From: Saccostrea echinata | Lineage: Eukaryota | Assembly: GCF_033153115.1 (NCBI RefSeq) | Contig: NW_026889752.1 | Span: 4,154,001 to 4,218,000 of the forward strand | Direction of reading: 5' to 3' | Length of the DNA stretch: 64,000 bases | In this document: in pieces, positions 1-64,000 of the stretch | Layout of the letters: every line of letters starts with the position of its first letter | Numbering within the stretch: position 1 is the stretch's first letter | Program-made: the position numbers and the translations under genes | Notes under the pieces: model-generated | The model's input: the letters and a program-made list of their open reading frames with translations, nothing else | Told to the model about the DNA's origin: nothing | Database searches by the model: none

Positions 1-3000
1 CAATTTCTGTGTGCAATATAGTATTGATATACCATTAAATTTGCCACGTACATTTTTGTCATTGTTGCCTTAGTTCATGACTTAGAGGCATGTTACTAAA
101 AATAGAACATGTAGTCAAACTAGGAGCTTGAATTCATTGAATCTAGACATATTTGAGGAAGTCTCAACAAATTATGACATTTCATGCATTGAAATTAATT
201 GATAGGCATAAAAGTATGTTGCCTAGAGTATCGGTCAGGATAGTAAAATTTATTCAGTACTTATCCAGTTTAAGTACAAAAAGGTCACAAATCTTCCAAA
301 ATTCACATTTCCAAAAAATTCAAATATTTATGAACTTTCAAAGTATTTTTAAAGATTCTGTAAACACTGCAATTTGTTTTATTGTAATTACACCTGTAAG
401 TACAGACCATAATTAGGAAGATATAAAAAATCTATCTTCGGACTCTTTCAAATAGGGCAGATATGAGGTCACGAACAATGCTATGTTTTGACATATTGCA
501 AATCATAATAAACATTGTTAAAAAAGCTCACATCTAGTATATCATAATTTAACTGGAAATGTTTCAGCATGTCACTTTATAATATTTCAAAACAAACAGG
601 ACAACTATAACACAATTCTACATAAAAGGAACTTAAATACATTTTAATGCAGAACATATATGTTGTCATGGGTTACGGTATTATCTTGGTACGTTTTCTT
701 TAAAAACATCAAATGGCTGTTATTCATTGAACTTATTTTTACAGGAAAAAGTATTATTGTGTGGTATTAATAAATATTCTATATAAAAAGGCAAAGTGTT
801 TAAAAATACTAAGAAATTTATTTTTGTCATTTAAATATAAAGAACATGTTGCCATGGAAATACCATATTCTTGGAGTTTTATCATTTTCTTTGAAAAGGA
901 TGAAAATTACTTTAATCAATTCATTACTCTTCGATCAAAAAATCATGAAAACAAGTCCAATATTTACAAACATTTAAAATAAACCATTGGTGTACCCGGT
1001 ACAGATACAGAAAAAAATATGTAAATGTTGCCATGGAAACATCATACATTTTACATTTTTTTTCCATTTTTCCGAAATCCCCCCCCCCCCGATAATCTTC
1101 AAATCTTTACTTTTGCTAATACATATATAATATGACTAAAAAGGACTATTTGTGTTATGAAATAGACACAAAAGAACATGTTATACTAACATAGCATGTA
1201 AGCTACCATAAAAATGTTTACCATGGTTACCAAACAAAGCAAAATATCAAGTGTTTAAATTTATTAGAAATACATAATTATATGCTAATATATTCATATG
1301 CTAAGTGCATTTCATGAAATGCTGGAATTGTAACTTGTATCTTTAGAAATATCTTTAACAATTAGAATAAAATTGCAGAAAATAAACTTTTCACACCTAC
1401 ATGTTTATCAAATAGGTTGCCATGGATACACAAAATTACGTATTTACAACATTTAACACATTTTCAGATTTTTTTGCCATAATCAATCGCAGTTTCCTCT
1501 GCTTTTCTGTAAAGGTGGTTTCCCAGAGCGAGATGTTTCTCGAGATTGGCAGACCTTACATACTGTTTCTGACAAGAGGGATCTGGACATGAATACAATT
1601 CATCAAACAGTTGTCTCTGATCCTGGTCCTGCACACTGACAGCTTCATTTCTGTTGTTAGAGTTTCTTTTTCTCATACAAACTTGTCCAGTATCAACTGC
1701 ATGGGACGGAAATTCTTCTAAAACCTATACCAGAAAAATCCATAATGCATTAGTAATATTTAGCTAAAATAATAGAAATTCTACTGTATATTGTAGAATT
1801 TAAAACAAAAACAACTATTTAAAAAAAATTTGTTTATCCATACAAAAAAGTGATTGTATATTTATTATATAGATTTGTAATCATAACATTAACCTGGAAA
1901 ACCATCATTTCTCTAACATGAAGATGTTGATATTTCAAGAAATTTGTTTCGATGAGCCTTCCACAACCAACCTGGTATGCCTTTCTCATAATTACTGAAT
2001 CCACATTAAATATGAAGTAGTTCAGAAGGCTAATCTGGGGGATTTTGGATTTTATTTTTGGTTCCTCTGCATTGTCAATGGAGACAACACAAGCTTTAGT
2101 TCCTTTCAATCCATGATTGCTTTCTAAAGCTCTTTTCAAGTCTCTATGGCAAGTCCTACAAATTTGTTCACACCAATCTGAAAGTAAAATAATGTGATCT
2201 TCTAAACAAATACTTCTTTTTTTGATATAAAAATTAAATTTGTCAGGGATGGCACAAGTTGCATGTGCAATAATGCACTAAACTAGAATGGACTATTGCA
2301 TAAGATATATTACATGCAGCACTTTAGTTTCAGAATTTCATGAGTTTTTCAACAAATGTACAAGTACTTTTAACCTAACAAGGGATTTTGTCTTATATGT
2401 AATAAAATTATTAAGCATGTTGCAAAGTCCTTGCTCATTCTCAATTTTTTCCTCAAAATGTCAACATTTTGAATCTGAAAATTGCTTAATGTATCCTTTT
2501 GCATACTAGCTAGCTAATGTATAATTAACAAATATTATAATTACCAAGTTCTTCCACAAACTGTACATTGTAAGAGGGAGAAACATTCTTCTTATGCTCC
2601 ATTGAGCACCTCTTGCAAATTGCTACAAGACAAGTAATTGAAATAAATAATGCAAATTTTGTCAAAGTACAAGTACATTGTAATAGAACTTATTTATGGC
2701 ATATACACATCATTATCGAATTCATTTTCTTTAAATTTCCTTAATAATATATTGAGTAAATAAACAAATTATAAATAATAAATAATAGTGATCACCTGGT
2801 GTACTTTAACTGTTTTGAGATATAATAATTTTTTTTCTGTAGTTTTCTGTGAATGCCTTAATTTAGGTTACAAACAAAATTAAATGCTGATTTCCAATAA
2901 TAGGCCTAAATGACCCCCCCCCCCCCTCCTTTTTTCATTTTTTTTTTTTTAAATTATGATAGTTTGTGTAATTTTCAAATAAGATCCTAACAAACCATGT

Positions 3001-4581
3001 AAGTCTTACTACTTGTGATCAGTGATCAGTTTGCATTTCTCAGATTACTCCATGTATACATATGCTCTTTAAACTTAACTTGAATTTATTATCTAAATTT
3101 ATTCTACTGGAATAAATATTTCTTTCATACACATAATTCAATGCAACTTTTTTATAATCATTTTATTGAAAATATGATAACTACTAACTAGGTTCATGAT
3201 AATTATAACCAACCTGAAACTACTGGTAATATTTGTCTTGTATTTAACCACAGTTCTTTACAAATTGTTGGACTGGCTCCTCTGTCTGCTTTCATGTTTC
3301 CCTGATGACCAGGATAGAAACAGGTTCTCTTGGGTCTTTTCCATCGTGCCCCCAACTCTTCACGGTGCTTTATACATATTCTCATTGAAAGAACGGTTTT
3401 ATCAACCGTGAAATACCCACTTCGATATAATATTAATATATACTCAGGACATACGTGAGCATCATACACATGCTTGTCTATTATTTCCGCACTTTGTAGA
3501 GAATATAGATGACTCAAGATATATATGTCACATTCATAAACATAAAAAGTGTTTGCAAAATTACAATCAGATTCTCCATTATGAAAGTCACACACAGCAG
3601 GGCATTTGGTTGGCAGTGCTTGTAAATGAACATCCATTTCCATTTATAAATATATCAAATTAATCAGAAAAATCTTGGAAGTCATTTTGATTAAAAAGAT
3701 CAGACCACATAGATCAAAAAAGTTGCATCAAGTTCATTCTGATAAATCATGTTTTGACCTCCATTACTTCTCTTCTCTTTTCTACCTCCTCTGCCTGGAG
3801 ATTGCATTTAAGGGGAGGTAAATCTTATAAATAATTTTTCATAGAAACAAAACTTATCTACAGGATTTAGACATGGAAGATATTGATCTAACAAGTATTT
3901 ATGACCAGAAAATATATTTTTAAAATCAATTCAAAATTTAAAAAGCATTTTAAGGTCTCGATGTCTAAAATATGAATAAATTCAAGAATGACCTAAAATA
4001 TGTCATTTCATATATATATATATATATATATCAATTTTTATCAATTGTGCAGTAAACTTTGAGAGTCCAAAGATGGATTTTCTTTCAGTTTCCATTTAGT
4101 TCTTCTACTTCTATAATCATGTGAAATAGACAAGATGCAAGCGTTTACAGGTATATTTATACCTTACTCAAAGTTAGCATTTTCTTTAATATCTGGCAGT
4201 GGTATCGATATACCAGTTTTCTAAATTCTGCCTGATCTTTATAAAAGCAGTACTATCAATTCAACTTTGTTTTACTGAAAATATAAGACATAGATAACTT
4301 ATATATGAGTAAAAAGTATGTATGAATTGTTCTCTTATTTTTGTAATTTGGTACTCAAAATGTATCATTTTTGGTATTTTTTTTTTACAATTTTCAAAGG
4401 ATACTTGGGCCAATACTTAAAGTAGGTCAAAGCTAAAAATAGAACAACATTGAGGGGCAATTGAATTCAAAATTTGGACTTTCATGGGAGGTTCTTCCAG
4501 TTTTATACCAGTTTTAAAATATCTGAGATGTAAGCTTGTGGACCATTTTTGTCATTTTGCATGGTTTTCTCTGAGACGCTC
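1..4581 (-). mobile_element. Degenerate, internally deleted DNA transposon, Sola3-like, with intron-containing transposase fragments; runs off the window start
   Basis: Minus-strand fragments 3203-3643 ([20 protein letters not shown]), 1834-2139 (KRALESNHGLKG..IPQISLLNYF..KAYQVGCG) and 1464-1676 (C2H2 finger CPDPSC..LEKHLALGNH) resemble the N- and C-terminal parts of Sola3-type transposases as I recall them. No DDE core is seen. Repeated GTTGCCATGG-type motifs lie in 60-1430, and there is a candidate GAG terminus at 4581. Confidence 0.45.
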
Positions 4582-7329
4582 ACTTAACAGCCTTCAAACT
4601 TTCACACCATTGTACTGTTAAAAATGCAAAGTATTATTTATCTAGAAAATTTATTTAATTAAAAACAGCTTTTCAAATTCAAAGGCAGGCTGTGAAGGAA
4701 TTTCTGAGCAGGTGCAAAAAATAGTCCACAGTTCAAACAGTTCTTCTGGATGAAATCAATTCTGAAAACAAAATGAAATACCATTATGGAAAGTTCATTG
4801 GTGTTTTAAAAAAGTGATACTCAAAACAATGCATTGAGTAATATGGAAAACATATTCATGACTCTTCTGTTTTTATTATCAAAACATTTCAATAATCTTG
4901 CTAGGAATATGTATGGTTTATAGCTTATATGGAGCATACCTTTTTATTTTATTGGTGGAAACACTTGCTGCCTGCTATACTATATTTTCTGAAATTCATA
5001 AAATAAATAGAAATAAACTTTTGATACAAAACTTTTCTGGGAAATTAAAACCTATGACATTTGCAAAAGTAGAATTGGTAGCTATACTTAATTTAAGTAA
5101 AAAAATCAATATACTAGAGGTAACATTTAATTCTTTCACCTATACAACATTTAAAAAAAAAATAACACTGGCATATTATAAAATTAATGTGAAATGCTTT
5201 AGTGTGATCATACCCAGTGGAGAAATTGATGCATCTATTTTGATAGTTCTAGCCGATGTAAATGCCAGTTTTAACCAGTTCTGTGACAGCTACAATGACA
5301 AAAGAATTATACATATAAACAGTACATAAATACATATAAGACTGACTTAATGTACATGTAGTCAGACAAATGAAAATTCAAACATTCTATCTTCATTAAT
5401 GTAGAAATTCTACAAATTTACAGCCTAGTGATACAGATAGTAAAAGTTCTACGATGAATTTAAATATGAAGCACTGGTAAAAACTGAAATCTTAAAATTC
5501 ACATATTTTTGATTGCCAGAGGTATAAATTAAAATTTATAGGGTCTTATGCTCGTGTATGTACAGTGCATATACATTTTGTACACTGTGCAGTTTGACTT
5601 CACAAATACATTGTAAGTGTGACTGCATCTAAATTATACTATTTGATATCATGACGTGCTGTGCTTATATTATGTTACATGTTTGTACATGTATGCCAAA
5701 GGACAACATCATTGCATGTATAAAAGTGTGCAACTTTCATAATGTGTGTGTTTTTGTGTATTGGGGGTGGGGGGGGGGTGGGGGGGGGCATACACACAAG
5801 GCACTGCATTGAAGTTTGTGACGGACTGTAATAATACATCTAATTGTACATGTTCATGGTTATTTGACATCGATGTAAAGAATAGAATGTCTACATGTTA
5901 ATACCTATGCATACACACCTTAATGAACAGAAAGAGACCTAGGGAGGTAGTGCGGATCATCTCAGTTTTCCATGATTTCCCGAAATAACGTCATCATCTT
6001 CTCATCAAAAAGATAAAGAAGGCCCAGATCTCTTATTTTATCCCTATTCTCTTTAAAGATTGCCTGATTGTTGCATTTAACCACTGCATATCTCAGCCGC
6101 TGTTCGCCACGTTTTTAGATGTAAACAACATTCCGTGTCACCGAGTGCAAGCGCTTGGCTGAAGCCGAATGCAGCCAAACGACACAATAAAAAGAGAATT
6201 ATTTCGAAGACGTGTTGTTACTATATAAGAGAAAATCACTAATGTTTATTTATTTAAACCTGAAAATACAGACATTCATTACAAATTCTCGCAATCATCA
6301 TTAAATAGCTTTTTTGAGCTCTATTTCCTTATATGGATCTTTCAAGGCGGAGCAATTGTCATGACGTCAACCTCATTATGACCTCATTACCATATTATCT
6401 TCATGTGTAGCCTTAACTGTACTGCGTGGTTATATCACGAATTTGAATTAGTTATATGACCTATTTGAGTTTTTTATAACATTAAAAACGAATGCGAAAA
6501 ACAAGACAATCTAGCTTCAATGCAAAGTAAAGGATGAACATTCAAAACGCCTTCAAAGAGCAGTTTTATTTCCTAAGCAGTGATTCAAAATTGATGAAAT
6601 TGATTTCATTGCTCTTGCACAAACTTTTACAAAAAGATAATAAAGTTTCTATGGACTTACTGCACTTAATTTGAGAAACACCCTCTAGTATGCCGGCATT
6701 GCATTGATCAAATAAACTGTAGATTCTCTGTAAGATCATTTATTTGGCACAAAGAGGAGAGGGGACACTGTTTTTAAGTTACAATGTATGTAAAAAAAAA
6801 AAAAGACCATAAAATAACATGTTTGCATATGAAAAACTAGATTTGTATTGACCATAAGCAAATTCGGGCTGCCCTTTTCCCCCGCGTTATAGTCCAAGGC
6901 ATTTAAAACGCCATTTGTTTTCAATTCCTGTGAAGTTATATAAATTTCACTTGCAGTCAGCTTTTGCTATATTTATTACTTTCTCTCTGTTACAAACTTA
7001 CAATTATCTAAATGAAAAGAGACTGAAATTCCTGTATAGAGTAAATGAATGCACTTTAGTCTTGGGAGCAGTTGTTATTTCATACTTAATTTGAATAGGT
7101 GGTATCACCTATTCAAGAAGGGGATATCACAAATTCAAAAGCTAAAAGGGTGATATCACACATTCGAATAGGTGATATCACTTAATGGCAGTAAATACCA
7201 AACGGTCCCTCATACTACTGCTTGCAATAGAATACATTCTAGTCTTGATCCTTTTTATCATTTGTTTCATATTTCGATATTTTACTGATTATAGACGTTT
7301 ATGGCCAATTAACAAACGGGTTGACTTTA

Positions 7330-7660
7330 GATTGATTGATAGTATGTTGTTTTACGTCCGATTTGAGAATTTTTCGCTCATATAGAGACGTCACCTTATA
7401 CCGGTGAAGGGCTTCAAATTTAGACCTTTACTCGTTACTCAGGGCCATTGAGCAGTGAGGAATCTTTATCGTGCTAACGCCTGCCGTGACACGGGGCCTC
7501 GGTTTTTAAGGTCTCATCCAAAGGACCCGCAACTTTCACTTCAAAGTGCTGAGCGCCTGGCGAAGGAACAGTTGCTACCTATTTTTTTTTCGACTCAGGT
7601 CAGTCGCGGCCGAGATTCGAACTCACGGCGAGCGCTTTACCGACTGAGCTACCGTGACGA
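7330..7660 (-). mobile_element. tRNA-derived SINE (bivalve Meta/RUDI-like)
   Basis: Minus-strand head has an A box (TAGCTCAGTCGG) and a B box (GTTCGAATC). The body is shared with the copy at 26643-26949, and there is an (ATCA)n tail near 7330. Confidence 0.8.
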
Positions 7661-7827
7661 CGGTTACTTTAGAAGTCTCTAAAAAAGTAATTCTTCTTAT
7701 TTTAAAAATTGTAAGGCACTTTTGCTACATGTCCGAAAATTACATGTATGTACACTATTTAAATCATTGGCTTAAAGAGGCATTCGGACGCTACTTAATA
7801 AATAAACCGGTAGATAGACATTGTAAA

Positions 7828-7830
<3 letters not shown>

Positions 7831-7872
<42 letters not shown>
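7831..7872. repeat. (CT)n microsatellite
   Basis: Directly visible perfect CT run. Confidence 0.98.
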
Positions 7873-7874
<2 letters not shown>

Positions 7875-8142
7875 ACTCTGGATAGTATAAGCGAAAATTA
7901 AAAAAAAGTTTGTTTTTTTTAAACAATGATACATAAGTCAATCAGAATGAAAGCATTTCCACATAAGGTACATGTACATTGTCAATTCACCATAAAAGAC
8001 ATTTGAAAGATTAAATGAGAACAACAGATCATCGCTATATCTTCAATTTACCTCATGTGAGCATTTTGATCCATGACTCTCTTGATTCATTATTTCTTAA
8101 TTTTTTTTTAATCCAAAAAAATATGTTTCTGATCAAATCTGC

Positions 8143-8364
8143 CAGGGATCATTACTCTACGGGGGTCATTTTTCTTCACGTAGGGTATGCAGATTTTAAG
8201 GGTGATGCCACTTTTTCTACGGGCGAAAAAGTCATTTTTCTACGTCGAATAATGACCGGGGGTCATTTTTCTACGTCGAATAATGACCTGGAGTCATTTT
8301 TCGACGTCGAAGAATCACCCCCGGTCATAATTCTACTGGGGTCATTATTCGTCTTTACACCGGC
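8143..8364. mobile_element. Short repeat element built from palindromic units (GGGGTCATTTTTCTACGTCGAATAATGAC), ending ...TTTACACCGGC
   Basis: Several degenerate GTCATT..AATGAC units. The element abuts and truncates peptide gene A and is absent at the paralogous position (18863). Confidence 0.6.
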
Positions 8365-8457
8365 TCTTCTTTCTTCTATCATTGTGACATTATATACACC
8401 CATCATATTGAAGGCAAGAATCAGCATAAGCATAACCATTATCTTGAATAATTTCAT
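8360..8457 (-). pseudogene. Cys-rich peptide gene copy A, truncated (signal and pro region only, fused to repeat sequence)
   Basis: MKLFKIMVMLMLILAFNMMGVYNVTMIEERRAG is 32/33 identical to peptide B. The frame then runs into the repeat (ORF 8263-8457) and the WYCC core is missing. The acceptor TTTATTAG|ATG and the upstream donor AAG|GTATG at 8685 are retained. Confidence 0.85.
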
Positions 8458-9020
8458 CTAATAAACAGGAAAAAAATGTACTAGAAACAGTGTAAGATAA
8501 AAAGTTAAACAGATTATAACTAACTTACTATAATTTAAAACAAATACAGGCAAAAACAAACTATTTTGAAATTCTTTATTAAAATACCAAAGAAAGAAAA
8601 AAGAACGAAAAATATTAGAATGTAACTATGGATTTTAGCAAACAATCTAAATGATGTTCAAGTTTAATTCTTGAAATGTTCATACCTTGGTGTTTTAATG
8701 ATTCCATGAGCTATCAACTTTCAGGGGATTGTGATTTCAACAGATAATTTGGTACAGTTTATGTAAAGAAGCAATGCGTTTGATGAAGTACTTGCGTAAC
8801 ACATGCATGAAAATAATTAAAATTTAAACTCCTTTTGGCAATTACTAATATATGATTTGATAAGACTTTTCCCCTGCAAGCAAAAAAAAAAACAGGATTT
8901 TAAACAAACAATAATATAATTATTTGTCAAAAAGGACAGCATAAAGGTAACATCTGTTCCAAAATTGTGAAATACTAATGGAAGTGTTTGAATGTCACAC
9001 GCTATGTGTAATTGTTTCCA

Positions 9021-9068
9021 TGGGTATGTCATGGGGTAAGTCATGGGGTAAGTCACGGGGTAAGTCAG
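9021..9068. repeat. 12-bp minisatellite (GGGGTAAGTCAY), 4 units; 3 units in the paralog at 19523-19557
   Basis: Directly visible, about 300 bp upstream of the predicted first exon of the peptide gene. Confidence 0.9.
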
Positions 9069-10029
9069 TCCCTCAGAAAAATTTCTATCATCCCCATATT
9101 CCAGATTTGATCATTGTAGACGGAAATAGATAACAGATCTAGTTACTGAATCATTGAGCCATATTTGCTTACTTGTTAAGGATCTTGCTTTTTCTCTATA
9201 ATTGCAATATTTCGTGTATTTGTTGCATCATTTTTTTTTTGGAAGTGGGATGTCTGTGGAAAATAATCCTCATAATAACTTATACATTCACGATCTTGAT
9301 CTATTTACTCTTTCAATTCACAGAAAAGGAATGTTATGTACAACTGAAATGTAAAGAATACAATCAGTAACCATGCCTAAGAGTCAAATAAAACTATACG
9401 AATTATTAGCAAAGCAAACACGGACCCGAAAAAACATTCAAGATGGGATCACGTGTCATAGGGGATGAAACATATCAAACGGTCACACTCATGAACCTCT
9501 GTAGCGGTCAATCAAACTAATTAAGTTTTGCTGAAGATCAATATTCAGTTCAATCTTTCTGATTTGATCCAAGCCAAACATCATCCCGTAAAGGTACTAC
9601 ACTTAAGACTTTGAAAACTGAATTTTTTTTTAACTGTGCAGTGCAGTTATTATATCTTTGGACATCTCTTATACCCTAAGTTTCAATTATGATATACCAA
9701 CTTACCCTACACTTCGGATATTTATTAAAATCTTAACATTAAGAAATTTAAAGTATCTGCAATAGCATAGTCATCATACCGATGTATCACTTAATAAAAT
9801 CAAATTTCACCTTGTGAAGTAATGTTTATTTAATAAAAAAATTTTTTTTTTTTTGCTATTAATGAGATTGGGAAGTGTACATAAAAGTACCTGTTTATTA
9901 GTACACGTAAAATCCAAAAGTGCTGAAAAGAATACAACAAACATTTTTTGTTTTGTTCTTACATGAAGAGATTACATGTATAAGCTAGTTTTGAATTTAC
10001 AAAATATCAAATTCAAACACAAAGTTCGT

Positions 10030-12720
10030 CTATTCCTCGAGTACAGACAAGGGTGGTTCGCCAAATGGTGCTTCTAATGCTAGTAAAACCACCTTCCAAA
10101 ACATTGATTCCAAGGCGCTACCTTCATTCCAAGTTATAACTGATCTTTTTTTAAGAGTTCTGTGCACAGACGAAATCATGTTTTTGCTATTGATGGTTTT
10201 AAATAACAAAAACACGACAGTAGATTCTCCACGCTGTCTTATTCTTTCTTCCACAAGATTGTTTTGCCAAAGGCACCATTCATTCTTCACAAATTCATTT
10301 GATAACACCACTAATATTTTCTTACTCTCCTTGAAAGCATCTTCTATTTCGCTGCATCTCTCTGCACCAACTACGAATTCTCGATCAGGAATGCACAATC
10401 TTATTTCTCTGGCTTCCAACTGTGGAACAAGCTTTCGCAAAACCCATTTCTCATCTGCTTCACAATATACAACATATGCATCATATTTGAATTCTTGCTC
10501 ATTTAGAAGTCTAACATATCCCCTACTTTTTAAACGGTAATAGTATATAACATTTTTGATAGTTGGCAAATTCACGGAAATCATAATGGAAACAATAATA
10601 AGAAAAATCGCCGATGCTGAAGTTGATATAACGATAACAATCCATGGGTTTTTCTCTTTGCAGTCTTCTGGGGTAAGACTTAGAGTCAGTATCGGCTTCC
10701 GAAGCATCTTGGGAGGCGTCGTACAAGCATACCTGTCCGGAAAATTCAAAAGTGTCACATTTGTTTCTTGGCACCAGTTCTTAAACCAAATCAAATCACA
10801 TCCACAATCAAAGGGGTTGTAGGCAAGAGTAAGGGTCTGGAGATTATTCAGGATGTCTGGCGGTATAGATGTTTTGTTTAAAGTAGAAATCCTATTATTA
10901 TCTAGTCTCAAGCTAACGAGATTTGAGAGGTTTTTGAAAACAGAAACATTCCAACCACTAAGTTTATTCTGGGTCAAGGAAAGTGTTTTCAATGTCGTCA
11001 ATGATTTAAATGTGTCCACGTGAATTGTGTCCATTCTATTTTCTTGAAGGGACAATTCTTCTAATCTTTGCAACGGTTTAAGTAGTAAATGACCAATTGG
11101 TCCGGTAGGAAAATGATTTCCACGAAGATCCAAGATAGTGATATTTTTGCACAATGCAAACAATTTTTCCGGATCATATTTTGAAGTATCTTCAAAATTG
11201 AAATCATTGCTCACAAACTTCAGGGTGTGAAGGCTAGATATATTAAATGCAGAATTAAAAATCTTTTTCAGACTCCGAACATTCCCTATTTGCAGCCATT
11301 GGATAGACTTTAATGGGCTGAAAATATTGTCACTGAGTACATGTAATTCCGTAAAACTTAAATCTAATTTTGTCAGCGATGGAAGGCAACTAAAACTGTT
11401 ATTAAAAATGTATTTAATTTTTGAATGTGACAAATACAGTTCTTTTAACTTTGGATGAATGCTGTCCTTTACTTTGTTGCAAAATAATGGAATTTCGGCA
11501 AAGTAGTTGAAACGAAGGTCCAATATTTGCAATCTTGGTAAGCATTGGAAACGATATCCCTGTAAAGTGATTATACTTGTATTTAGAAGATAAAGTTCTG
11601 TTAGATTAGGTGTTAAACTTTGACGTTTTACTCCACAAAACACGGGAATATCCCTCAAAAGATTATTTCCCAAGTCTAAGACTCTAAGGGATGACAGACA
11701 TATCAATGATTTATTTTGTAATTTTGAGATAGACGTGAATTGCAGATGCAGTTCTTCTAAATTTGGAACACTGCTTTTTCCGAATGAATTGCAGAAGTTA
11801 GGAACATGGGTTATTTTATTTTTGCTTAGATATAATACTTTGAGCTTTTCTAAACACGTGAATAGTTTGTTTGGAATTTCTCCCGCTATACCAGTATTGT
11901 CTAAGAACAAGGATTCCAGTTTATTATCACTACTCCGAGGACCGAGGCAAAGTTCAGGAAAACCACCGAGTCTTGTACCTACTACATTCAAAATTTTAAG
12001 CTTTGGAAGGCAATGAAATATAGATGACGTAATAAATCTCAATTTTGTTGATTGTAGCCTTAGGCGCTCCAAATAAGGGAGTTGTTTTATTTTCCCTTCG
12101 CAAAAAAAATTCATATCTTTAAAACTGGACGACGAAAAATCTAATGCTGTCAGTTTAAGATCCTGAAAAATGTCTGCTGTTAAATTCCGCAGTTGATTAC
12201 CTGCTAGTACTACCGTACTCAAGTTAGTATGGGAAACATATTTGAAGAAATCAGGTACAATGTAATTCCATCTGTTTGAAGTAAGATTAAGAATCTGTAA
12301 AGAGGATGAAATATTAAGGAACGCATCTCTTAAAGTTTTGGAAGGAAGTTTTCTGTTATGAGATATTTCCACTTCTTTTAAATTCCGGAGATTTCGGAAA
12401 AGTCCAGTTTGCATAAATTGCATATCTAAACTGTCAAAGCATAGTTTAGTTAAAGGGAGAACTGTAAAGTTCTGTAGGTTGCGTACAAAAATCTTTTCAC
12501 ATTTGAAATAGCGAACAGTAACATCTTCTATGTTATATGGAAGTTTAGGAAAAAACAAAAGTTTTTGTCCTTCAGGTGCAGACTGGCAAACTGCTTTATG
12601 AGTTTTATCGTCACACAAACACATTCCATTGCCACAGTAAGTTACTGCTCCTAACGACGATTTGAATACGGATAGCAAAAGAAAACAACACATATGAAGG
12701 ATGTCTACATTCACTTCCAT
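10030..12720 (-). CDS. Toll-like receptor (single cysteine cluster type), 896 aa, intact; TLR-1 of cluster
   Basis: Signal peptide, LRRNT (CGNGMCLCD..C), many LxxLxLxxN repeats, LRRCT (NPFDCGCDLIWF..YAC..C), TM helix (WIVIVISTSASAIFLIIVSIMISV) and TIR domain (YDAYVVY, LCIPDREF, SNEFVKNEWC, FW). Uninterrupted ORF. Confidence 0.97.
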   Translation of the reverse strand: MEVNVDILHMCCFLLLSVFKSSLGAVTYCGNGMCLCDDKTHKAVCQSAPEGQKLLFFPKLPYNIEDVTVRYFKCEKIFVRNLQNFTVLPLTKLCFDSLDMQFMQTGLFRNLRNLKEVEISHNRKLPSKTLRDAFLNISSSLQILNLTSNRWNYIVPDFFKYVSHTNLSTVVLAGNQLRNLTADIFQDLKLTALDFSSSSFKDMNFFCEGKIKQLPYLERLRLQSTKLRFITSSIFHCLPKLKILNVVGTRLGGFPELCLGPRSSDNKLESLFLDNTGIAGEIPNKLFTCLEKLKVLYLSKNKITHVPNFCNSFGKSSVPNLEELHLQFTSISKLQNKSLICLSSLRVLDLGNNLLRDIPVFCGVKRQSLTPNLTELYLLNTSIITLQGYRFQCLPRLQILDLRFNYFAEIPLFCNKVKDSIHPKLKELYLSHSKIKYIFNNSFSCLPSLTKLDLSFTELHVLSDNIFSPLKSIQWLQIGNVRSLKKIFNSAFNISSLHTLKFVSNDFNFEDTSKYDPEKLFALCKNITILDLRGNHFPTGPIGHLLLKPLQRLEELSLQENRMDTIHVDTFKSLTTLKTLSLTQNKLSGWNVSVFKNLSNLVSLRLDNNRISTLNKTSIPPDILNNLQTLTLAYNPFDCGCDLIWFKNWCQETNVTLLNFPDRYACTTPPKMLRKPILTLSLTPEDCKEKNPWIVIVISTSASAIFLIIVSIMISVNLPTIKNVIYYYRLKSRGYVRLLNEQEFKYDAYVVYCEADEKWVLRKLVPQLEAREIRLCIPDREFVVGAERCSEIEDAFKESKKILVVLSNEFVKNEWCLWQNNLVEERIRQRGESTVVFLLFKTINSKNMISSVHRTLKKRSVITWNEGSALESMFWKVVLLALEAPFGEPPLSVLEE

Positions 12721-12733
12721 TTTTTCTTCAAAT

Positions 12734-12944
12734 CTGTGAAATATGAAGTAGTGTTATATACACCTTGTAATGTACAAGTTAAAATCATTAATTTGTGATG
12801 ATGGAAATCGTCATTAATTTTATTAAATTCATAAAGTTAACTTCCTCCTTGATTGAAAATGTTTTCTACTTTAAAAAATAAATTTGACAATAGCGAAAAC
12901 AAAATGAAATCATTCACATTACTACATCTGAATGATACTCTTAC
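12734..12944 (-). other. Predicted 5'UTR intron of TLR-1
   Basis: Donor CAG|GTAAGA at 12944 and acceptor ATTTCACAG| at 12734, 13 nt before the ATG. An equivalent 200-bp intron with a shared internal motif precedes TLR-3 (42943-43142). Confidence 0.7.
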
Positions 12945-14490
12945 CTGTTTCACAAAACGTTCTGTTATTTTTAGAATAATTTTGCTCTACAATGTACGTG
13001 TTCAAGTTTTTACTTCCGCATATTGTCATAGCGAATTGAGAAACATGAATTGAATAATTATGATTCATCTCTTTACTTAAAAAATCACATAAAATAATTA
13101 AGAGCTAATATCAACCAAATCATGCTGAAAGCGTAATTCAGAAGATCCATCAAAAATTTTCAAATATCAAATATATGTACTAATAAACCCACTGGAAGAA
13201 GGCATTTTTATGCAATCTAAAATTTCTTATAGATAAAGTTATTGGACCATTCGATAGATATAAAGCTTAAATTTAATGACTATGGGATATTATTTCAAAA
13301 ATATACATACTCACATTAACGAAATTCGAAATTCAAAGATCCTTTATGAATTGATCAAAACAATTTAACATCTTTCGCACATGCTTCCTGTTACTTCCGC
13401 ATTCTAGAATTTTGTTGGAAGTTTAGGAATAGATAAGGGATATATTTAATCTGTCAAGTACAAATTCGTTCCTATGATTCATGCAAGACGGTTTATATAT
13501 AACTACATTATCTGAATACTGATTTTAAAATCGCCTCCCCCATTTAACTTTAAAAATATAATGTAAATGTTCAACATAGGACTAGACGTAATGTTTGCAT
13601 AATCTTAAGTGTTTCCTTACCTGTACTCTTGTCATTTATTTACTAAATAATTATTTCCTCATTTCCAGCATTTGATATAACACTGTCTTCCTTTGAAATT
13701 CATTGCTATCTAAAAATGAATGCCCTGTAGGGATAGTAATCAGTATCAAATGTTTAAAAGCATGAAGATCGAAAGCTCGCGAGCGCTCGAAAACATTTCT
13801 GTTCGAGGGATAATGCATTTTTGCGAGGAATCGCAAGTAGCCCTCTGCTTATAAACCTCTGCATTGCTCTTACGACGTCCGCAATTTTCAGCTTTTTTGC
13901 TAAGTTATCAGGGAATTTCAATGATGCTTAAACATTTCCGCTTTGACTTTGTCGCACAAGAAAACTTATTCAATGAAAACATTCCATTAACAAATATACA
14001 AGGAACAATTATGAAGTATTTTTCAAAAGGAATCAGAACAAATTTATTATACATGCTTAAGTAGACAATAGATAAGAAATATTGTAAAGCAGAACATGTT
14101 TAAATCTACACAAAACTATAATACATGTATAGCGTTATTAAACATTGAAAGCCTTATTTTCATTTTCTACACAATCCGTACACAGTAAAATAAATTTTAC
14201 ATGCTTCTTTTGATAAAATGGAAAACAATGTAATTTTCGAACACCCGGATATAATGATCAAATACGCATCTTAGTGTCTTGATGTTCTATATCTCTTTAA
14301 TTTCAATGTAACATCCCCTCAATGTGATATTAGAGGCTCTTGATTTTAAATATTAACATCCAACATAACATAAAAAAAAATTCCAAATGCAAAATTTCAA
14401 ACGTGAACCCACTAAATCTGAACAAAATACGGCCATTTCTTATCAAGAAAGAAACAAGAAGTGCTAAGGACAAAAATGTCACTGCAAGTA

Positions 14491-14668
14491 CAGTGCAAAC
14501 TGTGTAATAGGAAACCTGTGCAATCTATTTCACTGTGATATCCGATATTCATTTTTCCTATCCACTTCTATATATTTCCATGTTCTTTACACTGCACAAT
14601 CCGACATCTTGTCTATTCCAACAAAAAATTTGTCTCCCAGTACATGTCGGATCAGACAGCTTCCACTG
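14491..14668. mobile_element. Tc1/mariner-type MITE
   Basis: TA|CAGTG...CACTG|TA termini with imperfect TIRs. Confidence 0.65.
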
Positions 14669-17627
14669 TACTTGAAAAAAATGTTTCAATAGCTACAGCC
14701 ATATATTTGCCTTAAGTTTCTTAAATTTCCAGTTTCAGAAGAAATTACATTTTATCCATTATCAAAGTAGTGTTGTTTATAAATATCTGATGATTTATTT
14801 GTTAGTACCCCAGTGCCTTTTGCATGCAATCATACTCCTTTTACATTATCTTGTGATTTTTTAGTAAAATAATTTTTTCATATTTTCTCTATTCTATGTA
14901 CTTTTCTTTCGAAATGTTGCGCTCTATAAATTGTTCAGATTCTCGAAAAACTCAAGTATAATTTACTCCTAACTTGTATGATTAAACAAAAAAGGCTTCA
15001 GTATTTTTCTAGAATATGTTTCGAAATAATTATGGACCGCGAACCGGAAAGCAGGGTAATTAATTACGAATATCTTAGAAAGTATTTCTTTGTTATATTC
15101 GTTGAGTCAAACATTTATTCCATTTATCTTCAATTACAAACTGTATGTAGAAGATGCTTACATCATAATTACCTATCACAATTGCCAAGCATTATGACTA
15201 AAAAAGTCAGTAAGTCGATCCTGCAACGATGTTTGTATTATAATACCAAAACGGAGATAATTTTACATAATTGAATTTATTTCTCAAACTTTTTGAACCC
15301 ATATTTTCAAGCCATTAAAAGAGGCAGTAGTTTATTAATTAAAAAAATGTGATTAAAAGATAAAAACACGTTTCTCTAACAAATTATAAAAAAAAAGTCG
15401 GTGGTGCTGAATTATTTGAAAAGATATTCATGATCGATGTATGTACAGTGTTTTTATCATTACTATTTTATTCAATCTTCGTATAAGTTGGTTTAAAGGG
15501 ACGAAGGCACAGATTTGAGATTAATGTCTATCATTTTTTTAGCAAAATTTTACGACTTATATACTCCAGACCGAATTATTTTGAAAAGTACTTTGAAAAC
15601 TCTTTTCTTTGAATATTTTGAAAACTAGGATGGTTTGATTGTCGTTTATCCCTGCATTTTAATAGTCTTAAATTTACACGTAAGATTAAAAAAAGAACTA
15701 AGAAATCTATTGAATATTTTTTTTTAAATATTGATTTAATTTAAAAATATATATAGATAATTTTAAGAAACATAAAATACGCACCAGTGTGGTCGATGGA
15801 TATTCACAAAGTGCGAATCAATATCATTTAGAACCCACCAGGTAAAGCACGTTCATAAATAATGATAAAGCTCGAGTTTGTATTTAAAAACACAAGGGAA
15901 ACCAGAAATTACAAAAGTATTTGTTATTCCTATTCTCCATTCAAATAGATACCAGTACTCAGTGGTCGGTTTACTATTCAAATACTTTAAGGAACAAAAC
16001 AAACAAAAATTGATGCCTGGTTTGGAATATATTTTGAACCTATTTTGTTTATAAATGAAACAATAAATTTCTAAAATATAAAGAAATTGTAAATAATATA
16101 TGAAGTTCAAAAGTCTATCTTTCTGCAACCATCCTTATTAATCTGTATAATTTTTTGAGACTTAAAATCCCATTATTGAGACATTGAATAAAAAAATTAA
16201 AATCTGTGCGGTTAATCTAATTCATATTACTTATTAAAACATGACTTAAGTTGTTACTTTCAATATTTTTTTTATAAAAATTTGTTTGTATCATCCGTCC
16301 TTAAGCGTTTTAGTGTACAAGCATTTTTTCGAAAAAAAAATACCTTCATCTTCCCTTAAAAAAGGCACTTTGGACCCCTAAAGCTATCCTGGCTAAAATT
16401 GTCAAAGTGTATGTAATTGTTGTAAAGGAAACATAGTACTAGGGCTGGATAACATCCACAATTCCATAATGCAGCCTCCATGGCCATTTTCAGTCAGAAG
16501 TAGGGCCTGGGAGAGACTAGTTGACCGTTTAAAGGAACACAGTCTATACGACCCCTAGCCCTTAGGGCTACCCTACCCAAATTGATCACAGTGTATATTA
16601 TACTGTGACATTACACAGTACAAGAAGCTGGATAACTTCCACAATCCCATAACTTTACATTTATCTTTTATCAGGGGATTAATCAGATGACCATCAAAAG
16701 GAATTAGGTTTACAAGACCCCCAATGCCTAAAGGTAGTCCGTCCAAAATGATCGCAGTGTTTACAATACAGGTATAAGTGGTAGGTAGTACACTGTACAA
16801 GGGGTTGGATTACTATCCTTTTCTTTTTGATGATTATATTGTTATCCCAGGCCAAAGTTGAAGGCCAAATTTTGGAATATGGATGTTATCCAGTCCCTTT
16901 TACTCTGTTCACCGTATGTTTTATATGCACCGCGACCAGTTTAGCAAGGCTAATTAAAGAGTTTGGTGTTCTTGTTTACCTTATTCTAATAAAGCTCACC
17001 AGAACAGTCCCAGACCCCTCTCTTAAAGATGAAGATTGACTTATAAGACACGCAGCACTGTAAAGACGAACTATGAAGAAATCAATGGAATAAAGACGTG
17101 CACAAATAGATACCGTTTAAAACTAAATTTATTTTTGTTAAGCTATTTTTTTAGCATACTAGTTAAATATGAATCAATATAACATAGCATACCGCACTCT
17201 GAGATAAATTTAGTTTAGTCACTTGATTTGACAGTCACAGGGTACTATGCATTTTGAGGTCATATACAAATTTGAATATTGCAAGGGCATACCCTAAATA
17301 AAATTCACTTGATGTATATTTTCTACATATTATGTAATTTCCTCTGCTTTATAGAGAATTAACATTTTACTACTTTAAATTTCAAATAATATACTTCATG
17401 TTGAAATATGCATGTCCTTTACTAATTTTTGTATTTATTAAGTAAATTTTGTGATTTCTCGAATAATTCCCATCTCTCTGATTGGCGGAGATCCAACAAT
17501 GTTAGAAAAATACTACGTTATATTGACCTGCACGTGACCTTCCAGGTCAATATAAGGAATTATTTCCAGGTCAATATAAGGAATTATTTATTCTACATTG
17601 GACCAAAAATAGATAATCATATAATAA

Positions 17628-17778
17628 AACAGTTATTGCTGTTTTTTTTTTTAGGTCAATACGGTGATTTAGAAACTTTGGAAGTACAATATTCTCCTCG
17701 CCTTTCGGACTCGGTGAATTTTGTACTCCTCAGGTGTCTAAATCATTGTATTGACCTAAAAAAACAGCAATAATTGTT
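17628..17778. repeat. About 150-bp imperfect palindrome (hairpin end of a non-autonomous element)
   Basis: AACAGTTATTGCTGTTTT..AGGTCAATAC is mirrored by GTATTGACCT..AAAACAGCAATAATTGTT. Confidence 0.85.
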
Positions 17779-18798
17779 CAATTATTATATATAATATATA
17801 TAAATTAGGTTAAAATGATTTTTTTAATGTGAGAATTTTATTTCTAACATGTACAATTTGATTTTACCAGGTTTCATGGTCACTGATAACCCTACATCAA
17901 TTATACTGTCTTTTTGAAACAAATTGTATTTTTCAATTTTTTTTATTGTGTAGATTTGTCAATTTGCATATATCGATTCGTTGTGTAGTTCTGCAGTTCG
18001 AAATTTTTTTGATACCTTTTATTCAATTTTAAAAAAGACATCCGTATAAATTTCAGTGTTTTAAAAATTAAATGCCTCATTAATTGATACACTTATTCAC
18101 GGTAGTAATTTGAAACTTGAATACGCAGTATCAAAACAACACTGTTACTGTTTCTTAATTTTTTTAATTTCAAAGTGATTTATATTAAATTTGTTTTTTC
18201 GTCTTCCGATCGGATTGGCGTCCACCTGATAAAAAAGATTATATTTAATTATTTTCTATACCATATTCATGTTGCTACTCATATACATGCATTAGCTTTT
18301 ATAGCAATTTAATATTTGATAGAATTGTTGGGTTTTTTTTACTGATTTGTAAACTTCGCCCGGAAGCTAAGGTGTCCGGAATATTGGCATCCGGATTAAC
18401 GAAGCTCCACTGTATATATTTTATATTGTCAATATATACTGTGCAATAGAAAGAAAAATCTGAGTTGTTCATCTTAAATATAATATTTTTTAGCTTGAAG
18501 AATTTCAGTTACGTTGCCCCCCCCCCCCCCTCCCCATTCGCAAACTGATATTGTTTCCCATAAAAGAAAACATTAAATCTTTCAAAAGGATGACAATATT
18601 GTAATTTTTATTCAGTCAAAACTTCTGAAAAAAATCCAATGCAAATATGTATAAGAGATCTAGAAAGTAAAATTCTCTTTTCTTCTGTCAATAAATAATA
18701 TTTTTAAAAAGTTTCCAAACATGAAAATTGCGAATTATATTTAATATTCAAGCTATTAAAGAATATATTTCATATTGTATCAAATTTACCTGTCCCCA

Positions 18799-18960
18799 TC
18801 ACCTGCACCATTCCAAACATTCGACCTTATTTTTCCTACAGCAATACCACTCGTCATTTGGTCCGGCTCTTCTTTCTTCTATCATTGCGACATTATATAC
18901 ACCCATCATATTGAAGGCAAGAATCAGCATAAGCATAACCATTATCTTGAATAATTTCAT
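18799..18960 (-). CDS. Small secreted cysteine-rich peptide precursor B, 53 aa: MKLFKIMVMLMLILAFNMMGVYNVAMIEERRAGPNDEWYCCRKNKVECLEWCR*
   Basis: Hand-translated (below the ORF-track cutoff). Hydrophobic signal, RR dibasic site and CC-x6-C-x3-C core that is 13/16 identical to peptide C. Acceptor AG lies immediately before the ATG, donor CAG|GTAAAT lies 9 nt after the stop, and a non-coding upstream exon ends at donor AAG|GTATG (19189). Confidence 0.88.
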   Translation of the reverse strand: MKLFKIMVMLMLILAFNMMGVYNVAMIEERRAGPNDEWYCCRKNKVECLEWCR

Positions 18961-21900
18961 CTAATAAACAGGAAAAAAAATATACTAGAAACAGTGTAGG
19001 ATAAAAAGTTAAACAGATTATAACTAACTTACGATAATTTAAAACAAATACAGGGAATAACAAACTATTTTGAAATTCCTTATTAAAGTACCAAAGAGAG
19101 AAAAAAGAACGAAAAATGTTAGAATGTAACTATGGATTTTAGCAAACAATCTAAATGATATTCAAGTTTAATTCTTGAAATGTTCATACCTTGGTGTTTT
19201 AATGATTCCGTGAGCTATCAACTTTCAGGGGATTGTGATTTCAACGATAATTTGGTACAGTTTATGTAAAGAAGCAATGCGTTTGATGAAGCACTTGCGT
19301 AACACATGTATGAAAATAATTAAAATTTAAACTCCTTTTGGCAACTACTAATATATGATTTGATAAAACTTTTCCCCTGCAAGCAAACAAAACAGGATTT
19401 TAAACAAACAATAATATAATTATTTGTCAAAAAAGGACAGCATAAAGGTAACATCTGTTCCAAAATTGTGAAATACTAATGGAAGTGTTTGAGTGGCACA
19501 CACTATGTGTAATTGTTTCCAAGGGTATGTCATGGGGTAAGTCACGGGGTAAGTCAGTCCCTCAGAAAAAATTCTATCAACCCCATATTCCAGATTTGAT
19601 CATTGTAGACGGAAATAGATAACAGATCTAGTTACTGAATCATTGAGCCATATTCGCTTACTTGTTAAGGATTTAGCTTTTTCTCTATAATTGCAATACT
19701 TCATGTATTTGTTGCATCATTTTTTTTGGAAGTAGGATGTCTATGGAAAATAATCCTCATAATAACTTATTCATTCACGATCTTGATCTATTTACTCTTT
19801 CAATTCACAGAAAAGGAATGTTATGACTGAAATGTAAAGAATATAATCAGGAACCATGTCTTAGATTCCAATAAAACTATACGAATTATTAGCAGAGCAA
19901 ACACGGATCCGAAAAAAACATTCAAGATGGGATCACGTGTCATAGGGGATGAAGCATATCAAACGGTCACACCCATGAACCTCTGTAGCGGTCAATCAAA
20001 CTAATTAAGTTTTGCTGAAGATCAATATTCAGTTCAATCTTTCTGATTTGATCCAAGCCAAACATCATCCCGTAAAGGTACTACACTTAAGACTTTGAAA
20101 ACTGAAGTTTTTTTAACTGTGCAGTGCAGTTATTATATCTTTGGACATCTCTTATACCCTAAGTTTCAATTATGATATACCAACTTACCCTACACTTCGG
20201 ATATTTATTAAAATCTTAACATTAAGAAATTTAAAGTATCTGCAATAGCATAGTCATCATACCGATGTATCACTTAATAAAATCAAATTTCACCTTGTGA
20301 AGTAATGTTTATTTAATAAAAAAAAATTTTTTTTTTTGCTATTAATGAGATTGGGAAGTGTACATAAAAGTACCTGTTTATTAGTACACGTAAAATCCAA
20401 AAGTGCTGAAAAGAATACAACAAACATTTTTTGTTTTGTTCTTACATGAAGAGATTACATGTATAAGCTAGTTTTGAATTTACAAAATATCAAATTCAAA
20501 CACAAAGTTCGTCTATTCGTCGAGTACAGACAAGGGTGGTTCGCCAAATGGTGCTTCTAATGCTAGTAAAACAACCTTCCAAAACATTGATTCCAAGGCG
20601 CTACCTTCATTCCAAGTTATAACTGATCTTTTTTTTAAGAGTTCTGTGCACAGACGAAATCATGTTTTTGCTATTGATGGTTTTAAATAACAAAAACACG
20701 ACAGTAGATTCTCCACGCTGTCTTATTCTTTCTTCCACAAGATTGTTTTGCCAAAGGCACCATTCATTCTTCACAAATTCATTTGATAACACCACTAATA
20801 TTTTTTTACTCTCCTTGAAAGCATCTTCTATTTCGCTGCATCTCTCTGCACCAACTACGAATTCTCGATCAGGAATGCACAATCTTATTCCTCTGGCTTC
20901 CAACTGTGGAACAAGCTTTCGCAAAACCCATTTCTCATCTGCTTCACAATATACAACATATGCATCATATTTGAATTCTTGCTCATTTAGAAGTCTAACA
21001 TATCCCCTACTTTTTAAACGGTAATAGTAAATAACATTTTTGATGGTTGGCAAGTTCATGGAAATCATAACGGAAACAATAATAAGAAAAATCGCCGATG
21101 CTGAAGTTGATATAACGATAACAATCCATGGGTTTTTCTCTTTGCAGTCTTCTGGGGTAAGACTTAGAGTCAGTATCGGCTTCCGAAGCATCTTGGGAGG
21201 CGTCGTACAAGCATACCTGTCCGGAAAATTCAAAAGTGTCACATTTGTTTCTTGGCACCAGTTCTTAAACCAAATCAAATCACATCCACAATCAAAGGGG
21301 TTGTAGGCAAGAGTAAGGGTCTGGAGATTATTCAGGATGTCTGGCGGTATAGATGTTTTGTTTAAAGTAGAAATCCTATTATTATCTAGTCTCAAGCTAA
21401 CGAGATTTGAGAGGTTTTTGAAAACAGAAACTTTCCAACCACTAAGTTTATTCTGGGTCAAGGAAAGTGTTTTCAATGTCGTCAATGATTTAAATGTGTC
21501 CACGTGAATTGTGTCCATTCTATTTTCTTGAAGGGACAATTCTTCTAATCTTTGCAACGGTTTAAGTAGTATATGACCAATTGGTCCGGTAGGAAAATGA
21601 TTTCCACGAAAATCCAAGATAGTGATATTTTTGCACAATGCAAACAATTTTTCCGGATCATATTTTGAAGTATCTTCAAAATTGAAATCATTGCTCACAA
21701 ACTTCAGGGTGTGAAGGCTAGATATATTAAATGCAGAATTAAACATCTTTTTCAGACTCCGAACATTCCCTATTTGCAGCCATTGGATAGACTTTAATGG
21801 GCTGAAAATATTGTCACTGAGTACATGTAATTCCGTAAAACTTAAATCTAATTTTGTCAGCGATGGAAGGCAACTAAAACTGTTATTAAAAATGTATCTA

Positions 21901-24692
21901 ATTTTTGAATGTGACAAATACAGTTCTTGTAACTTTGGATGAATGCTGTCCTTTACTTTGTTGCAAAATAATGGAATTTCGGCAAAGTAGTTGAAACGAA
22001 GGTCCAATATTTGCAATCTTGGTAAGCATTGGAAACGATATCCCTGTAAAGTGATTATACTTGTATTTAGAAGATAAAGTTTTGTTAGATTAGGTGTTAA
22101 ACTTTGACGTATTACTCCACAAAACACGGGAATATCCCTCAAAAGCGTATTTCCCAAGTCTAAGACTCTAAGGGATGACAGACATATCAATGATTTATTT
22201 TGTAATTTTGAGATAGACGTGAATTGCAGATGCAGTTCTTCTAAATTTGGAACACTGCTTTTTCCGAATGAATTGCAGAAGTTAGGAACATGGGTTATTT
22301 TATTTTTGCTTAGATATAATACTTCTCCCGCTATACCAGTATTGTCTAAGAACAAGGATTCCAGTTTATTATCACTACTCCGAGTACCGAGGCAAAGTTC
22401 AGGAAAACCACCGAGTCTTGTACCTACTACATTCAAAATTTTAAGCTTTGGAAGGCAATGAAATATAGATGACGTAATAAATCTCAATTTTGTTGATTGT
22501 AGCCTTAGGCGCTCCAAATAAGGGAGTTGTTTTATTTTCCCTTCGCAAAAAAATTCATATCTTTAAAACTGGACGACGAAAAATCTAATGCTGTCAGTTT
22601 AAGATCCTGAAAAATGTCTGCTGTTAAATTCCGCAGTTGATTACCTGCTAGTACTACCGTACTCAAGTTAGTATGGGAAACATATTTGAAGAAATCAGGT
22701 ACAATGTAATTCCATCTGTTTGAAGTAAGATTAAGAATCTGTAAAGAGGATGAAATATTAAGGAACGCATCTCTTAAAGTTTTGGAAGGAAGTTTTCTGT
22801 TATGAGATATTTCCACTTCTTTTAAATTCCGGAGATTTCGGAAAAGTCCAGTTTGCATAAATTGCATATCTAAACTGTCAAAGCATAGTTTAGTTAAAGG
22901 GAGATCTGTAAAGTTCTGTAGGTTGCGTACAAAAATCTTTTCACATTTGAAATAGCGAATAGTAACATCTTCTATGTTATCTGGAAGTTTAGGAAAAAAC
23001 AAAAGTTTTTGTCCTTCATGTACAGACTTGCAATCTGCTTGATGAGTTTTATCGTCACACAAACACATTCCATTGCCACAGTAAGTTACTGCTGCTAACG
23101 ACGACTCCAACACGGATAGCAGAAGAAAACAACACATTTGAAGAATGTCTACATTCACTTCCATTTTTTCTTCAAATCTGTGAAATATGAAGTAGTGTTA
23201 TATACACCTTTTAATGTACAAGTTAAAATCAATAATTTGTGATGATAGAAATCGTCATTAATTTTATTAAATTCATAAAGTTAACTTCCTCCTTGATTGA
23301 AAATGTTTTCTACTTTAAAAAATAAATTTGACAATAGCGAAAACAAAATGAAATCATTCACATTACTACATCTGAATGATACTCTTATCTGTTTCACAAA
23401 ACGTTCTGTTATTTTTAGAATAATTTTGCTCTACAATGTACGTGTTCTTCAAGTTTTTACTTCCGCATATTGTCATAGCGAATTGAGAAACATGAATTGA
23501 ATAATAATGATTCATCTCTTTACTTAAAAAATCACATAGAATAATTTTGAGCTAATATCAACCAAATCATGCTGAAAGCGTAATTCAAAAGATCCATTTA
23601 AAAAGATTTTAATTGAGCATTCCACTTTTAAACCCCTTTTATATATATCAAAATTTTTCAAATATCAGATACATGTACTTATAAACCCACTGGAAGAAGG
23701 CATTTTTATGCAATCTAAAATTTCTTATAGATAAAGTTATTGGACCATTTGATAGATATAAAGCTTAATTTTAATGACTATGAGATATGATTTCAAAAAT
23801 ATATATACTCACATTAAGGATCGAAATTCAAAGATCCTTTATGAATTGATCAAAAATATTTAACATCTTTCGCATATGCTTCCTGTTACTTCCGCATTCT
23901 AGAATTTCGTTGGAAGTTTAGGAATACATAAGGGATATATTTAATCTGTCAAGTACAAATTCGTTTCTATGATTCATGCAAGACGGTTTATATATAACTA
24001 CATTACCTGCATTTTAATAGTCTTAAATTTACACGTTAGATTAAAAAAAAACAACAAAGAAATCTGTTGAATATATTTTTTTAAATATTGATTTAATTTA
24101 AATATATATATAGATAATTTTAAGAAATATAATATACGCACCAGTGTGGTCGATGGGTATTCACAAAGTGTGAATCAATATCATTTAGAACCACCAGGTA
24201 AAGCACGTTCATAAATAATGATAAAGCTCGAGTTTGTATTTAAAAACACAAGGGAAACCAGAAATTACAAAAGTATTTGCTATTCCTATTCTCCATTCAA
24301 ATACATAACAAAACTCAGTGGTCGGTTTACTATTCAAATACTTTAAGGAAAGATGATACAAACAAACAAAAAATTGATGCCTGGTTAGGTAATATATATT
24401 TTGGACCTATTTTGTTTATAAATGAAACAAAAAATTTCTAAAATATAAAGAAATTGTAAATAATATATGACGTTCAAAAGTCTATCTTTCTGCATATGTT
24501 TTCTATATATATTTTTTGAGACTTAAGATCCCATTATTGAGACTTTGAATAAAAAATTAAAATATGTGCGGTTAATCTAATTCATATTACTTATTAAAAC
24601 ATGACTGAAGTTGTTACTTTCAATATTTTTTTAATAAAAAATTGTTTGTATCATCCGTCCTTAAGTGTCTTAGTGTACAAGCATTTTTTCGG

Positions 24693-24732
<40 letters not shown>

Positions 24733-25855
24733 AATCGCTTAAAAAAAAGGCACAAAACCTTTACCCCTAAAGCTATCCTGGCTAAAATTGTCAAAGTGTA
24801 TGTATTGTTGTAAAGGAAACATAGTACTAGGGCTGGATAACATCCACAATTCCATAATGCAGCCTCCATTTTTCAGTCAGAAGTAGGGCCTGGGAGAGAC
24901 TAGTTTAAAGGAACACAGTCTATACGACCCCTAGCCCTTAGGGCTACCCTACCCAAATTGATCACAGTGTATCTTATATGCATACAAAAATAAGGGTACA
25001 TTACACAGTACAAGAAGCTGGATAACTTCCACAATCCCATAACTTTACATTTATCTTTTATCAGGGGATTAATCAGATGACCATCAAAAGGAATTAGGTT
25101 CACAAGACCCCCAATCCCTAAAGGTAGTCCGTCCAAAATGATCGCAGTGTTTACAATACAGGTATAAGTGGTAGGTAGTACACTGTACAAGGGACTGGAT
25201 TACTTTCCTTTTCTTTTTGATGATTATATTGTTATCCCAGGCCAAAGTTGAAGGCCAAATTTTGGAATATGGATGTTATACAGTCCCTTTTATTCTGTTC
25301 ACCGTATGTTTTATATGCACCGCGACCAGTTTAACAAGGCTGATTATAGGGTTTGGTGTTCTTGTTAACCTTATTCTAATAAAGCTCACCGGAACAGTCC
25401 CAGACCCCTCCCTTAAAGATGAAGGTTGACTTATAAGACACGCAGCACTGTAAAGACGAACTATGAAGAAATCAATGGAATAAAGACGTGCACAAATAGA
25501 TACCGTTTAAAACTAAATTTATTTTTGTTAAGCTATTTTTTTAGCATACTAGTTAAATATGAATCAATATAACATAGCATACTGCACTCGAATATAAATT
25601 TAGTTTAGTCACTTGATTTGACAGTCACGAGGTACTATGCATAAAATTTGAGGTCATATACAAATTTGAATATTGCAAGGGCATACCCTAAAAAAAATTC
25701 ACTTAATGTATATTTTCTACATATTATGTAATTTCTCCTGCTTTGTAGAGAATTAACATTTTACTACTTTAAATTTCAAATAATATACTTCATGTTGAAA
25801 TATGCATGCCCTTTACTAATTTTTGTATTTATTAAGTAAATTTTGTGGTTTTCGA
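18863..25855. repeat. Segmental duplication unit 2 (peptide B + TLR-2 + upstream flank)
   Basis: Near-identical to 8360-17463 apart from indels. Confidence 0.92.
20513..23164 (-). pseudogene. Toll-like receptor TLR-2, disrupted paralog of TLR-1
   Basis: Relative to TLR-1: 1-bp deletion in an A-run (~22547-22553, 7 vs 8 A), 1-bp insertion in a T-run (~20629-20636, 8 vs 7 T), 39-bp in-frame deletion at ~22324 (IPNKLFTCLEKLK) and a 5'UTR donor GT>AT change at 23388. These explain the split ORFs 22532-23164 and 20607-22517. Confidence 0.8.
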
Positions 25856-26642
25856 AATGAGCAGGACTTTTTGCGTTAAGGATTATTTCAAATATTTTTG
25901 TTTAAGATCTATGCCCTTGCTGCATACCCTTGCGAAAAGGGGCGCCTAGATCACCAACTTCATTCCTATACAAAAAGCGCAGAGGAATAAAATAAAAACC
26001 CTTTCTGGATATTATTTAAATGTAGTTAATGCCATTACATGTAGTGATTGACATTAAGGACATACGCAACGTACTTTACCTTCTGATAATTTTTCAAGAT
26101 ATTCTTAATTTAAGATTAAAGTGCCATCAGATGTTTGTAGACAAAAAATCAGCATGCATAACCAGGGGTTTTAAAAAGATATGAATTGATGAAAAATCTT
26201 GTATAATTCAAAGAAAAATATACAAAAATTACCAAACATATATTCTAGATGTTTTGTTTATCCAAACTTGTTTTAGAAGAAGTGTACAACAACATATATA
26301 AACAATAAAATGTAGCACACAGTTCCTTTAAGTATTGGAACTCTTCAACTCCAGTGAAAAAGACAATAAAGTTCAAACTACCATGCGTATGTCCTTAATC
26401 AAAAGTTACACATTTGAATAAATGGTCGATCAATTTAAACATCTCTAAACAATATCCGGTTATAACAAAATGTATTTTTCCCTGTGAAAAGAAAAATACA
26501 TCATCCGCCTCTCGCCGCATATGAAATGCATCAGATTTTACCATGACGATGTCACGCCGACAAGTACATAGCAAACAGCTACTTGATTACATCTTGCTTT
26601 GTTGTATTTATTTATTTAATGACGAAATAGAACTCAGTGGTA

Positions 26643-26949
26643 TTTTGTTTGTTTGTTTGTATGTTGTTTAACGTCCCTCTCGAGAAGTTTTCACTCATAT
26701 GGAGACGCCACCACTTGCCGGTGGAGAGCTGCAAATTTTGTCCTATGCTCGGCACTTACGGCCATTGAGCAGTGAGGGATCTTTTTCGTGCCAGCACCTA
26801 CTGCGACACGGGACCTCGGTTTATACGGTCTCATCCGAAGGACCGGTCTCCACGTCCCACAGTGGGATTCGAACCCGCGACGTAAGGATCAACTCCTTAC
26901 TTCGCGACTCTAGAGCAGACGCTCTAACCACTGCGCCACACGGGCGACT
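26643..26949 (-). mobile_element. Full-length tRNA-derived SINE with 12-bp target-site duplication
   Basis: TSD AACTCAGTGGTA at 26631-26642 and 26950-26961. A box TGGCGCAGTGG, B box GTTCGAATC and (AAAC)n tail. Body homologous to 7330-7660. Confidence 0.9.
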
Positions 26950-27169
26950 AACTCAGTGGTAAGTCCTGATATAGTTAATACTTTTATATAGATTAGAATT
27001 GAAAATTATTTCATTTCCTGATAGTAATCTAGCCAGTTCCAGGTCCCTCCCCTGGATAAAGATGACTGTTAAATTAAGAGATTGTTGATGTAATCCATCA
27101 CTTTCGTCATATTCCAATTTAAACTGCACTAAACGGGTATGTATCACAACCAGTTTGGAATGATTATCT

Positions 27170-27803
27170 GTAAGAGTGAAATATATGGGGATAACGAACA
27201 GTATTCAATCTCAAAAGTCCATTAAACATTACAAAATAGGTACAGAGCAAACACGGACCTCCAAAACATCAGAGGTGGGATCAGGTGCCCTGGAGGAGCG
27301 AGAATCCCCTGCCGACAGGTCACATCCGCTGTGTGCTCCTTGTCATGATCGGGAAATAACGGGAAAATCCGTCGACAATTCAGTGTGTAAATAATAGCCT
27401 AAGAATTAGTTTGAAAAACGTCATTCAGCATTTGACTCAGTGATAAATTGTATTTGCTGACAAGGTCATTGTATCGACCATAGAACAACGAAATGATGAC
27501 TTTAAACGAGATTGCTGATATTCTTGTTTCATCAACTTGTTTGTAAATAATTTACCTCGTTTTAGAACTTTTACATACGTAGAGCATGCTCTTGCGTATC
27601 GAATCAACTGAGATATATAAACCCCGTATGCAGGTGATGAAGGTATATTGCTGCATAAGTAAGGGAAGTTGACGATTGAAAAGTTAAAGCCATCACGTTT
27701 ATCATAAAGCTTGGTTGTTAGATTACCATTAACGTCTTTTTCAAGTAAAATATTCAAATATGAAACAGATGTGTCAGACTCTGTAGTATCTTTTATCTCA
27801 AGG
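27170..27803 (-). mobile_element. 3' fragment of a Penelope-like (Naiad-type) retroelement: RT C-terminus plus 3'UTR
   Basis: ORF 27437-27757 KLYDKRDGFNFSIVNFPYLCSNIPSSPAYGVYISQLIRYARACS is an RT thumb-type motif. The 3'UTR motif GGGATCAGGTGCC recurs at ~9420-9490, ~19900-19975 and (inverted) 56205-56390. Confidence 0.7.
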
Positions 27804-28309
27804 TGGGGTCTTGAATCTTTTTTAATAAAATGTCTTTGCTTCGCTTCTACTGCTTGTGTTTAAATGACTCAATTTCATGTGTTAAAATGACTCAATTTCA
27901 TTTTTTTTAAAGTTATCAAAACAGATACGGTAATATGGTACGCTATTCTAATAGTGAAGAGCATATAGCAGTAATTTTACAGATACGTGTATGAGCTTTT
28001 TTGTGCCGCCAACGTTTTATTCCAGAAAAATGAGGATCACAACTACACTGTCTATCCGTACGTCAACTCTCTGTCTGTGAAGACTAATACATTCGCACGA
28101 ATGTCAAAACATTCTATTATAAATCACATCATTTTTAAACTCGGTGAAAACATACTCAATCAACTCTCACCTGGTCCGAATAGTCATTCCCCTTCGACCT
28201 TGATTAAACAAACTTAAATCTGCATTCCTGATAATACTTGCATATCTGTATGACTTATCATGCCTTGTTGTTCTTGAAAGGAAGATTTACTTTCTTTTTT
28301 ATATATTCT

Positions 28310-28687
28310 GATGATAAATTTTGATTTCCCATTGTGGCCCTACCCTATCCACGATGTCATGTTCTGAACAAACTTTTATGTACACTAAATCAGGAAACAA
28401 TCTTCCGCCAGAGTAGTTCTTGAAAAGAAGTTTTTCTACTCTACGTACCCATTTTTCCCTTTTCTTGATCCTCTGCTCTTTTAAGAGAGTGTAGCCATTC
28501 ATTTGGACGTTCTAGATTCCTCTTCACCAAAGAATACTTTTTGGTAAGGTTGATTGAAATTGGTCATGTAGTTCAAAAGAAGGCGTTGAATATGCGAAAG
28601 ATTAACAAATGGATAGGAATACATTTGACGGACGACAGCTGGTCAGAAAAGATCACTAAACATTTGGTTCAGGTGATCAGCTAAAAA
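28310..28687 (-). mobile_element. Helentron-type non-autonomous element (HINE/pearl-like) fragment
   Basis: GACGGACGAC microsatellite followed by a degenerate AAAAGNTCAC..GGTGA..GCTAAAAA subterminal hairpin. Confidence 0.5.
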
Positions 28688-30540
28688 ATATCAGCAGTGC
28701 ATATCATTTCATTCATTCAGTATCTTTCCACAATATTTAATAAAACTGCGATATATCATTTCGTTGGTGTGAGAGAGTTAGAATTGATTTGACAGGTGTT
28801 ATGTACTTCCTTAAACATGTGATTTATAATTAAAGTTATAGTGTATTTAACGTATCATTTCAAGGACTCCCCCATTTGTTTCATTGATGTATTTAAGTGT
28901 CCAGTCATGGTATTTAGAAACATCGTCCTTGTTGTTATCCTTCTCGGTCTGTTTGTTTGTTATACTGTCTTTCTCCTCAAACTATTCTTTCATTTTAAAA
29001 AGTAGCCAACTCATCTTTTGAAATATGATTGGTATCTTAAACATGTTTAAAAACGCGAAGATTTGGAAATTTTCATTTTCACTATAGGGGCTCAATGAGG
29101 GTATAAAACTTTCCTCTTCAAAAACCTGGTTCCCAGAACTCTTCTTTCGTTTATTACAGTAGCCTATATATATTTTGGAATGTGATTAGGAGCGTCCTGT
29201 GTATGTGCAATAAGGTTTATGAATTCTATTTTCAACCTGGGGGACGACTGAGGATTGAAAAACGATGTTTTTCTACAAAAATCTTGTTCCCTGAACTTCT
29301 CTTACACTTTTTGCAGTATAGCCAAATTATCTTTTGGATGGAGATCGGTCGTGTCCTATAGATGTAATTATGTTTCAGAATTTTGATCTTCACCGTGGGG
29401 ACGGGGGGCAAATGGGCGTCAAAAATGATTTATTTTTTTTTAAACAAAAATTTGGTTCCCTAAATTCCCCTCCCATTTTTTCACAGTTGCCCAGTCATAT
29501 TTTGGAAAAAGTCTGGGAGTCTCCTGTAGATGTGGATTTAGGTTTCGGAACTTCGATTTTCGCCCTGGGGGCGATTGGAGGTCCAGAACTGACTTTTTCG
29601 TAAATTGTAGAATAATTGTGGCTTTCCCCCTTGTTACCCAAATATAAAGGTGAATACATTTAGATGCTAACACCTAAGTGCCCGTATTACTGTCTTATGG
29701 CAGCATCTAGTTTTAATGATTGTGCAATATTCATATCTTATTAGAAATAATAAATTTGAATTGCAGCACACTTAAGGCTACAAAAAGGAAGTGGTGCCTT
29801 ATTTATACGGGAAGTATTTATTGTGACTTCATACAAAAATATCAATTCTTCAAATTACCATAAAATGAAAAGATTTGTGGTTTTTAACTGAAGGAAAGCT
29901 TCAAACTACATCAAAACTTACTATTGCATGTACTTTTGTCGTTAATTAAATGCCATACAGCAAGGTATAAACAATTCACTGTACTGGTCAATGTGACATC
30001 ATATCGTGACAAAGTTTGTATTCAGTGAGAGGTTTTATTACATTTTCAATAGTAAAATACTGTAATTTATTTACTGAATAAAAGTGATATTCTGACACAG
30101 TGAGACATGGTATCAAAATGGTATTCTCACATTGTGAGAATATCAGAAGTGCGACAAAACTTCAGATTTTCCTTCCCTTCAAGATTTTTTTTTAAATCCC
30201 TGGTCTGTTATAAGATAGAGTTAATGAGCCATTCTGACAGAGACTAATAGTTATATTGCCAAAGTTTTTTTTCCAAATATGTCGTTAAAAATCCATGTTT
30301 ACAACGTTTTTCAATATCGCAATCGCTTATAGCTATGACGTCTCGACCGCTCCACTATGACTTCACAGCATATGACACTTTGTTATGAAAAGACAGAGGC
30401 AAAGGAAAAATCTAATAAAAATGTAATAAACAGAAAATACAATGTTTTGTAGATGAATATGGAATTTATTTTACTCGTGAGACAGGATTTTTTTTTTATA
30501 TTTTCACTCTTGCTTCGCACTCGTGAAAAAAAAAATATGT

Positions 30541-31195
30541 ATGGACCCCCTATGTGGAACCTGTCCTTATTTAAAAACAGGAGAGACGTTTACTTTTAAA
30601 TGTGGTAAAACATTTACCGTAAATGCGAATATGTCATGCAAAACTAAAAATTTAATATACTGTATGACTTGTACTTCATGCGGGGAAAACTACATTGGAC
30701 AGACCGGTAACAAACTAGCTGACCGTGTAAGAGTCCATAAACAACAAATACGGGACCCTTCTGTCAGGAATACGCCATGCAGTGAACATTTTGATTCATG
30801 TGCGAATGGAAACTTTTTAATATTTCCATTTTATAAAGTTCTAGAAAATAATGAACAATTACGGAGAGCCAAGGAAGATTACTTTGTAAAATTATTTAAA
30901 CCTAAACTAAATGTAAATTGAACATTATAGCTTAAAAATAGCAGTCTATTTCATCACAATGTACATATGTTCAATTCTCTACTTTTGGCGCCCTAATGAC
31001 ATTTACCTGCGCCAATATATAATGCTGCCTTTATGAAGTCACAATAACGACGTCATAACAACCAAGTTGTATTGTTTTTATAAACTTTGTTACACTCTGA
31101 AGAGCCTCACGGCGAAAGCGCTTAGTGTAATAATTAAATGTGAACTTGTTTGTTTATCTTGGATTTTATTTTAATTTATAACCTACCTATACCGT
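30541..31195 (+). mobile_element. 5'-truncated Penelope-like element: C-terminal GIY-YIG endonuclease plus 3' repeat region
   Basis: ORF 30523-30921 contains CGTC, NLIYCMTCTSC, NYIGQTG, RVRVH, HF and a terminal E..P.LN. A hammerhead motif lies downstream. The element is cut by the N gap. Confidence 0.85.
31090..31130 (+). ncRNA. Minimal type I hammerhead ribozyme
   Basis: TTACACT-CTGAAGA-GCC tcac GGC-GAAA-GCGC-TT-AGTGTAA: CUGANGA and GAAA cores, 7-bp stem I, 3-bp stem II and palindromic stem III (AGCGCT). Confidence 0.85.
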
Positions 31196-31349
31196 NNNNN
31201 NNNNNNNNNNNNNNNNNNNNNNNNNNNNNNNNNNNNNNNNNNNNNNNNNNNNNNNNNNNNNNNNNNNNNNNNNNNNNNNNNNNNNNNNNNNNNNNNNNNN
31301 NNNNNNNNNNNNNNNNNNNNNNNNNNNNNNNNNNNNNNNNNNNNNNNNN
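31196..31349. other. Assembly gap (154 N)
   Basis: Run of N. Confidence 1.
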
Positions 31350-34300
31350 TTAAAACAAATGCCTTATTTATTTTATATGTTTTATTCGAGTTGGCAGGTA
31401 TTGTCCACAGTGGTCTACACAACAGTGGGGCAGCCGGCAAACTGGCACATCCCCCAACATCAACAATTAAGTTGTGCCCTCCCTGACGGGAAAAGTAGCA
31501 CGCTGGGTTGACCTCAATCGTGCTACGGACACATTTCAACATAAATTATCTTTAATTATATTAATTATAATTAATTATATCAATTATATTACATAATTTT
31601 GCTTTAGATTTACTCTATATGAGATATAATTTTCAAAGTCAACATCACAGATATCAACATCAACCATCACATATATCAACATCAAGCACAACAAGTCAAG
31701 AATATAAATAGTTCAATGGTTAAATTGAAGGTGACGATTTCGCCACATGGGCACCGCAGGTGCCCACCGCCACCTGGTGGGGGTAGGCAGCTTCAATTTA
31801 ACCACCCACCGTGGACCCTTAGCCTACTCAAAACCCTCAGCACCCCACCCACTGTGAATACCACTATTTCATTGTCTCCACTACTCACTGTATCTTCAAT
31901 ACAAGATTAAATCAATTCTTTATCAGCCATCCCTGCTGTATTTAAGATAAATGATCTGGTTTCCCAACAAATTAAGTGTGCCTGAGAACAACCCACCCCC
32001 TCCCTGGAATCTTGTACAAGTTTTTGTTAATTCTGCTTTGGGTCTTTTTATTTCCCTGATATTTTTAGTAACAACAGGTTATTTTTACTGAGGCATGAAT
32101 AAGAACGAAACTAGTCTGGTGTAAGAAAATATGTAAATAATATCAATCTCTAATCCCCACTTACCCTATTCTTGTATTTTTATTTATTTGTTTATTCATT
32201 CATTTATTTTTAAAGTCATTTGAAAAGTTGCAAACTACTTCCAGCTGAGATTGCAATCAAGTAATAAACAAGCACAAATCCTCTTTAACCCCCCCCCCCC
32301 CCCTACTTTTCCCATCTGCATATGGCTGCTGTTCCTGCATTGTTGACAATGTTGCAATGACAAAATTTTAAGTGTTATCACATTCCCACTTCGTAAAGAG
32401 ATTAAGGGATACCTATCTCCCTGCTATCTTTATTACCTAATCTGGAAAACCATTTTTGCTCAACAGCAGCTGCGCTGGTTCTAAAGGAATAAGGTCATAC
32501 CACTTATTTTTGAAACCAAGCTCTGCCAAAGCCTCTCCATTTAAAATTGATTAAAACATATACTAATTACCTTCCAACCCAAGAGACACAATGGAGGACT
32601 ATGAAATGTTAATAATTTCCAAAGTATTTGTAGATGTATATGTACTGCACCAGACATGAAGTACCTATATGACTAAATTCTATATTCCAGACCCTTGCCC
32701 AGCTGGTGCTCTCTCAAAATCTGTATCTTATCACCTTAAACTTCTTACTTCAGGAATTCTGAAACTGTAACATTAATTAGAATGGGTTACCCCCATCCCT
32801 CACCCCAAGGCAAAAATATGGCTAAGACTAGGTTGGGGGGAAAAATATATGGACTTAAATCTGTTTTAAAGTTGTAAATATGCATAATTATATGAAGGCC
32901 AGCATACAAATTAATTGTCCAAGTATGAGCTAAGGCAATGGCAACCTATCCTTTATTTAATACCCTAAAATGCTGGGGAAGTTTTGCTAAAATGAATCTT
33001 TAACTCCTTCAGATTTGCATTGTACCCACCAGCTGATACATAGATGTAAACTATATATGCATTGATGATGCATCTGAATCACCTTCGACATTAATATATA
33101 AACATAATTATAAAAGTACATGTATGCTAACTGCTTAGTTGAGGGGTGTACACCAGTGACATATATGTAATTGGCAATTGGGTTTGAACTGACATTTTTC
33201 AATGGAGAAATGCCCATTAGATATATGCATGATAAGTGTCAGCAGTTTTTGTAGAATTGCTGTCTTTAAAAAAAACAGTAGCCTCATTTCTGGGACAACA
33301 TACAAAACATTGCAGGAAATGGATCAGATTCTATTCAATTCAGGTCTGTGGAACAATATATGTCTAACACCCCTCCCCCTTCAACCCCAAGAATTTGCAT
33401 CTGCTTGCAAAGCAGATTAATAGTAAATCTTACCTTATGCTCAGTTTTTTATGTTTTATATTTCATGATGAATAAAACCAGTTTCCCAAACATATCACCT
33501 TTTGTGAGTTTAAGAACCGTGAATTAAATTTTGAACTAAAGCAATTTTTTTCCCGAGTTAAATTACAAATCTTTTAATTTTCCCACTTAGAGACACAACA
33601 GAAACCATCAATGACCAAAAATTAGGCCCAAATTTTACAGAATGTTTTATTATAGCCTCCCCCCCCCCCCCACCAACTGCTTGACCATTGATCAATGCTC
33701 CTTCCCAACCAAAACACAAAAGATTCACATCCACAGCCCTGTCCCAATATGCCTGCATTGACTGTAACAATTAAGGAACCCTATAATTTATTCATTTGTC
33801 AAAACTAAGTTACTCGACAAGTAAAATTGTAAAAGGTCAGGAAATTTAAGTTGCATAATCATATTTTAAGGTTAACTTACCCTCTGATAAGACAGATAAC
33901 TCAATGGATTAAATGTAAATATTTCTAATAAACTTGTCAAGTTACAATGTCTTTTGTGACAATTTTATCCTGAAGCTATGCTAAAATTATCTGCATTTCA
34001 TTTTACCTATTTATTTATTTATTTTTATTTACTAAGACTTGTATTTGTAGAATTGTATTTATATTTGAACCTAAAAGGCCCTTGTGTGCCTAAAAATATC
34101 AAACAAGACCAGAAACTTTTATTACATTTGAAAGAAAACTCCCATGATGAAAATAGTTCCTACATGTAAAATCAAACACTTTCCCAAACCTAAACAAGAA
34201 AATATTCTATATAATTTGATAATAATGTAAGTTTATTTGAGTTTTTGAGGTTAAGTTGAGAAGGTACAAAACTTTTACTTAACACAACTCTATAAATTTA

Positions 34301-36118
34301 TGTATCATACCCAAAGGGGCCTTAGGGGGCAGGAGAGAGGACAATAAACATGTTATCATTAAACCTTCACTCAATTAAAGTACAGGCTCTATCAGAGAAT
34401 TTCATGATTATGCAAGGTGGATACAGGTTTGAAAATGACCCTATAGCCCGAACCTCCTTGATTTCCTTTATAATCTTTACTGAACCAATGAGCAGACACA
34501 GAATATATATCTGAAATGTGTCTTTGATCCCATCTTAATTAATCTGAACCCATTTGATATCCCGACAACCAAAACAGTAGCTAGCCTTGATAGAATTTGA
34601 GTTATCAAAAATATGGGGAATCCTATCTACCCTAACTGGTGAACAATTGTGTTTTTAAATTGCGATACCCTTCTATTATTGATCTGGTGGAGGCCGAAAT
34701 TGTCCTCCTTGTCAAGCCCTACAAGAGAAGTGATATCCTGATAGGTGAGGATGCTGCTGGCTCAAATCTGACTGTATTGTGGATCTGGACAATGTACAAT
34801 TCAACTTAGGGTGCCCATGCCCCCATTTTAAATAGCTGAATTGCTCATTGTAATACTTCCATCCAACTGATATTTAAGTCTCAAATATATTAAGTCATCA
34901 TTCATGCATTCATTTTTACCTACCTAGAGTTTTGCCACTACATGTGACAACAGTAAATATGTTGTATAATAATACACATCTACTTCATGTTTTATTCATA
35001 TGCATTTTATAGTGCATTATTGTAATACATTTTAAAGCACAACAACTTGCTCTGCATGTATTTTACTTTACATGATTTTATATCACAATTAATTACTGCA
35101 TTTGTATACAAATGTATCTTTTCCATGCCTCTCGGGGAGGGGGGGGGGGGGGGGGGGCTTGATTGGAAATAAACTATTATCTATATATACACTTTAAAAA
35201 TACAGTACTTCCCTTTTTGAATTCAGCTATATAACATTTGGATGCACTGCAATAGATTTACTGTATTTTAATTAATTTTCAATCTGTATTTATTTACTTA
35301 CTGCTTTAATTAAAGGTACAGGATAGCACTATCCTTGTACAATAACTTTTTTTTGTCACTAAATGTTTTCAAGTATTAAATTGATAAATTTATATAACAA
35401 ATCTATGTTACAGAAGCCACTGTGAGAATAATATGGATATTCCTCTAAATATTGTGGTCAAGGGACATAAGTATCTAAATATCCGATACGTTTTTGACCT
35501 TGAAGAAGCCGAATAAATTTGAAGTTTAATTATCTTCATTTTCACGCTGGCTCTCTTTTTAAGATAATTCAACTAAATAACATTTTCTTTATTCAAAATC
35601 TGTTGCTGAAATTGGTTATTGCCATTGTTATCCCATGTAACATGTGCCAGTACAATGGAAGGACGGTGTGTCAAATCGATCCGTTTCCATCCAATCAAAT
35701 ATTCGCCATCGAGCGATATAAATGTCAATAAAATAATTAATGATATTTATTTTGACTGAAAATTAACTTTAAAATACAGAAATTGTGATTAACTATTTCA
35801 AAATACAAAAATTAAATCGGATACTTTCATCACCCACCTTTCACTTTCATTGATGCATAAAAAGGGGAGATAACCCGGAAACATAGTGACTAAGTACCGA
35901 CACTGTATGGGTGGATAACAAAATTCCGACTTTACTCAATCATCAGTTTCTCGCAAAATAAGAGGCGAATGATGACATTAATAACAGGGTAGAGCTTTGA
36001 TAATGACGCATATTGTGAGACGAGCTCAAATATGCGGTAATATATTTAAAATCCTGTCCCAATCTTGAAATAAATTCCATATTCATCTAGAAAACATTGA
36101 ATATCCTCTATATATTTT

Positions 36119-38900
36119 ATACAATGAAAAATGTATTTGTAAGCAAATAAGATATTATTCGCAGATATGTGAAAGGTCATCAACTTGGATGCGATGCGAC
36201 GCCTATTTTACGATTTTAGTCATGTTTTTTTCCGCACATTCCCTAGTCAAGTGATTCTGCCGTATATTTGTGTGCAAATTCATTGAAGAGTAATAGAAGG
36301 GTCTAAACATTTCGATATATTGTAAGTGCATATCCTCAATAATCATGACAAGCTTTAACACATAAACTCAACGCAGCACAGTTAAGGTGCCAAATGGAAA
36401 TATCGGCGATTTTTTTTAGATAGAAAATACATTCTTTACAAGGCTGGGCATTTCTTTTTAGGACTTCACAATTATCGGACAAATGCAATGTGGTTGAAAA
36501 CTAAATGTTGAGGACGATTAGATTTCTTATTAAGACTTGTCACGTGATGTGGCAGTCACGTGATTTTAGCAAATGTACCTGAAGTATTGAGGTCATCTAT
36601 AAATTCTAATATTGCAAGGGCATAACCAAGTTAAAAATCTAAGTTTAACATATAATTATTTTCAACACTCTTTGTAGTTTTTGAAAAGTGCTGCGAACCT
36701 ATATAGATTCAACTATCTAACTGCTAAAATTACATTTGTTAGACCGTATGTTGAATATTTTGCTGGTCAAGTACATTAAATATAGATATAATTAAGTCAT
36801 TTGCAAGATTTCAACAGGTTCGCAGCACTTTTCAAATATCTTCATACTTCTTGAGTTTATGTGTAAAAGCTTGTCATAATTCATTGAGGGTATGCCCTTG
36901 CAATATATCGATTTATTACGACCCTTCTATTACCCTTCAATGAATCTGCATACAAATATACGACAGTATCGCTTGTCTATGGAATGTACGGGAAGTATAT
37001 GAATAAAATCATAAAACAGACATCGCATCCAAGTTAATGGCCTCTTATATATCTACAAGTTATATTTTATTTAATTACAAAATACATTTTTCATTGTACA
37101 AATATAACTTGATCCGCCTCTCACTGCATACAAACTGCGTCAAATTTTCCGATATGACGTCACATTGACAAGTGCATTGCAATCAGTGAATTGTTTATAT
37201 ATTGCTGTGTGGGATTTAACCAACAACAATAATGCATGCACTAGTTAGTATTGATGTAGTTTAAAGCTATTCATAAGTTTAAAATAGCAAATCATTTCAT
37301 TTTGTGGTAATTTGAAGAACTTATATTTTTGTGTGATGTCATAGTAAGCATTTCCCTTATAAATTAGGCCCCGCCTCCTTACTGCAGCCTTAACTGTGCT
37401 GCGAAGAAGAATTAAGATTTTTTTAAAGTGCTAGGACGCAGCTCTGTTAAGGCTGCATAATGGGGACGGGGCCTAAATTATACGGGAAATGCTTACTGTG
37501 ACATCACACAAAAATAGCAATTCCTCACAATAACAGAAAATGAAATAATTTGCGATTTTAAGCTGCATATGAATAATGAACTACATCAAAACTTGCCACT
37601 GCATTCATTTTTATCTCTAGTTAAATCCCAAACAACAAGATAAAAACAAGTCACTGAATGCAATGCACTTGTCAACATGACGTCATCATGGTAAATTTTG
37701 ACGCATTTTATGTACAGTGAGAGGCGGATCAAGTATTTTTTTCACAGTGAAAAATGCATTTAATTATTAAAGAGAATATTATTTGCAAATGTTAGGTAGA
37801 CCATTAATACAAATCTGAAACCTTTGTTTAGTGCTATCATTTAAAAACTATCGAGAAAATGTATTGAATTAATTTTACAGTGTTTTTTGTACAGGGTTTG
37901 CATGTTTCACACCGAGGTGCCTCATTAAATCGCGTTTTCGCAAGGGCATACACTTAATTGATCTTGACCATTTTTTAAAATATACATAACGGAAACATTC
38001 CTTAACTTGAAAAGTGCTGCTGCTTTCCTGAAATCGAGAGCATAACTTAATAGATACATAAAATACTTGGTAAAGGTCACACATATTTCGACTAGAGATA
38101 AATAACTTGAAATTTAAACTAATAAAATCTGAATTCTATTTAAAGCAGCAGCACTTTCCATAAACTACAAGATATGTGGAAACAATTTATTGCTTATTTT
38201 TTTAATTTGAACTAGGGCATGCCCATGCGATATTAAAAGTTGTTCATGACCTACATACAGTACATATCACATATATTGATCACGTGACTGTGAAATAAGG
38301 TGACCAAACCAAATTCAGTATAGAGCGGGATATATATATTTTTTTCAATTAATAGTACTAGTAAGTCATGTGATAATAAAGTAGCTTTACAAAAATAAAT
38401 TTTGTTTAAAAAGGTATGTATTTATGCACGTTCATATTCCGCGGATTTCTTCGTAGTATGCCTTAACATTGCTGCGGAACCTAATGAAATCTTTCAAATG
38501 AATTCATTATTTCTATATTTAATGACGTTGACAACCAAAATATTCAACACGCGGTCTAACAAATGTAATTTTAGCAATAAAATATTAGATCTATATAGGT
38601 TTGCAGCACGGAAGGTTTTGAAAACATTTATAAATTAGTGGAACTTCAGTTTTTAACTTGGTTATGCCCTTGCAATATTAGAATTTAAAGATGACCAATA
38701 CTTCAAGTATTTTTGCTAAAATCACGGAAATGCCACATCAAGTGACAAGTCTAAATGGAAAATCTAATCATCCGCAGCATGTTTTTAACCTTATTACTTT
38801 TATCCGGTACTAGTAAAATACTAAAAAGTACCCCTATCCTTGTAACGAATGTAATTTTTATCTTTAAAATATTTCCATTGCGCACATTTACTACGCTGCT
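36119..38900. repeat. Cluster of interlocking inverted repeats from one non-autonomous DNA transposon family (TTAA-GG ends, Kolobok-like)
   Basis: ~36119-36371 mirrors ~36850-37099, ~37085-37403 mirrors ~37437-37760, and ~36375-36770 mirrors ~38528-38900. Related pieces occur at ~17050-17460, ~25440-26330 and ~29763-30050. Confidence 0.7.
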
Positions 38901-39497
38901 GTTATCTCATGCATAGTTCTGATCTTCCGACGTATTTGGCTCATACATTATACATACCTCTGATACTTGGACACATTTGGCTCCAGTCTTTGGCACCCTT
39001 TTTTCGGCTCTTCAAAGTTTTTTAATTCAAATATTTCGGATTTCCAACGTTTTGGCATGAGTATCACTGAAGAGATAATTTGTCGAAATGCGCATCTGGT
39101 GCATCAAAATTGGTACTGTATAAGATTTACATAATCACCCTGGGGTTGAGGCCTCTGCTGGTGGACTGTTGGTCCCCGAAGGTCTCTACAATCCAGTAGC
39201 TCAGTACTTCGGTACTAGGTTAAAATTACGGATATATGTTTAATTGCTGTGGTAAAATTTAGAAATTTATTTCAAAATTAATGATTATCTCCCTCATGCA
39301 TAACTCTGATCCTTCGACGTATTTGGCCCCAGTCTTTGGCACCTCTTTTTTTCAGCTCTTCAAAGTTTTTTTTATTTTTATTTAAATATTTCGGATTTTT
39401 AATGTTTCGGCATGTGCATCATTGAAGAGACATAAAATGTAATTTGTCGAAAAGCGCATCTGTTGCATCAAAATTGGTACCGTATAAGATTTACATT
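38901..39497 (+). mobile_element. Penelope-like pseudo-LTR tandem (A-B-A direct repeat) carrying hammerhead motifs
   Basis: ~38906-39132 is repeated at ~39293-39497, and each copy contains a hammerhead-like core. Confidence 0.7.
39060..39117 (+). ncRNA. Type I hammerhead ribozyme motif (degenerate second copy ~39415-39481)
   Basis: AGTATCA-CTGAAGA-GATA att TGTC-GAAA-TGCGC atctg GTGCA-TC-aaaat-TGGTACT. Confidence 0.75.
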
Positions 39498-40248
39498 CGG
39501 AGCGTTATTTACTTTAGTTAATGTTAATCATATAACTCTTAACCTTTTTCTGCAACATATCTAAGAAAAATCATTAGAACTTTTACGAAAGTATTTCTAC
39601 ATAAATGTATTAATTTTGTGATTGATATGCCAAAATATTCACAATGTAAATAAACGGCTAGAATAGTTCTATTTTAATTATGATCTACATCTACAGAACA
39701 AAATACCAAAGATGGATACAAGCAATAATTTTAAAAAATAAAAACAAATAATAATGAGTTGTATGTCAATCTAAAATCATTCATCGAAAAAATTAACCTC
39801 TCATAGCCATATGTACAATTATGAAAAAGGGTTTAATATAAAAATAATCAAATAACCTTTAAGTATAATATATTAATCTTCGTATATTTCTAATACCTTA
39901 TAATATACTAAGTTATCTTAATATATATCTTAAAATCTTAACCTTTAGAAGTGTTTAGAAACTGTTTGCAACGGCATATTTTGACAAATATCACTTAATA
40001 AAATTTAATTTTGCTTACACATGTAAATGTTATATTGCATAGAATCTTTTGCTATTAATGAGCTTGGGAAGTGTACATAAAAATAACTGTTTATTAGTAC
40101 CTGTTACAGAAGAATCCAAGGAAAGAATTCAACTGTTTTATGTTTTTACTTATATATAGACAATACACTAGTTTTAAATTTAAAAAAATAACAAGTTCAA
40201 ACAAAATTGTTTCAGACTTTCTATTTCAGACTTCTTATTTTTCAGACT

Positions 40249-42927
40249 TTATTTTTCTAGTACAGACACGGGTGGTTCACCGAGTGGTGCTTCTACTGCT
40301 AATGAAACCACCTTCCAAAACATTGATTCTTTGGTACCACCTTCGTGCCAAGTTACAACGGATCTTTTTTTAAGAGTTCTGTGAACAGACGAAATCATGT
40401 TCTTGCTATTGATGCTTTTGTATAACAAAAACACGACAGTAGAATCTCCACGTTGTCTTATTCTTTCTTCCACAAGATTGTTTTGCCAAAGGCACCACTC
40501 ATTCTTCACAAATTCATTTGATAACACCACTACTATTTTCCTACTATCTTTGAAAGCATTTTCTATTTCACTGCATCTCTCGACACCAACTTCAAATTCT
40601 CGATCAGGAATACACAATCTTATCCCTTTTGCTTCCAGTCGTCGGACAAGCTTTCGCAAAACCCACTTCTCATCTGCTTCACAATATACAACATATGCAT
40701 CATATTTAAATTCTTGTTCATTTAAAAGTTTCACATATCCCCTTTTTCTCAATCGGCAATAATAAATAACATTTTTGATAGTTGGCAAATGCACAGAAAT
40801 CAGAATAGAAACAATTAAAAGAAAAAATGCTGATGTGGAAGTTGCTATAAGGATAATAATCCATGGGTTTTTCTCTTTACAATCATCCTCGGTAAGATTG
40901 AGATTCAGGATAGTCTTCTGATACAAATTCTTAGGTGTCTGACAAGTATACCTGTATGGAAAACTGAGAAGCGTCACATTTGTCTTTTGACACCAATTCT
41001 TAAACCAGATCATATCACATCCGCAATCAAAAGGGTTGATAGCAAGCGTTAGAGTGTGGAGATTGTCCATTAGTTCTAATGGTATAGATGTTTTGTTTAA
41101 AATAGCAATCTTATTCTGATCTAGACGTAATTCAACTAGATTTGAAAGGTTTTTAAATACGGTAGGTTTCCAACTACTAAGTTTATTTCTCGTCAAAGAA
41201 AGAATCTTTAATTTCTTTAACGATTTAAATGTGTCCACGTGGATTGAGTTCATTCTATTTTCTTGTAGGGACAATTTCTCTAATCTTTGCAAAGGTTTGA
41301 GCAACAAATGACCAAGAGATCCAGTAGGAAAATGATTCCCACTAAGATCTAAACTAGTGACATTTGTGCACAAGGCAAACATATTTTCGGAAGCATTTGT
41401 AAATTTGAAGTCATTGCTAACGAACTTCAGGGTGAGAAGACTAGATATATTAAATGCATAAGTAGAAATCTTTTTCAGACACTTAACATTTCTAATTTTT
41501 AACCATGTGAGAGACCTTAGTGAACTAAAAATATTATCATTGAGTTCTTCTAATTTCGTATGACTCAAATCTAGTTTTCTCAACGAGGGAAGGCAAGTAA
41601 AATCGTTTTTGAAAATGTTTTTAATGTCTGTATTTGACAGAATTAGTTCTTGTAAATTTGGATTGGTGCTCTTATTTACTTCGTTGCAAAATAATGGAAT
41701 TTCTTCAAAGCTGTTTTCCCTGAGGTCTAATTTTTTCAACATTGGCAAGCACTGGAAACGATAACCTTTTAAAATTATTATTTTAGTACGATTCAGAGAA
41801 AGTGATGTTAGATTGGGAGTTAAACTATGCTGTTTTACTCCACAAAATGTGGGAATATCTCTCAAAGGATTATCACTCAAGTCTATAATTCGAAGAGAGA
41901 ACAGACACATCAGAGATTCCTTTTGTAATGTTGATATAGATGTGGACTTAAGATACAACTCTTCTAGTTCAGGAACACTGCTTTTTCCAGATGAATTGCA
42001 GAAATGTGGAACATGAGTAATTTTATTATTTCTGCTCAGATTCAACACCTTAAGCTTGGGTAAACACTTCAAACGTTCAACTGAAATTTCGTTGTCTATA
42101 CTGGTATTTTCTAGCAACAATATTTCCAATTTATTACCACTATTCTCGGGACTTAAACAAAATCCAGGAAAGTCACCCAGTTCTGTATCTCCTACGTCCA
42201 ACTTTTGAAGCTCTGGGAAGCAATGAAATATAGATGGCATGATTACTCTCAATTTTGTTGATTGTAGCGTTAGACACTTCAAAGAAGGGAAAAAGTTCAT
42301 TTGCCCTTTGCAAAAAGCTTTCATGTCTTTGAAACTAGACCGCGATAAATCTAATGCAGTCAAATTAAGATCCTTAAGAACATTTGCTGATAATTTCACC
42401 AGTTGGTTACCTGCTAGTACTACCGTACTTAAGTTAGTACGTGACACATATCTGAATAAATCTGGTACAATGATTTTCCAACTGTTTGAAGTTAGATTCA
42501 GAATCTGTAAAGATTTCGAAATGTTTATGAGTGAATCTCTCAAGATTCCAGATGTGAGTTTCGTATTAAAAGATATTTCCACTTCTTCCAATTTTTTGAG
42601 ATTTTGAAAGATTCCACTTTGCATGAAATGAATATCTAAATTTTCAAGGATTATTTTTCTTAAAGGTAAAGTCGTAAAATTTTGCAGATCATTTGCAGAA
42701 ATGTTCTGACGAATGAAATAGTGGACTTTAACTTCTCTTATATAATTGGGAAGTCTTGGAAAATACGTCAGCGTTTGATTCTTCTGTTTGACATGGCCAC
42801 AAACCGCTGTGAGTTTTATGTCGTCACACAAACACATCTCGTGAGCACAGAATGTTACAGCTGAGGATGCAGTTTCGAACAGGGAATGCAAAAGAAAATA
42901 ACACAGAAAAAAGTCAAGTGGTCTCAT
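40249..42927 (-). CDS. Toll-like receptor (single cysteine cluster type), 892 aa, intact; diverged paralog TLR-3 of cluster
   Basis: Same signal-LRRNT-LRR-LRRCT-TM-TIR layout, collinear with TLR-1. The TIR is highly similar and the ectodomain is clearly diverged. Confidence 0.97.
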   Translation of the reverse strand: MRPLDFFLCYFLLHSLFETASSAVTFCAHEMCLCDDIKLTAVCGHVKQKNQTLTYFPRLPNYIREVKVHYFIRQNISANDLQNFTTLPLRKIILENLDIHFMQSGIFQNLKKLEEVEISFNTKLTSGILRDSLINISKSLQILNLTSNSWKIIVPDLFRYVSRTNLSTVVLAGNQLVKLSANVLKDLNLTALDLSRSSFKDMKAFCKGQMNFFPSLKCLTLQSTKLRVIMPSIFHCFPELQKLDVGDTELGDFPGFCLSPENSGNKLEILLLENTSIDNEISVERLKCLPKLKVLNLSRNNKITHVPHFCNSSGKSSVPELEELYLKSTSISTLQKESLMCLFSLRIIDLSDNPLRDIPTFCGVKQHSLTPNLTSLSLNRTKIIILKGYRFQCLPMLKKLDLRENSFEEIPLFCNEVNKSTNPNLQELILSNTDIKNIFKNDFTCLPSLRKLDLSHTKLEELNDNIFSSLRSLTWLKIRNVKCLKKISTYAFNISSLLTLKFVSNDFKFTNASENMFALCTNVTSLDLSGNHFPTGSLGHLLLKPLQRLEKLSLQENRMNSIHVDTFKSLKKLKILSLTRNKLSSWKPTVFKNLSNLVELRLDQNKIAILNKTSIPLELMDNLHTLTLAINPFDCGCDMIWFKNWCQKTNVTLLSFPYRYTCQTPKNLYQKTILNLNLTEDDCKEKNPWIIILIATSTSAFFLLIVSILISVHLPTIKNVIYYCRLRKRGYVKLLNEQEFKYDAYVVYCEADEKWVLRKLVRRLEAKGIRLCIPDREFEVGVERCSEIENAFKDSRKIVVVLSNEFVKNEWCLWQNNLVEERIRQRGDSTVVFLLYKSINSKNMISSVHRTLKKRSVVTWHEGGTKESMFWKVVSLAVEAPLGEPPVSVLEK

Positions 42928-44145
42928 TTTTGATTCATGTGCCTGAAATACAAAAAAAATTCTGACATTTTTCTAAAAGTTAGAGTATCTTGTATTTATA
43001 TATCAGTAAGTAATTTTTTATGATAGAAACCATCATGCATTATATTAAAATTTATAAATCTGGATTTTTTTTTCGATAAAATTGTAGTGCACGTTTTATA
43101 TAATACTTTGCACTACAATATATCTTTGACTCAAATTCTTACCTCTGCTAATTTTCATAGTAAAATTGACAAACATTAATGATTTGTCCTGTGAAGATCT
43201 CCACTCTTATATAGGTGTTGTTAGAAAAAACATTTTATGTTTTGAATTCAAACGAAAGACAAATACTAATTTAACTTATTTGATGGAAATATTTTTTGCA
43301 AAGTGACCGTACATGTTTTTTGCAGATATAGCTATTAGGTCATTATCTTTAACAAAATAAATGCCTATATGGCATAAGTCCATAATATACATACCATTTA
43401 GATCACCTTAAGGAGATCCTTGATAAAAGTATTAAATTTCCGCATATCTAATGCATGTTCATCCTTAACACTCTCGTATTCAAGAACACCCTTGTAAGAT
43501 AATTGCTTGTTCTAATTTGCAAAGGACCTATAAATGCATTAAAGTTATCCTTTAAGAGACCTTTACACACAATCTAATATACATAAAGACTTAAAAGAAT
43601 ACTTCCCTATTCCCATACAGAAATACAAAACTATAATCGTTTCAATTTAGAGTTAAGTGTTTACATAAAACTATTTCCCCGTTTGTAGTCTTGTGGTCAC
43701 AAAAGGACACAATCGTTTCTTAATAATTATTTATCAGTTCCTGCAAGATTATAATTATTTTCAGACAAGTACTTGTAGATTATGTTTTCTGTCGCTTATT
43801 ACAAAGCACATAATAATTCTGTACCAATCAATTTAAAATCGTCAATAGAAATAGAAGATCGTTGTTTTCTATGCCATAATTTGTCAGTGTCATTTGGTGT
43901 TCATAGTTACAAGCAGAGCAAATAATTGGATATTATAACAATTAAGGAAAGTAATTAATTAATGATTATGGTTGGTGTAACACTTAAAAACCAATATTCA
44001 ATTTTCTGTCATTTTGATATTCTACTCTAAAATTCTAAATTCGAATTTTAACTTATTCCGTATTTTGAAACAAAGTAACATGATTTTATTCGAAAAAGTA
44101 CTGCAATAACAGTTCGGGGCCGTGGGTTTTTATAAACAAATTAAT

Positions 44146-44417
44146 AAGGCCATCTTTAAAAAAATGTTTGGTTGCCCTCTTCCGACGCAGGATAAAACAA
44201 AATGGGTAGGTAGGTAGTGTGATTTTTTTTTAATTCAAAAAAACCCCTTGCATATAAAAAGTTTAATAGTTATTAGTGGGATAAAAAATAATTCGGAAAA
44301 TTTTTAAAAAGAAAAAAAAAGAAAATTGTTCTGAAGGTTAAAAATAGTTTTTTAGTCAAGTCGTTTTAGTCAGTTGGTCGGGAGGGGGTAAGCAAATATT
44401 TTTTTAAAGAGAGTCTA
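44146..44417. mobile_element. MITE with ~40-bp imperfect TIRs upstream of TLR-3
   Basis: CTTTAAAAAAATGTTTGGTTGCCCTCTTCCGAC is mirrored by GTCGGGAGGGGGTAAGCAAATATTTTTTTAAAG. Confidence 0.6.
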
Positions 44418-44775
44418 ATCATCTACTTTTGTATGACGTCATGCAATTTAGGTTAAATCTTCAAAAATCTTTGATGATTAAAAAATAAATAAATAAATTT
44501 CTATAATTTTACAAATGAAGAATATTGAACTAAGAGTTCAAATTTTAAAATGTGAAACAGGTTTCCTTTTCCTAAGAAATCTGAACTGTGGATTGATACA
44601 TGGAGCAATTATAGAAAATCATCAATAACAGAAGTCGTCCGCTAAATATTATAGTCTGAGAAAAGTGCAAGTCAGTCTGCATCATTTATAATCTCTTGTT
44701 TTCTAACCTCAGCTTCCACCAATTTACATTAAAAGAAATATGACTCATATTTGATCGAATGCATGGACTCATTGA

Positions 44776-45275
44776 TGTGAAGTTATGCTTTATTCGCAGA
44801 CCTCTCGGAAGAGGGTAAAAAACTACAAACAAATAACACACATTTAGACACAATCAATGCATAAGTTTCACAATAAATTGTACTGACAATAAGACTTGTT
44901 ATTACCTGAAGTTATCAATTATTAACATGCTTTATGAAGAGAAAATGACACAATACAGTGTACCGATATGATATGAATATATATAAAATGACCTAAATTG
45001 TCCGCCATATTAAGTGAACCAGTTACAAAAAATAGCAGATAAAAATGTAGAATTATGCAAAACATACATAATGTTCACCAATGACATTTGGCGTATACGA
45101 TATTTAAACGTTTATAAATCAATTTATGATTACAAATTAAATAAAGCAACAAAACTTACACCATGAGAGGACAAGACAAGCAAAATATCTGTAAACACAT
45201 GTATTGTTGACTTGGGCGGAAACAAACACTTAAAAATAAAATCAAAACCGGGGACGGATAATTCCGGACACTACA
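44776..45275 (-). repeat. 3' LTR of the BEL/Pao element
   Basis: Direct repeat of 51399-51898, preceded on the minus strand by the PPT at 45276-45285. Confidence 0.97.
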
Positions 45276-45419
45276 CTCCCCCTCTGATTTCTACTAGAAA
45301 TCACTATTTTTAAAACAAATTCAACTGAAAAATACAATGTACTCATATCTAGTTTACATTACAATCTTAAACATACAAACACTTAACCTTAAGTGCATGA
45401 TCAAAACCAATGATGTTCA

Positions 45420-48400
45420 CTACACCTCCAAAAGGGTGACAAGTTCTGATATAGGTCTCACATAAGTAGAGCGTGTACCATCCTTCACAACACATATCTC
45501 AACTTTTCGGATGCGGCCATCATCACTTGGAAATGTCTTTTGTACAATGCCCATAGGCCAGTCATTTCGCGCACTTCCGCTGTCTTTCATCAAGATGACA
45601 TCACCAGTCTTCAAGTTTGAACGTGCTTCTTTCCACTTATGACGCACTTGAAGGGTATGTATATATTCTGTTCTCCACCTCTTCCAAAATTCATCTGCTA
45701 ATAACTGCACTTGCTTCCAATGCGCACGTATATCCTTTGGTCCAAACTCTGGGAAGGGGTGAATATTGCATGTGGTCTTCATTGTTAGCAAGGTAGAGGG
45801 TGTGAGCAAACATGGAGACTCTGGATCTGTTGACACGGGTAATAAAGGTCTATTGTTTACAATAGCTGTAACTTCTGCCATGAAAGTTACCAAGACATCG
45901 TGGGTTAGTTCGACTCGATTCTGTAGTAACATAGAGTCAAGTATTCTGCGGGACACTCCTATCAAACGTTCCCATGCTCCCCCCATGTGAGAGGCATGGG
46001 GTGGGTTAAATACCCAAGAAGTTCTTGAATTAGAGAGAAACGTCCCAACTGGTCCTTTTTCCACAAACTCAGCATTGATGGACAGGTCCTGTGTTGCCCC
46101 AATGAAATTGGTTCCCCGGTCTGACCTAAACTGTATCACTGGACCTCTAATGGCAACGAATCGCCTCAATGCATTAATAAATGCTGCGCTTGATAACTCT
46201 TCGATGACTTCGATATGTACCGCTCGGGTCACCATACAAGTAAATAACAAGGCCCAACGTTTTTGATTGGCTGAACTTCCCCTGGTCCTCCTGTGAACAA
46301 TTGCCCAGGGTCCAAATGTATCCACACCAACGTATGAGAATGGAGGACTAGGTGTCACTCTGTCTTCTGGTAAGCATGCCATCTGTTGCCATCCAAGTTT
46401 TCCTCTAAGCTTGCGGCATATAACACACTTGTTGATTTCAGATGAAATCATGCGCTTGGATCCCACTATCCAAAATCCAGCAGCTCGCACCGCTCCATCA
46501 GTGAAGTGTCGACCCTGATGTGAAACTTTGCAATGAAAATGGTGAATAAGAAGCTTGGCCAGGTGGTGGTTTTTAGGGATGATTATCGGATGTTTGGATA
46601 AGTCGTCAACAATGCTTTTGCCCTTTAACCTCCCGCCAACACGTAAGAGACCATCTGGACCTAGCACTGGAGACAAGGATAAGATTGAGCTTCTGTTCAG
46701 TGATCTTCCTTCTCTAATGACTTGAATCTCTGGGCCAAAGGCTTCCTTCTGAACTGTCTGAATAATGAAGTGTTCTGTTTCTGAGATGATATCTGTGTCG
46801 TAAAGTTTCCCACCTGTATTGGAAGTCTTGACACCCTTGTACTTCCTGATGAAGGTCTTTAAATAAGCTATTGCTCGCACAAGTTTTCTCCAGTCTGAAA
46901 ACCTTGTAAAATTGGAAACTCCAAGCATGGACTTCCTGTCTTGCAACTCCTCTGTTTTGAAGCACCTTACTTCTGGTTGCAACTCTTTATCTATCTCTGG
47001 GTTGATGAGAGGGTAATGGTCTAGAGCAGATGTGGAATGAGATTCTGCTGAAAGGTCTGGTCCTTTGATCCACATGCTGTCTGCTAATTGAGATGCTTTC
47101 ACACTTCTTGTAGCAACATCTGCTGGGTTGAGTTCAGATGCTATGTAATTCCACTGCGAGGGCTGACTTGACATTCTGATGCGACTCACTCGATTCCCTA
47201 CATAAATGTAGAACCTTCTATTCTCATTTGTTATGTACCCAAGTACCACTTGACTGTCGGAATAGAAAGAAAAATGTTCTCTGTCTATCTTCAACTGTTC
47301 ATGGATGACATCTGCCAACTGAACTGCCAAAACCGCAGCACATAATTCGAGTCTAGGCACTGTATGCCCACTAAATGGCGCAACCTTTGCTTTTCCCAAG
47401 AGAAAACTTGTTGTGCAGGAATCTGGACACATGCCATGCAACTTCAAGAATGCCACGGCTGCGATGGCTTCTTTAGATGCATCTGCAAAGATATGCACCT
47501 CTCTCTTCTGGGCGCCCTCAAATGACTGGGAACTGTACTGTCTGGGAATCTGGAACTCTTCTAACTCTGGCAACGATCGTACCCAGGATTTCCATTCCTT
47601 GTAGAGAGAGTCAGGTAAGGGATCATCCCAGTCCAATTTTGATGAAGAGGAGACCATGTTTCTCAGCAGTATTTTGCCCCTGATTATAACTGGTTGAGCA
47701 AAACCTATCGGATCGTAGATACTATTGATGATGGATAATGCTCCACGCTTGGTAAAAGGTTTCTGCTCATCTGACACCTTAAACAAGAAGACGTCTGAGT
47801 CTGTATCCCATAAAAGTCCTAAACTTCTCTGTAGTGGTAGTGACGCTGCACCGAGGTCAAGGTCTTTCAGGTTCTTGGCGAGGTCACTTGATGGAAATGA
47901 ATCGAGAAGTGTTCTGCTATTCGATGCGAATTTGTGAAGTCTTAACTTCCCTCCTTCATTAAGCGCCCCCTTTGTCCTATGTACAAGGCTTATGGCTTCT
48001 TCCTCACTGAAACATGACAATAGACCATCGTCAACATAAAAATTATTGTTTATGAGATCTTTGACGTCTTCACTGGATGATTCTACTGATTTTCTCAGAC
48101 CATAAGTGGCGACGGAGGGTGAGGGGCTATTCCCAAAGACGTGCACTGTCATACGGAAGGTGGTAAGTGGGCGGTTGAAATCATTATCCTCGTGCCACAA
48201 AAATCTCAAAAAGTCTCTGTGTTCAGGGCTCACTTTGAAGTTATAGAACATTTGTTCCACATCCATTGTTACTGCTACTGCTTCCTTTCTGAAGCGCATC
48301 AAGATTCCTAGCAAGCTATTGCTAAGGTCGGGTCCTTTGAGCAGCACATCATTTAGAGATACATCACAGAATTTGGCAGATGAATCAAAAACCATTCTTA

Positions 48401-51362
48401 TGCTGTCTGGCTTTTTGGTATGGTATACTCCAAAGAGCGGAAGATACCAGCATTCGTTTCCTTCATCCAAATCTGGGGCCTTTTCTGCATGGTTATTATC
48501 AAATAACTTCTGCATAAAGTCAATCACATGCTCGCGTTTTTGTCCATTGTGCTTCAAACTTGCATCAAAGGATCTGGCACGCCGTTCAGCTGCTTCCTTG
48601 TTGTTTGGCAAGGTTCTCCTGGTAGATCGAAAAGGGAGTGGAGCCATCCAATGACCTTGATCTGTCTTCTGTATTCCAGAACCTATAATATTGAGAAAGT
48701 CTTTATCCTCAACTGATAATCCTGGCTTCTCATCCTGATCCGTTCTTCTAAAAATTGAGTCAAAGTCAATCTTAATCTCACTATCACACGGAATCATCAT
48801 GGTGGGACGTCCATTACTTAGAATGGTGGTTTTGTTGACGTTGACAATGTCTGGGCTATGTACCGTTCCGAGGCAGACATTTCCGATGATAACCCATCCA
48901 AGTGGCAGTTGTTGTCCATAAGGTAAGTTATCCTTCCCGATTCTGTGGTCTAACACATGATGTGCCATAATGAGGTCACGACCGATCAGTAACTCAATGT
49001 CTATACATTTGTCTAAAGGTGGTATGAGATGTGCAATGTCGTTCAGGTGGGGAAAAGATTGTGCCACTCCAGGTGATGGGATTTCTTCTCTATTGTTCGG
49101 GATATCATTGCACTCTATCAAATCAGGCAGCTGCAAAGTACATGTTCCATCAATAGATTCCACCATGTATCCCGAGGCTCTGCGTCCAGCTGTATTGAAT
49201 TTACCAGCACAAGATGATAGGACATATTCTATTTCACTTCCACATTCTCCAAAGGCATTGAAGAACTGTGAGACTGCAAGGGATCGATTACTTTGTTCGT
49301 CTATCATACAATAGAGTTCTCTAGACAAGTTCTTTCTTCCTTGGGGGTACACTCTCACTAAAATTATCTTGGCACATGATTTTGATGTATTTCCTCGAGT
49401 GTTACATATTTTTGTACACTTGTTCGTTACACTCACTTCTTGAATGAATTTCTCCCCCTCGTGATCTTTCACAGAAGACCTTCGTAAGTCTGGATGAAGT
49501 GCTGATGGGTGCTTGGAAGAGTTACAAACATCACACTTTACAGTCATTTTACAGTTTGATTGGAAATGTTTCTTTGGTCCGCAGCACTTGAAACAGAAGC
49601 CATTTTCTCTGATGAAATCTTTCCTTTCTTGTAGTGGCCTTATGCGAAATTGCCTACACGCATTGAGTGTATGGTTGGTTCCATGCACTGGACAGCTTTC
49701 TGTGGTCACATCTGTTTTCCTTGAGGACACTTGCGTCTTGATATAACTTGTTCTTCTGACATGTTTACATCCATCACTCTGCTGCGCACTTTCAGTAGTT
49801 TCATATATGAAACTAGGGTCATTGCGTATCTTTGCGATATTATTAACAAATGCGGAAAAGACAGAAAATGGCGGATAGATCACACTATTTTTCTGTTTAT
49901 ACTTGTTAGCTTCATTTGTCCACTTCTCCTGAATGCTTGGAGGTAATTTTCTGACAATCGGGTTTATGCCACCTGAGGAGTCATAATATGAGAAGAGTTT
50001 TGCATACTTTTCATTCTGCATGATTGACTCAATCTCCATCAGAATGTCTGCGAGTTCAAAAAGCTCACTTCTGTTTGAGTTCTTTAAGGTAGGAAAAGCT
50101 GCGACTCTGTTCTTCAGTGATGATTCAATGCTCTCTGGACTCCCAAATTTTGAATCCAATCTTTCCCATATCAGACGCAATGCTCTGGAGGGGTCATGGG
50201 GATTTGCTGAACGGATGTTGAGAGCCTGCTGCTTAGACTTCATTCCAAGGTTCTGGATCAAGAGGTCAAGTTTTTCCATAACAGAAGCACCCAGTTCATT
50301 TGTCACATTTTCAAATGTTGATTTCCAGACGAGGTAATGTCCTGGGACATCATCAAATGCAGTTAGTCTTGTTGGTATAAGTTGCTTTTTGGCCAACAAC
50401 TTAGCAAGTTCATTTGTTTCACTTATAACATTTTTCTCCGGTTGAACGACAACAAACTCTGGAGCAGTTGGGTTCAGAGGTTTCTGCGGTTTTTCTTCTG
50501 GTGTCTGTGAAATACATTGAACTTGATCTGAGCACTCACTGTTGTAGTTGTTTACAGGTTCTCTTGGTCTTTCTGAAGATTCACTAAGATTAGTGTGTTC
50601 ACTTGTGTTAGTGTTAGGAAGTTCTCTTGGTTTTTCTGTATATTCACAATGATCCTGATATTTGGACGGTTCAACTGTGTAAGTATTGTCTGTTTGATAT
50701 GGATCATCTTCACCTAGGTCATTTTCACAGGGTGGTATGTAGCTTTCTCCAAGAGAGTCGTATTCAAGACATTTCTTTATTGCCGTCAAACTTGACTGGG
50801 CTGCCTCAAACTCTTTCTTGACCGTGAGTAGACGCTGGGCTGCCTTAATCTCTGCTTCTTTTCTCATCAAATCCGCTTCTTCTTTAGCGTATTTCAGTTT
50901 CATTCGTGCTTCCTCAACCTTCGCTGTATGTTGTAGCACTACAGATGTGAGACGTGAGGATGAGGACCCTTGACTGTATGCTGACTTCTGCGATCTTGTG
51001 TTAGGTAGTATGGAGTTTAACTGTTTCAACACTGATGTCACTTTTTCTTGTAATGCAGTTGCGATGAGGGACCTGGAGGCTTCCTCTCTCGTACTGGCTT
51101 CGTGGCGTTGACTTCGTAAATATGCTACATATTCCGCAGAGGCCTTTTCATATTGCAACATGTATTTATTCAATGAAGTTTTGCAAGTCTTTGCACGCTC
51201 GAGATTCATGACTGGGTTTTCTTCCATATCCATGAGGATGGAATCAATGTCTCTCTTGATGTTTCCTAACTTGAATACGTGCCTGTTAACTTTTTCCTCG
51301 AACTGTTCCATGGCAGCTAAGGTAATGTTGCGGGATTTCCTTAATGCCAGAGCATCTACCAT
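45420..51362 (-). CDS. BEL/Pao Gag-Pol polyprotein (1980 aa from the first ATG outside the LTR)
   Basis: Triple Gag Zn knuckles (CPVH..H..C, CFKC..H..C, CDVC..H..H), protease-like IDEQSNRS, RT YVDD, RNase H IFADAS and integrase H..H..CVIC with VDTFGP, SDRGTNF and GGAWER. Domain order is PR-RT-RH-IN. Confidence 0.96.
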   Translation of the reverse strand: MVDALALRKSRNITLAAMEQFEEKVNRHVFKLGNIKRDIDSILMDMEENPVMNLERAKTCKTSLNKYMLQYEKASAEYVAYLRSQRHEASTREEASRSLIATALQEKVTSVLKQLNSILPNTRSQKSAYSQGSSSSRLTSVVLQHTAKVEEARMKLKYAKEEADLMRKEAEIKAAQRLLTVKKEFEAAQSSLTAIKKCLEYDSLGESYIPPCENDLGEDDPYQTDNTYTVEPSKYQDHCEYTEKPRELPNTNTSEHTNLSESSERPREPVNNYNSECSDQVQCISQTPEEKPQKPLNPTAPEFVVVQPEKNVISETNELAKLLAKKQLIPTRLTAFDDVPGHYLVWKSTFENVTNELGASVMEKLDLLIQNLGMKSKQQALNIRSANPHDPSRALRLIWERLDSKFGSPESIESSLKNRVAAFPTLKNSNRSELFELADILMEIESIMQNEKYAKLFSYYDSSGGINPIVRKLPPSIQEKWTNEANKYKQKNSVIYPPFSVFSAFVNNIAKIRNDPSFIYETTESAQQSDGCKHVRRTSYIKTQVSSRKTDVTTESCPVHGTNHTLNACRQFRIRPLQERKDFIRENGFCFKCCGPKKHFQSNCKMTVKCDVCNSSKHPSALHPDLRRSSVKDHEGEKFIQEVSVTNKCTKICNTRGNTSKSCAKIILVRVYPQGRKNLSRELYCMIDEQSNRSLAVSQFFNAFGECGSEIEYVLSSCAGKFNTAGRRASGYMVESIDGTCTLQLPDLIECNDIPNNREEIPSPGVAQSFPHLNDIAHLIPPLDKCIDIELLIGRDLIMAHHVLDHRIGKDNLPYGQQLPLGWVIIGNVCLGTVHSPDIVNVNKTTILSNGRPTMMIPCDSEIKIDFDSIFRRTDQDEKPGLSVEDKDFLNIIGSGIQKTDQGHWMAPLPFRSTRRTLPNNKEAAERRARSFDASLKHNGQKREHVIDFMQKLFDNNHAEKAPDLDEGNECWYLPLFGVYHTKKPDSIRMVFDSSAKFCDVSLNDVLLKGPDLSNSLLGILMRFRKEAVAVTMDVEQMFYNFKVSPEHRDFLRFLWHEDNDFNRPLTTFRMTVHVFGNSPSPSVATYGLRKSVESSSEDVKDLINNNFYVDDGLLSCFSEEEAISLVHRTKGALNEGGKLRLHKFASNSRTLLDSFPSSDLAKNLKDLDLGAASLPLQRSLGLLWDTDSDVFLFKVSDEQKPFTKRGALSIINSIYDPIGFAQPVIIRGKILLRNMVSSSSKLDWDDPLPDSLYKEWKSWVRSLPELEEFQIPRQYSSQSFEGAQKREVHIFADASKEAIAAVAFLKLHGMCPDSCTTSFLLGKAKVAPFSGHTVPRLELCAAVLAVQLADVIHEQLKIDREHFSFYSDSQVVLGYITNENRRFYIYVGNRVSRIRMSSQPSQWNYIASELNPADVATRSVKASQLADSMWIKGPDLSAESHSTSALDHYPLINPEIDKELQPEVRCFKTEELQDRKSMLGVSNFTRFSDWRKLVRAIAYLKTFIRKYKGVKTSNTGGKLYDTDIISETEHFIIQTVQKEAFGPEIQVIREGRSLNRSSILSLSPVLGPDGLLRVGGRLKGKSIVDDLSKHPIIIPKNHHLAKLLIHHFHCKVSHQGRHFTDGAVRAAGFWIVGSKRMISSEINKCVICRKLRGKLGWQQMACLPEDRVTPSPPFSYVGVDTFGPWAIVHRRTRGSSANQKRWALLFTCMVTRAVHIEVIEELSSAAFINALRRFVAIRGPVIQFRSDRGTNFIGATQDLSINAEFVEKGPVGTFLSNSRTSWVFNPPHASHMGGAWERLIGVSRRILDSMLLQNRVELTHDVLVTFMAEVTAIVNNRPLLPVSTDPESPCLLTPSTLLTMKTTCNIHPFPEFGPKDIRAHWKQVQLLADEFWKRWRTEYIHTLQVRHKWKEARSNLKTGDVILMKDSGSARNDWPMGIVQKTFPSDDGRIRKVEICVVKDGTRSTYVRPISELVTLLEV

Positions 51363-51398
51363 GATGGTGAGTCTGTGTCCAAGCAATGGTTTTTTTAC

Positions 51399-51898
51399 TG
51401 TGAAGTTATGCTTTATTCGCAGACCTCTCGGAAGAGGGTAAAAAACTACAAACAAATAACACACATTTAGACACAATCAATGCATAAGTTTCACAATAAA
51501 TTGTACTGACAATAAGACTTGTTATTACCTGAAGTTATCAATTATTAACATGCTTTATGAAGAGAAAATGACACAATACAGTGTACCGATATGATATGAA
51601 TATATATAAAATGACCTAAATTGTCCGCCATATTAAGTGAACCAGTTACAAAAAATAGCAGATAAAAATGTAGAATTATGCAAAACATACATAATGTTCA
51701 CCAATGACATTTGGCGTATACGATATTTAAACGTTTATAAATCAATTTATGATTACAAATTAAATAAAGCAACAAAACTTACACCATGAGAGGACAAGAC
51801 AAGCAAAATATCTGTAAACACATGTATTGTTGACTTGGGCGGAAACAAACACTTAAAAATAAAATCAAAACCGGGGACGGATAATTCCGGACACTACA
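51399..51898 (-). repeat. 5' LTR of the BEL/Pao element
   Basis: Direct repeat of 44776-45275, with AATAAA 13 nt from the LTR 3' end. Confidence 0.97.
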
Positions 51899-52282
51899 AT
51901 TGATAAGCATAAATTAAAGAAACCAATACGTACAGATGGAATATATAGAATAATTTAACACACTTGTTGATTTGATTATTTTATTAACAGTAATTCAGCA
52001 GACTAGTATGGACATTCATTTTCTTCATTACCCCTTCACAGTCCGTATAGTTGTATAGCTGTAACAAAAAATAAGTACGAGTTATTCATGTAAATTTAGT
52101 TTTTCATATAGGAATTCTAACTCAAATGTACATGTATAAGCAATGAACTAAATTCAGTAAAGCCCACAAAAAACATAAAGTTTAACATGTGTTTTAGATA
52201 AAGTTTTCAGTCCGTGTTTATAAAATTTAAGCTATGTTTTATATTACTTGTTCATTCCGTGTTTATAAAGTTTTACCTCCTT

Positions 52283-52435
52283 TTAGCGGCACCACTCCAA
52301 ACACTCCTCCGTGTTCCTGCGACAGCAGTACCAGTCGCCATGATCTTGTAATTGCAGCTCTTCTCCGATTGGTGTTCCCAATATGCTGACAACAGCCAAT
52401 AGAACGAGGAGAATAAGGATCTTTTGCAACTCCAT
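52283..52435 (-). CDS. Small secreted cysteine-rich peptide precursor C, 50 aa: MELQKILILLVLLAVVSILGTPIGEELQLQDHGDWYCCRRNTEECLEWCR*
   Basis: Strong signal peptide, acidic spacer and CC-x6-C-x3-C core homologous to peptide B. Acceptor TTTTCTTTTCCAG|ATG, donor GAG|GTAAAA 6 nt after the stop (52276), and a last exon from 52058 with AATAAA at 51980-51985. Confidence 0.88.
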   Translation of the reverse strand: MELQKILILLVLLAVVSILGTPIGEELQLQDHGDWYCCRRNTEECLEWCR

Positions 52436-52782
52436 CTGGAAAAGAAAAACGCTTGGATCGGTATTGCTAACTAGAATTACTTCTCTACGACAGCAAAACC
52501 GATCTGTACTTTTCTTCCATTTCAAGGTTAAACTTCAGGAGTGTACAAGTATATCACTTTGAATTTGTTTCGCTGCACTGCAGGAGTTAGGATTTTAAAT
52601 TGCAATCACAACGGTATATTTGGAACAAGGCATTTTATCGACAATATTTTTACTGAATATTTCTTAAAGCTAAAATAATGGAACTGTTTTTTTCTGACAT
52701 GGTATTTTGTAGAGTAAAAAAAAATCTGCAGTATGACTAATTATATAGTTAGTTGGATTATCCCAACAAAAATAGTACTTTA

Positions 52783-52973
52783 CTGTAGATCACTAAAATT
52801 TCGCGACACCTTTTTTCGCGAGATATTTTATGTCTCTTTATTAGCGAGACAAAATTTTCACGAATTGTGGTTATTGCTCTTTATAATCATAAGGATTACT
52901 ATTATACGCGAGGATAAAAATTTTGCAAGCACACTGTCTCGCGAAATTATGCGAAAATAAAGATGATTTACAG
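52783..52973. mobile_element. MITE (TA|CTGTA...TACAG|TA) in the predicted first intron of peptide C
   Basis: Inverted termini, TA flanks and internal TTTCGCGA repeats. Confidence 0.65.
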
Positions 52974-53593
52974 TACATGTAGTTAATAATAGTTTACTAA
53001 CAATAGTTAACTATTTTATCAAAGTTTTTACTATAGTAAATCAAAGAATATGTACTTTTACTATAAATGTCAATTTTGTTATATTTCATTTTCTCCACCT
53101 CTTACATGCAATTTTCTGATATAAGTAAGAAATATTTCTTGCATATTCATTTAACATATTATTTCGAAACATTACATCATTGTAATAAGAGAGGGATCAT
53201 GGTGTTAAATCTCAAATAAAAAAAAAAAAAATTAAGTTTCATGGTCAATAAAAGATTTAACAATATAGCTAACTATAGTTAACTATATTTAACTTTTGTT
53301 TAGGCACTTCTTTCCCTGGTTAATGCACTTAAAAGTACGTACTAGAATTTTTTTCAAAAATATTCACTGTATATATGAAACCATACAGTAGGCGTTAAAA
53401 ACAAGCAGGTGTTCATAATCGGCATCAAATATAATTAACCTTCAAAAGCATTTTATTGTAAACAAAGTGAATAGATGACTCAGATTAAAGTATAAATTTA
53501 GGTACATTGACCCTCTGATAAGAGAGATAACTCTGATTAAGGTATTAATTCAAGGTATATTGATCCTCTGACACGAGAGATAAATCCGATTAA

Positions 53594-54268
53594 GGATATC
53601 CGATCCTCAGCCAGGAAGGATAACTCTTAAATTTATTATTTGGTTTAAAAAGTAAAAATGAAGCTTGAAATTGATATCTTTTTGTGCAACAGTTTTCATT
53701 TTATGTATCTTAATATGATTCAAAGTTCTTTGAAGTCTTAGAAACGGTTTTGTAAAAAGTTGACATTTGTACCGCATAAAACAAAAAAAAAAAATGAATT
53801 CATTTTCAGAGATATTGATTTCCTGTAGTCTAGCATTAGATACCTCAGCTTATTAGCATGATATGAAATTAGATGTGATATGTGATGCCTAGCTTTTAGT
53901 AGCAATGATAGCACAAGCTTTTTACACTGTGTATTATATGACAATTGAAGTAAAAAGAAGAACTAAAATACTGTATAAGCTTTAAAAAGATGTAATTTTC
54001 TCCAATAGATACCTAAATCTTTCTATCCTAAATTATATTTTTTGATCTATTTTCAATTAGAAAATGCATAGCTGGTGTTTTTATTCGCATTTCCTGAAAA
54101 TATATTTGAGATTTGATAACTTTCCCTGTATAATATGATTATCTATAATGATGAACTTTGAAGAAATTCCATGGGTAAATTCACGTTACTATGTGAAATC
54201 AGAGTCACTTTTGTAAACATTTTCAATTACTTAAAAGCTGATTTTCAGAACCTGAGGATCGGAGTACC
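53594..54268. mobile_element. Non-autonomous DNA transposon with TTAA TSD (Kolobok-like)
   Basis: TTAA|GGATATCCGATCCTCAG ... CTGAGGATCGGAGTACC|TTAA, inserted within a ~53-bp tandem repeat (CCTCTGATAAGAGAGATAACTCT at ~53512, ~53565, ~54296). Confidence 0.7.
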
Positions 54269-54595
54269 TTAATGTATAAATTAAGGTACATTGGCCCTCT
54301 AATAAGAGAGATAACTCTAACTGGGATCTATGACTTTTATTCCCTTAAAATTTTTGAAGCTAAAGAGGTGATTTCTTCAAATTTTGTATTGCAAGGAATG
54401 CTGAATTCGTTTGCATTTCAATTATACTAAGCATATATACTTTAGATTTCTTTTTGGAAAATTATTAACATTAAATCAGCATTTTATGTCCGTGATCAAA
54501 TGATGATGAACATAATTTAAGAAGCTAGACTGTACAAAATTATAGATCATATTGAAATTAGCTGAATAAATACAAAATTAAAAATTTGCACATAC

Positions 54596-54652
54596 CATAA
54601 TTTCTATCCTTCTTGTTGTTTGCGCTGATAATCAAAATCTTCTCTTTATATA
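54596..54652 (-). promoter_or_regulatory. Candidate core promoter and short first exon of peptide C
   Basis: TATATAAA at 54645-54652, Inr-like TCAG ~26 nt downstream, then an exon ending ATG|GTATG at 54596 that would splice in frame to the ATG at 52435. Confidence 0.5.
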
Positions 54653-56204
54653 CTTTCTAAAAGTCATTATTTTCTATGACACAAATCAAATAAACTGCGC
54701 AACAAAATTGTTTGAGTAAACAATCTACTTTAGTCAATCCTTAACCATAGTTATTATGGTTAAACATGTCAAACAGTATATGAGACTGCAAGTCAAACGG
54801 CCTACTATTATGCTATATTCTGTACAATCATTGTTTACATCACAGTGAACTGTTTAAGAATCCCCAGCCAATTAAGGTGCTTTTCATTTTTTTCTTTTCA
54901 AGAGCCTTCCAAGAGTAGTTCACTTGATTTGATGTGGTGACGTAAACGCTATCTTTATAGCTATAAGTATGGCATGTCACACGATAAAATATTTGATCTT
55001 TCCCATTAACGTATATTTTAACTGTCCGGTACAATTTGTATTACAAGTAAATATTCTTTGTTAGTACTTTTAGTATTTGATTCTATAATTCTATAATTTC
55101 ATTTATGCTCTACTTGTTATGCATAATTTTTAATAGTGCTGTACAATTTCAATAATTTTAAACTTGTAGTATAAATCCTCTTCCTGTATAATTTTCATCC
55201 CAACGAATTAACAAACAAGATTTAAATGACTCCCCAATACTTATAGAACACTTGTGAAGACACATTTTTGCATTTCTTAGATCTGTTCTGGAATATTTAG
55301 GTATCGTGTTTGGTTTATTATGTGTATCAGCGAGCAAACAAGACGGGGCATTCAGTTGGTTAGCAAAAGATCATATAGTGTTTTCCCTTTAAACATTTAA
55401 AAAAATCAGTATTGGGTTCGTATTTCACATAATGCAGGAGTGTATACATAGGTATGATAAGCACATCCATATGAAATTGTATATTGATTGTTTTATTTTA
55501 TTGACAGACTGGTAATTAAGCATATGCATAATCACCGTGCATATGGGGGTACGGAATAGTGACCTTTAGGGGTGCGGATTTCGAAGCGTAATTTGCTACG
55601 AAAATTGACCTAATTAGCTTTTCTACAGCGATTGAGATGGAATTAGTTCTATGTTAATGTACCACGGAACACAGTGATTTCTCCGCGTATTGATACCAGT
55701 ATCCCTCTTCACAATTCGAGCTAGAAGTACATGAACACTTCAACATTTTCTGGCTATGACACGCAGGGTTGCAGATTTGATCGGTTCTTGGTGAAAATTC
55801 TTGCTTAATTTATCATTCTACATCATTTGAGTTGTATGAGGGGTTTCTTTGCATAATTTTACAGAAGATATTCTAATAATATCTGGACTTTCACCCCAAA
55901 TAAAAGGTGGAAACTTCAATATTAGTGTGTGCCACCCGGGGGTAAACTTATAGAGGAGCTGGGGGAAAGGAATCATTTTTCATTGAAGGTAAATAAATTC
56001 GACCTTGTCTGTAGGTGTCTGCATATATATGTATGTATATAATTATGTATATGTACATATATATGTATGTATGTTTGAATGTATATGTTTAAGAAATAAA
56101 TTCAAATGAGACTGATACTAGTTACTCACACAAGTCAAGATGAAACACTTGTTAATCCTTTGGGGGTTTTTTTTGGGGTGCTAGTGAATTTGACTACGAA
56201 AAGT

Positions 56205-56390
56205 TCTGCCTACCTGATCAATACATACGGCTAACGGCGGGTGTGACCGGTCAACGGGGGATGCTTAGTCCTCCTAGGCACCTGATCCCACCTCTGGAAT
56301 TTCCAGGGGTCCGTGTTTTATGCCCTCTTCACATATTTGTATTGTTTATAGATTTTTTGAGATCTATATTGTTCGTTTTCTTCACCTTTT
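56205..56390 (+). mobile_element. 3'UTR fragment of the Penelope-like family seen at 27170-27803
   Basis: GGGTGTGACCGGTC..GGGGATGCTT..CTCCTAGGCACCTGATCCCACCTCTG is the reverse complement of the 27250-27330 motif. Confidence 0.7.
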
Positions 56391-56619
56391 ACATTCCTTT
56401 AAGCCTTGATTAAAGACGACTTATAGGTGCTTAATGATGGCTCAAAGGTCGTCTTTTAAATCAAACTCCTTATTTGTTCATGAAACATACATAATTCTTA
56501 ACGTAAGAATAGAATTCAGATTTAAGTTGATGTGGGGAAAAGGGTACAATGATTCTCTCTTTTGAAGCTCCAGCTGGGTAAATATTTTTCTAATTATATC
56601 CACTAAATATTATCTCCAT

Positions 56620-57050
56620 TATTGTGTCGCCTGCAGAGACTAAGGGATCACTTTACCCGGCGTCTGTTTGTCTACCTGTCCGTCTGTCACACCCTATATC
56701 TCAAGAACTGTAAGAGGTATGAATTTGATATTTTGCACATATATTGCTTGGCACTATGGCTTTTGTAAATTATCATGGTTACTTACCTCATGTCCTTTGA
56801 CCTTTGACCTACTTTTCAAAATAGCTCATAGGGCCGATTTACAGCATATTTTTGACATTTAAGAGGTAAGTCTATGCTATTTAGCATGTGCACTGTTTGT
56901 CATTAGAAAATATGAAAAATACCAGCATTACAATCCACTTGACCTTGACCTTTGACCTACTTTGCAAAAAAAATATCTCGGGCAGTTTAATTAAACTTAT
57001 GAATTTTGAATTTTGAGAGGCAGGGTTTAGATATTCAGCATTTATATATG
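56620..57050 (+). mobile_element. Helentron-type non-autonomous element fragment
   Basis: Degenerate GTCT/GTCC microsatellite followed by repeats containing TGACCTTTGACCTACTTT. Confidence 0.55.
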
Positions 57051-58030
57051 TTTATGAGCTCATGATAGTGTATTTTGAAACCGTATGATATTCAGTTATC
57101 AGACAAACTTGTGTTTTTAAATACTACGAAAATACATCGGGATCGGTATTCCACAATGGATCGTGTAGAGAATTTCAGTAAAAACTAAAATCTCTTTTGA
57201 ATGATTATTAAAAACACGTTTAGCTCATGCAAAAGTACTTTGAAAGTGTACGTTGTTACCGTCTTCCTTGGAAGACGGTATACAGAGTTGAAGTATTTTA
57301 CAGTCTTCGGACTTTGCACTTCCTCTCTTTTGTGATTGATAGAAAATGCATGAAGTGAAAATTTTCAATTATTTCATTGGTTGAAATGATTATGACACCC
57401 CTTTCGTAGTGAAAAGGTCCACAGAAGTACTTGGTGGGAAAACTCTGCAAAGAGAGGGTAGAGGAGTCAAATGCCAGTTGCTATAGTAAAGCGTAGAAAA
57501 CCACTCTAGTATACATAAATATGAGTCAAAGCGAACTAATTTAGGGAAGAAAATGAACAGAAAAAGTTGTTGAAATCATTGAATCAATTTATTCCTGTCC
57601 ATAATGATATAATGTATTGTTATTTTAAAAATTGAGAGAAAATTTGCAGTTAAAAAAATCTGACGCTTAACAATCAGGTTAAAAGAACAAACTTTATTTA
57701 TTTCCATAGACATTATCTCAGCCATACAACAGAAGAAAAAAAAGGCGCGACGTGTGACATTTGGCGCGAAATGATTATGACACCCCTTTCGTAGAAGACA
57801 GTAGTTTAGAAACGCGGAGAAACTGTTACACGGACATGTCCATATTTAAAGAATCGCAAAGAATAAACAGGTGCATGTGGAAAAAAAAAAAAAAAACTGA
57901 AGGAAGTAAACACATCATTATTTTGCATCATTGATATAATTCTTTCTTTTGCAATGTGTACTTATTAAAATGCAGGTAACAAATTCCGGTGTAAATCAGC
58001 TTGCACAAAATCTAGCTCACTTAATTATAC

Positions 58031-58065
58031 TGCCTGACGCTCGTGGCGTCAGGCAATAAAACTAG
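58031..58065 (+). mobile_element. Helitron 3' terminus
   Basis: Perfect 10-bp stem TGCCTGACGC-tcgtg-GCGTCAGGCA, then 6 nt, then CTAG followed by T. The 5' end was not located. Confidence 0.7.
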
Positions 58066-58129
58066 TATATTATATTAATTCTTTTTTTTAACCCCAATAC
58101 TGCAGATATTTCTGAAATATCAGGCCCGT

Positions 58130-59256
58130 GGTCAGTCATTCTACGATAAATGGACCAATTCAGAGTAAAAAACATGAAAAAAATAATTGTTTCAAATAGC
58201 AAAATGAACATCATAATTTTCTTAAGGACATATCAGTGAACTGGAAAACAAAGAATTGTCCACAAATCTGGTATCGTTAACTTTTTACAACAATTTCAAG
58301 ATACCATTGATTTTAATTTAATGTTACGGAAGTTAATGCTTGATCAAGCCTTATCATTTTTTAAATAAAGCTGAATTTCACCAATTTTTCGTTTCTGATG
58401 TTCAGCAGAGAACGCTGAAGTATGATTTATGAAGTCTCGCATGAATCCGAATTTAAATTAAATTTTTGGGAAAAATATCGTTACGGAAGTTAATCGTTAC
58501 GGAAGTTAATTCCCAGCAATAAAAGTTAAAATTCTCTTCAATAGTGAAAATCAAAGTTTGTTTTAGGATATTAAACAGAAGTATAAAGCATTTCGCTCCC
58601 AAAATAATAAAAAAAATTGTACTATTAATGCACAAACTTTCATGAATCACCGTTACGGAAGTTAAAATTTTAAGAGAGACAACTGTTTTTGTCTTATTCA
58701 TTTTGTTATGCCGAAAATGTAATCGTCTAAAATAGCTGACTCGCAACTAGAATTGATGATATCAGGTTCCATGGTCACTTTCAGATAAGTTTCAGTTCTT
58801 TTTGAAATCTGCATTCTATGCGTGAAATTTAAAATAAAATCGTTACGGAAGTTAATCGATTTTTAGCGACATGCTTATGAATTCGCATGAAAGGAGATCT
58901 ATGCATTTCTTTGCGAGAAATAGTTTGATTTCTTTTTATATAGCATAAAGGACATTTTTTAACATTCATTGCAATCTATTCGGAACGATTTTACGGCTGA
59001 AAATTTCATCTTGAAATTTATAAATAAATGAAGCGACATCAAGATTTGCAGTGGAATACGTGTTTCAACGTTACATTATGTTCATATCAAAACTTTAACT
59101 GCATATATATCGGTGAATATTTACAAAACCATGTGTGTATGTTAAGTCTTAGAGTTGAAATCGACCTTTAAATTTATAGTTAAAATATTACAACGGTAAA
59201 TTTGTAAGCGACATAAAAAATTCTTAATTGGTCATGTTTTTGTAGAATGACTGCTC
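58130..59256. mobile_element. Non-autonomous TIR DNA transposon (~1.1 kb)
   Basis: CAGTCATTCTAC..GACCAATT is mirrored by AATTGGTC..GTAGAATGACTG. Five internal GTTACGGAAGTTAA repeats. Confidence 0.75.
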
Positions 59257-59350
59257 GAGAACGGTTTCAAAAGGGGGCGGACATCCAAAAAAAAAAAAAA
59301 AAAAAAAAAAAATGTAACAAGCAAAAAAAAAAAAAAACAAAAACAAAAAC

Positions 59351-62300
59351 AACTAGATGAGATCTCGTTGCGAGCAACGAGTGGGTCTTCCGTCCGATTT
59401 TTGATAAGATGAGATAAGAATTTGACTGAGATTTTCGTTCAAATATAATGATAAAAATAAATTGTTAAGACGAACAATTTTGCTTTAATAATGTTTTACA
59501 AAATATTGATCATTAAAGGAATATAGATTAAAGACTTTCGCCCCTTCTTGTGAGAGGTCAGCCCCTTTTTCTTGATATCATTTTAAAGCTCTCATGATTT
59601 TGAACACTTCTTGTTCAACAACTAGTCAGAAATTCTTTTTTTGTTTTCGGGATATATGCAAAAGAAATATTAAAGGCCGGCCCTTCAAGTCCTAAATGGG
59701 GACGTCTAGCAAAAATTGAAAGAGTGCATATTGTTCAGAATATTATTTTGATCGTCTTTTGTTCAATACTGTTTATCAAAATATTCTTCCTTTTCGAGAT
59801 ATATTGCGCCATAGATTATGCAATCTGGCCCCCGTAAGACCCCTTACTGCGTAATATATGATATCAACATCATGTTATTTAGATAAAGTGTGTGAAGAAG
59901 TACTATTTCGCTTCAGTAATATATTACAAAATATTGATCATTAAAGAGTTATTGATTGTATACTCTCAGCCCCTTATTTAATGGGTGAGACCCTTTTCCT
60001 TGATATCACCTTAAAGCTCTCATGATTTTGAACACTTTCTGTTCAAGAATTATTAAAAAATTCTTTTTCGTTTCCGAGATATATCCCAAGGATATATTTG
60101 GGGGCCGGCCCTTCAACTCCTTAATGGGGACGTTTAGAAAAAATCAAAAGGTTGCATATTGTTTAGAACATTATTTTGAATAACTTTTGTTCAATATTGC
60201 TTATCAAAATATTTCCCACTTTTGAGATATAAAGCGTCAAAGATTTAGCATTCTTGCCCCTTATGGCCCCTAATTATGTAAATATGATGTGAATATCATA
60301 ATATATAGTTGTGAATTGTTGAGATAAACATTTTTGCTTCAGTAATGCATTACAAAATATTGATCGTTAAAGAGTTATTGTTCAAAGACTTTCGGCCCCT
60401 CTCCGCCCCTATTTTGAGGGGCCAGCCTCTTTTTCTTCATATCACTTTAAAATTCTCATGATTTTGAACACTTTTTGTTCAACAACTAGTCAGAAATTCT
60501 TTTTCGTTTCTGAGATATTTGCAAAGGAAGTATTTAGGGGTCGGCCCTTCAACTCCTTAATGGGGACGTTTAGCAGAATATGAAGGTTACATACTGTTTA
60601 GAACATTATTTTGAACATCTTTTGTTCAATATTGCTTATCAAAATATTTCCCACTTTTGAGATATAAAGCGTCAAAGATTTAGCATTCTGACCCCTTATG
60701 ACCCTTGATTATGTAACATATGATGTGAATAATATAATATATAGTTGTAAATTGTTGAGATAAACATTTTTGCTTCAGTAATGCATTACAAAATATTGAT
60801 CGTTAAAGAGTTATTGTTCAAAGACTTTCGGCCCCTCTCCGCCCCTATTTTGAGGGGCCAGCCTCTTTTTCTTCATATCACTTTAAAATTCTCGTGATTT
60901 TGAACACTTTTTGTTCAACAACTACTCAGAAATTCTTTTTCGTTTCTGAGATATTTGCAAAGGAAGTATTTAGGGGTCGGCCCTTCAACTCCTTAATGGG
61001 GACGTTTAGCAGAATATGAAGGTTACATACTGTTTAGAACATTATTTTGAACATCTTTTGTTCAATATTGCTTATCAAAATATTTCCCACTTTTGAGATA
61101 TAAAGCGTCAAAGATTTAGCATTCTGACCCCTTATGACCCTTGATTATGTAACATATGATGTGAATAATATAATATATAGTTGTGAATTGTTGAGATAAA
61201 CATTTTTGCTTCAGTAATGCATTACAAAATATTGATCGTTAAAGAGTTATTGTTCAAAGACTTTCGGCCCCTCTCAGCCCCTATTTTGAGGGGCCAGCCC
61301 CTTTTTCTTCATATCACTTTAAAGCTCTCGTGATTTTGAACACTTTTTGCTCAACAACTACTCAGAAATTCTTTTTCGTTTCTGAGATATTTGCAAAGGG
61401 AGTATTTAGGGGCTGGCCCTTTAACTCCTTAATGGGGACGTTTAGAGAAAAATGAAATGTTGCATATTGTTTAGAACATTATTTTGAACATCTTTTCTTC
61501 AATATTGCTTATCAAAATATTTCCCACTTTTGAAATATAAAGCGTCAAAGATTTTGCATTCTGGCCCCTAATGGCCCCTAATTATGTAACATATGATGTA
61601 AATATTATAATATATAGTTGTAAATTGTTGAGTTAAACATTTTTGCTTCAGTAATGCATTACAAAATTTTGATCGTTAAAGAGCTATTGACTAAAGACTT
61701 TCGGCCCCTCTCGGCCCCTAATGTGATGAGTCAGCCCTTTTTCCATGAAATCATATAAAAGATCTTGTAATTCTACACAATTTCTATTCAATATGTTTTC
61801 AGAAAATCTCTATAGTTTTAGAGATATTAAAAAAAATGTCTCGAAAATTCACTCCTGATTCATGTCCTAAATTTCGACCCCTACCGAGCTTCCATACTAG
61901 GTACTTCCGGAAAATTTGAAAACTCAGGTGCAAAACTTCAACATGTCGTCTATAACCGCTGAAAATTTCAGCGCTCTAGCTTTTGCCGTTTTTTAGTTTT
62001 TGAGTCGACAAAATGGTTATCTGAAAATCGATTAAAGGGCGATAACTTCCGACCGGAAGTGAATTTTAAGGATTTGAACAAAAAAGGATCATCTTCAGAT
62101 CAAATGGCATTACCCCTGAAAATTTCATGAAAATCGATCGAACCGTTTGCGAGATATCTTCTGCACAAAAATTGTAAAGAAAAAGTGGAATAATAATAAT
62201 AATAACTAGATGGTTCTCGTTGCGAGCAACGAGTGGGTCTTCCGTAAGATTTTGGATAAGATTAGTCAAGATCTTGACTGAGATATTCATCTGTAAAAAG

Positions 62301-64000
62301 CGAAAGGATGCATATTGTTTAAAACATTATTCTGCACATCTTTTGTTCAACATTGCTCATCAAAATATATCCCCTTTTCGAGATATAAAGCGTCAAAGAT
62401 TTAGCATTCTGGCCCCTTATAGCCTTTATTACGTAACATATGATCAAAATTTTATAATAGATAGTTGCAGATTGTTAAGATAAGCATTTTTCCTTCAGTA
62501 ATTTATAACAAAATATTGATCATTAAAGAATTATAGATGAAAGACTTTTGGCCCTTCTGAGCCCCTAATTTGAGGGGTCAGCCCCTTTTTCTTGATATCA
62601 AATAAAAGGTCTTGTGATTTTGAAGACTTTTTGTTCAACAACTATTCAGAAATTTCCTTTCGTTTAAGACATATATAGAATAACAATATTTAGGGGCCAG
62701 CCCTCCAAGTCCTTAATGGGGATGTCTTGCAAAAATTATAAGGGTGTATATTGTTTAGAACATTATTCTGAACATCTTTTGTTCAATATTGCTTATCAAA
62801 ATATTTCCCCTTTTCGAGATATAATGGGTCAAAGATTTAGCATTCTGGCCCCTTATGGCCCCTTATTACGTAACATATGATCAAAATTTTATTATATATA
62901 GTTGCAGAATGTTAAGATAAACATTTTTGTTTCAATAACTTATAACAAAATATTCATCATTAAAGAGTTATAGATGAAAGACTTTTGGCCCCTCTGAGCC
63001 CCTAATTTGAGGGGTCAGCCCCTTTTTCTTGATATCACATAAAAGGTCTTGTAATTTTGAAGACTTTCTGTTCAACAACTATTCAGAAATTTCCTTTCCT
63101 TTAAGAGATATGTAGACTTGAAATATTAAGGGGCCGTCCCTTTAAGTCCTTATAGGGGCTGTTTAGGAAAAATTAAAAGGATGAACATTGTTGAGAACAT
63201 CATTTTAAACAACTTTTGTTCAATATTCTTTTTCAAAATGTTTCCCCTTTTCGAGATATAAATCGTCAAAGATTAAGCATTCTGGCCCCTTATGGCCCCT
63301 AATTATGTAACATATGACAAAAATATTATAACATATAGCTGTAAATTGTTAAGATAAACATTTTTGCTTCAGTAATGTATACCAAAATATTGATCGTTAA
63401 AGAGTAATTGATTTAATACTTTCGGCCCCTCTCGGCCCCTAATATGATAAGACAGCCCTTTTTTCTTGATATCGTATTAAAGATCTTGTCATTCTGCACA
63501 AATATTGTTCAGTATGTTTTAACAAAATAATTATACTTTAAAAGATATGATACAAAATGTCTCAAAAATTCATTCATGATTCATGTCCTAAATTTCGACC
63601 CCTACCGAGGTTCCATACTAGGCACTTCCGGAAAATATCTAAACCCAGGTGCATAATGGCAACATGTCCTCTATCATCACTGAAAATTTCAGCGCTCTAG
63701 CTTAAGCCGTTTTTGAGTTCCATCGCAGACAAGGAGGTCCTCTGAATTTTAATAAAAGGGCGATAACTTCCGACCGGAAGTGATTTTTCAAATTTTGAAT
63801 TGCCGGTACAAACTTCAGATGATAAGACATAAACTCTGAAAATTTGAAGTAAATCGATCAATTCATCTCCGAGAAATCTTCTGCACAAAATCGGTAAGGA
63901 GAAAAAAAAGAAGAATAACTAGATGCGATCTCGTTGCGAGCAACGAGTGGGTCTTCCGTCCGATTTTTGATAAGATGTGATAAGAATTTGACTGAGACTT
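59351..64000. mobile_element. Three head-to-tail Helentron-type non-autonomous elements carrying internal satellite arrays (436-437 bp monomer)
   Basis: Each element starts AACTAGATG..CTCGTTGCGAGCAACGAGTGGGTCTTCCGT (59351, 62204, 63917). A monomer landmark recurs at 60361, 60797, 61233 and 61670. The two complete copies share a ~350-bp end box and an AAT/AAG microsatellite. Confidence 0.85.

Follow-up and report, generated by a model that had tools for sequence, protein, structure and literature searches.

Gene B of Saccostrea echinata and its paralogues: a putative lineage-restricted family of small secreted two-disulfide peptides

Bivalves depend on innate effectors, and oysters are considered to have few gene-encoded antimicrobial peptides in comparison with mussels. 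Among the antimicrobial peptides of other animals, the hairpins of the tachyplesin, gomesin and arenicin type carry two disulfides, with a C-x3-C motif on each strand, and a neutral or acidic charge is atypical of antimicrobial peptides in general. For the conotoxins, superfamily membership is set by the signal sequence.

By analogy of design, the nearest described bivalve counterpart of the peptides discussed here would be MgCRP-I of Mytilus. This multigene family, restricted to bivalves, encodes short secreted peptides rich in cysteine, its first exon is non-coding, and it is characterized by six invariant cysteines, a pre-pro region that is conserved and a four-exon gene in which the coding sequence is split; it has been reported to be absent from oysters (PMC4558851).

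The subject of the present study is a gene, called B, in a 64,000-nucleotide stretch of the Saccostrea echinata genome (the whole stretch is called the window below). Our main reading, to which we assign a probability of about 80%, is that gene B is active and belongs to a small, lineage-restricted family of secretory precursors of 50–62 aa, each consisting of a signal, a variable linker and a C-terminal four-cysteine module.

Gene B and its transcript

The reading frame of gene B occupies positions 18799–18960 on the minus strand of the window. It starts with ATG and has 53 codons followed by a TGA stop, in agreement with the 53-aa frame given in the preliminary description of this DNA. The transcript evidence consists of assembled contigs from four public runs of two studies, presumed to be RNA, which were aligned to positions 15000–20900, and it concerns gene B alone among the family loci.

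The contigs define three exons, all on the minus strand. Exon 1 is non-coding, and its 3' end is covered at 19190–19211 by contigs of runs X2 and X3, in which 20–22 nt are joined to 18960; its 5' limit lies probably near 19300. Intron 1 (18961–19189, 229 nt, with the ends GTATGA...TATTAG) is of the GT..AG type, and the joint 18960>19190 is found in both X2 and X3. Exon 2 (18790–18960, 171 nt) contains the entire coding sequence and is covered by contigs of X1, X2, X3 and X5 with 0–1 differences. It is followed by intron 2 (18226–18789, 564 nt, GT..AG, with the ends GTAAAT...TATCAG), for which the joint from 18790 to 18225 is present in X1, X3 and X5. Exon 3 (18149–18225, 77 nt) is 3' untranslated sequence up to the poly(A) site. 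Record 21 of X3 spans exons 2 and 3, and a single X3 contig covers all three exons in order. A run of T that forms a loose end at 18149 in an X1 contig is the poly(A) tail of the minus-strand transcript, and the sequence has an ATTAAA poly(A) signal at 18163–18168 (minus strand), 14–19 nt ahead of the cleavage site. Both of the junctions that had been proposed as a check on the gene, 19189>18961 and the one at the 18789 donor, are thus present in the run contigs as GT..AG joints.

The word depths of the exon 2 contigs are 55–575, against about 4–10 for the adjoining unspliced pieces, depth being here a poor measure of expression and an indication of presence only. In the six-frame genome search no retrocopy of gene B was found in the assembly, which makes a processed DNA copy an unlikely origin of the joined form. 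Gene B is real: it is transcribed, spliced and polyadenylated, and it gives a three-exon mRNA with the whole coding sequence in the middle exon.

One may still ask whether the frame is a chance ORF in a non-coding transcript or in one derived from the Toll-like receptor (TLR) genes of the window. A broken TLR gene stands 1.6 kb upstream of gene B on this strand, and exon 1 of gene B is mapped at its 3' end only. However, the sole ATG within the 141 nt preceding the exon 1 donor is at 19307, so that the last 117 nt of exon 1 contain no ATG before the start of the ORF, and the mRNA terminates 77 nt into exon 3. When the codon-level conservation of the cores is also considered, together with the recurrence of the same exon design at loci that have no TLR ORF within 10 kb on either side (see below), this explanation retains almost no probability.

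Family loci, core conservation and neighbourhood

With B, C, D, E, F1 and G as queries, six-frame searches across the entire 923-Mb assembly gave nine loci on three contigs (C3, C32 and C48), namely seven complete frames with an in-exon stop, one (E) that is open to the donor, and one split copy. The family thus counts at least nine related loci in this one assembly, and the earlier claim of a peptide family, made from B and C, is both confirmed and enlarged. On C3, D (L005), a split B-like copy, B and C lie within 107 kb; C32 carries E (L012), F3 (L017) and F2 (L016), and C48 carries G (L015) and F1 (L014).

Paralogue C, found by a six-frame scan for CC-x6-C-x3-C, has 50 codons and a TAA stop and lies at 52283–52435 on the minus strand. 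As previously described, an AG acceptor stands immediately 5' of the ATG in both genes, and a GT donor follows the stop by 9 nt in B and by 6 nt in C. The same arrangement is seen in all intact frames, with a CAG acceptor immediately before the start and a GT donor shortly past the stop. A degenerate pattern made of the last six codons and the stop has 4 matches in the 923-Mb genome, all on one strand and within 107 kb, compared with 0 for the reversed control. The resemblance between genes B and C is far beyond chance.

In the alignment of the precursors (50–62 aa), the invariant positions are M1, one leucine in the leader, CCR, the third cysteine and WC, which corresponds to the core pattern CCR...C-x2-WC. 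The cysteine spacing is CC-x6-C-x3-C in B, C, D, E and G, and CC-x8-C-x3-C in F. D is a bridge member, with a leader like those of E, F and G (about 45–52% identity over the precursor) and a core like those of B and C. F and G have an additional C-terminal tail of eight residues. Member E (L012:1417–1500, C32) has no stop between the cysteine motif and the donor and its frame is open, which means either that a longer C-terminal tail is finished in the next exon or that this copy is decaying.

The split copy consists of a 5' half (codons 1–33) at 8360–8457 on the minus strand, 96.5% identical to B from 18863 upward and broken at a CCGG site in codons 32–33, and of a 3' half at C3:4130520–4130584 (L003), 31.7 kb away. 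The stretch 8319–8359 is the terminal inverted repeat of the inserted element. Namely, 8319–8360 is the inverted complement of C3:4130584–4130625, with 95% identity over 42 nt; the inverted repeat proper begins at 8359, and the aligned ends take in the shared CCGG site. Judged from these alignments, the apparently dead B-like copy is one gene split by an insertion rather than the result of a deletion, and the 31.7-kb insert with its 42-nt inverted repeats looks like a DNA-transposon-type insertion.

Some variants were also observed in the contigs. The exon 2 contigs of X1, X2 and X5 have 18888 C>T, which changes Ala25 to Thr, and the broken copy at 8360–8457 also has Thr; the change could be an allele or the trace of a past conversion. 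One X2 contig matches gene B (18801–18864) only downstream of 18864, which is the breakpoint of the split-copy insertion. It carries 18831 T>C, that is, Asn to Asp in the core, its upstream 130 nt are unlike the window, and its depth is similar to that of the normal B contig. The contig points to a further expressed copy or allele, missing from the assembly, whose N-terminal half is different.

The conserved core of gene B comprises 16 residues with the CC-x6-C-x3-C motif at 18802–18849 (minus strand). The comparison of the B and C cores in the preliminary description stands, with 13 of the 16 residues identical, six of these using different codons, and the stops being TGA and TAA, respectively. 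Between the B, C and D cores, 13–17 of the 48 bases differ vs 3–5 of the 16 residues. With equally many changes at randomly chosen positions, at most 1 of 100,000 trials gave as few replacements and no stop (P at most 1e-5), and this supports the purifying selection on the core that had been proposed. The synonymous sites of the cores are saturated according to a Nei–Gojobori count, and this argues against recent gene conversion. In the F trio, which is near-identical and young, all 4 amino-acid changes fall in codons 1–27, and the 3 changes in codons 28–62 are all synonymous.

No DNA similarity could be detected between the flanks of B and C, and in the core as well the divergence is too great for blastn. 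The core is retained between paralogues that have no remaining DNA similarity. The signal and pro regions had been called unalignable, which is correct for the DNA and for the linker, but not strictly for the leaders, since those of B and C align without gaps with about 7 of 20 residues identical. Likewise, a conserved mature part behind a variable signal is found for B, C and D and for the F trio, but it is not a family-wide property, as the D leader is common to the C32 and C48 members while their inter-cysteine loops differ. Across the whole family the pattern is mixed.

The window contains three single-exon TLR genes (LRR and TIR domains), all on the minus strand, at 10030–12720, 20607–23164 and 40249–42927. 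The second one, 1.6 kb upstream of gene B, is broken into two adjacent frames of 636 and 210 aa. Its duplicate upstream of the broken peptide copy (96.5% identical) is intact, unlike the TLR by gene B. For D, E, F and G, the listing of ORFs of at least 120 aa up to 10 kb away on each side contains none of TLR size, and seven ORFs near these loci that were scanned in Pfam have no LRR or TIR domains. TLR linkage as a rule of the family was therefore rejected, and the TLR neighbourhood is confined to the B unit and its duplicate. Between the third TLR gene and gene C there is a 2018-aa frame (45420–51476) with a Pao retrotransposon peptidase and DUF5641, a BEL/Pao-type element that accounts for the GC-rich stretch there.

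Predicted product and possible role

The predicted signal peptide of gene B comprises codons 1–20 (18901–18960, minus strand), with a mean hydropathy of 2.75 over 12 residues and a putative cleavage site at its end. Since the leaders of all members are hydrophobic and, in the alignment, a small residue occupies position −1 in each of them, cleavage is predicted after residue 20–22, which would leave peptides of 30–41 residues. The mature part of each member has exactly four cysteines.

With AlphaFold2, the full precursor is modelled with a helix over residues 2–27, while the core has a pLDDT of about 54 and is uninformative there. This single long helix, as well as the Met at position −3 of the presumed cleavage site in B, which is not ideal, would fit a membrane-anchored microprotein, whose leader would remain uncleaved as a signal anchor and keep the cysteine module tethered. 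We consider this improbable, because the small residue at −1 is present in all members and the short polar N-terminus is typical of cleaved signals. Secretion after cleavage is thus the preferred reading.

The linker or pro-region of gene B comprises codons 21–31 (18868–18900, minus strand) and ends with RR. The RR site from which a 22-aa mature peptide had been predicted does exist in B, but it is absent from C and D; the only other basic pair ahead of the core is the KR of G. A glycine before the stop, which would be an amidation signal, is not found in the family alignment. The net charge past the leader is 0 in B, −4 in C, +1 in D, +5 in both E and F1, and 0 in G.

For the mature part, AlphaFold2 gives two strands (mature residues 18–23 and 28–32) with a four-residue turn between them. 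The block-mean pLDDT is 85 and 79 over residues 21–33, compared with a mean of 66 overall, at an alignment depth of eight sequences. With moderate confidence, the core is therefore predicted to be a β-hairpin and not a helix, and the cystine-stabilised helix suggested in the preliminary description finds no counterpart in the model.

The searches for relatives gave the following results. No relative was found in a word-index protein search, either with gene B alone or with the 8-member alignment, or in a profile search of 1.84 billion protein representatives. Four matches of the latter were rejected as spurious, being long repetitive or low-complexity proteins without the motif. None of the 8 members has a match in Pfam up to E = 10. 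The PDB sequence search gave insignificant matches only; its best rows, to the zinc region of RNA polymerase subunit RPB10 with E of about 0.1, are read as chance. A Foldseek comparison of the mature model with the PDB gave no match, the model being too small for this to be informative. The degenerate core pattern has 0 matches in metagenome contigs, and an exact look-up of seven of the proteins in a collection of 15 billion found none of them, the large TLR proteins of the window being likewise missing from it. A literature search by topic found no description of such peptides.

The earlier statement that the peptides match no described family is thus in line with the word-index, profile, Pfam and PDB-sequence results. 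Protein libraries cover very short eukaryotic ORFs poorly, and absence from them is therefore weak evidence; the lack of homologues may be due in part to this poor coverage. Single-exon ORFs of about 50 codons between UTR introns may also escape routine annotation. The peptides are read as a new, lineage-restricted family of secreted two-disulfide peptides.

As to the function, the following sequence of events can be proposed. Signal peptidase would remove the leader, and the remaining peptide of 30–41 residues would form two disulfides that lock a short β-hairpin, on which the conserved Trp/Tyr and Arg side chains would be displayed. The peptide would then act extracellularly through binding to a specific target and not by charge-driven membrane lysis, since the B/C/D branch is neutral to acidic. 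Among the possible roles, that of a host-defence or mucosal effector is the leading one, with a probability that we would put slightly short of even. It is suggested by the multi-copy clusters, the transposon-broken copies and the absence of cross-phylum conservation.

The main competitor is an endogenous signalling peptide, that is, a hormone, neuropeptide or pheromone acting on a specific receptor. Strong purifying selection on a short, non-cationic and disulfide-constrained core would be expected to suit such a role, and a peptide-type GPCR ORF is found 7 kb from paralogue D. On the other hand, the family is multi-copy and clustered, with one transposon-broken copy, and the protein library searches found no relatives outside this genome. 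It also departs from a classical neuropeptide precursor, as there are no conserved mono- or dibasic flanking sites, no glycine for amidation and no mollusc-wide relatives found, and a survey of oyster neuropeptides describes nothing comparable (PMC8398477). The GPCR adjacency, moreover, occurs at one locus only and may be coincidental. We regard a signalling role as unlikely, although less so than the other competing explanations considered here; the remaining probability belongs to other secreted roles. Overall, an effector that binds a target outside the cell, most probably for host defence, is preferred to an endogenous hormone.

The GPCR in question is a single-exon, rhodopsin-family ORF at L035:6663–8093 (plus strand; C3:4105962–4107392), upstream of D and on the opposite strand; the nearest relative with a solved structure is the cholecystokinin A receptor (E = 3e-17).

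A more specific proposal is that this undescribed oyster-lineage hairpin family has two branches, one cationic and antimicrobial-like, and the other the neutral, sequence-locked B/C/D branch in the TLR cluster, which would itself act as a specific extracellular ligand, for example a peptide of innate immunity that is cytokine-like or modulates a receptor. At present this is a speculative extension with a low probability. An expressed multi-copy two-disulfide peptide family, apparently missing from the protein collections that were searched, would in any case add to the oyster secretome. Its unusual feature is the strict conservation of a non-cationic core, and the peptides are small enough for direct synthesis, folding and assay.

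Comparison with known peptide systems

The bivalve defensins, big defensins, mytilins and myticins have six to eight cysteines and a CS-αβ or related fold. The present peptides have four cysteines per member and no Pfam match, and the earlier view that they follow none of these frameworks is thus upheld.

The α-conotoxins (framework I, CC-C-C) are closer in design, being likewise made as molluscan secretory precursors with a signal, a linker and a C-terminal two-disulfide module that opens with a vicinal CC. The oyster peptides have the CC-C-C framework of the conotoxin A superfamily, and in a language-model atlas the nearest clusters of B and F1 are conotoxin precursors, with scores of 0.75–0.77, which are below the reliability line of the tool. 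A distant membership in that superfamily is nevertheless very improbable. The signal of the A superfamily (Pfam PF07365, Toxin_8), the part that defines membership, is not recognized in the oyster leaders, nor does any other conotoxin model match, even at E = 10. In addition, the oyster loops are 6/3, or 8/3 in F, sizes which to our knowledge are outside the usual conotoxin classes, the coding sequence is uninterrupted in one exon, the animal is not venomous, and the mature part of the C3 branch is conserved and not hypervariable. The conotoxin likeness is therefore taken as one of precursor design and not of kinship.

With apamin and endothelin, which have a cystine-stabilised helix, the family shares a C-x3-C pair close to the C-terminus. 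The partner motif is however CC and not C-x-C, and the moderate-confidence model has strands.

The hairpin antimicrobial peptides of the tachyplesin, gomesin and arenicin type resemble the oyster peptides in having a two-disulfide module of 16–25 residues, with a hairpin predicted in the present case, and E and F are cationic and aromatic. The differences are the vicinal CC instead of a C-x3-C on each strand, the neutral or acidic charge of B, C and D, and the lack of any sequence relation. Cationic hairpin peptides combine a net positive charge with an amphipathic, disulfide-braced hairpin; the net charge is +5 in E and F1, and 0, −4 and +1 in B, C and D, respectively.

Finally, MgCRP-I has in common with the present family that it is a multigene bivalve family with a non-coding exon 1, encoding short secreted peptides rich in cysteine. 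The oyster family differs from it in that there are four cysteines, the coding sequence occupies one exon and the mature core is under purifying selection. It is a new sequence family within a known general kind, that of small secreted disulfide-rich peptides.
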